A program made the position numbers and the translations under genes. This document shows positions 1-64,000 of a stretch of 64,000 nucleotides of DNA, piece by piece (position 1 is the first letter of the stretch; every line of letters starts with the position of its first letter). Below the pieces are notes generated by a model. The model was given only the letters and a program-made list of their open reading frames with translations. It ran no database searches and had not been told where the DNA came from. The stretch comes from Negaprion brevirostris. Its lineage: Eukaryota. Where the stretch lies: contig JARDVH010000110.1 in assembly GCA_030324005.1 (NCBI GenBank), positions 21,826,989 to 21,890,988 of the forward strand. The letters run 5' to 3'.

Positions 1-66
1 AGGATGGGCAATATCTGCTGGCCTAGCCAGTGACGTCAATGTTCCACAAATTAATAAAAAAAGAAA
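1..66 (+). mobile_element. 3' tail of tRNA-SINE/LINE family (tail shared with 21080-21485 and 37750-38110)
   Basis: GGATGGGCAATATCTGCTGGCCTAGCCAGTGACGTC...AATAAAAA matches the tails of the other in-window copies. Confidence 0.7.
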
Positions 67-169
67 TCCTGAAAGAAGTTTCACGCATTGATGTTAAGCT
101 TTCATAACAATATCAAGACCCACAATATATTTTAAACCATCAATTAGACCACAGAATGTCAATAAATAA

Positions 170-428
170 GTTAAAGTTTATCTCTTAGTGTCATATGTTG
201 GCTTATATTAACACTGCAATGAAGTTACTGTGAAAATCCCCTAGTTGCCACACTCCGAAGTCTGTTCAGTATACTAAGGGAGAATTTAGCATGGCCAATG
301 CACCTCACCAGCACATCTTTCGGACTAGGGAGGAAACCGCAACACCTGGAGGAAACCCATGCAGAAACGGGGAGTATGTGCAGACTCCACACAGACTGTG
401 ACCCAAGCCAGGAATTGAACCCAGGTTG
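170..428 (-). mobile_element. HE1/V-SINE, tail type B
   Basis: Reverse strand has GGGTTCAATTCC B-box and V-domain TGGGTTTCCTCCAGGTG...GGTTTCCTCCC; homologous to 18181-18455 and 45938-46238. Confidence 0.85.
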
Positions 429-474
429 TCAGGCAACAATGCTACCCTTCATTGCTGTAGTGAAAAATGAGAGT

Positions 475-640
475 ACATACAAAATAGGAGCAGAAGTAGG
501 CCATTTAGTCTTTCCAGCCTACTCTGCCATTCACCAATAGACACCTTTTAAATCACTTGAAAGTTTCTGCCTCCACTACTCTTTTTAGGCAGCGAGTTCC
601 AGGCCTCCACAACCCTCTGGGTGAAAATATTTTTCCTCAC
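475..640 (-). mobile_element. Old CR1 LINE 3' fragment
   Basis: ATAGGAGCAGAAGTAGGCCATT and GAGTTCCAGGCCTCCACAACCCTCTGGGTGAAAA, as in other CR1 3' ends here. Confidence 0.6.
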
Positions 641-1234
641 CAACCACCGCCTCCACCCCTTCTACTGCTCTCTGGTGGATGACTTGAGTCATCATTTCTG
701 GTGCCTCCAGATTCATTCAATGATAGGAGACATTTCCCGACACAATTTTCATTGTGAAGTATAAATTCAAAAAAAAGCAGAACAGAGAACCATTGCATCA
801 CAATGAAAGCCTTAGTGATTTCATCCTTGATTGCATTCGTATTGCTAATTTTGTTCTGATTTGCCAATTTTGTTCTGATTAAATTATTTTTCAAGAAACT
901 CAAATTTGTATTTTTATTTCCATGGTTGATTAGTTTCGCATTAGAAGAGAAGCATCCATTCTTTTGTTATAAATACTTCATTAGACTTTGCCAGATGTGC
1001 ATCTAAAAGAGTAGGATCATGAAGAAACTTAGGCCTTAAAAGTATAATGATGCGTATTAACATATATGACCAATATTGATGGAAGCTAATACCTCCATTT
1101 AAATCCTGAATGAAGAAGTTTCACATGTTGGTGTTAAACTTTCATACAACAAATCAAGATCCACAGTGTATTTTAAACTATTGATTTGACACAATGTCAA
1201 TGAATATTGCAATGCATTACATTGTACAAGGTGG

Positions 1235-1780
1235 AACCAGAAGAGAAAATCTCAGCAGGTCTGGTAGCATCTGTAAGGAGAGAAAAGAGCTGACGTTTNN
1301 NNNNNNNNNNNNNNNNNNNNNNNNNNNNNNNNNNNNNNNNNNNNNNNNNNNNNNNNNNNNNNNNNNNNNNNNNNNNNNNNNNNNNNNNNNNNNNNNNNTG
1401 TACAAGGTGGAACCAGAAGAGAAAATCTCAGCAGGTCTGGTAGCATCTGTAAGGAGAGAAAAGAGCTGACGTTTCAAGTCCAGATGACCCTTTGCCAAAG
1501 CTAAAAGGCACAGATTTTGGGAGATATTTATACTGTAGAGTGAGGGAATAAAAGATGAGTCATAGCCACAAAAACAAGGGGAAAGGTTGCTAATGACAGT
1601 CCATAGAGAGAATAGAAAGTGTGAATGGCCAAACGGCAGCAGAGAGTGAGCTGTGACAGATAAAGATATGGGAGGAGGAGGGAGATGAATGGGAGAGAGG
1701 TAATATTGAGAAAAAGGGGGGAAAGGGGAAGCAAAAGGGGAGAAAAGGTAAGGAAAGGGGGATAAAATAGGGGGAAATAT
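1235..1780 (-). mobile_element. Penelope-like element terminal fragment spanning an assembly gap
   Basis: CTCAGCAGGTCTGGTAGCATCTGT...GACGTTTCAAGTCCAGATGACCCTTTG plus purine-rich tract; flanked by TTGTACAAGGTGG / TTGTGCAAGGTGG (TSD-like). Confidence 0.7.
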
Positions 1781-1889
1781 TTGTGCAAGGTGGTATTCAT
1801 TGCTGTAGTGAAAAATGAGAGTACATATAAAATAGGAGCACAAGTAAGCCACTTGATCTTTCCAGCCTGCTCCACCATTCAATGAGATC

Positions 1890-2735
1890 AAAGAACAGTA
1901 CAGCACAGGAACAGGCCCTTCAGCCCACCAAGTCTACACCGGTCATGTTGTCCTACCTAGATCAATCACCTGTATCCCTTTATACCCTCCCTGTTCATAT
2001 ACCTATCCAGATAAATCTTAAATGTTACTATGTACCTGCCTCAACCACCTCACTTGCCAGTACATGTCAAGCCTCCTCCACCCTCTGTGTAAAAAACTTC
2101 TCCTGCACATCTCTACTGAACCTTTCCTCCGCCCTTACCTTAAACTTGCGCCCCCTTGTGATTGTCATTTGTGCCCTGGGAAAAAGCTTCCAACTATTCA
2201 CCTTATCTATGCCCCTCATAATTTTATAAATTTCTTCAGTCTCCGTCTTTCCAGGGAGAACAATCCCAGTTTATTCAATCTCTCCCCACAGCTAATACCC
2301 TCCATACTCGGCAACATCATGATAAACTTTTGCTGTACTCCCACCAAAGCCACCACATTCTTCTGGTAGTGTGGTGACCAGAATTGGACACTGTATTCCA
2401 AATGTGGCCTAAGCAATATTTTATACAACTGTAACATAATTTGCCAACTTTTATACTTGATGCCCCATCTGATGAAGGAAGCATGCCATATGCTTTCTTC
2501 ACCCACCTTTTCCACCAGCGCTGCCACTTTCAAGGATTTGTGGACCTGTACTCCCAGATCTAGCTGTGTGTCTATGCTCATGATGGCTCTGCCACCTAAA
2601 CTGGAGCTACCAAAATGCATCACCTTGCATTTGTCCGGATTAAATCCCATCTGCCTTTTCTGTGCCCAATTTTCCAGCCTATCTATATCCTGCTGTATTC
2701 TCAGGCAATCATCACTATCTGCAGTTCCAGTAATC
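1890..2735 (-). mobile_element. CR1 (HER1-like) LINE, RT C-terminus and 3' UTR
   Basis: ORF 2216-2782: IQQDIDRLENWAQKRQMGFNPDKCKVMHFG ... LRPHLEYSVQFWSPHYQK, hallmark CR1 ORF2 motifs. Confidence 0.92.
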
Positions 2736-3167
2736 TGAGTGTCATGGCTGATGTGTTTGTTTTTGAAGTTCCACATTCCCATCTACTTTCAAAAACCTTT
2801 GATTCCCTTGTCCTTGCTCAATAATTTCTATTGATTTAACAGTGCCCCTGAATTTATACATTTGCTGCTAATGTGAGTTGATAATGTCTGTCCCCACTGT
2901 ATTCTGTTATATCCTGTACAAATATAACAGAATAAGGAATGATTATTAGCCTGAATGCCTGCAGTCTCAGTGCTCTGTTTTTGACAGGGAGACAAGGAGA
3001 AAGCAATGGATTTAGTTATGTCTTTCAGTCCTTTTACAATTTGTGTAATAATACTGAAAATTCACATCAGAGCCCAGCCAGTTTAGGAAAATAAGAGGAC
3101 AGCAGAAGTGATCATGGTGAGGGGCTACAGAGATACCGATGATGGGGGTTGATTTTTGTAGGGTTGG

Positions 3168-3260
3168 AACGTAAGAACATTTGAATTAGCAGCAGGTGTA
3201 GGCTACTAGGCCCCTTGAGCCTGCTCCACCACTCGGTGAGATCGTGGCTGACCTCAACTC
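3168..3260 (-). mobile_element. CR1 3' terminal fragment
   Basis: AAGAACAT...GCCCCTTGAGCCTGCTCCACCACTCGGTGAGATCGTGGCTGA. Confidence 0.6.
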
Positions 3261-4782
3261 CAGAAGACAGGAGAAACATTTGATTCATTCCCCTCTTCAT
3301 CCTAAAAAAAGGCATTCAAAATCTTTTCTGCTCCCTGTCTCTGAATGGCCTGCCGTGCTTCCTTTAAAGATAATTTCTTCTTACTTGACAGTTTTGTTTC
3401 CTTCACAGGGCATCAGGTTGCTTGAGCTCATAAGGCCTCCGACCCCTGACCCCTTTCCCGGCAAATGCTGCTTGCTCATTTCAAGTCTGCAGCTAAAATG
3501 GCAGCAAGCTGGATCTTCAAAGGAGTGCCATCCGCTAGTTCTAACTAAACACTACTACTTAGCAGAAAGGATGAAAATCTGCCCCGAGAATTTTGATTGC
3601 TACTTTTTCAGATCTGTTTTAATTGTGCAAAAGCTGCAAGCTATTGGCCCTTGGTAATGTCATGAATGTTTCTATACTGAGCTGTTTCTGGAAATGATAG
3701 TTGCTGCTGGTTTTGAAATGAATGAGTGATGAATTTAAATTTATGACACAAGAAATGCTGATATTTATATATGTAGTGTTATAAAACCTGTGCAGGGTGA
3801 GCATCTACTAACTTTAATCACTGAGGAGAGAGCTGTTGTGATATGCACTGTAAAGAGGAATAGCTGGTGCCTAAAATGAGATGTAATAAAGAAAATGAAT
3901 TGAGACTTGACAAGTGGTGTAAATGGGATATGGATGTGATGAAAGTTGTAAAAGATAAATCTCCTTTGGCTATTATGCTTAATGCCATTTTGTAGATGGA
4001 GGGCAATGCAGTTGTTTGCCCATATACTGTCCTTGGTGTTGTGGGATGCTCTTTGAGCTGTACTTTCAACCATTTATTTGCATTGTACATTGAAAAGAAA
4101 GATTGATAAAACTCGATTAGCTATGCAACCACATTTCAGGATTGACTTTTTATCGCTAGATTTGGTTGGCAACTTATCAGATGAAAACTTTGAAGGCTTT
4201 CATCAGTCTTGCTGGAAGGAATTTACTGCCTAACAAACCTGACATTACAGTGAATAACTTGTCAGTTCCCAGAGCTTTACTGACGGGCCCCTGTCAACAA
4301 GTCCACACTTACTGATAAATAAGTAACGATTGCACATTTATGCTGAGTAAATTTGACCATGTATATTACATAGCCTTGTCTTGGGAGACTGTTCTTGTGT
4401 GCTGCAATTGTGAACTTTTAGACATTTTATTCAAAGCCCGAACAATTGAGAGATAGTAGGCTAAATTTAATAACCCTTGAAAATGAGCATGGAAATGGTA
4501 ATGTGTAATTACTCTGTATGCATTGATTGCAATGCAGGCAGCATGTCAGGCAATATCCCAACTTTGTGTTATCCATTCATTTTAATGATTTCAGCATCTA
4601 GCCAGGACAAATTGTATCATTGACTAGCATCAACAGCGGACCATTATCATGAGGTGTCAGCCCGGACTGCCTTGTAACTCTTAAGGCAAGGATGCATGAT
4701 TGCTGGATTAGGAACTGGATATAGCGAAAGAAGTGGCTCTGACATGGGAAACATTGAAGAATAGCGAAACATAGAAATAGCG

Positions 4783-4870
4783 AGCTCCAAGGTTTTCAAA
4801 TGCTGCATGGAAACCTTGGTGGAGGAAGTGGAAAGGAGGAAAGATGCCTCCTACCCAGGGGCAGGGGATG
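4783..4870 (+). mobile_element. Harbinger Myb/SANT ORF remnant
   Basis: With one frameshift reads APRFSNAA-ETLVEEVERRKDASYP; homologous to 43990-44080. Confidence 0.6.
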
Positions 4871-4884
4871 GGGGCCTACCCAGG

Positions 4885-5230
4885 CCCAGCGAGCACGGAG
4901 TGAGCTGGGAGCAAATTGAGAGCTAAAGGGCTTTGGCTCATCAGGTTTAGGCGAAAAGGGCGAGGCAGGGCAAGTTTAATTCTTATTTACTTTTTCTGTG
5001 TTCCTTAAAAAAAGGGAAATTATGAGTGTGAGGTGTGTCGAGCTGTGGTTCCTAAGGGACTGTGTTAGAGAACTGGAACTGCAGCTCGAGGATCTTCGTC
5101 TGGTTAGAGAAAATGAGGAGGTGATAGACAGGAGCTACCGGCAGGTGGTCACACTGAGGCCATGGGAGGCAGACAAGTGGGTAAGGGTCAGGAAGGGGAA
5201 AGCTTGGGTGATAGAGCATATATATGCTCC
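4885..5230 (+). mobile_element. CR1 5' UTR and ORF1 fragment
   Basis: ORF 4998-5264: LRDCVRELELQLEDLRLVRENEEVIDRSYRQVVT, CR1 ORF1 coiled-coil. Confidence 0.75.
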
Positions 5231-5779
5231 AAAGACAGTGGGGGCAGGTAGTCTTGGATCATAATGCCAGAAGACAAGTCTTGAGCACTTGAATGCAGTG
5301 CCTTAAGTTCAGTGATCTCACTGTCAAGGCCAATATTGCACCTTAAAATGCCATATTCTACCAGCTACACCACCAAACTCAAGACAATGTTCAGATCATC
5401 ACACTGTTATATATTTTAAAGGGTTACAGATTGCTTTAAGAGCTGTTCACATGATTTGATTAAGCTGTCATTAGGGTGTTGCCACAGGCTACTGTTTTAC
5501 ATGAAGTTTGCAGTCTGTGCAGAGAACATCTCTTTCAATAAACCTGTTGTGTGTTAATTTGAATTCAGATATGCAATCCACTTTCTTTTATTTTTGTTAA
5601 ATCCACAACAATAAACATAGTTAGGATGGTACACACACATCCACATCATTCACCTACCATCTATCTCTGTCAGGACTCTTCCCAACATGCTCCATCCTCA
5701 TAAATTTAGTACTGCGCTAAGCCTCTCACCTCATGTTGTACACACTATCAACTCTTTATCCATTGTGGCCACATCACTC

Positions 5780-6390
5780 AGAAGATGTGCGAGTTATGTT
5801 GATTGGCCATGCTAAATTGACACTTAGACTCAAAATGGTAAAACCTCATTGTAATAGCTTATTGCTGATAGTAGTCAATAATACAATTTGTCCTAGCTGG
5901 ATGCTGAAATCATTAAAATGAAATCATTAAAAAAGTGCTGAATCTGGGCATAATTCAATCCGACTTGGAAACCTGTTCTCATGCGCCCCCATACACAATC
6001 AGCTGGAAAAAAAATCACAAGTCTGAATTGTGCTGTGGGCGGAACTTATTGCACCTGATATGCTGCAGCTCTGATTGGAGCTTTGAACTGTGCATGCGCA
6101 GTAAAAAAAAATTGAAAAACGCTCTCCTGTCGGGCGCAGTGCCGATTGCGGCCATTTTTGGGCCTTGGTAAAGTGGGAATCTGTGTGGACATGCACGCAG
6201 ATTGTGCTATTTGCCCCGTGCCCGACTTTCCCAAGTTTCCACGCCCAAAAATGGATGCAATGCAATAGTAAAATTGGGCCCTTAGTCTCGGGGGATTAGC
6301 AGGGTAAATATGTGGGGTTACGTGGGTGGAATTGCTGTTAGTGCAGCTTCATGGACCAAATGGCAGCCTTGTACTGGATTACATGATTCC
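5780..6390 (+). mobile_element. Partial HE1 SINE split by a ~455-bp Harbinger-type non-autonomous insert (5827-6281)
   Basis: HE1 sequence stops at ...ATTGACACTTA (5826) and resumes at TTAGTCTCGGGGGATTAGCAGGG (6282); insert ends AAAATTGGGCCC and is flanked by TTA. Confidence 0.65.
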
Positions 6391-7199
6391 ATGGTCACTC
6401 AAACAAATTGTTTGGCACTCATTGATACACAAATTTATTGTTGCATTACAGGACAAGGTATTGGAACGTCAGAGGCAGTAAGAGCTAACCAGAGTATGGA
6501 CAAGGATGACCGAATGTCCTACGGCCATGGAACAGACAGTGCTGATCAATGTTGGGATATGGTTGCTGGGACTGTAGTCATCGGGAGGGCTGAATCATCA
6601 AAGGCGATGGTACCCTCATACCTAATAGTCTTTCTCACATTCCCTTGTGTCTTTATCTCAATCTTCTCTGAGCCTCTTATCTCCCTGCTCTCCTGCAGCC
6701 TTGCTGCTGGTTTCATCCATATGCTGTCTTGTTCAAAATCTAACCAGCTANNNNNNNNNNNNNNNNNNNNNNNNNNNNNNNNNNNNNNNNNNNNNNNNNN
6801 NNNNNNNNNNNNNNNNNNNNNNNNNNNNNNNNNNNNNNNNNNNNNNNNNNAACACCCAATCACAGTCTTCGTTCTTTCCTTAAATCGATTTTTCCTGTTT
6901 AATCTTGTGCTTTGCTGTTTTTTACAATTCATTTGAAGTTCCCTTTCGCAAAATAGATCAATCCTCTGTTATTACATTATGGCTACCATTTTCTAAAATT
7001 AAACTTATACTATTTGCTTCATTTATTCATAATATTCCAATTTTATACGTTCCCTTTTGAAATACAACAGCCAACTTCAAACCATTTTTCTCTAACTTAT
7101 GTCAATTTATATTCAAGGTTCTCCTGGCTTTCTGGTCATCACCGTGTCAAAGTGCATGCCTTCACACCCTCTCTATCAATGTTTGACCTTGCAGACTTC

Positions 7200-7700
7200 C
7201 TGGCTGTGATTTTAGAGTGGGGTAAGCTGGTAAGATTGTGTAAGAATTGAGAAATCAGGCTCACGCTTGATTTCTTGCCTCTCGTGATCTAACTGGCACT
7301 GGATATCTGATGCATTCAGCCTCTCGCTCATTTCTGGTGAGAGGTTGAATAAATTATTGAAATAGATTTAAAACATCATTTCCATGTGATTTGTGAGCCT
7401 TTGTGGCAAGGTTCTTACTGGCAAAGAAAACACCTCGCCAGTAAGAACCTCGGCAATAGAACCAGAGGCCAATTGGGAGGTCGGGGGCAAGAGGGTATGC
7501 CCCTTTGGCAGTGCCAGCCTGGCACCTTGGCATTGGCCAGTGTGTGGTCCCAGGGGCAGGGCCTGAGGGGGCAGTTACTTTCTGAGACAAATTAAAAAGT
7601 ACCCTCTCAACGCTGAAAGGAAAAAGATTGAGTGTACACTGAGTCCTTTGAGAGTGTCAGTGGCTGCGGCAGAAATTTTCACAGTGGCTTTGAAAATTTA
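7200..7700 (+). mobile_element. Non-autonomous DNA-transposon-like repeat
   Basis: AAGCTGGTAAGATTG...AAATCAGG homologous to the reverse strand of 12470-12570. Confidence 0.5.
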
Positions 7701-8429
7701 GTGGAGTTGAAGCCCATGTAAAATTACAGTTACAATTTCTTTCTTAAAAAATAGAACCTGTCTTTTTCTCATTTTTGCATCTGACGTTCTTTATTCAATG
7801 CAAGATTTTCAGCCTCTGTGCTGAATTTTAAACTGGAATAGAGAAAGGCTCTTAACTTGGGGAGAGAAGAGAATGTTATTGATTCATTGGAGGCTTTTCT
7901 AGCCTATTGCTTTAGCAGCTTGCTTGCTGTACTAAGAGATTTCAAAAAATGGTTACTGCAGTAACATGACACTCCCCCTATGATTTCAGAAGGTATTTGT
8001 TTAACTCATGTCTGAACTGACTGTAGCTAGTGTCCCATAGCTTATAATATTCCAGCCTCCAGCTTCTGAATAAATCATTACCTATCTTGTTAAGCTAGGA
8101 AAAATGGCTTTCCATATAGTTATTTTCCAAGTAGAATTTGTCTCCACTTGAGAAGCACCCTTATAAAAATGCAAATCCGAGGTCCTGTACAGTTTCCAAT
8201 GAATCCTTTGGAAGTAGTTCTTCACATCAGCAGGTGTAAGATTCATTAGAAGTATGTTGTGGCATGTCTGAATTGTAATTCATATTGGAATTTTTGAAAA
8301 AGGGTCAATTTGCAATTCCAGACATCAGATAACTTGTCGCAGTCATTTTAAGTCTGCGTCTTATCTACCTCATAAAAATTCCCTTTTAAATAGCTCAATA
8401 TACGTTTGATCAGCTGACTAAATTACTGA

Positions 8430-9180
8430 TTGATATTCCTCATGTCACATCACTGAGACAGTAGATGAAATGAATAGGCAAAACTGTCCAAATGGGATTC
8501 AGTGTAAACAAATGTGAAGTCATCCACTCTGGAATGAAAAAGGATAGGAGAGGGTACTTTTTAAATGATGAAGAGCTTAAAACAGTGGAGGTCCAAAGAG
8601 ATTTGTGGTATTATTAAAATGCTATGAAAAGATACAAGCAACTAAGAAGAAAGTCTCATGTAATTCTGTGTGTTACACCCGAGGAAGAATATATTAGCCT
8701 TGAAGGAAATGCAGCGTTGATGTACCAGCATGATACTTAGTATCCTGGGGTTAAACTGCAGAGATATTACACAAACTAGGGTTGTATTTACTGGAATTTA
8801 GAAAGTTAAAAGTAATTTGATCTGACTTTTCAGGATAGCCAGGATCCAGATAGGGTAGTTGGAGAGAAATCATTTTCACTGGTTTGGGAATCTAAGGACT
8901 AGGGAGGAGAGTCGAACAATTAGAGACAGATCTTTCAGGAGTAAAGTTCAGAAACACTTCTTGATATGAAGGTAGCAGAAATCTGGAGCTCTTTCCTGCA
9001 ATTAGCACTTGATGTAAATTCATTTTTAATTTAAAAGCTGATATTTGTGTTATCTAAAGTTAGTAAGGAATATGGGGCAAAGGTTGATGCATGGTGTTGG
9101 GTCATGTCATCAGCCACAATTTCATTGAATGATGGAACAGACTCAAGGGGCTAAATGGCCTCCCCCTGTTCCTATGTTCC
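8430..9180 (+). mobile_element. Decayed CR1 3' portion
   Basis: Encodes KCEVIH-like motif at ~8510; ends TCAAGGGGCTAAATGGCCTCCCCCTGTTCCTATGTTCC. Confidence 0.8.
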
Positions 9181-10007
9181 CACACTTTCTGCATCATGGA
9201 GAAGACTTACAATGATAGCAAAGCCACTAGTTTGCATCACCTGCTTCTTCCTGGCAAGATATAAATGAAAGATTATCAGCTCTCATTCATTAGCGAGCCC
9301 TCGGTGTCCCCCCTGCTTGGAAGAAGCCAGATGCATAAGTTAATTGCCATGGGTAATGTTGTCCTTGCACTGTTCTGGGGTTGCAGTTATCCCTGCAGCA
9401 GGTGGCAGATTTCAGTGAGTACCTCCTTACAGATGTTTCACACGTTATTTCTTCCAGGGGTCATGTAGTGAATTGTTTTCTAAATATGCTGGGCGGATAT
9501 GGCTTCCTGCCATGAGTCCTTCTCCCCACCCTCTGCCTCCCACTACCCCTATCTTTCCAATAGCTTCTCTGGGTCTGAGTAGCCTGCTTGTCCTCCAAGT
9601 GATGCTGTGCTGTATAGCAAGGGGAAGCCAGTTCGTGCACCATGTCTGGAGGCAATTAATCTGTACAGAAGCCTTGCAGTTGTCAAAAGCTCCTTCAGCT
9701 CCTGTTAAACCATTCCTTTTGCAACATGAAACAATAATAGAAGGCACCAAAAAACTTGTAGAATAAAGGCAACTGTCAGAAGAAATCAATCAGCCACTGA
9801 GCTGTCGGTGGCTGATGACCTCTTTAAACTGCGCTGATGGGGATTCCTTCCTGCTGCTGAACATGTATACTAACTTAAAACAAAATTATTCACTCATTGT
9901 TCCCGTGTTCAGGCCAATGTCTTGATTTTCAAATTCTCATCCTTGTTTTGAAATCGCTCTATGACTGTAATATTCTCCAGTTGCACAATCCTCTGACATA
10001 TCTCTGA

Positions 10008-10506
10008 CATACTCGTTGGAGTTTAGAAGGCTGAGGGGGGATCTTATAGAGATGTACAAGATAATGAAGGGGATAGATAGGGTAGAGGTAGAGAGATTCT
10101 TCACGCTCAGAAAGGACAGCAGGACTAGGGGGCACAGCCTCAAGATAAGGGGGGGTGCAGTTTAGAATGGAGTTGAGGAGGAACTTCTTCACTCAAAGGG
10201 TGGTGANNNNNNNNNNNNNNNNNNNNNNNNNNNNNNNNNNNNNNNNNNNNNNNNNNNNNNNNNNNNNNNNNNNNNNNNNNNNNNNNNNNNNNNNNNNNNN
10301 NNNNNNNNNNNNNNNNNNNNNNNNNNNNNNNNNNNNNNNNNNNNNNNNNNNNNNNNNNNNNNNNNNNNNNNNNNNNNNNNNNNNNNNNNNNNNNNNNNNN
10401 NNNNNNNNNNNNNNNNNNNNNNNNNNNNNNNNNNNNNNNNNNNNNNNNNNNNNNNNNNNNNNNNNNNNNNNNNNNNNNNNNNNNNNNNNNNNNNNNNNTA
10501 CAGTAT
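10008..10506 (+). mobile_element. Young CR1 3' portion, mostly in gap
   Basis: Reads YSLEFRRLRGDLIEMYKIMKGIDRVEVERFF; MELRRNFFTQRVV. Confidence 0.85.
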
Positions 10507-10509
10507 GAT

Positions 10510-11695
10510 CCGGCTTGTGGATAGCCCATTCAGCAAATTATAGAGGCTTTGTAATACCTAAATCTTCTAAGCTTCCAATCTTATCATGAAGTGCATAGGG
10601 CATTGGGCGGGCCTGAAAAAATGTAGACGTTGGATCAGGATTCAGATAAACTTTGCATTTAGCCCCCTTATTCATCCTAACATTTTTTGGAAGACCTGAG
10701 AATATTTACACAGCTGCTCTGAAAAACTCTCTCCTGTAGAAATAATTTTATCTGCATGAGCCAATGATGGCCCATTAGGCAAGGCCTGTGACCTTTAATT
10801 TCCAAGGCAGGTAGCTACCCTTCTAGTTTTTGTAGCACTCACTACAAAACAGCACACACTAACTGTTGCTAACCTTAATGTATCCTGTATATGTAGATGA
10901 TATCTCTCCTGACTTGCTCAATCTCAGTGGTTGGAGGTCTTTTTGATGTCTGCTCCCCAAGCCTGTGGCCGCAGCTCCTGTGTTGACTTCCATTTTAAGA
11001 GATCTGCTGTTTACTATTAAGGCAATCTCAATAGGGAGCACTTTATTTAGTTGGACCAGCTTTAGGGTGTAGGGCTTAGCACCCAGTCAGGCTCCTCATC
11101 CAACTTTTTAAAAGCAATTAAACCAACCATTGTGGGTTTTTTGCACATTCTGTCCTGACTGTTTCACTCTCCATCATGTTTGTAAATGACTCTCCCTATT
11201 TCACCTGCAACATACATAATTTTTGTATCAGCAAGCTGCTTTGGAGTGCTTTCCCCCACAATGAAAATGAGCTCCCTCACTGATTGCTTGGATTCTGCTG
11301 TCCCCTCACTCAGGACATTCTTCACAACAACTGTTTCTTGCCATAGATGGCTCACTTGTGGGGCATGCCTTGTAACTCGCTTATGCCTTGCTCAGTGTAT
11401 TCAGTCACTTAGGCTAATTCCACTGCTTTTTCTCAAGAGACTTTAGTCTTAGCCAGTAACAACTTCTGTACGATGAGACTGTTTATACCACAAACCAAAT
11501 GGGCACTTAACATTTCTCCAAAAGTTTGGCTGAATTCGCAATGCTCTGCTAATCCTCTCCATCTGGCCGTAAAGCCTGAGGCTATCTCCCCCAGCTCCAG
11601 GACTCTCTGAATGGAATTTGCACCTCAACATTTGAGGGTCAGGCGTTAAGATGATGATTGACCAATTCAACTATCTGGTCAAAAGCCTGTCAGTG
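10510..11695 (-). mobile_element. Ty3/Gypsy LTR retrotransposon: gag C-half, protease, start of RT (decayed)
   Basis: Minus strand: LAEHCEFSQTFGEMLSAHLVCGINS (gag), LKMEVNTGAA (DTG-type protease site), GPCLMGHHWL, FFQARPMPYAL...FAEWA. Confidence 0.85.
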
Positions 11696-11699
11696 GAGT

Positions 11700-12610
11700 T
11701 TTATGAAAAAAAAGAACCGAACAAGTACTTAGAGATGGAAAAGAAACCATCAATTTTTTTGTGCAAGCTCCCAATCGCACTTAGTTAAAAACAATGACCG
11801 AGGATGCAATTCTTGCCAGTGAGGATGTTCGGTGGGTGGGTGGGGGGGGTGGTGTGGTGTGGAGGGATGGAGCCTAATGTTGCTGGTGAAGCTGACTGCT
11901 AAGCTATTGGGGCGCCATTGTGCAGGAATCTTGATCTCCCGGTGCACCAGCAGTCACCCCACCCTCTCCATGGAAATTGAGATTTGCTGACAGTCGCTCC
12001 CTGTTCCGGTCTCCACCACCATCTTGGACATCACTCCCCACCCACTGATTTTTGCTGCTGCAGTGTTCCCCCCACCCCACACTCCCAATCGCCATCCCCA
12101 CCAATCAACCCTCCCTTCTGCAGATTTCTTGAGCCCAACTCCTCTAAGGATCCACCCCTTGGCACTGTCTTGCAACTGCCAGAATGCCCTGAGGGCACTG
12201 ACAAGTTGGCACAGCTCAAAGGGCTGTCCTATCCTGGCCACTCAGGAGGCTTCATTGGCCTCAGATTTCACCTTTACATCCCTCCCTGGTAAGGCCATCA
12301 TGTCTGGTCTCTCTTGGTGGGGGCCATACATGATCCTTGCCGGTGAGGACCTTGAATGGCGAGGAGATAAGTCTCAGTGAACCCAGAAAATTGCATCCAG
12401 GACTCACTAATGAGATTTAAATAATGTCATAAATGTTTAAATCAATGCGTTCCCCTTTTTGGGTGCAAAGCTGATTTAGCTGGCAAATCAGTGCCGTTAA
12501 GATTGCAAGAGTTGAAAAGCCAGCTGCAATCCTGATTTTTCGCTTCTCACTCAATCTTACCAGCTTGCCTTGGCAATTGACTGGTGGGGTGAGCTGGTAA
12601 GACCATGACC
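11700..12610 (-). mobile_element. ~900-bp non-autonomous element inserted in Gypsy gag
   Basis: Interrupts gag between ...PDAPDTK and ...FDQIVELVNHH; right end homologous to 7200-7330. Confidence 0.65.
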
Positions 12611-13280
12611 TTTGTGTCTGGAGCATCAGGCGATGTTAGATTCCTCATTAGGCTGTATGTTTGTGGGCCACAGACTGAGAGTACCATCTTTCATTTTTCC
12701 TCTGTTGTGATTTCATTTGCCGCAAAAAAACACAGCCTTTCAATGTACTGTCCCCGGTTCTCTACTTCTGGGCCAAACCGTTCAATCGTTCCAATTAAAG
12801 GCATTTTTGCATGCATATGTACCTTCCTTCTTCATAGTTTCAACACTCAACATTTCCCTCCCCTTTAGCTGCATATGGCGATCCCCAAATGTTTTTTTCT
12901 CATTGCCAATGTAATAACTTAGAATCATAGAATCTATGGCACGGAGACAGACCCTTCAGCCCAAACTGGTTCATGCCAACCAAAATGCCCAAGTAAGTTA
13001 ACCCCATTTGCCTGCATTTGGCACAGAAAACTCTCAGGATATCCATTGTGGCTTGAAGTTATAAAGGGTTTATTATCAATGATCAATGGATATATGCAAA
13101 CAAGGATCTGATAGAACCAAACACATGACTACTGTCCACTCCACTGTGGCTCTAACTGAGGATCCTGACACAGGATGTGTGCCCTTGTACCTGATTGGCT
13201 TGGGCTTCCTATTTTGCCTCTCCATATGATCCAGTCCAATCACATGGCTTCTCAGGTATCACCCCCTTAAAGGGGTCACA
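12611..13280 (-). mobile_element. Gypsy 5' LTR, PBS and gag N-terminus (LTR interrupted by CR1 tail 12920-13025)
   Basis: ATG at 12804: MPLIGTIERFGPEVENRGQYIERLCFFAANEI...VCGPQTYSLMRNLTSPDAPDTK; LTR end TTACA followed by PBS-like TTGGCAATGAG (12899-12909); minus-strand AATAAA at ~13068. Confidence 0.8.
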
Positions 13281-13395
13281 CCTCCCTATATCTCTCCACT
13301 TCTCTATGTCTCTCCTCTCTTTTTGTGATTAACTTTGTGCTTTGGGAAAGGCTAGTATCATTTCCTGTGAAGGTCCTTTTAAACCTGAAGTGAAA

Positions 13396-13520
13396 CATAG
13401 AATCCCATCGAGCCTGCACCAACAAAAATCTCACCCAAGCCCTATCCCCGTAACCCCGCATATTTACCCTGATAGTCCCCCGACCCTAAGAGGCAATTTA
13501 CCACGGTCAATCAACCGAAC
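13396..13520 (-). mobile_element. HE1 SINE 3' fragment, tail type A
   Basis: CCCAAGCCCTATCCCCGTAACCCCGCATATTTACCC matches the reverse of the HE1 tails at 47900 and 44220. Confidence 0.75.
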
Positions 13521-13989
13521 AGACAAAGTGTTCCTGACAGTGGTTAGAGACTTCTGAAAAGTTAAACTCTGGCTGAAGCTGCTTTGAGGATGGATGCTGA
13601 AAAATTGCTAATAAATATAATTGGGGTGGTGAATTATAGGCTGGGTTCTACAGCTGGGAGTAGGACACAGTTGCAGAAAACAAAGGCATTGGTCCAGCTA
13701 AAGGAGCCGGGAGAAGTTTTTGAAATAGGACACTGACTGTGATGCTGTGAGTGAAAGGTATCTGAATTGGGAAGTCTGAGTAGCTAGTATGAGACCAAAT
13801 AAAAAATGGATGAGAGAGCCAAGGTTTGCAAAGGCATGCTTTTTGAGGGCCTATAGAAAAGGAACTTTGGGCTTACATCCTGAATCTCCTCCTGAATTCC
13901 CGTTGCTTTGCATGAAAAACATTCTAATATCCAAGGAGAAGACTCCCACACCATTGCACACAAACATCAGTGGCAAAAATTAACTCAAC

Positions 13990-14915
13990 TGATGTCTGAG
14001 ATGTCATAGTTCAGCTAAGAATTACGATGTTGGAGCAAAACCCCAAATTACACAGACATATGGAACTTTTAAATATGACATCTGTTTTTAAAAATGGACA
14101 TCAAATCAAAAATGGCTGAGGATACAGATTCAGTCACTGTATGAATTGCTCCAGCATGGGTGATACTAAGAGAAAGTTGATAGAATATTACACCCCTTTT
14201 CTCAAACAGATATTTCAAAGGAAAAGCCATGCACACATGAGCTACAATCTCCTGTGGAGATAATGGAACCTGATTTTCCTCTCAGTAGAAAGCATATCGT
14301 GCAACTGATATCCCAGATCGGATAGTGGATTCTCACTTTACAAGAACACACAGGAGGCTGGGACAAAAAATCTGCAAAACTTGTTGTGTGCACTAGTGTT
14401 GGATGTGTCTGAGTCTGTAACATAGAAGCAAAGAAAAACAGCAGCAATCACTCATGAAAGAGTTTGCAAGCAACACTCTCTCTCTTACTGCTAAATCAAG
14501 CCAAGTCAACAAAGCCACAGATGAAAAGGAAGCAGGACAACTTCTCAACTTAGACTTAAGCATCCTGGAATCTCAAAACCAACCGTTCAACTGTTGAAGT
14601 CAGTGCTACTGGAATCATGAATCTCAAACGGTTGTAATGTTTCATCATCTGCTCATGGACAAGTTGTATTCTTTCATATTTTTGGACTTAATTTCTAACC
14701 TGTGTGTACGTGCATTTATAATTCTCCCTGCGTTTAGCAGCTAATAATTCTTTAATTCCAGAAAACCTGTTAAAAATTACTCCTATTAAAACATAAATAC
14801 ATTCGGACTGGGAAAGGCGAAGGGATCCTTTTTTGAAATAATTTTGTTGCAACAATTGCGGGGGTTGAATCAAGAAAGGGAGCCAGTTCGGCTATCCTCA
14901 CCTGAAGGCATAAAA
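13990..14915 (+). mobile_element. Probable long solo-LTR-like repeat
   Basis: Ends AGGGAGCCAGTTCGGCTATCCTCACCTGAAGGCATAA, resembling shark LTR ends recalled from memory; left boundary uncertain. Confidence 0.35.
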
Positions 14916-16919
14916 ATTTTGGGATATCCCACTCAGAACTTAACACATTGGGCTTGTGCCAAAATAGTTCCCACTGAGATGTTGGTGGGTAACAAATTTG
15001 GGGACCTCACCTGAAGATAGGTGGTAACACAAGGCTTCTGCTCCATTGCTTGAGGATGAAGTGAAGGACAGATGGATGATTCCCATGCTGCCACTACCTC
15101 TGCCTTTCATTGCATCAAGCCTCAGAAGTGTCCTCACCTTAGGAACTCCAATCTCAGATGCTACTTTAAAGATGTGGCCCCTCTTTGCCTCAGTTGTGTA
15201 CTTCCCCTTTAAATGTTGGACCCAATGCTTCTTGGTTCTGAATGTCCTGCCTGGATATCCCAGAGTATCAGCTCAACAAGTCTCCAGGATCAATCCAATG
15301 CCATGTGACTGAGTATTCTGGAATTCCAAAGGATTCTCACAGTGAACCAAAGAAGCCACATGTATGTTGGCATCTCTAACTGGGTGGGTTATTGAAGAGG
15401 AATGTGTGCGTTTCCTTAAATCAAAGAGGATGAAATTACATTGAATTAAAATTATATGTACGTGAGTAATTATGCATGATCAGTGAGCTTTCTGCCATTA
15501 AAGAGTGTGTCTCTGAGTCTTCACATGTGGTCTCCTACACAGCACACTGTGCCCACCTGCCGTTCCCATCTTACCCACTCCAGCGGGCTCCACAAAATCT
15601 AGCTTGAGTTGTTCAGCTGTGTGAGGTTAAGAGAAGATGTTAGCTGGAACGTTGACCTCCAACATGGTACCACCGGCATCAATTCAGCATTGCATACCAA
15701 CTGAGAAAGTCTGGATTTAGCGGACAACTTTGTATCACCATACTCTTGGCCTTTGACAACATCTGTCTGCTCTACATGCCTCCAGTAGATGCTTACTGCA
15801 CATACCTTGATACCACCTGCAATATGGCATCCAGCATGATTCACTCCACAAGTGTACACCGTGCATGGTGGATGCCAATTTGTGTACTAGTAGCACCCAA
15901 AAGAATTGGCACAAAAAAAAATCCCTTTTTTAACAATAGACTGCTGCAGCTGGCTGTTTTGAATAAATTTTGTTACTTCTTTATTAATCATTTCAAGAGT
16001 TTTCTGATGCAATTCTCTGAAAGATTGAGTGACAGAAGGAAAATGAACCTGAGGAGAAGGTTGCAAAAGATATTTATGCACCCGATGCTGTAAAAGCAAT
16101 ATCATTTATGAGCGCTGACATAAGATAATTCGTAGCTAATCACTTGAGGTCCCATAAACATATCGTGAATTATTTTGTTAATTTATTATCAATTCTGATT
16201 TGTGGGTGGGTGCCAAACTTGTTCTGACTTTAAAAAGTCAGGAATGTTGTCCAAAGTGTCTTCTCAGCCAAGTCTAAAGCCATTACTTCTATGGCATCGT
16301 TTTGGATTTCCAATATAGTTCAATACCTTAATCTCTCTGAGTCACAGCTGTGGGAATAAAAATGCAATCAAAACCCTTTAGTAGTTATCGCCAAAAAGAG
16401 GACAGGCTGGGAATGTCCCTCCATAGAACTGTATTTTAACTGAAGCTGACCAGAAGTAGCAGATTCTATATCTCCTAATGACACTTGGCTTTTGTTCAGT
16501 TCTAAAATTTTGGAATGTTATTTTGGCCATGGGAAACAGGCACTATACAGATGCTGGGCAAATAAGAATAGCCTATCTGAAAGTTTGGATTTAGCAGACA
16601 ACTTTGTATCACCGTACTCTTGGCCTTTGACAAGACTAGATCCCTCTCAATCCAGGTTTTTCTGAATAGCTGAATACGGCAGAGTTTCTTTCAGATGCAG
16701 CAGCAGCACNNNNNNNNNNCTATTTCTGGTGGAACACATGGTGATGGTACAGTCTGTGGCAGAGGGAGGCAGCTTTAATGTGCGTCCACATTAAATATTT
16801 GCATCCTTGGCTGATGCTGGAAAGAGTAACTGTATGCAGCAAGCAATAGAACCTGTCTCTGCATCCTTGCAGAGGCAATTGGTGGCACTGCCTTTTCCTC
16901 TCGGAATAAACTCACCGAC

Positions 16920-17830
16920 TTGTAATCTGATACTATGGTGAAATGTCTACCATATATATATGAAATGAAACTTCTTCACATAAATTACTGCCAGATTTTC
17001 TTTATCTGTCTGACAACACATGTTTGCAGCATCGGATACGTTTATTGATGCAAATGCAATTGGCCTTCCCAGTCCATCTGACATCCTGTGGGACAAGACT
17101 GCTCCCACTCCATATGGTGATACATCACAGGTAGCTACCAGTGGTTTGGCTGAATCAAAATATACAAGCAGTGCTGACAGCTGTAAGGCTTGCTTTACTT
17201 TTACAAATGCCTCTTTTGGTGCTTCTCCCCATTTCCATCATTGATGCTTCTTCAGAGCCTGAAGTTGGGCTAAAGTTGTAAGAATGTTTTATAAGTATCT
17301 GCCATAATAATTCACTATTCCAAGGAATGATTTTAGCTCCAGTATATTTTTAGTCTGTGGCTTTAACTTTATCCTCCAGAGAATGTAGATCTTTAGTGTC
17401 TACCCTGAATCACAGGTATGTAACTTCATCCACCTGGAAAGTGCAGCTCTCTTGTTTCAAGCAGAAGGACCCAGACTCATCACATGACCCTTAAAAGGGC
17501 CATGTTACCACAGACTTCGTGTAACAAAAATTTTGTTTGAGTACAACCGTGCAGTTTGTGGCTTTGTTCTCCTTGTGCGTAACTAGGATTTCAAACTTTG
17601 TCCACTTTGAATGAAAAGCTACTGGTCCCTTTCCAGATTGCAACAATTGTTTTCAATATTTTATCTCCAATGAAAATAGATGAAGCTCCTGGTCTTTATT
17701 TTGAAGTCCAGTACAAATCTTTTCATTATTATTTTTCCCTTCTCTCATGTAGATTACAGCTCACGCAGCACTATAGTTGCACAAATCCTTCACCACTTCA
17801 GCCAAGTAGATGATGCTGATGAGTATGCAA
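16920..17830 (-). mobile_element. Gypsy pol remnant (RT C-terminus and RNase H)
   Basis: FLGIVNYYGRYL...WKWGEAPKEAFVKVKQAL...LVYFDSAKPLVATCDVSPYGVGAVLSHRMSDGLGRPIAFAS. Confidence 0.88.
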
Positions 17831-17874
17831 TTTCCAGCAGATGTGGTGTTCAGGATAGGGGATCAAAGCTCATG

Positions 17875-17975
17875 TAAGAACAGAAAGTGCTGGAAAAATT
17901 CAGCAGATCTGGCAGCATATGTGGAAAGAGAAACAGAGTTAACGTTTCAAGTATATATGATTCTTCTTCAGAGCT
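17875..17975 (-). mobile_element. Penelope terminal fragment with decayed hammerhead-like core
   Basis: Minus strand CTGAAGA-N16-GAAACGTTAACTC. Confidence 0.7.
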
Positions 17976-18180
17976 CTTCTTTAGAATCCCCTTGGTTATT
18001 GTATGGCTCTGTTCCACATTATGCAGTCAATTTAACCATTGAGGTCTATAACCTGGCTTGGAATCATTCTATTTCTTTTCTGTGAGTTCTCCCCAACGCA
18101 TCTTTGAAATTTCGTTGTTACTTTGAAAATTGTAAGCCCTAAGCTGCAAACAGTATCTCAAAAATGATCTTACCAATGTT

Positions 18181-18455
18181 TAAAGTTTATTTATTTATTA
18201 CTACCACAAGTAGGCTTACATTAATACTTCAATGAAATCATTGTGAAAATCTCCTAGTTGCCACACTCTGGCGCCTGTTTGGGTACACTGAAGAAGAATT
18301 TAGCTTGGCTGATGCACCTAACCAGCACATCTTTTGGACTATGGGAGGAAACCGGAACACCCGGAGAAAATCCACGCAGATACGCAGAGAACGTGCAGAC
18401 TCAGCACAGAAAGTGACCCAAGCCAGGAATTGAACTTGGATCCCTAGTGCTGTGA
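18181..18455 (-). mobile_element. HE1/V-SINE, tail type B
   Basis: B-box, V-domain, and tail ending AATAAATAAACTTTA on the minus strand. Confidence 0.88.
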
Positions 18456-18949
18456 CAAATCAGTGATGATGATCAATATTATCAAATTCAGTTTGATTGT
18501 TCGGTGTTTCATTGTGTGCCTATTAACTGTGATCTTAGTCAAGCCTGTGTCTGGTTCCAGGGGAACAGAAACTGAAAGCAAGCTTGAAGCTTGATTGTGC
18601 TGCAGACATTTAAAAAGTGTAAATAAAACTCTTGTTCAGGTATCAGGCGGAATTGTCCCTCCTCTGATCGTATTGCAGTGGTGCGTGTTGCGATGGTGCC
18701 ATTCCCACTGGCTTGAATAGCATGAATATGTACCCCATTCCACACTTGGAGCCTAATTAATTATGCATGAGTGGTTAGCTCTCCACCTTGTGAGTCAGGA
18801 GCAGATTTGTCTGCCCACTGTCAGTTAGCAGGTTCAAAGGTCCCGGTGCTGTATTTAAATACCAGTGCAATATACTCATGTCACTCTCTCCAGTGTGCAT
18901 GTGGTCAAGGGACTGCCTAGGATGTCATCCATCTACAAGCAAAAGGCCA

Positions 18950-19200
18950 TCTTGCTCAAGAAGAAGTCAGAATACTGATTCAGCCATCAGTCCTTTGCTG
19001 TCTTAATCCAAGGAATCCAGCCACTGGCAGCATGTCTTCTGCGCCAGGGATGGCTCCAAGAGCACCTGAACATCATTTCTCAGGCCTAGGATGCAGTCAC
19101 ATTGAAGATCAGCAAGGCTGGTAACTGCACCAGAAGCACAACCCAGTGCAGGAAGCAGATAAATGAACTCTTCTACCAGGGTAAGTCTTTCTTCCACTCC
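18950..19200 (+). mobile_element. Harbinger Myb/SANT ORF remnant
   Basis: RSTTQCRKQINEL followed by a GGTAAG donor-like site; matches trihelix RT..QCRKK.NDL. Confidence 0.55.
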
Positions 19201-19549
19201 CTCCAATATCAAACTCTCATTGTGGCATCACGTACTCCAATGGCTATTTTCCTGATGGATCTCGCACATCCATTGGCAAGGATCATATATTAACACTCAT
19301 TCCTTTGTGGAGACTTGCACTTCACTCCAATATCATCTGTCATATTGCTCATGTTCCATCCTTTGCGCCTTCTGGGGAGGACTCACCACACATGCACACA
19401 CACCCCCTGGTGAGGACAAGATTCTCGCCATGACTGAATTCAAGGAGGTTGCAGCAGAATTTGCTGGGGAGTACACGCTTGTCCCTGTGAGAAAGGGGAG
19501 ATTAGTTTATCTCAACAATCTAGCATGGATTTCAACTCCATCACTTAAG

Positions 19550-20225
19550 ATCATAAGACATAGGAACAGAAGTAGGCTATTTGCCCATCAATTCTGCCCT
19601 ACCATTCAATGAGGTGACTGGTCTGTTATGGTAATCAACTCTCGTCTTATCCCCATATCCTTTGATTCCCTTGTCGATTGAAAGCCTGTCTATCTCAGTC
19701 TTGAACATACTTAACAACCAACTTCCGTAGACTGCTGTGGTAAAGATTTCCATACATTTACTATCCTCTGAGAGAAGAAATTCCTCCTCATCTCTGTCTT
19801 AAGTGGGCAACTACTTACTCTGAGATTATGCCATCTGCTCCTAGATTCTCCTACAAGGGGAAACATACTCTCAGCATCTATCCTAACAAGCCCCCTGAGA
19901 ATCCTACATGTCTCAATAAAGGCATCTTTCATTCTTCTAAATTCCAATGAGTACGGGCCCAACCTACTCAACTTCTCACAAGAAAATCCTTCCATACCAA
20001 GGATCAATCTTGTGAACCTTCTCTAGACTGCCTCCAATGCGAGATCCTTAGATAAGGGGGACAAAATCGTTCACTGTGTTCCAGGTGTGGTCTAAATGGT
20101 ACCTTGTGCATAGTTTTAGCAAGACTTCTCTAATTCAATACTCCATTCTCTTTGGAATAAAAGGCAACATTGCATTTGCTCCCCTATTACCGGCTGAACT
20201 TGCATGCCAATTTTTTATGATTTAT
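19550..20225 (-). mobile_element. CR1 3' portion
   Basis: ORF 19711-20007: LGPYSLEFRRMK...MFPLVGESRSRWHNLRV...EMRRNFFSQRIVNVWKSLPQ. Confidence 0.9.
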
Positions 20226-21077
20226 GTCCTTGAGGTGCCTAATAGTATTCCTTGATTGGCCTAATGGATGATAAATTTATGTTGCCTGGATATTTTCATT
20301 TCCATTCTTATCTTTGTATTAACAGGTTTTGTTTTACAAATTAAAATAATGCACCAACTGCTCTTCTGAAGCGGAGCGGGGGAATATTCTTCCAGAATAC
20401 TGCTGACATTTGTTCTTTAACCATGATCAGCGAAACAAATTTTCTGTTTGTTATCTCACTTCAGTTTGTGGCACCTGATTTGGTTGTAAAAAGTGCTATA
20501 ATAACATCTAGTCCTATTTTTTCCTCCTTCACAAATAAAGGAAATCTGAATAATTCCTATAGCACCTCTAGTGATTCAATTGATAAGCTTGCACTTGGAC
20601 TTCAGTTAAATATTTCAGCGCCTAGGCTCAAACGTTTTGTTTACAGCAAAGTATGATATATCATTTAAAAGAAAATCAATTTTTCATTTAACTTTAATAG
20701 AGCTATAATAAAGCAGACAGTTCTCTTTTATTCTATGTAAAGCAGCTTTCATGTTTTCTTAGAAGGAATTTTAATCATGTTAAAAATTCCAAGTTAGAGG
20801 GATTTATGGCCCCCAAAACATTTTATCGTTACTTTGTCCCAAAGCCGGATTAAGTTCTGTTCCGTGAGCTTTGCAGGGTTGAAAAAAAATCAATTGATAC
20901 CTTATTGTTAAACTTTACCAGATTAAAGTTAACTGTTTAAAGTTGCAGTAAGGAGGCTTCCCTGACCTATTAAATAGAGAAATGAGGCAAGGAAGAAGGT
21001 CATAATGTCAGCATTTATTTATATTTTTGGAATATTTATAATCCTGTGACTCATGACTTCTACATGTAATTGTAGGG

Positions 21078-21485
21078 AAGACAGTGGCATTGTGATAATG
21101 CCACTAGACTAGGAATCCAGATGCCCAGGCTTGTGTTCTTAGGGATATGGGTTCAAATCTTGCCACAGGTGAAATTTGAATGCAATTCATAGGTCTGGAA
21201 TATAAAACCAGACTCAGTAATGGTGACTATTAAACTACCATCAATTGTTGTTTAAAAAAGAACATCTAGTTCATTAATACCCTTTAGGGAAGGAAATCTG
21301 CTGTCCTGACTTGGTTTAGCCTACAATTGATTCCAGACCCAAAGTAATGTGATTGGCTCTTAACTGCTGTCCGAAGTAGCCTCAGTTCAAGGACAATGGC
21401 CTCAGTTCAAGGGCAGTTAGGGTTGGGCAACAAATGTTGACTTTGCCAGTAATGCCCACATCCCATGAAAGAATAAAGAAAAAAA
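21078..21485 (+). mobile_element. Full-length tRNA-derived SINE (second family)
   Basis: A-box-like TGGCATTGTGAT, B-box GGTTCAAATC, core TTTAGGGAAGGAAATCTGC, LINE-like tail and A-rich end. Confidence 0.85.
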
Positions 21486-21693
21486 GCCAGGACAAGTTAA
21501 TCAATAAAATGAGTGACAAATTGTCTGGAATCAAAGTATTCTCAGTCTCTGCACTTGAATAAATTATAAAAATGAGACAGTGTGGAATAATAAGTTGAAA
21601 TTATGCCTTACATACCTGCACTTAATTACATAGATTACTTTCTTAGTTGCTATGGGAAGTCTCTGAAGTGAAATTTTCTGTACCATCCACAGA

Positions 21694-21740
21694 TTGTGAG
21701 GTACAAATGATGCAGTAGCTGCATCATTTGTACCTCACAA
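21694..21740. repeat. Perfect 22-bp inverted repeat with 3-nt loop
   Basis: TTGTGAGGTACAAATGATGCAG-TAG-CTGCATCATTTGTACCTCACAA. Confidence 0.97.
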
Positions 21741-23559
21741 AGCCTCTGAATGCACTCATATTTTCCATGGATTTTAATGTTCAGTTGGGCAATCAAAGTC
21801 AAACCAACATGAATAAAATGGTTCCATCTGAAATGTTAACTGAAGAGGGAAATTACTAACCAGCTAATAAGGTTTTAGACAGAATACATAAGGCACTGAC
21901 AGCACTACCAATAAAGAGTTAATTGATTCTTGAAACAAAGTTAATAAGCTAATGAAACAAATAGTTTACACATATATGGATGCAGGAATAGAATTAAACA
22001 AGTAATTATGATTTTAAAACATATATATTGATATTTTAAATGTATTTTAGGTATTATATGAATCATTGTTCACTTTAGCCAAAAGCTGCTTGCCGAAAGG
22101 GATAATGGGAAAGGTGAAGAATTCAGAGTCGAATGCCTTGGAGCCCCATAGTTAGTGAAATTCATATCAGTAAGTTTCTTATGAGGGAACATAGCTTGTA
22201 ATACTATGAATCGGTCCATTCATTGTCTAGACTTATTTTAGGGACGTGCCTGGACGTAGGAACACACATCTATTCAGGTTGGCAATGATTCAATGGGAAC
22301 GTCCACTTTGACCCCTGTAGCAAGCATTGAGGGTAACCAAACAACCAGGAAGTGATTTTTAGCCAAGATAGGAGTTAGCACCTGGATTAAATGGATGAAT
22401 AAGATATTCTGCTGGATGGTTAATGTAATTGGCTGAGGTGTATATCAGGAATTATTATTGTTGTATGTTCACTGAATGTAATTGATTTTAAACTAATGTA
22501 AGGCAGGAATAATTGATAAGAAAATCTATAATTGGTCTGTTTTTGATTGTACACATTAGATTTATTGGAGAGATTCTGTTGCTCTATTCCTTTTGGTGAT
22601 CTCTGAGCCGCTGCTTGTTGTATTTTTGTTTTGAACGCATGTTACATCTTTAAATAGAGATATCTACCTCATGATTTTTGTATTGTCTATAGTTAAAGAG
22701 CGTACCAGCCATCTCAGTTTACCCCAAAACATTAACATTTCTAGAATTCAATTTCATTCTGGCGAATAAGCGGTCAGCAGTAACTTGGTTACAGTATTTA
22801 ATTGCTCTGATTTTTAATTCATTGCTCCCTCTCATCACTTCCATTAAAATATTTCCTTGATTTAAGAATATTTTCACATAGCCTCTCTATTCATATATCA
22901 TTGAATTATCAATTAGTTACTTTGTGTTTAATGCTTATCTATTGAAATCCATTGTCATCTAATCAACCTGTAATTCATTCAGACATGAACCTGTCATGGG
23001 GGTCTCTTTGCAGGCATAAAAGTAAGTATAACCCCCAGGAAAAAGGGATGTGGCCAGGCCGTAGCTTGACACTGCCCCTTGGCACAGGTTGGCCCCTGCC
23101 AACCTGACAGTGCTACCTCTGCCAAAGGGGGATCCCAGTGGGAGCCTCATGAGCAATGTGGGGGATCTTCACTTAGACTGGGTTGTGGGCCAAGAGTGGA
23201 CGGAGCAACAGGGGATACCGGTGACATCCATTGAGGGAAGAGGGTGTGCAGGCGAATGATGGCTCTGACTTTATATGGGGAGGAGCCAATGTTTGGGAGG
23301 TGGGGTGCAAGAAGTGCAAACTCTGATAGGGATTGGGAAGGGAAGCTCCTGAAACCTCCATGGCANNNNNNNNNNNNNNNNNNNNNNNNNNNNNNNNNNN
23401 NNNNNNNNNNNNNNNNNNNNNNNNNNNNNNNNNNNNNNNNNNNNNNNNNNNNNNNNNNNNNNNNNNNNNNNNNNNNNNNNNNNGTGGTGAGATCAGGAGA
23501 AAAAATCGACCTGTTTCTGAAACATTCTGGTTTTCTAACTGGAAACAACGCTGTTATTT

Positions 23560-24030
23560 TTTGGTAAGGTAAAATCAATGAAGTCAGAGGTCACTTCTAG
23601 GAGTAGTTTCTACATCCCCATACAGTAGTTACACTATAAAGCAAAACATATAGGAAGCAATAAAGGGTGTGCAAAAAAGGCACTACAATAACCATGGTGA
23701 TTTTAATCTACATGTAGATTAGGCAAATAAAATTGGCAAAAGTATCCTTAAAAATAAGTTCATAGAGTGTATTCAGGATAATTTCTTGAGCAGGATGTTC
23801 TACAGCCAGACAGTAGGCTGTCCTGGTAACTTGCAACGAGTGAGGAAAAATCAATAATTTCATGATTAAGGAGCCTGTAGGTAACAGTAATCACAATAGG
23901 ATGGAAATTTATGTTCTATTTGAAATGGACATATGTGGGTCCGTGATGAGTCTTTTAAATCTAAATAAAGATAACTATGATGGTATGAAGGCAGAGGTAA
24001 GCTGGAAAACTAGCTTAAAATATAGGTGGT
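23560..24030 (+). mobile_element. Decayed CR1 endonuclease region
   Basis: GDFNLH at ~23696, FIECIQDNFL, KEPVGNSNHNRMEI. Confidence 0.7.
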
Positions 24031-24339
24031 CGGTGGAGGAATTGGGGCAGTGAGGTGGTGATTGACAACCAACCCACTCCCAGAAAATGAGTTGGCAATA
24101 ATGAGACTTGGTGCCTCTTAATCAACATTTTAAATTTAACCCTGAGTGGCCACATTTTCTGGTCCTCAGGAAACCCAACAGCTAAAGGGAGGTGAGAAAA
24201 GGTGGATCCAGAACGTACGTTCCTTTCTACTTACCTATGACTCTTCCTTTCTTCTACATGAGGTTTTTGATTGTCCCACTGATCCACATTAAATCTGCCC
24301 TGAATTCAGCCACCAATTTGCATTCTGACCTCGATCTCT

Positions 24340-24592
24340 CTCTATATAAGGGTAGGCACATATAGGGTTTGTGGGAATGGGTGGAGTACTGTCCAAGAAC
24401 ACATGACATGCACGTGGAAGTCAGTCCAGTGTTAGACAGAGCCATTCCCACCAGCAAGCATGGAGACAGCTCCTAGTTTCAACCCTTTTGTATGTTCATT
24501 GTTCTTGTACTTAATAAATATGTAAAGTTAACCTTCTTAAGACTATGAAAACTTGATTAAGATCTACTGATTGGTGTCCAACACCATACAAC
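24340..24592 (+). mobile_element. Possible short solo LTR
   Basis: AATAAA at ~24514 and terminal ...TACAACA; 5' end unclear. Confidence 0.35.
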
Positions 24593-25584
24593 AATCTCTT
24601 GCATCATCCAACCTCTGAACATGCATCAGGTTTCTAATCTCACCACTTCTCCAGGCCCCAATCTTCCCTCTGATCTCTGATCATCCCAATTCACCAGCGT
24701 CCTCACACTGTTCTCTTATTTGATCTCTCTTTCCCTCCTCTCCACTCCCTGGCCAACCTGACAATGTGGCTGACAATGGCCAGGAAACGGACCTAAAACA
24801 TACAAATTGGGCCCTATGGGATCTGTTGGAAACCCATTTTCCACTCTGTGAATAGAATATTCAAGCCTGAGAAATTGACTGCCTGCCCATATATTTTAAA
24901 ACAATGCCATGATACCTGACAAGCTGCTATGAATGTGTTGCTGGTGTTTATATTAAATTACAACAAGTATTGAGTTCTGAAGCAAATTAATAACCTAGAG
25001 TCTATAAGCTCTTTAATTGCAAATTCTTTTCAGCAGCTGAAGGCTGAAATTGAATAATTAAATGTTTTCCTGAGTATTAATGTAAACGTTACAAAGGAAA
25101 TGTGAACAGTTTCATTCAAAGGTGTACCATGGAGAATTGAATGGTAAAGCCTAGTGATTTTGGGAGTATTGGTATATCGATAGGAAAACTTCAACTATCA
25201 CGCTTGATCGTTGATTATCATGTAGGGGACAGTCTGATTGTCTAAGAGTTAAAGCACTCCCATGCTGATGTTGGATTCTCAGAACTTTGGTAAATATTAA
25301 AACTTAAATTATCAAGTCAGGAGAAATTGATTCACTGTGCCAACTGGTTTTGGGACTTTACAGCTGAATCAATGTGGGGTTGAAAGAATACTCATGCTAA
25401 AACAATAACATTCATAGATCTTTACAGCATAGAAGGAGGCCATTTGGCTCATTGTCTACACCAGTCAACAAAAATCTGACTGCAAGCATCCCATATTCCT
25501 GAATTTAGCCCATAGCCCTGAAGGTTATGGCAATATCTAAATACTTCCTAAATGTTACGATAATAGCGTGACATACTTCAGATG

Positions 25585-25902
25585 TTAGAATCATAGATTC
25601 CTACACTGTACAGAAAGAGGTCATTCAGCCCATCGAGTCTCCACTGACAACAATCCCACTCAAGCTCAAAACCCGTAACCCTATGCATTTGCCTTAGCTA
25701 GTCCCCCTGACACTAAGGGGCAATTTGCATGGCCAATCCACCTAACCCAGACTTCTTTAGACTGTCTGAGGAAACCAGAGCACCCAGAGGAAACCTATGC
25801 AGACATGGGGAGAATGTGCAAACTCCACACACACAGTGACCCAAGGGAATCAAACCCAGGTCCTGGCACTGTGAGGCAGCAGTGCTAACCACTGTGCCTC
25901 CC
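25585..25902 (-). mobile_element. Full-length HE1 SINE, tail type A
   Basis: Minus strand GGCACAGTGGTTAGCACTGCTGCCTCACAGTGCCAGGACCTGGGTTTGATTCC, V-domain, TCTATGATTCTA tail. Confidence 0.9.
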
Positions 25903-26229
25903 TTGTTGTCTAGAGGTTTCAGACTCTGTTTGGAACAAAAGGTATATATTGATAATAAGAAACTTTTACAAGTCATTGCCTCCAATGGCTGCCTGGAGCA
26001 GGGCTCCAGCCTTCACATGTTTACTATGTGGCTGCCAGATGTATTCTAACCATAAGAGGATTTCAATCTCTGGAGCAATCACTCGTTCCCGGTTCCTCAA
26101 GCTAGGGGACAATCTCCTGTGTACTGCCAAAAAGAGTCAGACACCATAACCACTGCATTCCAATTCCTTTAAATTTTTACACTATCTCCAAAATAGGTTC
26201 CCTCAACCCCCACAAACTAAACTAACATT

Positions 26230-29200
26230 ATATACTCAAATTAGACATTTACAATCAATGTAGTGATTGTTCAAAAATGAAATCTTGAAGTTGACGTTTA
26301 ACATTACACTTTTACTTGTAAGCTTCACTAATGCCAACTCCAAATATAGTCTTGTCTGGGCCTCTCTACACAGGCTTGCTGCTTCCTGAGTTTTGTCACA
26401 GACTGTATGCTGATCCAGGATTGCATACATTACTTTACAGATAGTGTCACTCTCTGATCCTTTTCCTTGTCAAGCACCTTATTCTACAATACCTGCAGGT
26501 ACTATCATCATAAGACAACAAAGTCTCATGCCTTGACGGCTGATTCACAAACTTGCTGTGTCACTTGTGAAGGAAATGGTTGTGGTATTCTAAACTCCCT
26601 TCTCTTCCGAGCATTTCTAATCAGTATCTTTTGCAATTTTATTAAAGCAGCAGTGTTGTTCTGGCAAGTTATCTCAGTTTCTGTCTCTGTCTGAATTGCT
26701 GCTTTGTCCAAGTTTTCTCTGGTGGAAGCTCTTCAATCAGGTATCTTCATTTCCTAATCTCTTCCTCTTCATCTTCTGCCTCAATCCTGCTCTTGCTTAC
26801 ACTTGAGTTGTTCCTTATTCCAAATATCCTCTTCCGCCTCTGCTCACAAGTTCATTGCACTTGTCTCTACCAGTTGTAGTTTGATTTGAGCCCATTCCAG
26901 CCCTTTGCAAGAAATTTCCCATTAGCTGACATTTTTCACCAGCTTAACACTCTGAGAATGAACATGTTCCTTTTGCTCAGTTGAATCGAACTCTCCTTCT
27001 ACATTCATCTTCCCTCTTTTTGTTATCTTTATCAGACAGTTCTCCTGGATTGCTTACTGACTCCAACAGTTTTGATTTGATTTGATTTACTATTGTCACA
27101 CATATTAGTACACGGTGAAAAGCATTGTTTCTTGCATGCTATACAGATGAAGCATACTGTTCATGGAGAAGGAAAGGAGAGAGTGCAGAAAAGTTAAAAG
27201 TTTATTTATTTGTCACAAGTAAGGCTTACTGAAATGAAGTTACTGTGAAATTCCCCTAGTCATGTAGTGTTACGGTTATACCTAGGGTGTGGGTCATGTT
27301 TGGTTTTTGGGCCTGTCCATTGCCATGTGCTCCTCAGCATCCTCAAACACCAGGCATTTTCTGCCTATCACAGAATGCCAATTTCTCAAGTTCATTTGTC
27401 CATTTTACACCATTGGCAGTTTGATCACTTGATTTAATTTCTCAACGATTCCCAATAATGGCTCTGGTAAATAATAGCTCTGCTCTAATTTCTGCTTCAA
27501 CAGCACACTGGTTCTTGCAGTAGATTATATAGGATGTCTTGAATGATCACCATGAATCAAATCCTTGCTGTGTTTTCTTAGAGATTAGCAGTTCTCTCAC
27601 CCAAACTGATAGCGTCTATAACATGGGATTTCCTTGGCTCAACTCGAGTTCCATGTTATGACCTCTGTTGCTCAGTTCCACTTGATGTTTCTCTCAACCT
27701 TTCTTTCTCTTTATTCACATAATCCTGCTCTAATTCCAGTTATTTCACCACTTGTCGGTGAATGTTGTACTGTTTCTCACTGGCTCGAAAGGATTTCCTA
27801 GTAACTTATGACTTTTTCAGATGGCTTGTTTCTCCTAACCTCGGTAAACTGGGCTTCTTGTCATTTAGATTAGGGCCACGTCTTTTTACCTTATTTCCTA
27901 TTTGCTGTAGTTCTTGGTTAAATCTATTTAACTCTTTTCTCTACTGTTACTACTTCTGCTATGGCTTGTCTTATTTTCATACTGATTACAGACTTATCGT
28001 TTGCTTGCAGCTCATTGCTAAAACTTTGAGGGATCTTCTCATTCGAGTACAAAAAGACAGGACTCATCCTAATCTTGCTGACTTCAACTCTTAAATTAGT
28101 CAATGAGGGTCTCTGTTGCACTCTTTCTGGGTTTTCTCTGTGCCCTCCTCCAAAGTCTCTATCTCAATGCTCTATCCCCTCTCAGCGGTTTCTCAGTACC
28201 CTCCTTTCAAGAAATATTTTCTGTTCACTCTGTGGCTGGTGTTGCCTCTTCCTTGATGTCTTAATTTCATCCACTGAGGTTTTACATTGCTTATGGATCC
28301 CCTTTTTAGAGTTCCTCTCTATCTGGGGTCTTCTCTATTTTTCTCGTCCTTCATCTTTGTTCCTTCTTGTAGTTGTTGCATTAAATGTTATACAACTCCA
28401 AGTGCATTATCTCTTTAAATTTCTTACTGCTTTAAGACAGATTTAAGACTGTCAGCTTTTTTTTAGCCTGTCAGCAACTGCCTCCTCTCTGTTTATTCCC
28501 TACATATCTGGAGTTTTGGCAGGAATCTGTAGCTCCCTCTCTGAACCTTTTTAGCAGTTGTAATATTTCTCTTTTCTTTTTCAGAAGGCTTCTCAGCGAC
28601 TTTTGCAGTTTTTTTTAATGCTTTTAGCCGCCTGGAAAGTCCATTTTTTTTATCATAGTGCAGGTTTCCCTTTTTAATTCCACTATAAGTTTTAGCTAGT
28701 ACTGTCTGCTCGGGACCATTATTATTTAAAAAAAGTTTCCATTTCTTTATCTCCCAAACAAATGGAGGTTTTTCTCCTACTCCAAAACATAAAACCCCAC
28801 TGCCTGCAGTTCCACAGTGCTGGGACCCCTACCAGGGGCTACCTCCCCACCCCCACACCCTTCCTGTTCAGATCATGAACTGAGAGTTTCAGCCTCTTTA
28901 TTTTCCCACAATTTTGAAAATGATCCTGCGTTTTTCCCTTCTATCTCCTTTTAGCCCCTGAACCTGTCCAACTGCAGTAAATCTCAGCCTTCTATCCAGT
29001 TTCTTCTTTCAAAGTCCAAAGCACAGTCTGTGTATCTCTTCTTTTTACTTCAAACACAACTCTGTTTCCTTTGTTTTCCATCTTTCCACGGGAAAAAAAA
29101 CCTATAGCAGTCCCTGACCTTCGCTTTAGCGTAATGTTTACTTCTCTTACTCTTAAAGGCTCTCTGAGCCTCTTCATCTTCAGCCAGGCACTCGGCCAAA

Positions 29201-29563
29201 CATCCCTCTTTGCCAAAGTTCAATTAAATTGAATACTTAAAGCTAAACTGTACTGTCAATATTTGCCCACCTTATTGCCAATATGTAATAGCGTTGCGCA
29301 CTTTGGATGTCACCAAGAGGCTTTGGACTTTGTTAGGAACAAAAGGTATTTACTGAGAGCAGGAAGCTATATATAAATGATTGCAGCCCACTCCCAGGCA
29401 ACACTTCTGCCTTTATGTGTTGACAACATGGCTGCCGCATGTATTCTGATCGAGAGAGCACTTCACCCTCTGTTGTAATCACTTGGTCTTGGTTCCTTCT
29501 GGTTCCTCAAGCCAGATGACACCCTCCTGCTTTGCTGTCTTAAAGACACAGAAACCACAAACA
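26230..29563 (-). mobile_element. LTR retroelement remnant: ~280-bp LTR (29284-29563), PBS, long leader, decayed E/K/R-rich ORF
   Basis: Minus-strand LTR TGT...TTACA followed by PBS-like TTGGCAATAAGGTGGG; strongly A/G-skewed minus strand with coiled-coil-like peptides; left boundary uncertain. Confidence 0.55.
27072..27290 (-). mobile_element. LINE 3' end with (TCAAA)n tail containing an HE1 type-B tail (27195-27260)
   Basis: TTTGATTTGATTTGATTT...; inner TAAAAGTTTATTTATTTGTCACAAGT...GAAGTTACTGTGAAATTCCCCTAGTC. Confidence 0.6.
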
Positions 29564-29774
29564 CTGCACTCACTCAACCACCCTTTCAGGCAGCGAGTTC
29601 TGGACTCCCACTACCCTCTGAGTGAAACATTTTCTCCTCCAACCCCAAAATCCCCACTTAGCTGTCTACTTCTTACGGTAAATCAATGTTTTACCTGGTT
29701 ATTGACCCTTGCTGTGAACCCTTCACTTCATAAGACCCTCACTTCAACTTTAAGTCATTAAATGTGCATGCGCA

Positions 29775-29777
<3 letters not shown>

Positions 29778-29807
<30 letters not shown>
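29778..29807. repeat. (TG)n microsatellite
   Basis: About 14 TG units read directly. Confidence 0.95.
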
Positions 29808-29811
<4 letters not shown>

Positions 29812-32800
29812 AAATGACTGTCTTTATTTTTAAACTCATGAAGACTTGCTGCTGAAGTAGTTAATTGGAAGACACACTCCATATTAAACATGCTGATTAT
29901 GAGCAGTAAGAGAGCAAATGTCCATAGTACTCCTCCTCATTCTTCCAATCAAAATATATCACTTCAATCTTTTTGATGGTAAGTTTACTCTGCCATGTTT
30001 CTGTTAATTTCATCAATCAGTCCATGTTCCCCTGGATCTGTTGCTATGTTCAATTTTTTTTATATTTCCAATGGCCTCTGTCACCTGCAAACTTTGGAAT
30101 TATGTCCTGTGTACCCAGTATGTTTCAAAAAAAATGCAGTGCTCCTGATAATGACTCCAGAGAACACCACTGTATACCTCGATCCATATAACAACCATTC
30201 ACTATTACTATCTGTCCCTTAGACAATTTTGTATCCATGCTAGGACTGTACCTTTAATCCCACAGACCTCAACTTTGTTAACGAGTCAATGTTTCGGTAC
30301 ATTATCAATCATCTTTTGAAAGTGCACGTACAGAAAATCATCTGCCTGACTCTCATCTCCCCTTTTTGGTACTTTATCAAAGAACACAATAAAGCTAGTT
30401 AATGCAATTAGCCTTCAAATCAGTCATTTTTTAAGATGTCATTTCTTTTCTTCCCTCCCTTTGTTTTTTTTTAAACAAAAAGCCTGTGTTGTTCGCTTCT
30501 TTGCTGTGAGTCTTTTTCTTGTTTACAGTGGCTGTTGAGACACTGCTGTGACATGCTATTTTCAGACTGCGGTAGAACATTGTTCTGCCTTTTGAATCCA
30601 TTCAACTGGCTACAGAATTACGGAGATGCATTGCTTAATAAAATATCCCTGGCCAGTCAGACATCTGCAGCTCTTCACTGCTCAGCAACACCACTGGAGA
30701 GCAGGTTGCTGCTGCTGGCAATGCGCTGAGCTGAGGCCCAGGAACACTGAGGGACCCTGGCCACAGGTGAGAGATGGTAGGAGGGGATTACAAAGTGGAG
30801 GTCATCAGAGAGAGGAAGAGGATGGTCAGCAGCAGAGGCAGGTGAGGGTNNNNNNNNNNNNNNNNNNNNNNNNNNNNNNNNNNNNNNNNNNNNNNNNNNN
30901 NNNNNNNNNNNNNNNNNNNNNNNNNNNNNNNNNNNNNNNNNNNNNNNNNNNNNNNNNNNNNNNNNNNNNNNNNNNNNNNNNNNNNNNNNNNNNNNNNNNN
31001 NNNNNNNNNNNNNNNNNNNNNNNNNNNNNNNNNNNNNNNNNNNNNNNNNNNNNNNNNNNNNNNNNNNNNNNNNNNNNNNNNNNNNNNNNNNNNNNNNNNN
31101 NNNNNNNNNNNNNNNNNNNNNNNNNNNNNNNNNGGTCGTCCCTTCACTCTGACACTGTGTCCTCAGATCCTAGTTTCTTCTACTAATGAAACGTCTTCTC
31201 CATGTCAACGGTATCCAGGCCTTTCAGTGTTCTGTAAGTTTCAATGAGATCCTCCCCACCCTCATCCTTCTAAACTTCATCAAATACTTCCCCAAGACCC
31301 AGACCCTTAAGTAGACATCCTTTTGGATGAAGGATTCTCCCACAAAGTTTGCAGAAAACCTTTTGCACTCTCTGCACGATGAGTTCCCCACCCACTGCTG
31401 GACAGATAAGAGCAGCAACTGGACAGGGAAAGACCTCAATTGACGGTGAGGTGAGAAGGTCATCTGCAAGCCTTCCAGGTTTATGAGATAGATAAGTGGC
31501 AGATGCACTTAGAATTGTCAAATCAGTGAGACTAGATTGTGTGGATTGCCTGCTAAATGGAAATGTGCCTGTAATGTGACAAGAGCTAAAGAAAATCAGT
31601 GGAATGTTGTTACAGAGCTTGCTAAAATCAGAAATGAAGTGCAATCAGGAATTGGGAAAGTGAACAGAATGTTAGATTGTATAGTTAGAGGCGTAATTTA
31701 TAAGACAATAAAAGTTTCACCTAATTTTAGTGGGATCACACCTGGAGAATTGCATGCAGTGAGACCATGCCTGGAATTTTATAGTTTCCATGTCTTTAAA
31801 ATAATATCTTTAATCAATACTTCTGGATTTGTGTGCCACAATGATGATTTGTTTGCATTTTGGTGTATTGTACTGGTTTAGGTAGCTTTGGAAAGTTCCA
31901 TTCTCAACACCACTTAGGAAAATTACCAATAATAGCAGGGCCAGTAATGAGCCTTGTGGCACTATATGTTAACAACTGTCTCCCTTCCTGACATGTCCCC
32001 ATGCAGTACTGCCCCTGCCTCTTGTCTAAGACCAAGCCAATTGATAATTTTAGTTAATACATTGTCATTTCTCAAATGGGCCTGATTGTGTAACAGAGTG
32101 TTAAACATCTCTCTGGAATTCAGTTGTCAACAACATCTATGTCTCATCTCTATCTCTTATTTCCTCAAGTCAGAAAGTGAATTCACCCAAAAGACACTTC
32201 TCTGCTCAAAATACATTGTACTTTATTTGAAACCAGGTAAATTTTTTTCAGACATACAGTTGAAGGCATATTTTCCTTTAAACTCTAAGATTATAATTGG
32301 GAAGAGTGGCGATAAGTCTTGGTAAAGGGAAGACAATAAATAAGCAAAATTTACTGCTTCTAAAACTAAGTCAACGAACCGTAATCAATCTTTGTACTAA
32401 AAGATCATTGCTCACCTTACTTTCAAGCAAGGCTTACAGGAATTCAAATTTATAGTTTTGTTCTTGACCCTTTTTAAAAATAAGTGACAAAGTTCAAATG
32501 TGATTGTTGAAAAGTTCATAAATTATGTAGTTCAAAGGTCTTCTTTCGACAGACTGTTTGTGCTTTTTAAAATATACTTCTGGCTAATTTTTGTTGGACA
32601 AAGTGAGCTGATATCAGTGGCATGAAGTATACATTTTTTTCTTCTCTGGCAGCTTGTGTCCATCTAGAGAGGTCCCAACTCTGGTTTAAGAGTGCATTCA
32701 CGCTACAATTGTATCATTGCTAAATGGTGGGGAGAGGTGCCTTAAATGCCATTGAAGAGAAAGATTTGGGAAGGAGTTTCACAGGACAGAGATATGAAAC

Positions 32801-33189
32801 AAAACTTATGCAGTGAGTGTCTAGGATTTGTTGCCTACTCTTGTTCCTATTTTTTCTGGTCTTATGAGTTGGAGAGGTGGCGATAGGAGAAAACGTTTTC
32901 TCAGAAAGGATGTTTTGAACATTGGTCCATTCATTTACACTGGCTAACCACAGTTAGACTAGAATTTAGCTGCAGCAACAATTCCAGGGCAAGCATATAA
33001 GAACACCCTGCATATCTGGCTCAAGTCTCTGACCCTGATCTCATAGTCAGAGACATTGGCAATATGTTCAAGGCAGTGGAAATCAGCTCATCGGATATTT
33101 AAACCACCCATACAATTTCCGCATATGCACATGCGCCAGAACTTCTGCAGGGTCCTGACCCACAACAGCGACATAAGTGGAGATTTCAG

Positions 33190-33540
33190 TGCTCTGGATT
33201 GCAAACAATTTGGATCACAGTGTCTCAGTGATCTCCCTCGTGCAACAGTGAGCAGCAAAAATGAAGATTTGTAAATATCACCTGTCCCAGCCTGAAAGGA
33301 GTGAAATGCATACATTTTCATCACCACAAACACCTTCACAGCCACTGACAAGGCTGTCCTTGCTCTGCTCTGAGGCTGTAGCAACAGTTGACAGATTTCA
33401 GTGGAGACCTCCTTTGTAAAGTGGAGATGTTTGACCACTATTTCTCACAGAATTTCATTTTAGCGAATTGCTTCTCAAACATTGTGCATAGGTATGACCT
33501 CCTGCTTTCCTCTTCCTCCTCCTCTTTCAGCAACCTATCA
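33190..33540 (-). mobile_element. Harbinger (HARBI1-type) transposase remnant
   Basis: HLHFTKEVSTEICQLLLQPQSRARTALSVAVKV...YAFHSFQAGTGDI, matching the HARBI1 HTH region. Confidence 0.8.
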
Positions 33541-34822
33541 TGCTCCGTCTGACCTCTGCTCATTCTGCCTCTCAGTACGTAGGTCAAGGGGAATGAAAAC
33601 TATTGCACCCGTGTCTGGAGCAAATGGTTTGTGCAGAATGCCAAACGTCAGCATGCGCCATACCAGTCTTTGTGGACTTCAGCAACTTTAAACATCTCTG
33701 AAAAACAACACTTTAACAGTTGCGATAAGAACCAATAGAAATTATTCACCAGCTAGTCGGAAAGTTGTTGAAGGTTCCTTTAAATTGAACTGGTGGGGTT
33801 CCTTCCTTCTGCTGACTGCCATTCATTTGTGTGAAGTTAAGAGAAGGAATTAGCTGAAATATTGAGCTCCAGGATAGCAAAAATCTGACTATTCTACCTA
33901 CTGACTTAGAATTTCCTTCACACAAAGACCTCATCAGAGTTGTGTCTGCCACAGCTGCCAAACAGAGTACGTACATAACTTTGCAGATGGCATTTTGGGG
34001 GCAGTAAGCCCCTATAGCACCAAAAAAAGCAAGTGATTCTGTGCTAAATTTCATAGCCTCCATATTATAAAATTGTAATGTATATCAGCCATTGGTTTAT
34101 TGGAATTTATAATGCACTGTGAATAAATTTTATTCTGAGTGATGTATCTGAGGGAAAATATTTCTTTAATTTCTGTACAGATGCTATGATTTTCAGATTG
34201 AATTATTTTGTTTAAATTTGCAGAAATGTGGATGCCCTCATGGTTGAGAAATTCAAATCTGAAATGGGATGGTATCTACCTCAAAACTATTCATTTAGTT
34301 TAGCATAAAGAAAACATTTTCTGACAACTTTCAAGGAAGAATGTAGCAGAGACTGTTGGAATTTATGCAAAAACACAAATTTCTGTCCAAAATTAATTTT
34401 TGACTTACTTGAAACAAGTTGAAGAGTTTTCAGACAGATAGGTAAATTTAATTTCTAAGATTCTAATTAGGAAGAGTGGTGTTTGGTCCTAGGAGAGGCA
34501 ATGACCCACTTCCTCCTCCTTTGTGGCTTATCTTCAGTTGTTGCAATAAGATAAATGTTTTCAAACAAGTTTATCTACAACTGCAGAGTATTGCACTTAT
34601 TCCCCTGCCTTTTTAATGTGTTGTTAGCAACACTGCACGAGGAATTGTTCTCATAGTTGGAAAAACCACACAACCACAAGGCATAAATGATATCAATGTG
34701 CACAACCAATGTAGATTTAAATCTTCTGCTTACCATTAAGTCTAAAAATTGTGTAATACTTTGAATTAGAAATGTCTTTCACCTTTGCAAAATGTACAGA
34801 GGGGAAAGAAAATAAAACATAA

Positions 34823-34949
34823 TGGCTGGAATTTTACCACCCCGCCTACCACAGGAATCGAAGCAGCAAGGGGCAGACATTGGGAAGGTTCGTTGACCTT
34901 GAGTGGGATTTTATGGTTTCGGGACAAGCGAGGCTGTAAAATTCTACTC
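34823..34949 (+). mobile_element. Short MITE; related copy at ~36330-36417
   Basis: Imperfect TIRs GGCTGGAATTTTAC / GTAAAATTCTACTC. Confidence 0.65.
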
Positions 34950-37749
34950 CTTATTTTTAATCTTTAAAGATTATGTTGTGCGGCCCATTGAAAAATCAAA
35001 GGTCAACAGTAAATCTTGTAAATGTCTAAGGTCCGCTGCATTTTAAATTATCTATATTAGTAGAAATACACTGATTGAATTTGTTTTGATGTTCTACTTA
35101 TTCTGGGAAACAAGCACTGCTACTCAAAAGTATGATATATTGAACACCATGTTTTATATAATATGTTAAAACAACATGCTATTTATAAAAACTATCTGAT
35201 TTTAATTCTGTTATCAACACTAGGTTATGGTTGCTTAGACCTGTTGTAAGACCATTTTTGAAAATAAGAAAGAGATATGATGTTATTTAGAGGTTTCACT
35301 GAATATAGTTCCAGTCAGAAACAGGTTCATTTTACCTGGATAGATCTGCATCAGTGTTCCTTTCTTCTTTGGATTAACTATCATCAGTTCTTCCCTGCTT
35401 TCCTTTATTCTGTTTTCATAGAATGAATTATACTGACAGAAAGAGGCTATTCCTTTTGTTGAATCTCTGCTGGCTTTCTGCAAGAACAATTTCGCTGGTC
35501 CCACTCCTTGATCTTTCTCTGTAGACCTGCAAGCTGCTTCCCCAATCTCCTTTTGAAAGCCACAATTCAATCTCCTTCCCCCACAAACTCAGGGCAGTGC
35601 ATTCCAGATTGTAACTACATGTTGCATAAAAAAAAATTCCCATCTCACCTTTGATTCTTTTGTGAATCGCTTTGAAACCATGTCCTACCATTTCTCCTGT
35701 AAAATGGAAAGGAGTCGCGGATGATAGTCAGTCTAGGAGCTATGCGGACCTCACGGCTTAAAGTCAGAGATAAGAGACAATGCAGAAGAGCAGTGGGCAG
35801 GCGGCAGGAGCAATGATTGGAAGCATGGTGTACTTAGCTGCAGGGAGGGGCAAGAGCTGTGTACTCTGCAGGAAAACAATGTTTGTGGGATGTACTGCAG
35901 GGGGAATAGTGATGGTGACTGGGAATATATACAGCCTGTAAATAGAGAAGACCTACAAGAGGAAGGCACATGCAAAACTGCCATGGTGGAGAATCATCTC
36001 TGTAGATGGCAGAGTACACAGTCTCCAGATTGAGTGGGTAGAGGTTGACGTAGGGCATGAGTGCTTTGCACGTGATGGTTTGGGGCAGAGGAGATGGGGT
36101 CTACCATTGGGAACCATTTTCTCTCTACTAGTCTGATTGGACCTCTCATTACTTGAGTACCTCTGTCAAATCTTCTTTCAACCTTCTCTCCTCAAAAACA
36201 AACAATCCTAGCTCTTCACATCTCCTCACATCCCTCATCGCTGTAACCATTCCAGTAAAGCTTTGTCAAACTCTCTCTCAAGTCTTCTATCATTCCTTAA
36301 GTGCAGTGCCCAGAATTGGATGCAGTGAATGGTGTTTTCCTGCCCTGCCCACCACAAGAAGTGTCACGAGAGGGGTGGACAATTTGACAGACCAGCAATA
36401 GATTAAAATCCTGCCCAATGTTCCAACTGAGGCTGAGTTTGTGTTTTGTACAGAGTCATTATAATTTCCTTACTTTTGTACTCTATGCCTGTTTGTAAAG
36501 CCAAGGTCTAGTTTCCCTTTCCAATCATTTTCTGAATCTGCCCTGCCACCTTCAATGACTTGTGTGTACATACTTTTCCTTTAAAAAAAGTTATCTTGTA
36601 AAGCTTTCTTCTATTGCTATTTTTGTTTTTATTTGGATGAAATGTCACTTAGCAGAACCTCGTCTGGAAGAGAATTGCTTCTATTGACACAAACATTCTG
36701 ACAAGAGGAATCACTTGTGATATGGAACTGTGCAGCTGCATGTTTTTTCTCATGAAATGATTTTGAAATGGTCCTACTTATCCAGCCTTGTCTTTGAGCT
36801 GCAGTTGTTGTGCCACCTTTGATGCACCTTATGGGTATAATGAGGATTTTGTGGACTGTGCACCTGATGAATCTTGAGAAAAATGGCAAATGTCTGATAA
36901 CCTCATTTGTAAATGTATTTGTAACAAAATCAACTTGTTACACAGTCACACGGCCAACAGATAGATTCCCATGATCCAAATTCAGTAGAGACCTCTGACT
37001 CCTGGTATGCATTGTCACCAATATCTTGTTTTGTATCACATTGTGGAAGAGGCTTTACAGATGTGAGTAAAGTATTGATTCAATCTGTGAGAGCATTGCA
37101 GTTCCAAGGTCTTCAAGGCAGAAGGCCAACAGTCTAGAAAATCATCCTGATTGAAGTAATTTGTGTTCCCTGGTACAGGATTACAACATGTTGTTAATAT
37201 CATCTGAAGTGCCAAGCACCAGTAATGGACAGCATGAACTGTTTCAAGATAGTAATGCCATCTGTTTTTCCTTGGAGTAAAGCTCCAATTGGATACGTAG
37301 TTAGTATATTCAAATTCAGGCAACTTCATTTCCTGTCAGTCATTAAGATATAAAACCTAGCAAATTGCAGTCAAGTTACAAAGGAGCACTCCATGCAAAA
37401 TAAATCATTTGAAAAGACTTGTCATCTTTGTTCATCATTACAATTAGATGCAGCTTATTAAATCTAGAAATGAATTAAATCTAGAAATGAATGAGGTGTA
37501 TTTTATTTTCCCATTTCTGCTTTTTAAAAGACACTCTCACAGCAATAAATCATGTTTGTATGAGGAAGAATATTTTTTACTCCTTAATACTGTTATTCAG
37601 ATTAGCTAAATTATTAGGATTTTCCTTAATGCATTTGCATGGTATTCTTTTATCTGTATTTAACAGAGACATAACTGAATTTAAATAATTGCTTGATTGA
37701 CACACCATCTATCACCTGAAACACTTACTCTCTTCATCTTTGCTAGGCA

Positions 37750-38110
37750 CTTTCACTAGGTGGCAGCAGTGTGTACTGTCTACAAGATGGACAGCAGCAA
37801 CTCACCAAATTTCTTTCGTCAGCATCTTCTATGTACCCAACCTTTTCTGTCTAAAAGTGTAAAGACAGTTGATGCATGGGAACACCCCCACCTGGAAATT
37901 CTCTTCGAAACTGCACACGATCCTGACTTGAAAATATGTTGCCACTCCATCACAGCCACTGGGTCAAAAATCAGCACAATGAGTGTACCTACACCAGATG
38001 GACTGTAGTTGTTCAAGGAGGTGGCTCACGACTGCTTGTTAAAGAGCCATTAGGGATGGACAACAGTGCTGGTCTTGCCAGTGATGCTCACATTTCATAA
38101 AAGAAAACAT
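37750..38110 (+). mobile_element. 3' UTR of a second CR1/L2-group LINE family
   Basis: GTGGCAGCAGTGTGTACTGTCTACAAGATG... and tail ATTAGGGATGGACAACAGTGCTGGTCTTGCCAGTGATGCTCACAT. Confidence 0.7.
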
Positions 38111-38639
38111 ATAAATGAGTTAGCATTTCTTGTACNNNNNNNNNNNNNNNNNNNNNNNNNNNNNNNNNNNNNNNNNNNNNNNNNNNNNNNNNNNNATGAT
38201 GCCTAGGCTGTGATTTGTCTTTAGCGTTCTTTCATGCAAAGACTGTCAGATATTTTGCTCCAGATTATCTTACTGTTCTTGAATGTAATAAATAATGCAA
38301 TACTCGAAAGTTAAATTGGCAAATCCATGTGTAACCTAGTTATTAACGCTATAAAATACTTTTGTCATGAGTTCAAACAGTCCAAAACCTACCTGATTGC
38401 CAAAAATCTACTTTTGATACAGGAGAAACATCTCAAACACACAATGCAGAGAAAAATATTTGCTTTAGGTTGATTCTGTTAAACAAATGGGAAACCAATA
38501 TGTGGAAAAATGCATTTCCAACTTAGAATAAAAATAATTTATTATGTATTCATCTTAGTAAATATATAATTACAGTACCCTGACCTTTGCTAGTACAATT
38601 ATTTCAGTTTTATTTTTACTGATTTTTTTTCAGGCTATT

Positions 38640-41450
38640 TGTCAACGTTACCTTCCCTCTGTAATTCAGCTCTTTTGCATGTATTTGGTCCAAGGCTGAA
38701 TGAAGAATGGAGTTGAGCGGTGTTGGTGGAACTCATACTGAGCATCGGTGAATAGGCTGTTGGTGAGTAAGTAATGTTTGACATCACCTTCTATTACTTT
38801 GCTGGTGATTGAGAGCAGACAGATAGGGCAGCAATTAGCCAGTTGGATCTGTCTTACTTTTTGCGGACAGAACATACCTGAGCAATTTTCCACATTTTCA
38901 GGTAGATTCCAATATTGTAGCTGTAGTTGGACAGCTAGCCTAGAACTGTGCTTGTTTTGAAGCACAAGTCATCAGCACTATAGCCAGGATGTTATCAGAG
39001 CTAATCGTATCCATTGTGTTCAGCCATTTCTTGATTTCTTGTGGAAGGAATCGAAGTGGCTGAAACCTGACATTGTGCTGGTGAGACCCCCATGCCCCAT
39101 GATCTCAACCTATGTGAAATCTCACTTCTGACACCAACTTTGTCAGATTTATTTGGAGTTTGGGAGTCACAGGTCCCCCCACAATGGGGTTGAAGTCATA
39201 TTAAGTGGTTTATTAAGAAGCAGAACTAAACAGGAAAAGCATATGAAGCATGACCGGTGAGAATCCCTGAGGACAGACTGGTAGGCAGATGATGGCAGAG
39301 AGTGAACATCAATCTCTGGAGGGAGGGCGGCAGCTTATTGTCTATTTTCTCTTTATTTGCTGCAGTATTCTCTTTTTGTCCTTTTCCTTCTCGAGCTAGT
39401 GAGGTGCTAGGAAGCTCGCTTCTGGTTTTCTTTTGCCTGGTGAGAACTGTCCCCCTCAATCTCTGCAAGAACCATTATTGCACCTTCTTTCTAGGGGCTG
39501 GTTTTTTACCCTATGACAGTCACTTGTTCAGCTGGCCAATGACCAAAGAACAGATGCCCAAGCTGTCACCTTCACTCTATCTGTCACTTTTGCTGAGGTT
39601 GTCCTTTAGCATATCTCATGCTGGGTACCACTTGTTAATTCCTTCCAGGCACAAGTATAGATAAGAGAATACCCAAGGTGCTACAAAACTCCTGAGAACA
39701 TTTGGCTAGTATCTTTGTTTTGTCTCAATTAGGGACTGTTGAGGGACTTATTTTTCCAGAGAGAAAGAGGAACTGCCAGTTAGGCTTATGCTGTGCCTGC
39801 TAGTTCCATAAGCATTTGATAATGTTTTGAAAAGTAGGATTTCTTACATCACCACTGTTCATGACTGGCTGTGACAGGACTACAGAGTTTTAAGCTGATC
39901 CATCAGCTGTGGGATTGCTTAGATCTGCTTCCTCCTGGCAGGCATATAGTCTGTGCTGTAGCTTCACTATGCTGGCACTTCATTTTTAGGTACCTATGAT
40001 CCACTCCTGGCATTGACTCCTGTAACCCCTGACTGAACCAGAGTTTGTCTCCTGGTTTGATGGTAATAGTAGAGTGAGATATATATCAGGCCATAAGGTT
40101 ACAGATTGTGCTTTAATGAAGATGAGATTTTATTGGATCCCAGTGGGGGTTAGGCAGTGGGGGCAGATTGATCATGTCCCCGAATGTGTCCTGCCATCAT
40201 TGATTTTTACCAACGCCAAGGAGGCAGATAGTCAATGGCCATTTTACCAGGCTGTCAGCAATTTGCTGATCCTGCGCTGCTTGGGGAGGCCACCAGCTCA
40301 ATGGAGGTGTTCTCCCAATGGCATGATGGGGATGGTTGACAGGGGGAGATGGTGGGATTGTTTTTTAAAGCTATAGAGGGGTGAAGAGCAGGGAAGGCAC
40401 CCTGCCAGGCCAACCAATTTTTTTTGAAGATATTTCCTTTTAATCATTTGAATTTTTATAATTTTACTTTTGTTTTACAGCTCAATGCAGCAAGCCTCCA
40501 GCCTGTGTCATCAGTGGCCACCATTCCTGAACACGATGGCATCCCCAGCGGCAACCACCTAATTGGCTGCTATCCATTCAATTGAATAGTAAGAACCACT
40601 GGCTGCCCACATGTGCTCGTAACCAGCTTTTCTGGCCAATTTTGGGCCATTCACCATATTGGCAAAATGCTACCTGCATGTCCACAAGGAATCTGCAGTA
40701 ATCACTCCAACTAATATTGTTAAGAAAATGCATCCGTTATAGGTAGATTGGTGAGAATGAGGCCAGTTGATATTTTTTCACCCCAGTTGAATCCCTGACC
40801 ACCTGTCGCCAGCTCAATCTCGCAAATATATTTAAGGCTTGGCCAGCTTGGTCAGTGGTGGTACTGTGGGGCCGTTCTTAGTGACAGACATTGAAGTCCC
40901 AAATTGAGAATATTGAGTGTTCTTGCTATCCTCAGTACTTCTTCCAAGTGCTGCTCAACATGGAGGAGCACTGTTTCATTAGCTGAAGGAAGGTGGTAGC
41001 TGGTAATCAATAGGAGGTTTTCTGACCTACATTTGGTCTGACACCATGAGGCTTCATGTGTCTGGAATCAGTGTTGACAGTTCCCAGGGCTACTCTCTTC
41101 CTACTGTATACCACTATCCTGCCACATTTAATGAGTCTGACCTGCTAGTGGCATAGGGCATTTGCAGGAATGATGATGAAGGAGTGTGGGACCTTGTAAG
41201 GTGGAACAAACTGAGGGCTAAATAGTCTATGTATGTTGAGGTTCCTCCCTGTCCATTCTGTGTGAATGAATGTCAATCTGTTGCTTGATGAGACTGAGAA
41301 CTTTGAGAGGGAACTTTCCCAATTTAGCTCAAGTCTCTAGACATTCATGTGGAGGAATTTACAGGGTTGACATGGCTTTGTCAGGTCTAGTACAAGGGCA
41401 ATGTGGATGGTTTGTCTGGTTTTATTCTTTACCACAATTGACTGGTGCCA
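38640..41450 (-). mobile_element. Decayed LINE ORF2 (endonuclease to RT) broken by inserts at ~39080-39840 (LTR-like) and ~40115-40670 (MITE-like)
   Basis: PICLLSITSKVIEG...LFTDAQYEFHQHRST (RT domains); GDFNV at ~40890 (APE). Confidence 0.7.
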
Positions 41451-41905
41451 AGTGGGCAGTTAAGAATCAACCATATTGGTGTAGATCAGGAGGCACATGA
41501 ACACCATACTGAGTGAGGACAGCAAATTTCCTTCACATTAGGACATTAGTGAACTGGATAGGTTTTCACAACAATCCAGTAATGTTGTGGATATCATTAC
41601 TGATATTAATTTTCATTTTGGACTTACTTAATTGAATGTAGCTTTTACAATCAAAGATGTGCAGTTTAGGTGGATTGGCCATGTTAGATTACCCATCAGT
41701 GCACAAAGATGTTATAACTACAAGGTATTACAGGGGTGGGGAGGGGCAGTGAGCCTGGGTAAGATGCTCTTCCATGGAATCAGTACAGACTCAGTGGGCT
41801 GAATAGCCTCCTTTGTCACTGTAGCCTTCTGTAGTTCTATGTCAGCTGCTCCAAATCATTAGTTCAGGCCTCTGGATTACTTTGCAAAAATATCCATTAT
41901 GCAAC
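41445..41905 (-). mobile_element. Second-family tRNA SINE with a nested plus-strand HE1 3' half (41652-41840)
   Basis: Reverse homology to 21078-21485; inner AAAGATGTGCAGTTTAGGTGGATTGGCCATG...TTCTATG. Confidence 0.7.
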
Positions 41906-42261
41906 TTTACCTTTAGCCATCAATAATTGTTGGACCACAGTGGTTATTAAGTTGTGCTTTTAATCAGAAACTTTGATTAACCTTCAGCATCAGTTGATAC
42001 AGATTAAAGATAATTGCCAAAATAATCAGAAAAGAAGTGGTAATGTAAACAGATTTAATAATCACTTTCAAAGGGAAATTGGGGCAGCAGTTGAAAGATA
42101 AATATTTGCAGGACTATAGGGAAAGAGCAGAGGTATGGGACTAATAATAGGCTACAAAATGGCATCTACTGTGGAACAATAGGTGTTGTACTGCATTTTT
42201 CCAATCCAGTAGTTCAAGGTATGCACTTAATTCATTTTTTAAGTTTACTCACCAGAGTATT

Positions 42262-42490
42262 CATGATGTGGAGATGCTGGCGTTGGACTGGGATGGGTGC
42301 AGTAAGAAGTCTCACAACACAAGATTAAAGTCCAACAGGTTTATTTGGAATCATGAGCTTTCAGAACACTGCTCTTTCATCAGGTTATACTTCATCAGGG
42401 CTCACTTGTTGAAGGAGCAGTGCTTTGAAAGCTTGTGATTCCAAATAAACCTATTGGACTTTAATCTGGTGTTGTGAGACTTTTTACTCA
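42262..42490. mobile_element. Penelope-derived inverted-repeat element
   Basis: Arms ~42301-42384 and ~42402-42488 are reverse complements (AGTAAGAAGTCTCACAACAC...TCAGG / ...GTGTTGTGAGACTTTTTACT). Confidence 0.85.
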
Positions 42491-43124
42491 GCAGAGTGTT
42501 GGTGTTGCAATCTCAGTGTCAGCTCCTTCAGTGTTTTTGAATTTTGGAAACAATTTAAATAAAAATACTAGTCTTTTTCAAAATTCTCTCTCAGGCAAGA
42601 TTTCCTGGCCTCAGTTTTTACAATAGCATCTGATTGTAATATTGTTGATGTTAATTTCAGGATGACACAGACAAAATGGATCTTAATGAGGAATCTGCAT
42701 TTGACCACTGTGTTAGGAATTCATGTTAATCCCTGTTCATCCTAAACCTTGGGACATTTTGTCCATTTTACCTGAACTTTCCCACTCACTCCCAGGCCAA
42801 CAAGGCTTTAAGCTTTCCATCTGCATCAATTTTCTGACCAAAGCCTGCTCGGTAAGTTCTAACCCCCTGTACTTCCATGTGCATCTCTAATACTCATGAT
42901 TGATCCCTCTTTTCCATGCAGATCTGACCTGGACCCTCTGCTCCCCATTACTATGCTTAGTATAAAATCAGAAAAGTCTACTTCACTGTCAATTGAATCT
43001 GTAAGCCACACCATTGGCGATCTCTTATTTACTTGAAATTTCTCTCCAAAAGTCTGTTAAACATGAAGGAGTCTTGTCTGGATACCGTCCTCCGAGACTG
43101 ACACCGCCTATTTATTCATTTTAT

Positions 43125-43420
43125 TTATTTAGTTATTTGTGTCACAAGTAGTCTTACATTAACATTGCAATGAAGTTACTATGAAAATCCTCTCATCAAC
43201 ACTCCAGTGCCTGTTCGGGTACACTGAGGGAGAATTTAGCATGCCTAATGCACCTAACCAGCACATCTTTCAGACTGTTGGAGGAAACTGTAGCACCTGG
43301 AGGAAACCCACATGGGTAGAACATGCAAACTCCACACTGATAGTGACCCAAGTCGGCAATCTAACCAGAGTCCTTGGTGCCGTAAGGCAGCAGTGCTAAC
43401 CACTGTGCCATTGTGTCACC
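43125..43420 (-). mobile_element. Full-length HE1/V-SINE, tail type B
   Basis: Head GGCACAGTGGTTAGCACTGCTGCC on the minus strand, V-domain, type B tail. Confidence 0.88.
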
Positions 43421-43614
43421 CACAGAGAGGGCTATGCGTCATTAACTTGCATCTGTTCAGTGTAATACAGGCATCAAATAAACTTGGTGCTGCTTGCATA
43501 TCTACATAATTATTGCATGCACCTAGAAGTAATCATGCTGTTGTTGGCTACCTGTATGAGCAGGTGACCCAAAGTCAAAACTTGTTGGCACCTGTTACAA
43601 AGCTAGCCTGCACT

Positions 43615-43925
43615 GGAGAGATGGCATAGTGGTAATGTCACTGAACTAAGAAGCTAATGCCCTAGGTTCAAATCCCACCACAGCAGCTGGGATAAATCTG
43701 AAATATAAAATCATCATGCAACTATCATTGCTTTCTGGAAAAGCCCATCTGGTTCACTAATGTCCTTTAGAGAAGGAAATCTGCCATCTTTACCTCATCT
43801 GGCTTACATATGACTCCAGATCCACAGTAATGTGGTTGAGTCTTAACTGGCCTTTGAAATAGCCTAGCAATCCACTTGGTTCAAGGGCAGCCACAAATAT
43901 GCAATAATGATGCAGATCTTGCCGT
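43615..43925 (+). mobile_element. Second-family tRNA SINE
   Basis: TGGCATAGTGGTAATGTCAC, GGTTCAAATCCC, AGAAGGAAATCTGCC; homologous to 21078-21485. Confidence 0.85.
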
Positions 43926-43989
43926 AAAGGGGAAGTGGATTGTAGTTGGATCAGCTGCTGGCACTTTGAGGAAATGAGCTTGACATGGG

Positions 43990-44385
43990 AGAGAGTTTTC
44001 AGACATTGCACTGGAAGCTTTGGTGAAGGAGGTGAACAGAATGAGAGATGTCCTGTATCTGCAGGGGGCCAGGAGTCCCTCCACAACTAAAAATGCACTT
44101 TCTCTCCATATTTGCATGGGTTTCCTTGGGGTTCTCTGGTTTCCTCCCACAGTCCAAAGATGTACACGAGGTGGATTGGTCATATTAAAAATTGCCCCTT
44201 ACTGTCAGAAAGATTAGCTGAGTAAATATGTGGGATTAAGGGGATAGGGCATGGATGGGATTGTTGTCAGTGCAGGCTTGATGGGCCAAACAGCCTTCTT
44301 CTCCACTGTAGGATTCTATGATTCTACGCAGCACTGTCAAAGGTTCAAAGACCTCAAATGAGTGATCAAAGCCAGTGAAGGTATC
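43990..44385 (+). mobile_element. Harbinger Myb/SANT remnant interrupted by an HE1 SINE (44094-44325)
   Basis: FSDIALEALVKEVNRMRDVLY...; resumes after the SINE with RFKDL; HE1 V-domain and type A tail in between. Confidence 0.7.
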
Positions 44386-45179
44386 TTCAATTGTCATATC
44401 CCATTAAAAACACTGAGCCTTGCACACCGCTCTGTGCATGGCACACTCACTATTCACCTACCCATTGCATCTCCATTACTCACCCATTAATCACCCTTCT
44501 GTTACTCAACCACCCGTCACACCCTTGTTACGCATCTACTCATCACCCTCTTTACTCACCACTAGACAATCTCAAATCAATCATAACTCATACTTCACAT
44601 TCATAGCTTTGCAACACCCTCAGACACTTAGACTTTCTGTAAACCTCACACTGACTTCTCCCTGCTTGCACACTTTGCCAACTATTCAACAACACAGCCA
44701 AATGAAAGTATTACATTAGCTAACAGACTCACCATCCTCTTGCAGGATAGGACTGCCTAAAACTGTAGGTAGCAGGAGAAGGGGATAGGTGTAGTTGCAT
44801 TATGAAAGGTACAATGTTGACCATGATGAGGGATGTGCATTGTTGAGGCCATGACTAACAGCTGAACTGAAACTGTTGATTATCATGGTACCTTCATAGC
44901 TAATCGTCCTTCTCGTATCCCAGTTAGTGCACACACTTCCCCAATTTCCAAGGTGCAGATAGTGTAATGCACCTCTGCATTTCCCCACTTCCTGCATGAA
45001 GACATCGGTGCCTACAGAATAAGGCTGATGTAAAACAACGTTTTATGATTGAGAAGCCTGCCAAAAAGTTTGCAGACAATGCCAAGCAATATAGAAGAGT
45101 CCAGCATCAAACTAACACAGGGCTTTGTGCAGAGATTGAAGCCCATTGCTCTCAGTACTGAATCACAGGCTATCATGGG

Positions 45180-45290
45180 CTTTGCAATTGCAAACACCTC
45201 TTCATTTGTCTTACGTTTTGTGAATGGAATATTAAGCATACATCTAAACATCCACATTTCAAAGTCCTCTCTTTTCATTGACCTGAATGA
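45180..45290 (-). mobile_element. RTE-clade LINE RT fragment
   Basis: EDFEMWMFRCMLNIPFTKRKTNEEV matches RTE EAFEMW.YRRML.I.W....TNEEV. Confidence 0.7.
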
Positions 45291-45684
45291 TTTGTTGCAT
45301 TTTATTGCATATCAGCTAGCCGTTGAGGGAGTGGAATCACTTTCAGTTCTGGACTGGGGCAAAGCTGACATATGACGCGTACAAAGCCATGTTTGTGCAA
45401 TTAATGGCATCCAACACCATGGTAATTACCTGTTGGGAATTTTATGCAGTTCCAGTTCTTTTAAGAAACATGGAACTTGGAATCCACGGTAATTAAACAA
45501 ATGCAGTGACTCATAAAATGTGAGTTTATTACAATATTTCTAATCATATTTTTTCATTTTTTAAAAACAAGCTGTTATTTTTTTCACTAATTGTTGTTAC
45601 ATGTAAAAATCTCCTGTAAAACAGAATGCCATTTATCTGAGACTAGGAAGAGGATTTTTCAAACTTACTAATATTTCATCAAGG

Positions 45685-47420
45685 GGAGAAAATAGTCCTT
45701 GAGAGTAAACTTGCAAGAAATGTAGCAACGGATTGTAAGATCTTCAACAAATATGTGAAAGGAAGAGATTAGCAAAAGTCAACATAGATCCCTTAGAGGC
45801 AGAGACATAAGAAATTATATTGGGGAATAAGGGAATGTCAGAGACGCTAAACAAATATTCCTAGCAAAACTACATACTTGCTTATCCTGGTTGTCACTGG
45901 CAGAACTGAGGACTTCACTATAGTGGATACACTAAAGGGTGGCTCGGTGGCACAATGGTTAGCACTGCTCCCTCACAATGTCAAAGACACGGGTTCGATT
46001 CCCAGCTTGGGTGACTGTCTGTGCAAAGTCTGATGTTCTCTCTGTATCCAAGTGAGTTTCCTCTGGTGCTCCTATTTCCTCCCATAGTCTGAAAAGACAT
46101 GGTGAGGTGCATTAGTCATGCTAAACTCTCCATCAGTGTACCCAAACAAATGCTGGAGAGTGGCGATTAGGGAATTTTCAGACTAACTTCATTGCGGTGT
46201 TAGTGTAAGCTGACTTGTGACTAATAAATAAACTTTAATAAGTATAGATAAGGGATTGGAAGGAAGGGAGGAATACAGGGAAATTACAATCATCATGGAA
46301 GTGGTACTTAATGAATTGTTGGAGCTGTAGAATGACAAGTCCCCTGGGTCTTAATGGAATTAATTCTAGTGTCTTAAAGAAGTTGATGCGTTAGTTTCCA
46401 TTTTTCAAAATTCTCTGGATTATGGGAAGGTGTAACTAGATTGGAAAGTTACAAATGTAATGCTTTTATTGAAGAAAAGGAGGGAGACAGACAGTGGGAA
46501 ATTACAGGCTGGTTAACATCTGCCATAGGGAAAATGTTGGAAGTTGTTATTATTAAAGACATTAAGTCAGGGTATTTAGAAAAATTTAAGACAGCTAGGC
46601 TGAGTCAACATGGTTTTATGAAAGGAAAATTTATTGGAGTTCTTTGAAGGAGTCAAATGTGCTGTTGAGAAAGGGCAACTGGTGAATTATTGTGTTTAGA
46701 TTTTCTGAAGTCATCTGATAAGGTACCCTATCATAGGTTATTCTGGAAAATAAAACCTCATGGTGTACAGGGTGACATATTGGCATGCTTAGAAGATTGG
46801 CTAGCTAATAGGAAACAGATGATAGCCAAAAATGTGTCTTTTACTGGTTGGTGGGATGGAAAGAGTGGTGTGCCACAGGAATCAGTTCTGGGGCCTCAAC
46901 TTTTCACAATTTATATAGATGACTTGGATGAAGGGATGAATGCCAAATTTGCTGATGATACGATGATAGATAGGAAAATAAGCTGTGGAAAGGATGTAAA
47001 GATACTGAAATGGGATAGATAGGTTACGCCATTTTATTTAAAAGAAAAGTTTGGACAGGCTGGGCTTGAACCTGCTGCAGATTAGAACAGTACGCAGTGA
47101 CTTGATTGAAACATATAAGGTGTTGACCCTCTGGATGTGAAGATGTTTTATCTTGTGGGGGAATCGAGAACTCGGGGTCATTGTTTAAAAATAAGGGGCC
47201 ACTGTTTATATTTATGATGAGAAGACATTTTTTTCTGAGGGTAGTGAGTCTTTTGAATTCCCTTCCTCTAAAAGCAGCTGAAGCAGGGTCTTTGAATACT
47301 TTCAAGGCAGAGGTGGATAGATTATTGATACACATGAGGGGTGAAAGATTATTGGGAGCGGGCAGAAGATGGATGGAGCTGGCTTGAAGGGCTGAGTGGT
47401 CTACTCGTGTATGTTCAGAT
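45685..47420 (+). mobile_element. CR1 ORF2 (RT) and 3' end, decayed; HE1 type B inserted at 45938-46238
   Basis: SQHGFMKGK, LDFLKSSDKVPY, GVPQESVLGPQLFTIYIDDLDEG...KFADDT, FFLRVVSLLNSLP. Confidence 0.92.
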
Positions 47421-47684
47421 AACAGAACAAAATATTGGGAGCTCTCATGACATGAATAGAGAATCTTAGTACCTTCTTACACAGCAGTGGATGGCAAATT
47501 TCTTGACATCCCCATCTCTAGCCTAGTGTATAAAAGCTTATGGTCACCTTCACAATAACTGGTAGTGTGATATTTACCCTTCTATGAGGTTGCAGTAGAT
47601 AACAGGTTTGAATGAGGACATCACTGCCTATAACTTAAATGACTTAAAACAACTCTAAAAAGCACAATATACTTGTAGAATAGC

Positions 47685-48000
47685 TGGCACAGTGTCACAG
47701 AGGCACTGCTGCCTCACAGCGTGAGGGGCCCAGTTCAATTCTGGCCTCGGGTCACTGTCGGTGTGAAGTTTGCATATTCTGTCTGTGTCTGCAAGGGTTT
47801 CCTCTGGGTTCTCTGGTTTCCTCCCACAGTCTAAAGATGTGTGGGTTAAGTTGATTAGCGATACTAAGTTGACCCTCGTACCAGTGGGGATTAGCAGGGT
47901 AAATGTGCGAGGTTACGGGAATAGGGCCTGGGTAGGGCTGTACTCAGTACAGACTCGATGGACCGAATGGCCTCTTTCTGTACTGCCGGGATTCTATGAG
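47685..48000 (+). mobile_element. Full-length HE1 SINE, tail type A
   Basis: GCACTGCTGCCTCACAGC, GTTCAATTC, V-domain, GATTCTATGA. Confidence 0.9.
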
Positions 48001-49254
48001 AATCTAGCAACAGCCTTAGGAAATCAACTAGCAACTAACCTATGAGAAATTGATAATCCCTTTAACATTGTAGTGAATGGAAATTGTTCCTGCAGCTGAA
48101 TGTATCTGCAGCCTTACATGATTAGAAGGCATTGCTCGAAGTGTTGAGCTCCAAGAGGGGAACACTGGCATTACATGAGCATGCTTATGATCTGCCTGCA
48201 CTGCATACTTCTGACAGACCTTCACTGCCTGGCTGTAAAGGCTTTCACCATTATGGCACCCAGAACAATTTTCCCTTGAAGTCTGTATGTGAACCACAAA
48301 TTCCATTTTGGAGCATCAAAGGCCCTCACAGCACCCCCAAAATGGTGTTTACTAGGCCAATTTCTCTCCTAAAATTTTCATTGTATTTACTTTATAAGAC
48401 AATTGTGTGTTTACCATTTCGCTTAATCTTGAGCATATGATGCCCATTTCTTTCCTTCCTTCTTTTTTTCTTCCACAAGCTAAAACAGACAGTTCACCTC
48501 TAGTCAACAGTGACAAATAAGAAAGTATCTGTCCTCTGTGCCCTAGGAAACAGATTTGTATTAAATTATTCTGTCTGATCAGAATGTAGTAATTACCTGC
48601 TGTATTCCTGCAAGGCATCAAGTGACATTAGGTCAAGCTGCTGGCACACAAATTTCTCAGACAAAGCAAGCTGTCCAAAGTAGATTAAAAAAATCCAGTT
48701 TTATTCTTTTGACTGTGCATATTTTAATTGTCACTGGAAACCAGCATTTAGAGGTTTGATCTCGAATGGCTGCTGAACAAAGCAGAGACACAAGGTATGT
48801 TTTATCCTGTTTGTGACTGGAAATCCTTAGTGTGGATTTCCTGTTGGGAATTTCATGCAGTTCCAACCTCTTGTTCTGGCAAGCAACTCAAAACTTGGAA
48901 TATACGGTAATTGAAAAATGCAGTGACCATAAAATATTTATTCATCGCAATATTTCTAATCTCAATTTTTCACTCTTGAAAATAAGCTGTGCTTTTTTAT
49001 TGAAAGATTGTTACAATAGATAAAAATCTGCAAAACATCATTGTTGTAAAAACAGACTATAAACAGGGACAAATTTAATTTAAGAAAACAAAGTGCACTT
49101 CACGTCAAATCCCTTTAGTTACAATAACGCTGCCTAATAATTCATAAGCGTTTCATTCTTTTCATATATCTCTGGTGATACTGAAAGATATCAGTTCAAA
49201 ATAATGGCATTTATCTGAGATGAGCAAGAGGATTTTCTTTTAGTAACATTTGAT

Positions 49255-49600
49255 CATGGGGAGAAGATAGATTATGAGAGTAAACTTGCCAGAAATGTAA
49301 CGACAGATTGTAAGAGCTTCTGCAAGGGATTAGCATTAATAGACCTGGGTCTCACAGAGGCAGAGACAGGAGAAATTATAATGGGGAGTAAGGGAAAGGC
49401 AAAAATGCTAAACAAATATTTTGTAGCCTGTCTTCACAATGCAAAATGCAAAGAATGTGCCGAAAATCATGGTGGACCGTGAGTTTAATAGGAGTATAGA
49501 ACTTAAAATGTAAGTAAACAAAAAGTACTCGAGAAATTAATTGGACTAAAAGCAACCAAATTCCCTGGGACTGACTGCTGATGTCCAAGGTTTTAAAGCC
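49255..49600 (+). mobile_element. CR1 ORF2 fragment, paralogous to 45685-45870
   Basis: GAGAGTAAACTTGC..AGAAATGTA...GATTGTAAGA shared by both. Confidence 0.7.
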
Positions 49601-49689
49601 TGGGGGGGTTGGGGGGGTGTCCGTTTCCCTTTGCTTTTTCTATCTTTCTTCTTACTCACCATTTAGGATTGATCCTTTCTATATTACAG

Positions 49690-50560
49690 GGAAAAGCTGT
49701 TTGACGTGAATTTGATAAATGGGTAAGTGTTACTCTATCCCTAAGGTTTAAAACTGTACACAACTTGGTGATGGTAATAAAATATATTTTAAAAAATACC
49801 CTAAATAAATCAATAATTTATTTAAGTAATTGTTTGAAACACAAGATGCAGGGGCAGGCGATGTCATGTGGTTAATCCTGGATAACATTGTGTTCCAGGG
49901 CCAACACATTTGCAGTGTTTGTGACTTGAGGGATTTCAGCTGAGAGTCATTGAGTTGGAGACTGAGCTGCAGCGTCTCAGGGAGAGGGAAACTTACCTGG
50001 ATGCTTTGTATAGGAGGCAGTCACACCTCTAAGAATAGGGGCTTCTGATTAGGTCAGTGCTCAGTAATGGGAGAGTGTGACTGCAAGTGAGACAGGTAAG
50101 TGAGTACAGGTGTGTCAGCCTCAGCAATTCTCCAACAGGTTTGATGTTCTTAAGAAGAACCACGAGCAGGAGGAGACCATTTGACTGCTCGAGCCTGCTC
50201 CGCCATTCAATAAGATCATGGTTTATCTTTTTGTGGACTCAGCTCCATTTACCCGCCCGCTCACCATAACCCTTAATTCTTTTACTGTTCAAAAATCTAT
50301 CTACCTTTGCCTTTAAAGATTGTTTGGATGAAAGTAGAGGCTGCAGGTTGGATGACCGTGGCAGAGTGGTACAAGAAGCCATTCAAGTTGGGGGAAGCAC
50401 ATAGGAATGTATTGAGAGCAGGGGATGGTATTGTGGTGGAGATTGCCACTGTTCTGTCTCGCAAGGATGAGAGTCCAAACGATTGTAGTGTCTGCCTGGT
50501 GCCAGGGTTCGGGACATCTGCTCCATACTGGAGAGGACGTTGGGCACTGTCTGTAGACTT
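49690..50560 (+). mobile_element. CR1 5' UTR/ORF1 remnant with a nested minus-strand CR1 tail (50153-50320)
   Basis: RVIELETELQ; ETYLDALY..AVTP; LPGARVRDICSILER (ORF1 SGNH-esterase motif). Confidence 0.7.
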
Positions 50561-51129
50561 GGCCAATTAATTTTTGGAATAGCATTTTTTCTTGAAAGGA
50601 TACAGGGATGAGTATGAATTCTGTATTTGAGAAAAGTTTAAAGGAGTTGGACTTTTTTCAATAAATTGTGATCCAATTGAAGTTTTCAGAATATGTAAAA
50701 TTTACCGTAAAAAGTTGAAAAATGATGTTTCAGGAGTAACATGAATAATATGACGAGACAGCCAAATAGTTTGTAAAAGGTGAGAGAGTTTGTGGACTAA
50801 GTTACCATGGTAACCAATTAAATCCAGACAGTATAACTGGGTTTATGAGACAATTAAGAAATTGCAATTAAATACCATAGAGGTGATAATCCTTTCAGCA
50901 CAACTTGTGTGGCTTGAACTTTATCTGTCAGGCTTGCTCACAGTGGGGGAGCCTGGCAGCATGTTGGGGATCTAGAAATTTCAGCAGCCTCATTTGGCAA
51001 TGGCTTTTTAACTCAGCCTGACGTCATGAGGCCACCTATATCTGCTCAGTTAGCTGACAAAGATGGACTGTTTCAGGCACACTACAGCTAATCTGAGAAA
51101 GTGCAGCCATCTGGCACATCAATTCCCAT

Positions 51130-51600
51130 CTCTTGCTTTTGTGCCCAGCAGATGGTGAGATTCTACGAATGTCACCAGCAAATTGAAAGGAAGAGCCAGA
51201 GATGAAGAAATTAAGGATTGTTGTGACCTTGACCACCTCTGGTCGTGCGTGCTTACCTGGTCTGCTTGGAAGGCAATCTCAGACATTGTTACTCAGTCAT
51301 ATTCGGAACCTTAATTCTCCACCTGAAAGCCCTGCGCTGAGATTATCATCTCCTATGAGTTAAAGCTTTGTTCATGCCTCTGTCATGTGGGCTAGAAAAA
51401 GCTTGAGTAGAAGGCTGCTGTTGGTGCTGCTCCTGTGGGTGCTGCTCCTAGGGGTGCTGCACTTACAAGTACTGCTCCTATGGTTGCTGCGCCTCTGGTT
51501 GTTGCTTCTATGGGTGCTGCTCCTACAGGTGCTGCTCCTGTTGGCATTGCTCCTGTGGTGCTACTTCTGCTGATGATCCTCCTCCTGTTCCTCATCAGAG
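51130..51600 (-). mobile_element. Harbinger transposase N-terminal remnant
   Basis: NMTE*QCLRL and VKVTTILNFFISGSSFQFAGDIRRISPSAGHK; homologous to 33190-33540. Confidence 0.75.
51413..51560. repeat. 15-bp minisatellite (GGTGCTGCTCCTNNG), about 9-10 units
   Basis: Direct reading; gives (GAAPx)n ORFs on both strands. Confidence 0.9.
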
Positions 51601-52767
51601 GTCAAAGGCAGAGTTGCATAAGCTGCTTCCATGCTACTAAGAAAGCTGAGAGCAGGGAACTATTAATCAAAGGCAAAAAACCCCAAAGCTGCCGAAATGA
51701 CCTCCAAAATATCGCCTGCAAAGCACTGAAAGCACACTCCAAGTCCTATGAACACAAACTTTTTATTTTGGCATGGAAGTGCAGCTGTCGTATTCCAGCA
51801 ATACAATTTTTTTGCCTGTCATTTGCTCCCCTCCCTGAATCTATGCTGTCCTCTCACTCACTTTGTTTTACCTGGTGAGTGCAATAAAGAATCCTGGCTT
51901 AAAAGTGCACTTAAATAGCATTGAAAATATTTAAATTTCAGGTATGCCTGTTCCCATACATTGAGGAATGCATTAAAGTTCAATACTCAACTCCTGACAT
52001 GCTGGCTGTTTCAAGTCTTTTAACTAGCCATCTGCATGGACACCCACCAAACTCACCCTCACCCCATTTATATTCGAATGCATGAACGTATATTTACTCT
52101 TCAAATCACCACTAGCGCCTTCTTAAAAAAATATTGATATGGCACACCCTGCAATATTTCACACCTATTGCCATATTCACTAACTTCTATTCCAAGAAGA
52201 AAGTAGCTACTAAAACATTGAAAAATGTTTCTTTAAGTCAAAATATGTTATTCCACAGAAGATTTCATTTCACTCTTCACCCCTTCTTAAAAACACCAAT
52301 CCAGTTATACCTTCAGTCACATCTAAAAGCTTCACTTTGCTTTACTGAGTCAATAAAATCCTAAAAATTATTATTGGATCTAGCCATACTTATAAAGCTA
52401 AAATCAACTTGAAGTTGATCCACAACAAAGCCACCAGCTTGTTCGCCACTTTACTTACATCTGTTCTTGCTGTGCTGCTCTTCCCTCAGCACTGCTGCCT
52501 GCTAACCACCGACCTAATGCTTCCCACTCATCTATGAAATATTGGCAGGCTTTCCAAGTCATGCTCACTTCCGCCCTGCTGATTAAATGTTATCTCTAAT
52601 TCCGCAGCAATACTGCCCCTGCAGTTAAACTTGTGCTGCATTCCAAATACAATCTACCTGACTCCCAACTTGAGAGCTGCAGGAAATTAGGGCAAAATCT
52701 AAGCGAGCTGAAAGTGGCCTTTTAAGCAGCTTGCCTTGGCTTCCAATCAGCTTCTCCGAGTGGAGAA

Positions 52768-52818
52768 CTATATTGAAAAGGTGATTATATTGAAAAGTCG
52801 ATTATATTGAAAAGTCGA
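52768..52818. repeat. 17-bp tandem repeat x3
   Basis: TATATTGAAAAGTCGAT units. Confidence 0.9.
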
Positions 52819-53664
52819 AGCACAACATCTGAATGATGGAAAATCCCAAGCGCATCACTTATAAAGGACCAGATCACTGATCAAAGAAACTGATACCAAG
52901 TAATGGATTGAATTTTGTGGGGACTGCAGGTGCGGGCTGGTAAGTGGAGTGGTGGCCAAAGAAATTGAGAGGGTGGGCAAAATTGTCACAAAATGACCAG
53001 TTTTACATCTTGCTGGACACAATACTTAGCACATCTAAGTAGTATTAAAGTAACGCCAGTCTGGAAATAGATTTCACACATATGGACTGAAACTTTTGTC
53101 ACAGAGGAAGGTAGCTCATCGGGAAACTTATCAACTCAGTGGACCCACCTCCACAGTAAGTATCCCGTCAAATGTAATCTCCACACCGTGTGGGCATGTG
53201 GATGTGGGGTAGAGTAAGGCTGTTCACCCACAGAAGCTGATTGGAGGCCATAGGGGCAGCTGAATACAAAGGCAGGCTGTTTAAAAGGCCAGTTTCAGAT
53301 TTCTTAGATTTTGCATTATTTGTTTGTTATACTTTAGGCCTCTATTCCCCTTCCCTAAGACTCTATCAGCTCCCCAGCCACTCCAGACACCACCACCATG
53401 CCAATTCATACCAACTCCTGCCCCCCCCACCAACCTTAATTGCCCCTCATACTCCTGATGCCAATTTATGGCACTTCCATACTGAGAGCACAGATTCCAA
53501 AAAAAAATTATGTGAGTAGGTTCTTTGACACAGTCGGGAGAAGATTGGCAGCTTTGTGATGTTACAATATGCTATTTTGTTCTGTGATCTCTTTTATTGA
53601 TGGCTCAATGTTTATTTGCACAATTGTTACAAGCACAGAAGATGTCATTGCTGAACAGGCCAGA

Positions 53665-53750
53665 CCCTACAGATGCTATCAGATCTGTTGAGATTTTCCA
53701 GCACTTTCTGTTTTTGTTTCAGATTCCTGCATCTGCAGTATTTTGAATTT
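53665..53750 (+). mobile_element. Penelope terminal fragment
   Basis: ACAGATGCTATCAGATCTGTTGAGATTTTCCAGCAC is the reverse homologue of 17880-17925. Confidence 0.65.
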
Positions 53751-54009
53751 ACCCCAGAGTGAGGTCTGTCTCACTGATCATCATTTTTTTTAAATTCTGA
53801 AAACAAGGAGGAAGAGCTACTGACTCCAAAAGTGCAGGCCCCCAGTTACTCCTTTAGAATTAAAAAAAAGATTTATTAAAGAGAAGAAAAGCTTAAACAG
53901 ATAAGATTGAAGTTACACAGTTAAAACAGTCTTACAGAACGCCCCTTAAAAAATCTTGCTCGGTCAAAAGTAAATAACCTTTTTTGGCAAGAGCCCGCTA
54001 TTGATTTTT

Positions 54010-54260
54010 TTTAACTGTGAAAATCCCCTATTCGCCATGCTCCAGCGCCTGTTCGGGTACATTGAGGGAGAATTTAGCATGGCCAATGTACTTAATCAGC
54101 ATGTCTTTCAGACTGTGGGAGGAAACCGGAGCATCTGGAGGAAACCCATGCAGTCATGTGGAGAATGTGCAGACTTCACATAGACAGTGACCCAAGCCAG
54201 GAATCGAACTTTGGCTGCTGGCACTGTGAGGCAGCAGTGCTGACCACTGTGCCACAGTAC
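54010..54260 (-). mobile_element. HE1/V-SINE type B inside an AT-rich LTR-like repeat (~53760-54940)
   Basis: Full HE1 head and V-domain; host repeat has minus-strand AATAAA at ~53872. Confidence 0.8.
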
Positions 54261-55289
54261 CCCCCACCCATAAAAATCCAAGTTGAAGGTTTGTCACTGT
54301 AATAAAGATACATCACACAAATTCTGAAACATCGTCACTTTAATGTATTTCCAAAAAGTAAGTTCAAAAACAAAGTTTTGTGAAAACAGGGGCCCTTCTG
54401 CTAAACACTGATTGGCTGCCTTCAGTTCAAAACTTTCATAACTTGCACAAAGAAGCTTGTCTTCAAGGCTTTTCCCCCGTAGCCACCATAACTTAGTTAA
54501 ACATCCTTCCTTAAGTATCCTTCTCCCCTTTCACTTCAGGTTCCATTGACCTCAAACCCCTCCTTTGAATTCAATTTCTTCATGTATAAAAAATCTTTCA
54601 TGCTTTTCTATTTTGCCTCTGTGTCCAGCTCAATAAAATTTAATATATATTTCCCTGTTTGCCCATGAAACCTTTGTAAGATGTAAAAGTTCCTTATCAT
54701 CTCTGAACTCCCTTTTGAAATTCAACAGCTAAAAGACCAACTTTTTCATCTTTCTCACGATACCAATTTTAGATCCAACCTATTTGCTTGTAACTCAAAC
54801 TCACCATAACCTCTCACTAGAAATTAATCAACATAATACCTTTAAAACTTTTATCTTTTAGTCTTCACAGACAACCTGTCTCTAGGTCCCTTCCCCCTGT
54901 TCAGTTAACCCTGGACACAGATATATGCACACATGTCATCTCTCAAGTTGAAGGGATGGCAGCTATTTACAGCTTCTGCAGTTGACACTTTAAAGGTCCG
55001 ATTAATTAATGCTTTAATATAGTTGTAGCAACAGCTTTTTTGTTTAGAAAATTACAAATAGGTGTGTTTTTAAGCAGTTCCACAGATGCTGTTATTATCC
55101 TAAGATGCATTGGTTCTGTATCGAGTATTTACTGGGTGAATTGGTAGGGAAGTGCTATGAGTTGTCATGGAGGGGGCAGGAGGCATGGGTAAGACCATTT
55201 AACCTTCCATTTCAAAAGGTTCCCACATTGAGATTATGGTTTATGACTCCTCTCCAGGGCCATGAATCACAGTCATGGAGAATATGGCC

Positions 55290-55577
55290 TGAGTCCAGGG
55301 ACCTGGGTTCGATTCGAAGTTTGGATCACACTGTCTGTGTGGAGTTTGCACATTCTCCTGGTGTCTGCATGGGTTTCCTCCGGGTGGTCTGGTTTCCTCC
55401 ACAGTCCAAAAATGTGTGGGTTAGGTTGATTGGCTATGCTAAATTAACCCTTAGTGTCCTAGGATGTGATAGGTTAGAAGGATTAGCTAAGCAGGGTTAG
55501 GGCTTGGATGGGATTGGTGTCAGTGCAGACTGTTTGGGCCGAATGGACTCCTTCTGCACTGTAGGGATTCTATGATC
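55290..55577 (+). mobile_element. HE1 SINE, tail type A, 5' truncated
   Basis: CCAGGGACCTGGGTTCGATTC, V-domain, CTGCACTGTAGGGATTCTATGAT. Confidence 0.88.
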
Positions 55578-57379
55578 CTCAAAAATCATTGGGAGGGCGT
55601 ATGGGGTGCTAGGATATTCCTACCCCCACAATGGAGCCAGCCAGGTCAGGAGTGGAGGCGGTGGCTAGCTGCCTACACCCTTATCACACACCTACAAAAA
55701 TTGGGGACACCAGGGATGGTAGCCCACTGCCATTTCTAAATGGTTTTGGAGTCCACAAACTTCTATCCTATTGGCTTTCACATATGGCACAGCTTTGATA
55801 CAATGAGTAATTGTTTAAACTTCCTTCATTGCTAGATTAATCCATATAAATTCCTTTCTGCTTCTTGTAATATTATTTTCATGACTTCAATGTCAGCCTC
55901 ATGAAGTGGATCTATTTTGTGTTAACAAAGAATGCAACAAGATGACAGCATATCCAACCTGGNNNNNNNNNNAACCTGGTTGACATTCTATCAAATGTGA
56001 TCCTGAGCGTAGCTACAGGGAGTACAATTTGCACTTGCATTTTCTAGTCCTCGCAATATGCAAATATTGAACAAGAACTGTGAAGCAGCTTGACTCCTCG
56101 ACCTTTACCAGTGTGGTAACTGCAGTGTGTGAAGCGTATTGTTAACACATCCAGATTTCTAGGTTTTGCCATTTTGAATAAGTCCTGTTATCCAGAGAGA
56201 TAGAACAGTTGTCCTTGGAAAGAAAGATATTGAGTAGTTTCATGACTTTTCATACAAGAAGCTAGAAGTAGGTTACATGTACCACCTAGCCAACCCAGAA
56301 AATAGAAAGACATTGATACATCCCATGTGGGCTGTCAATGGCTGTAAACTGATAGTGTAAGAGCAAGAAGTTTATTTCTCCAATAGGATAATCTATAATC
56401 AATGTTAGATTGATTAATATAAAGATATTAGCGATGATATGTATCACAAAAGACAGTTCCTGCCTTTGATTATTATAGCGTATAAAGTTACTTAATTCAA
56501 TTTTATTACCAGTTAATAGTTTTTGCAGAAAATCATATTCTTCAGCTGATCCACTTGAAATGACTGCAACAAAAGCAGAAAATAATGAAAGCACTCACCA
56601 ATATTTTCTATTTGTGCTTCAGATTTCCTGAATTTTTATTTCAAGTGACTGCAAGTTTGATTGAAAAAACATCTGAGGAGTTACTCAATCGAACCATGTC
56701 AGAATGTGATCTGAAGCAAAAAGAATATGAATGAATTTAACACATCAGAACAGTCCATGCAGCTACTCAGTGCAATGGTTAACTTCCATCTGACAGCCGA
56801 TTCAATTTGCTGGGTAGATGTTAAATGAAGTTGCCAAAGTGGGAGAAGATTTCACAGCAGGTATCCCTGTGGATATCACTATCCTTACTATTGCAGTATA
56901 TTTCAATGTTGATATTCATTCCAGCGAACTGTAACATTAAAAAAGAATGCATGAATATCAAACTGACGTTGATTTTGAAGAGGCATACCTGCTCATATAA
57001 GGAAATTAATTAAATCCTACAAAAAGCCGTTTGTTAACATTTGACTGTTTAGACTGGGCTAATGATAGCTCTAACAAAGGGTACAATTTAGTAACTGTGG
57101 ATTTCTCTTAACCTATTTCCAAACTTAATATAGATCACTTTCTAGGAGATAATATTTTCATTCCTTTTCGTCAGTCATTGTTCTTTCTGAACTGAACCTG
57201 TCAGATTAGGAGCTAACCTTTTATAGAGTGGCTTGAGACTGACATTTTCCTGAACTTTATTAAAGTGTGGCTTGTAACAACAGGATCTCATCCCTATTCC
57301 TTGGATTTAATATAAAATCCTGGGATTGGGGTACAGACTAGAACTAATAACTTCTGTGAAGGTGCTGTGCCCGAAAGCA

Positions 57380-57575
57380 GGATCTTGACTCATTGTCAGC
57401 TGATGCTTTATTCTGAGCCATGTTTCTTGGCAGTTTTGTCAGTAGTGGTTGGCCATTGCCTTTTACTTTCAGGGGCAGAGCAAGGAGTCAAATTCCATGT
57501 TCACCTTGGCCAGTATGGGAATTGAACCAACACAGTTGTTGTTACTCTAAACTATACGCTAGCCACCCTCTGAAC
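57380..57575 (-). mobile_element. Old tRNA-derived SINE (third family)
   Basis: Minus-strand B-box GGTTCAATTCCC preceded by AGAGTAACAACAA; similar head on the plus strand at ~58010-58055. Confidence 0.5.
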
Positions 57576-58557
57576 TCTCTGAACTTCATGCTAGCTGCTC
57601 TCTGAACTACACGCCAGCCACCTGAGCTCACCAGCCCCCGCATAGTATAATTACACATATTAAACAGTATTACAATAAACTTCATACAATCCTGACATAG
57701 GGCCTCAATATCTCTTAGTTGCACATGGGAAAATTGCCTAATAAAGATCCTGCTCGGGATCAATTCAGCAAGACTTTATCTGCCTTCAAATCAGCCTTGT
57801 TTTACTGTGCCCATGACCATTTGAAATTTACATCTTGGAGATAAGACAGACTGAAGCCGGGATCCAATACCAGTGGGATTTCAAAATCATAGTCACTATG
57901 GTTGTCTCGGGATCTGATGCTTCCAGGATAATTTAAACTTTTAAAGCTCTGGTGGCGGGGAAGGGAGCAGTAAGTATGTAACCTCATGATATTTTTGTTA
58001 TCACATTTTCTATGTGGTTCAGAGTAACAACAATGGTGTGTGTCCAATTCCCATGTTTGCTGCCAATTAACAGCCCATTCATTTGGGTAAGGGGCTATAA
58101 GGGGTCTTGTGACTGACCTACCTCAACTCCACAGCCTCTCACTGTCCCTTTATCCCTTAATTCCATGATATTGATCTCCACCTTGAAAATGCTCAACAAC
58201 TCAGCATCCACAACTCTTTGGGACGGGGAATTTCAAATATTCACAACTGATTTGACCGATTATCTTAAATTTGTTGTTAGCACACTCAGGATGGTTTGGG
58301 TTTTGCAAGCATAGGCTGGTTGAACATGGTCTGTACTCTTTTAAGATAATTTAAGATAACCAGTCAAGCTCATGAAGTGGCTTTTTAATGTTTTCAAGAA
58401 GTGACATACATTTAAAAGCAGGGATCTGTTCAATGTAATCAGAAGGAATATGTTCAAGCATTTTTTAAGTTACCTGCAAATGTGGGGAACCTATAGTTCA
58501 TCATTGCTTTCTCCATGACAATGCCTTTGATTTGCCAACCAATCAGCATCTCTTATA

Positions 58558-59200
58558 TCCGAAGGGATATATTGGCCTTGGAGGGAGTGCAGAGAAGGTT
58601 CACCAGGTTGATACCGGAGATGAGGGGGTTAGCTTATGAGGNNNNNNNNNNNNNNNNNNNNNNNNNNNNNNNNNNNNNNNNNNNNNNNNNNNNNNNNNNN
58701 NNNNNNNNNNNNNNNNNNNNNNNNNNNNNNNNNNNNNNNNNNNNNNNNNNNNNNNNNNNNNNNNNNNNNNNNNNNNNNNNNNNNNNNNNNNNNNNNNNNN
58801 NNNNNNNNNNNNNNNNNNNNNNNNNNNNNNNNNNNNNNNNNNNNNNNNNNNNNNNNNNNNNNNNNNNNNNNNNNNNNNNNNNNNNNNNNNNNNNNNNNNN
58901 NNNNNNNNNNNNNNNNNNNNNNNNNNNNNNNNNNNNNNNNNNNNNNNNNNNNNNNNNNNNNNNNNNNNNNNNNNNNNNNNNNNNNNNNNNNNNNNNNNNN
59001 NNNNNNNNNNNNNNNNNNNNNNNNNNNNNNNNNNNNNNNNNNNNNNNNNNNNNNNNNNNNNNNNNNNNNNNNNNNNNNNNNNNNNNNNNNNNNNNNNNNN
59101 NNNNNNNNNNNNNNNNNNNNNNNNTCTTATTGAATGGTGGGGCAGGCTCGAGGGGCTAGATGGCCTACTCCTGCTCCTATTTCTTACGTTCTTATGTTCT
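58558..59200 (+). mobile_element. Young CR1 3' portion, mostly in gap
   Basis: RRDILALEGVQRRFTRLIPEMRGLAYE; tail GGCTCGAGGGGCTAGATGGCCTACTCCTGCTCCTATTTCTTACGTTCTTATGTTCTT. Confidence 0.9.
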
Positions 59201-60149
59201 TTCTCCTAGAGAATGAATTGTTGTTGTTTGAATTTTAGAATTCTTACATTTGTTCTGAAGAATGCAGGATGAAAAGCTTCAGCAACATATCTCTCTAACA
59301 AAATTTAGAAGACAAATAATTCACATGACAAAATATTGAATTTCACATTTGTATGTCACTTTTTAAATCAAATGTGTGAACTTTGAAAACTTATACTTAT
59401 TTTTCTTGCAATCTCATGGTGCATTTGATCATCACAATGTTTCAGTTTTTAATTTTGCTGTCATCCTAATGACAGGTTTGCTAAAACTTTTTGTTTTCTT
59501 ATTTTTTTTTCACTTTACCATTAAGCTATCAGAATAGTGCTCCATAATGTCTATATATACACTCTCTCCTGATTCACTGCCTGACCTTTTCAGTTGCTCC
59601 AGGCCAATACTGTTGAGATCAATACTTCAATTGCCAAGACAGATTATCAAAGCTGGAACTAAACTGACGCATAGGGTCACTTTCTGATTGAGCTTGCAAT
59701 ATGCTGATGCCATTTCTGAGCTAGTTGTATTGTTAAGTCTGGCATTCGTGATGAATGATACAGTTTGTAGTGGCCCATGTTCAATCCACCAATCCTAAAT
59801 GAACACATTGACTTTGCAGTCATAACCGAGCAAGGGTAAATAGGCTTTGAAGAACAGTAATGATTTTCATTGTCAACTATTTATAGCTAAATGGTAAACC
59901 TTGTATTTAAAATTTTGTTATAAGAAGTAAACAAAAGAATCTCCCAAATGTTTTCCAATATGCAAAGGAGCCATCAGCGGTGCCATATCACAAAACACCT
60001 GATAACCTTCTCACTGGTGCTCTCAGTTCATGCTCCTCCGAACCACTCCACTCCAGATCTTATTACCACTGATAAGGCTGAAGACAGGAGTGCAATTGAA
60101 TATTCACCACTTGCCAGGATACAAGCAATGGTAACAACAGAAAAAGAAC

Positions 60150-60225
60150 AAATTCATATAGTGCCTTTCACAAATTCAGGGTGCCTCAAAGTGCTTCAGA
60201 GCCAATAAAGTACTCGTGAAGGGTG
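60150..60225 (-). mobile_element. DeuSINE (SacSINE1/AmnSINE1-like) 3' tail fragment
   Basis: Minus strand GTACTTTATTGGCTCTGAAGCACTTTGAGGCACCCTGA...GTGAAAGGCACTATATGAAT resembles the recalled DeuSINE tail. Confidence 0.55.
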
Positions 60226-61739
60226 AGTGGAAAAACACGCAGAATGCTTTAATTTGCGATATCCCAGGCAGAATAATTTGCCTGATTTGTACTCCTGCTG
60301 CAATATCCACCTCCCTTGGAAATCACTATTTTTGTAATGAAGAGCCTTAGTGTAGAAAGTTGCTCTTTGGAATATTCCCCACTGAAATTGGGCATTGACT
60401 TTGTTTTTGTTTCAATTCCCTTAGGGGGCAAGGTGGCCCCTTAGCTTACAGTGACCAGGTTGGTAATTGTACATGGATAGGTCTGAGCGATGACACAGAT
60501 TCAGCATGACATTTAGCTGCTGGGACCCAAACTGATATGACAATATAAATCTCTATCTTATTTATCACATCACACAGTTTAGGTGTAATTGGTGGAATTG
60601 AATGCCCCTCCACAGTGAAGTTAGAGATGGCAAAAGCTGTGTGTAGGATGGCAATCACATCACCCTGTGGTTTCCCTTCAGTTAAGTCCAGGATGGGAAG
60701 ACTTGTGAGAGGCCTTNNNNNNNNNNGAAGCCAATTGAAACCTTGTGTTTGTCAGAGAACAACCAATGATTCTATGATCATGGGCACCCTGTGCCCATTT
60801 GAAGGACTAGGCATTGGGAAGATGGCCCTGCAGGAAACCAACTGCTATTTTAACAGGACTCCATGGAGAAAAGTGATACAGGATTCCTATCAGTTCTCCA
60901 ACTGGTAGGCGAGAGACCTGTTGCCCACGTCCTGACTAATCAGTGACAAGCCTATTAACTGCTTATAGTCTCTTTCAGCTCCTCTACTGGCAAGTTCTAT
61001 CACACCCATGAGGCGTACTTCCCTCATAATGTTACATTTAACATGCAGTACCCTGAATTCATTTTACTAACCTTCAAATGACATTAGCAAGATGTCACAC
61101 TCTTTATTCACTCAAGTTAGAAATTGCAAGCTTTTCGAAATACATTAAACTTTGCATGTAATTTTCATCCTATTTAACATTGGGTACAGAAATTTTCTCA
61201 CAGATAAAATTCTTAATCAATTGTGAATGTAAACTGTAACTTTTATGGAATGAAGAAGCAGTATCAGGTTATCATAGTGTAAATGCTGGCTATAGGATAG
61301 TAACAAGTGCTCACTCACTTGGTTAATGGTATGTTTTATATATAATTATCATCCTAGTATTTCTCTGTTTAATGTATTACAATAAGTTTTTGTATATTTG
61401 CAGAGTGAATAGCTGCCAAATGCAGCTATTCATTGCTGTAGCAAGTCAAGCAAATGCTGCTGTTTATAAGCCTGAACACATTTGCCCTATGAATAATCAG
61501 TAGCTTCTATATCAATGCAGTGACAGGCCCTTATCCGTTATGTAAACAATGTAAGAAAACAAATAAAACAGTAAGTTAAATTGCCCTTACACAGCTGAAC
61601 AAACAACACTACTAAAGTGTGAACATAACCATGACTTCAATTGCAAACTTTCATACTTCTATTTGGACTCTGTAATTTTTCCTTTGTTTATGCATTTAAA
61701 GCAGAAAGTTATTATCAACTTTTAAACAATTTTTTTCAG

Positions 61740-62070
61740 CCAATTTCTGCTCTTCCTTTCATTCATGGGGAGGACTCATTGCCAAGTGGTGATGAGCCAT
61801 ACATTAACCTTGATGATGACTGTTGACAAGTTGTTTTTCCATGGGGACCATCATATTTGAGCCTCATCTGGCATTCAACCTGAATTGTGGGATGCCATCT
61901 GGGGATGGCGAATACCAAGCTGCTTTCCTCCAACCTAAATTGGCGTTCCCGAGACTCCGCTTCTGAGATCAGTTAACTCAATTCAGCTCAGGGATTGAAA
62001 CAGTGAGCTTATTTTCCTCTTGTCAGTCAGCAACTCGTTGGTCAAACTGCATTAGCTGTTTGGGAGCTAT
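61740..62070 (-). mobile_element. Old tRNA-derived SINE (fourth family)
   Basis: Minus strand GTTTCAATCCCTGAGCTGAATTGAGTTAACTGATCTCAG (B-box-like plus body). Confidence 0.45.
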
Positions 62071-63039
62071 GGAGAATGGGGGTGGGCGGGGGAATCAACA
62101 TTTTAATCTAGTTGGTTGTTTAAACTTTCCAGAAGGCCAAAGCTGACGTAAATAGTATATTTTGCTTTAGATCAATAAAATTCTGTACTCAGCCAGCATC
62201 AACAGTGGAAGTTAGATAAGCCTATGAATCCCATAATAAGATCATTTTAATCCTTTCATATTCAGAAACTTTTTCCGATGGATAATTTTTCTGAGGTGGA
62301 GATCCCCACTCTATTATTGCAGTGGTGTATGATTACCATGCTTCATAAAACAGAAAAGCTGAAAATCATCTTAATTTTACTCATTGAACTCTGGACAAGA
62401 AAAACAGATGGAAGAGAACAACTGGCAAACAAAAAAAAAGAACCAATAAGCAGAGATAAAAGAGAGTATGAATGAAGAACAAATTAAGGGATGACAAATC
62501 ATGAACACAAATTAGAACAGTACAAGTAGGAACAACAACAGTATATATGAAAAATATTTTTTTCATAGAATAAACTGTATCACTTCATTTGGAATTATTT
62601 TCAGTAAATATAGTGTTTTATGGTGTTTTCTGAAACAATTTTGCTACAGCTTTTCATGTTCATACATGAATGTTACTGAAGCTTGCAAGTGGTTCCATAA
62701 ATATTTAATCAATTAATTCACTAGTATATCAAACTGTGCTGACTACGGGAGGGATACTTTGGGAAAGAACATCTTTCATATTGACAAGTTGCATGGAGGT
62801 TAATAGCTGGAATGTTTGTTCATGACTGTTGCATCTGGAGGGCACCTTCAGTAAATTACTGTTATCCTGAAATTTTGAAAATTCATGACAGGAACACCAT
62901 GATCAATAATGTTTGTAGAATCCATCCATCTCCTAGTGACTATTTTTCTAAATGATCCTGCAAAATTAACAATAACGACTTTTTCCATCAACTGAGTCTA
63001 GTAGAAATTTCAAACGTTTAACCTCCTACCACATGTACA

Positions 63040-63390
63040 ATTATATACAGCCATGCCCATGGTCACCATGTCAGTTTATGCTTTTTTGTTGTTTTTATTC
63101 CAATTCAATCCAATCAACTCCAATTCAGAGTCTGAACAAGTTGGGACATTCCCGATCCAAGCTGACAAGACAAGGGTCTCAGCTCCTGTCTTGGGCTTGA
63201 TCTACATGATCCAAGCTGATTGGAGTAGGCACAGTTCCTCCTCCAAGACTTGATCTCATTTGCATTTTAGCCAAAAGGCCAAGCTGCCGCTTTTAAAAAT
63301 TGCTTCAAATGAAGCTGAAATGTAACCTAATGATTTCAACCAAGCACATCATGTCGATACCACATTTCATCTTAGCCAAAAGGCCAAGAA
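63040..63390 (-). mobile_element. U2-snRNA-headed retroposon-like element (SINEU-like, or 5' end of a U2-targeting LINE)
   Basis: U2 head, second internal U2 copy, three CAGCTTGG-initiated units, (GAATTG/GATTG)n and an A-rich tract. Confidence 0.6.
63356..63390 (-). pseudogene. U2 snRNA 5' fragment (nt 6-40)
   Basis: TTCTTGGCCTTTTGGCTAAGATGAAATGTGGTATC vs vertebrate U2 TTCTCGGCCTTTTGGCTAAGATCAAGTGTAGTATC: 31/35 identical. Confidence 0.9.
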
Positions 63391-63864
63391 TATGTTTAAG
63401 TAGAAGTGAAATGGCAATAGCCTATTTCGACTGCGTAGTAGGACATTAGGATTAGTCGGCATTTCTCTACAATACAGTTGCAGAATCAATGTAATAGAGA
63501 ACTTTTTGTCACTATTGTTTTCTAATAAAATGATTTTTAATTGCATCGAGGAACAAGTCATGCATTTTCTATAATATGAATTGTTTTTAAATACAGATAT
63601 TTGGTTGTTCCTGCTTGAGCACTTGATGTGATCCTGTGGCTTTGTAATTTAATATATTCATTGGCTGTATTTTCTAAAAAACTAAACAGGTCACAGTTGA
63701 CAATCTCTCACTTCTTCTTAAGTAGTCCCTCAGGATGGAGATTGACTTCCATTTCAGCTCCACGGAGTCCTAAGTGGCTGATAAGTCCAATGCATGATCT
63801 TAATCTTTTACTATTAGCACTATCGCACATTGACAGAACGCCTGTTGAGATTGTATCCACCTGT

Positions 63865-64000
63865 TGGAGAATTTAAGCACAGGGGCACAGTTTCAGAATG
63901 AGGGACCAATCACTTAGTGCTGAGATGAGGCGAAATTTCACTCTTTGGAATTCTCTGCCTCAAGAGGATTGTGAATGCCTCATCGTTGAAATAATTTACA
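63865..64000 (+). mobile_element. CR1 3' fragment
   Basis: AGGGGCACAGTTTCAGAAT...GAGATGAGGCGAAATTTC...TTTGGAATTCTCTGCC. Confidence 0.65.

Follow-up and report, generated by a model that had tools for sequence, protein, structure and literature searches.

The minus strand of the window (the whole stretch of 64,000 nucleotides analyzed here) carries, close to its far end, a piece of U2 snRNA that gives way abruptly to unrelated sequence, which raises the question of what kind of element such a junction belongs to. A sequence-only reading had offered two answers, i.e., a U2-headed SINE family or the dispersed 5' end of a LINE that targets U2 genes, such as Keno or Utopia, and had named a chance neighborhood of a truncated U2 pseudogene as the finding that would speak against both.

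What we observed directly is a repeat with defined ends, two U2 heads, duplicated modules, shorter sister forms, and head-to-tail copies, present in two species. It is highly probable that these copies form a dispersed family of U2-headed retroposons. We further suggest, with a probability of about 0.7, that the segment from 63390 to 63082 is a retroposon of the SINEU type, likely copied from Pol II transcripts by a LINE of the Tx1/L1 type, with a cartilaginous fish as its likely host, and composed of two U2 heads, duplicated hairpins, and an A-rich tail.

Extent, copy status, and dispersal of the element

Contig placement and comparison with the majority letters of the family define a repeat copy at 63082-63390 on the minus strand, which is 309 bp long, A-tailed, and non-coding and represents the long form of a high-copy, dispersed, U2-headed family. 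The copy diverges from the family majority letters by about 4.5% (14 listed places in 309). The element had been thought to run down to 63040, a span that has to be shortened, as it ends at 63082. The assembly is gapped within the window (ten runs of N, 1,467 bases); the nearest run lies at 60717-60726, and none is found less than 2 kb from the element.

The repeat status was gauged from public sequencing runs, four of which were aligned at 80% likeness. Part of the stretch was present in 20 of the 22 listed runs (12 studies); 13 of them held at least 0.2 of its 33 words, and none held half. Six runs with small shares were set aside. None of the runs containing part of the stretch is recorded as RNA; that of the second organism may be. 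In one run, the contigs covering the two flanks (62750-63111 and 63319-63700; 362 and 382 letters) showed 0 differences from the window, from which it follows that the run comes from the same species and is possibly the window's own source. This run placed 4,329 contigs on the stretch (404 at 99% identity or more, 1,100 at 95-99%, 1,786 at 90-95%, and 1,039 below 90%), so the single-copy status that would have told against the sequence-only reading was not what we found. Summed depth amounted to 6.8-7.8 (about 7) in most flank bins versus 92,869-215,197 in the eight bins between 63102 and 63357. The ratio between inside and flank, computed for four bins, is about 13,000-29,000, a value that is no copy number and is inflated by overlapping contigs. 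Read from the depth of this one same-species run, possibly the window's source, the abundance of the family is of the order of ten thousand.

At 63082, 75 same-species contigs depart into unrelated letters that disagree with each other (agreement of 0.36), which reveals that copies at unrelated loci end at the same 3' position; five contigs do so in the run of a second species. At the other end, head 1 is entered from 1,025, 552, and 626 unrelated letters in 3 of the 16 pieces listed (records 7, 14, and 15), whose orientation was inferred from flank contigs. The run of the second organism shows the same footprint and the same majority letters (108 contigs). Two raw-read runs, with one read out of 10,085,944 and none, respectively, provide no test of the family. 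Self-comparison found no second copy within the 64-kb window, and exact-motif scans of metagenome, viral, and prokaryote collections gave no match to the family body, as expected of an animal repeat. A candidate TSD of 7 bp (63391-63397, minus strand), located after TT and like 63083-63077 in 6 of 7 positions, is not above chance, since a score as high was reached by 306 of 2,000 random flanks for this one copy.

Given the high copy number, the dispersal, and the common 3' end, this copy is not a lone U2 pseudogene, and a LINE 5' end is unsupported for it. Of the two answers offered from the letters, it is the U2-headed, SINE-like family that held: its copies are numerous and occur in two species, their flanks are unrelated, they finish at one A-rich 3' end, and long as well as short forms bear U2 heads.

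Two U2-derived heads

Head 1 (63356-63390, minus strand) corresponds to nt 6-40 of U2 snRNA and is identical to a fetched U2 gene at 31 of 35 positions, exactly as had been read from the letters. A profile built from fetched U2 genes matches 63390-63356 with an E value of 4.4e-06, and Rfam reports a U2 match at 63395-63197 (31.9 bits; E = 0.0012), under the gathering score of 46. Out of 107 distinct fetched U2 stretches, the profile comprises the 23 that have an Sm-like site. That only 23 of the 107 distinct U2-starting metagenome stretches fit the Sm-site pattern may mean that the pattern is too strict or that many of them are variant or truncated U2. After nt 40 of head 1, no U2 likeness was detected (119 of 300 shuffles were as good, and nhmmer gave no match), which confirms the abrupt switch; on the same grounds, we rejected the outer unit as a decayed U2 extending up to the Sm site, even though its T5 run falls some 3 nt away from where the Sm site would stand.

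The change of GTAGTA to GTGGTA, noted earlier in the branch-point-pairing segment, is present in the copy; as a feature of the family it did not stand, because at 63361 the U2 letter is kept in 4,387 of 4,765 depth units of the same-species run and in 54 of 68 of the second species. The change is private to this copy. Two further non-U2 letters of head 1, at 63368 and 63365, are absent from the listed variable places in placed contigs. Moreover, two letters are common at 63317, and either of them can pair with the non-U2 G at 63368 but neither with the C of U2, a link between head 1 and the abundant body.

Head 2 (63253-63284, minus strand) is a diverged copy of U2 nt 7-40, approximately. It matches head 1 at 25 of 27 positions by blastn and the U2 profile with an E value of 0.0033, and 15 of 2,000 shuffles were as good. 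In this copy the head is blurred by private changes: across the family, the most frequent letter is that of U2 at 63284 (99% of depth), at 63281 (62%), and at 63266 (99%). The head stands at full depth (142,259 at 63266). Three units beginning with CAGCTTGG had been described; two of them are real duplicates, and the first (63286-63279) turned out to be the start of this overlooked second head. A third, eroded U2 remnant (nt 25-40) possibly precedes module B at 63199-63211 (minus strand), with a weak score (57 of 2,000 shuffles). The resemblance to U2 breaks off after the same nucleotide, nt 40, in both heads and perhaps in the third remnant.

The depth over head 1 falls to 2,627 in its bin (4,765 at 63361 versus 123,643 at 63334); either a human-sequence filter drops contigs with U2, or about 4% of the copies keep head 1. 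A fragment of U2 nt 1-42 followed by unrelated sequence was also encountered in a contig filed as viral (387-427, minus strand), which is likely an animal U2 retrocopy.

Hairpin modules, tail, and length forms

The element as a whole folds better than its shuffles (z = -3.35; 0 of 100 as good), and each head precedes a hairpin. In hairpin module 1 (63316-63369, minus strand), the U2-derived segment 63369-63360 is predicted to pair with 63316-63325; taken alone, this module is not significant (z = -0.06; 80 of 200 shuffles fold as well). A T5 run at 63295-63299 (minus strand), which is T6 in 45% of same-species depth, separates the outer unit from head 2 and would likely stop Pol III. Overall, the T runs of the element are T4, T5, and T4.

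Module A (63208-63255, minus strand), recognized by its fold and by alignment to module B, is matched in folding by 16 of 200 shuffles when taken alone. Module B (63154-63202, minus strand; z = -2.57) is a duplicate of module A whose stem is built from other letters that again complement each other. The alignment between the two was reached by 0 of 2,000 shuffles and follows one common frame, and in the upper stem 4 of 6 pairs have changed on both sides with pairing kept. The lower part of module B is common to all forms seen. Among 40 variant rows, 14 break a pair of the predicted fold, mostly in minor stems and in the tail, and four common same-species variants in the main stems, all transitions, keep the pairing. 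Paired stems can also come from fold-back copying without selection. The variant of module A at 63231 and the short sister forms (63173-63176) carry an identical 7-nt hairpin loop, pointing to an ancestral module; on the plus strand, this loop presumably resembles the U1A-binding loop of U1. Over 58000-64000, no other Rfam family was found at an E value of up to 1, none reached its gathering score in the window, and no tRNA gene was found; thus, the element contains no known ribozyme.

A G/T-rich 3' tail (63100-63153, minus strand) leads to AATAAA at 63099 and an A-rich tract, as had been proposed. These last two (63082-63099, minus strand) constitute the common 3' end of the family, supported by the 75 same-species and 5 second-species contigs mentioned above. 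An alternative tail departs at 63154 in 42 contigs. Shorter forms also start with U2: in 8 of the 12 joint rows listed (11 contigs), a U2 head is joined to 63171-63176 with 20-40 other letters between them, and 39 contigs depart at 63203 into a U2-like consensus, which represents short U2-headed forms. Furthermore, four joints lead from the tail back into a copy, in a head-to-tail arrangement, and one of these is a tandem head-2 monomer in the second-species run.

Surrounding repeats

The window also contains copies of a tRNA-type SINE, six to eight of which match each other (64-533, 18186-18455, 25586-25901, 43124-43423, 45937-46238, 47685-47999, 54014-54267, and 55299-55579) and which end in two different 3' tails, one with a short repeat at the end and one with an AATAAA-rich tract. 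We take these copies to be V-SINE/HE1-like. On that basis, a host other than a crocodilian is fairly safe, and a shark is likely; a protein search gave seven hits, the single named one coming from a bird at 44% identity, and was uninformative as to the host. One of 18 ORFs matched Pfam, namely, RVT_1 at 46669-47019 (plus strand; E = 1.1e-4), a decayed LINE fragment. Two further decayed LINE fragments, at 2219-2782 and 19714-20022 (both minus strand), had no Pfam match and look, to us, CR1-like.

Origin and transcription of the family

According to the explanation that we prefer, an ancestral RNA consisting of a hairpin and a tail would have gained U2 nt 1-40, with the joint just after nt 40 and at most 2 nt from the Keno/Utopia target, either because it inserted into a U2 gene and was read through from the promoter upstream or by a template switch. 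The unit of U2 piece plus hairpin may then have been added again on the 5' side, giving forms of about 150, 210, and 310 nt. Pol II would read master copies from promoters lying outside them, with polyadenylation at AATAAA, and a LINE protein would prime on the A tail, often beside an older copy; the hairpins may have persisted owing to a role of the RNA fold in copying. The T4 runs in both heads and the T5-6 run between the units fit transcription by Pol II. No partner LINE was seen, and the tail had no significant match within the window.

The minus strand contains what we assume to be A-box-like and B-box-like motifs. An A-box-like motif lies in head 2 (63263-63273) and another in head 1 (63378-63368); a B-box-like motif follows the head-2 A box by 60 nt (63194-63202), and another is located at 63255-63247. 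It is conceivable, albeit improbable in our judgment, that Pol III transcribes the same family, using an internal promoter made of U2 pieces, in which case the 210-nt form would be a genuine SINE of the Pol III kind; a single change at U2 nt 28 would give the A box, and a downstream U2-like stretch would give the B box 60 nt on. The occurrence of the A-box motif in both heads and of the B-box motif where each module begins argues for this possibility, as does the pair at 60 nt, which arose in 11 of 5,000 shuffles. The whole window holds five such pairs, two of them in the repeated tRNA-type SINE copies and one more resembling such a head; neither motif occurs in any of the 23 fetched U2 genes (with a search pattern that fixed nt 28), no T4 follows head 2, and the head-2 monomer occurs in tandem in the second species. 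However, the motifs are presumptive and were spotted after the fact, and, since U2 itself is one letter away from each of them, the shuffle test overstates the case for Pol III. Moreover, each A box comes straight after a T4 run and T5-6 splits the units, but the outer unit does not fall behind the rest in abundance. In the shortest forms, the motifs of a pair would be too near to each other or even overlap. Runs of T4-T5 are tolerated by other SINEs, according to the available part of one study (PMC4758252).

Equally doubtful is the wider proposal of an old, very abundant lineage of snRNA-headed SINEs in cartilaginous fishes, independent of SINEU, whose tRNA-type Pol III promoter would derive from two U2 fragments, with the A box in U2 nt 18-28 and the B box in the next hairpin. 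If true, this would represent a new route from a Pol II snRNA to a SINE head. Further A/B-box pairs outside the main repeat occur at 43622 (plus strand), which resembles the head of another tRNA-derived SINE, and at 32961 (minus strand).

It also seems unlikely that a U2-headed LINE of the Tx1/Keno type gave rise to the element by internal deletion, leaving a non-autonomous remainder made of 5' UTR modules and the LINE 3' end, or that the element is the 5' end of such a LINE. A crocodilian LINE, Tx1-11_Crp, carries a U2 head like that of SINEU-1 (PMC4494074, in the text available), the U2 likeness stops at nt 40, adjoining the Keno site, and 235 further loose-end rows could hide LINE junctions. 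Against this stand the common 3' end with unrelated continuations; a 3' flank that does not resemble U2 from nt 39 onward (822 of 1,000 shuffles were as good); and the 12 loose ends listed, none of which looks like a shared long extension. The extension into APE-RT ORFs foreseen for a LINE was not seen either: there is no long ORF near the element, and neither of the two flanking ORFs tested has a Pfam match. Hence, the disagreeing departures at 63082 and the nature of the 3' flank do not bear out the proposed Keno/Utopia 5' end, either for this copy or for most copies.

Finally, independent fusions of truncated U2 retrocopies to an unrelated repeat that normally lacks a U2 head could account for the low depth over head 1, and there are precedents both for retrocopies of U2 and for chimeras made by template switching (PMC4494074), while the contig filed as viral holds a bodiless fragment of U2 nt 1-42, but a chance or one-off juxtaposition is very improbable in view of the full depth of head 2, the identical junction of head-1 copies at unrelated loci in two species, the pairing of non-U2 letters of head 1 with the body, and the short forms that also begin with U2. 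A truncated U2 retropseudogene without a shared body was ruled out, as a high-copy body is joined to the head at other loci and in two species.

Comparison with known systems

The element, as preferred here, is probably retrotransposed and belongs to a type for which only crocodilian examples have been described to date. A second abundant snRNA-headed lineage, in cartilaginous fishes, would imply, if true, that this class arose twice or is far older. The graded forms, the near-identical contigs (404 of 4,329 at 99% identity or more), and shark transcriptomes would make the choice between Pol II and Pol III testable. In addition, annotations of shark genomes may mistake such copies for U2 genes.

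Titles and abstracts, mostly of non-subscription literature, contained no U2-headed SINE of cartilaginous fishes; an entry may nevertheless exist in Repbase or Dfam. None is described in the available portions of PMC5381603, PMC4758252, PMC7245038, and PMC5499810, and a term search of the main text of two shark genome papers (PMC11979771 and PMC12498223) returned no mention of SINE or snRNA. A paper on the spiny dogfish names, as known SINEs, only HE1 and SacSINE1, and HE1 is listed for sharks and rays in the accessible part of PMC3747384. HE1 and SacSINE1 (PMC10468316, PMC3747384, and PMC5499810, as far as their available text goes) are, like our family, short interspersed retroposons, of likely the same hosts, but they have tRNA heads and CR1/L2 tails, whereas the family described here has U2 heads and an A tail.

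In the sections available of the respective papers, the U2 sequence downstream of Utopia begins at nt 39, with Keno sharing the site (PMC4640811), and the Keno insertion site in U2 is described (PMC6136364). The U2 likeness in our element ends at nt 40, within 2 nt of that site. Different from Utopia and from Keno, which belongs to the Tx1 clade, the element is 309 bp long and dispersed, lacks endonuclease and reverse transcriptase ORFs, ending at 63082 with no long ORF nearby, and is not followed by the 3' part of U2, its loose ends being mutually discordant. In the U2-headed Tx1-Mar LINEs, such as Tx1-11_Crp, a piece of U2 has likewise become the permanent start of a retroelement (PMC4494074, partial text); different from them, no coding extension was seen in our element.

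Kojima (2015) described crocodilian SINEs headed by U1 or U2, named SINEU, with recurrent 5' addition, poly(A), tandem copies, oligo-T, and a Tx1 partner clustering with Keno; the available text reports none outside crocodilians and no promoter-like sequence and leaves the mode of transcription open (PMC4494074). The element shares with SINEU-1 a U2-derived 5' end (31 of 35 positions in head 1, with a second head and U2-headed short forms), a short, non-coding body below 500 bp (309 bp) in thousands of dispersed copies (4,329 contigs, with unrelated flanks at both ends), a 3' poly(A) (AATAAA and the A-rich tract at 63099-63082), tandem copies, and 5' additions and partial duplications on a common 3' part (two heads, duplicated modules, and three length forms). 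Oligo-T runs (T4, T5, and T4) are present as well, and so is an A/B-box-like pair, which, together with the duplicated hairpin modules and with no U1 piece seen, distinguishes our element from SINEU-1 as described. A further difference lies in the host, crocodilian for SINEU and here most probably a non-amniote, whose repeated tRNA-type SINEs we presume to be V-SINE-like. V-SINEs are absent in amniotes (PMC6887750). We do not file the element as a member of SINEU, since its host is most probably not a crocodilian. Judged by its build, the element would nevertheless appear to work in the same way as SINEU.
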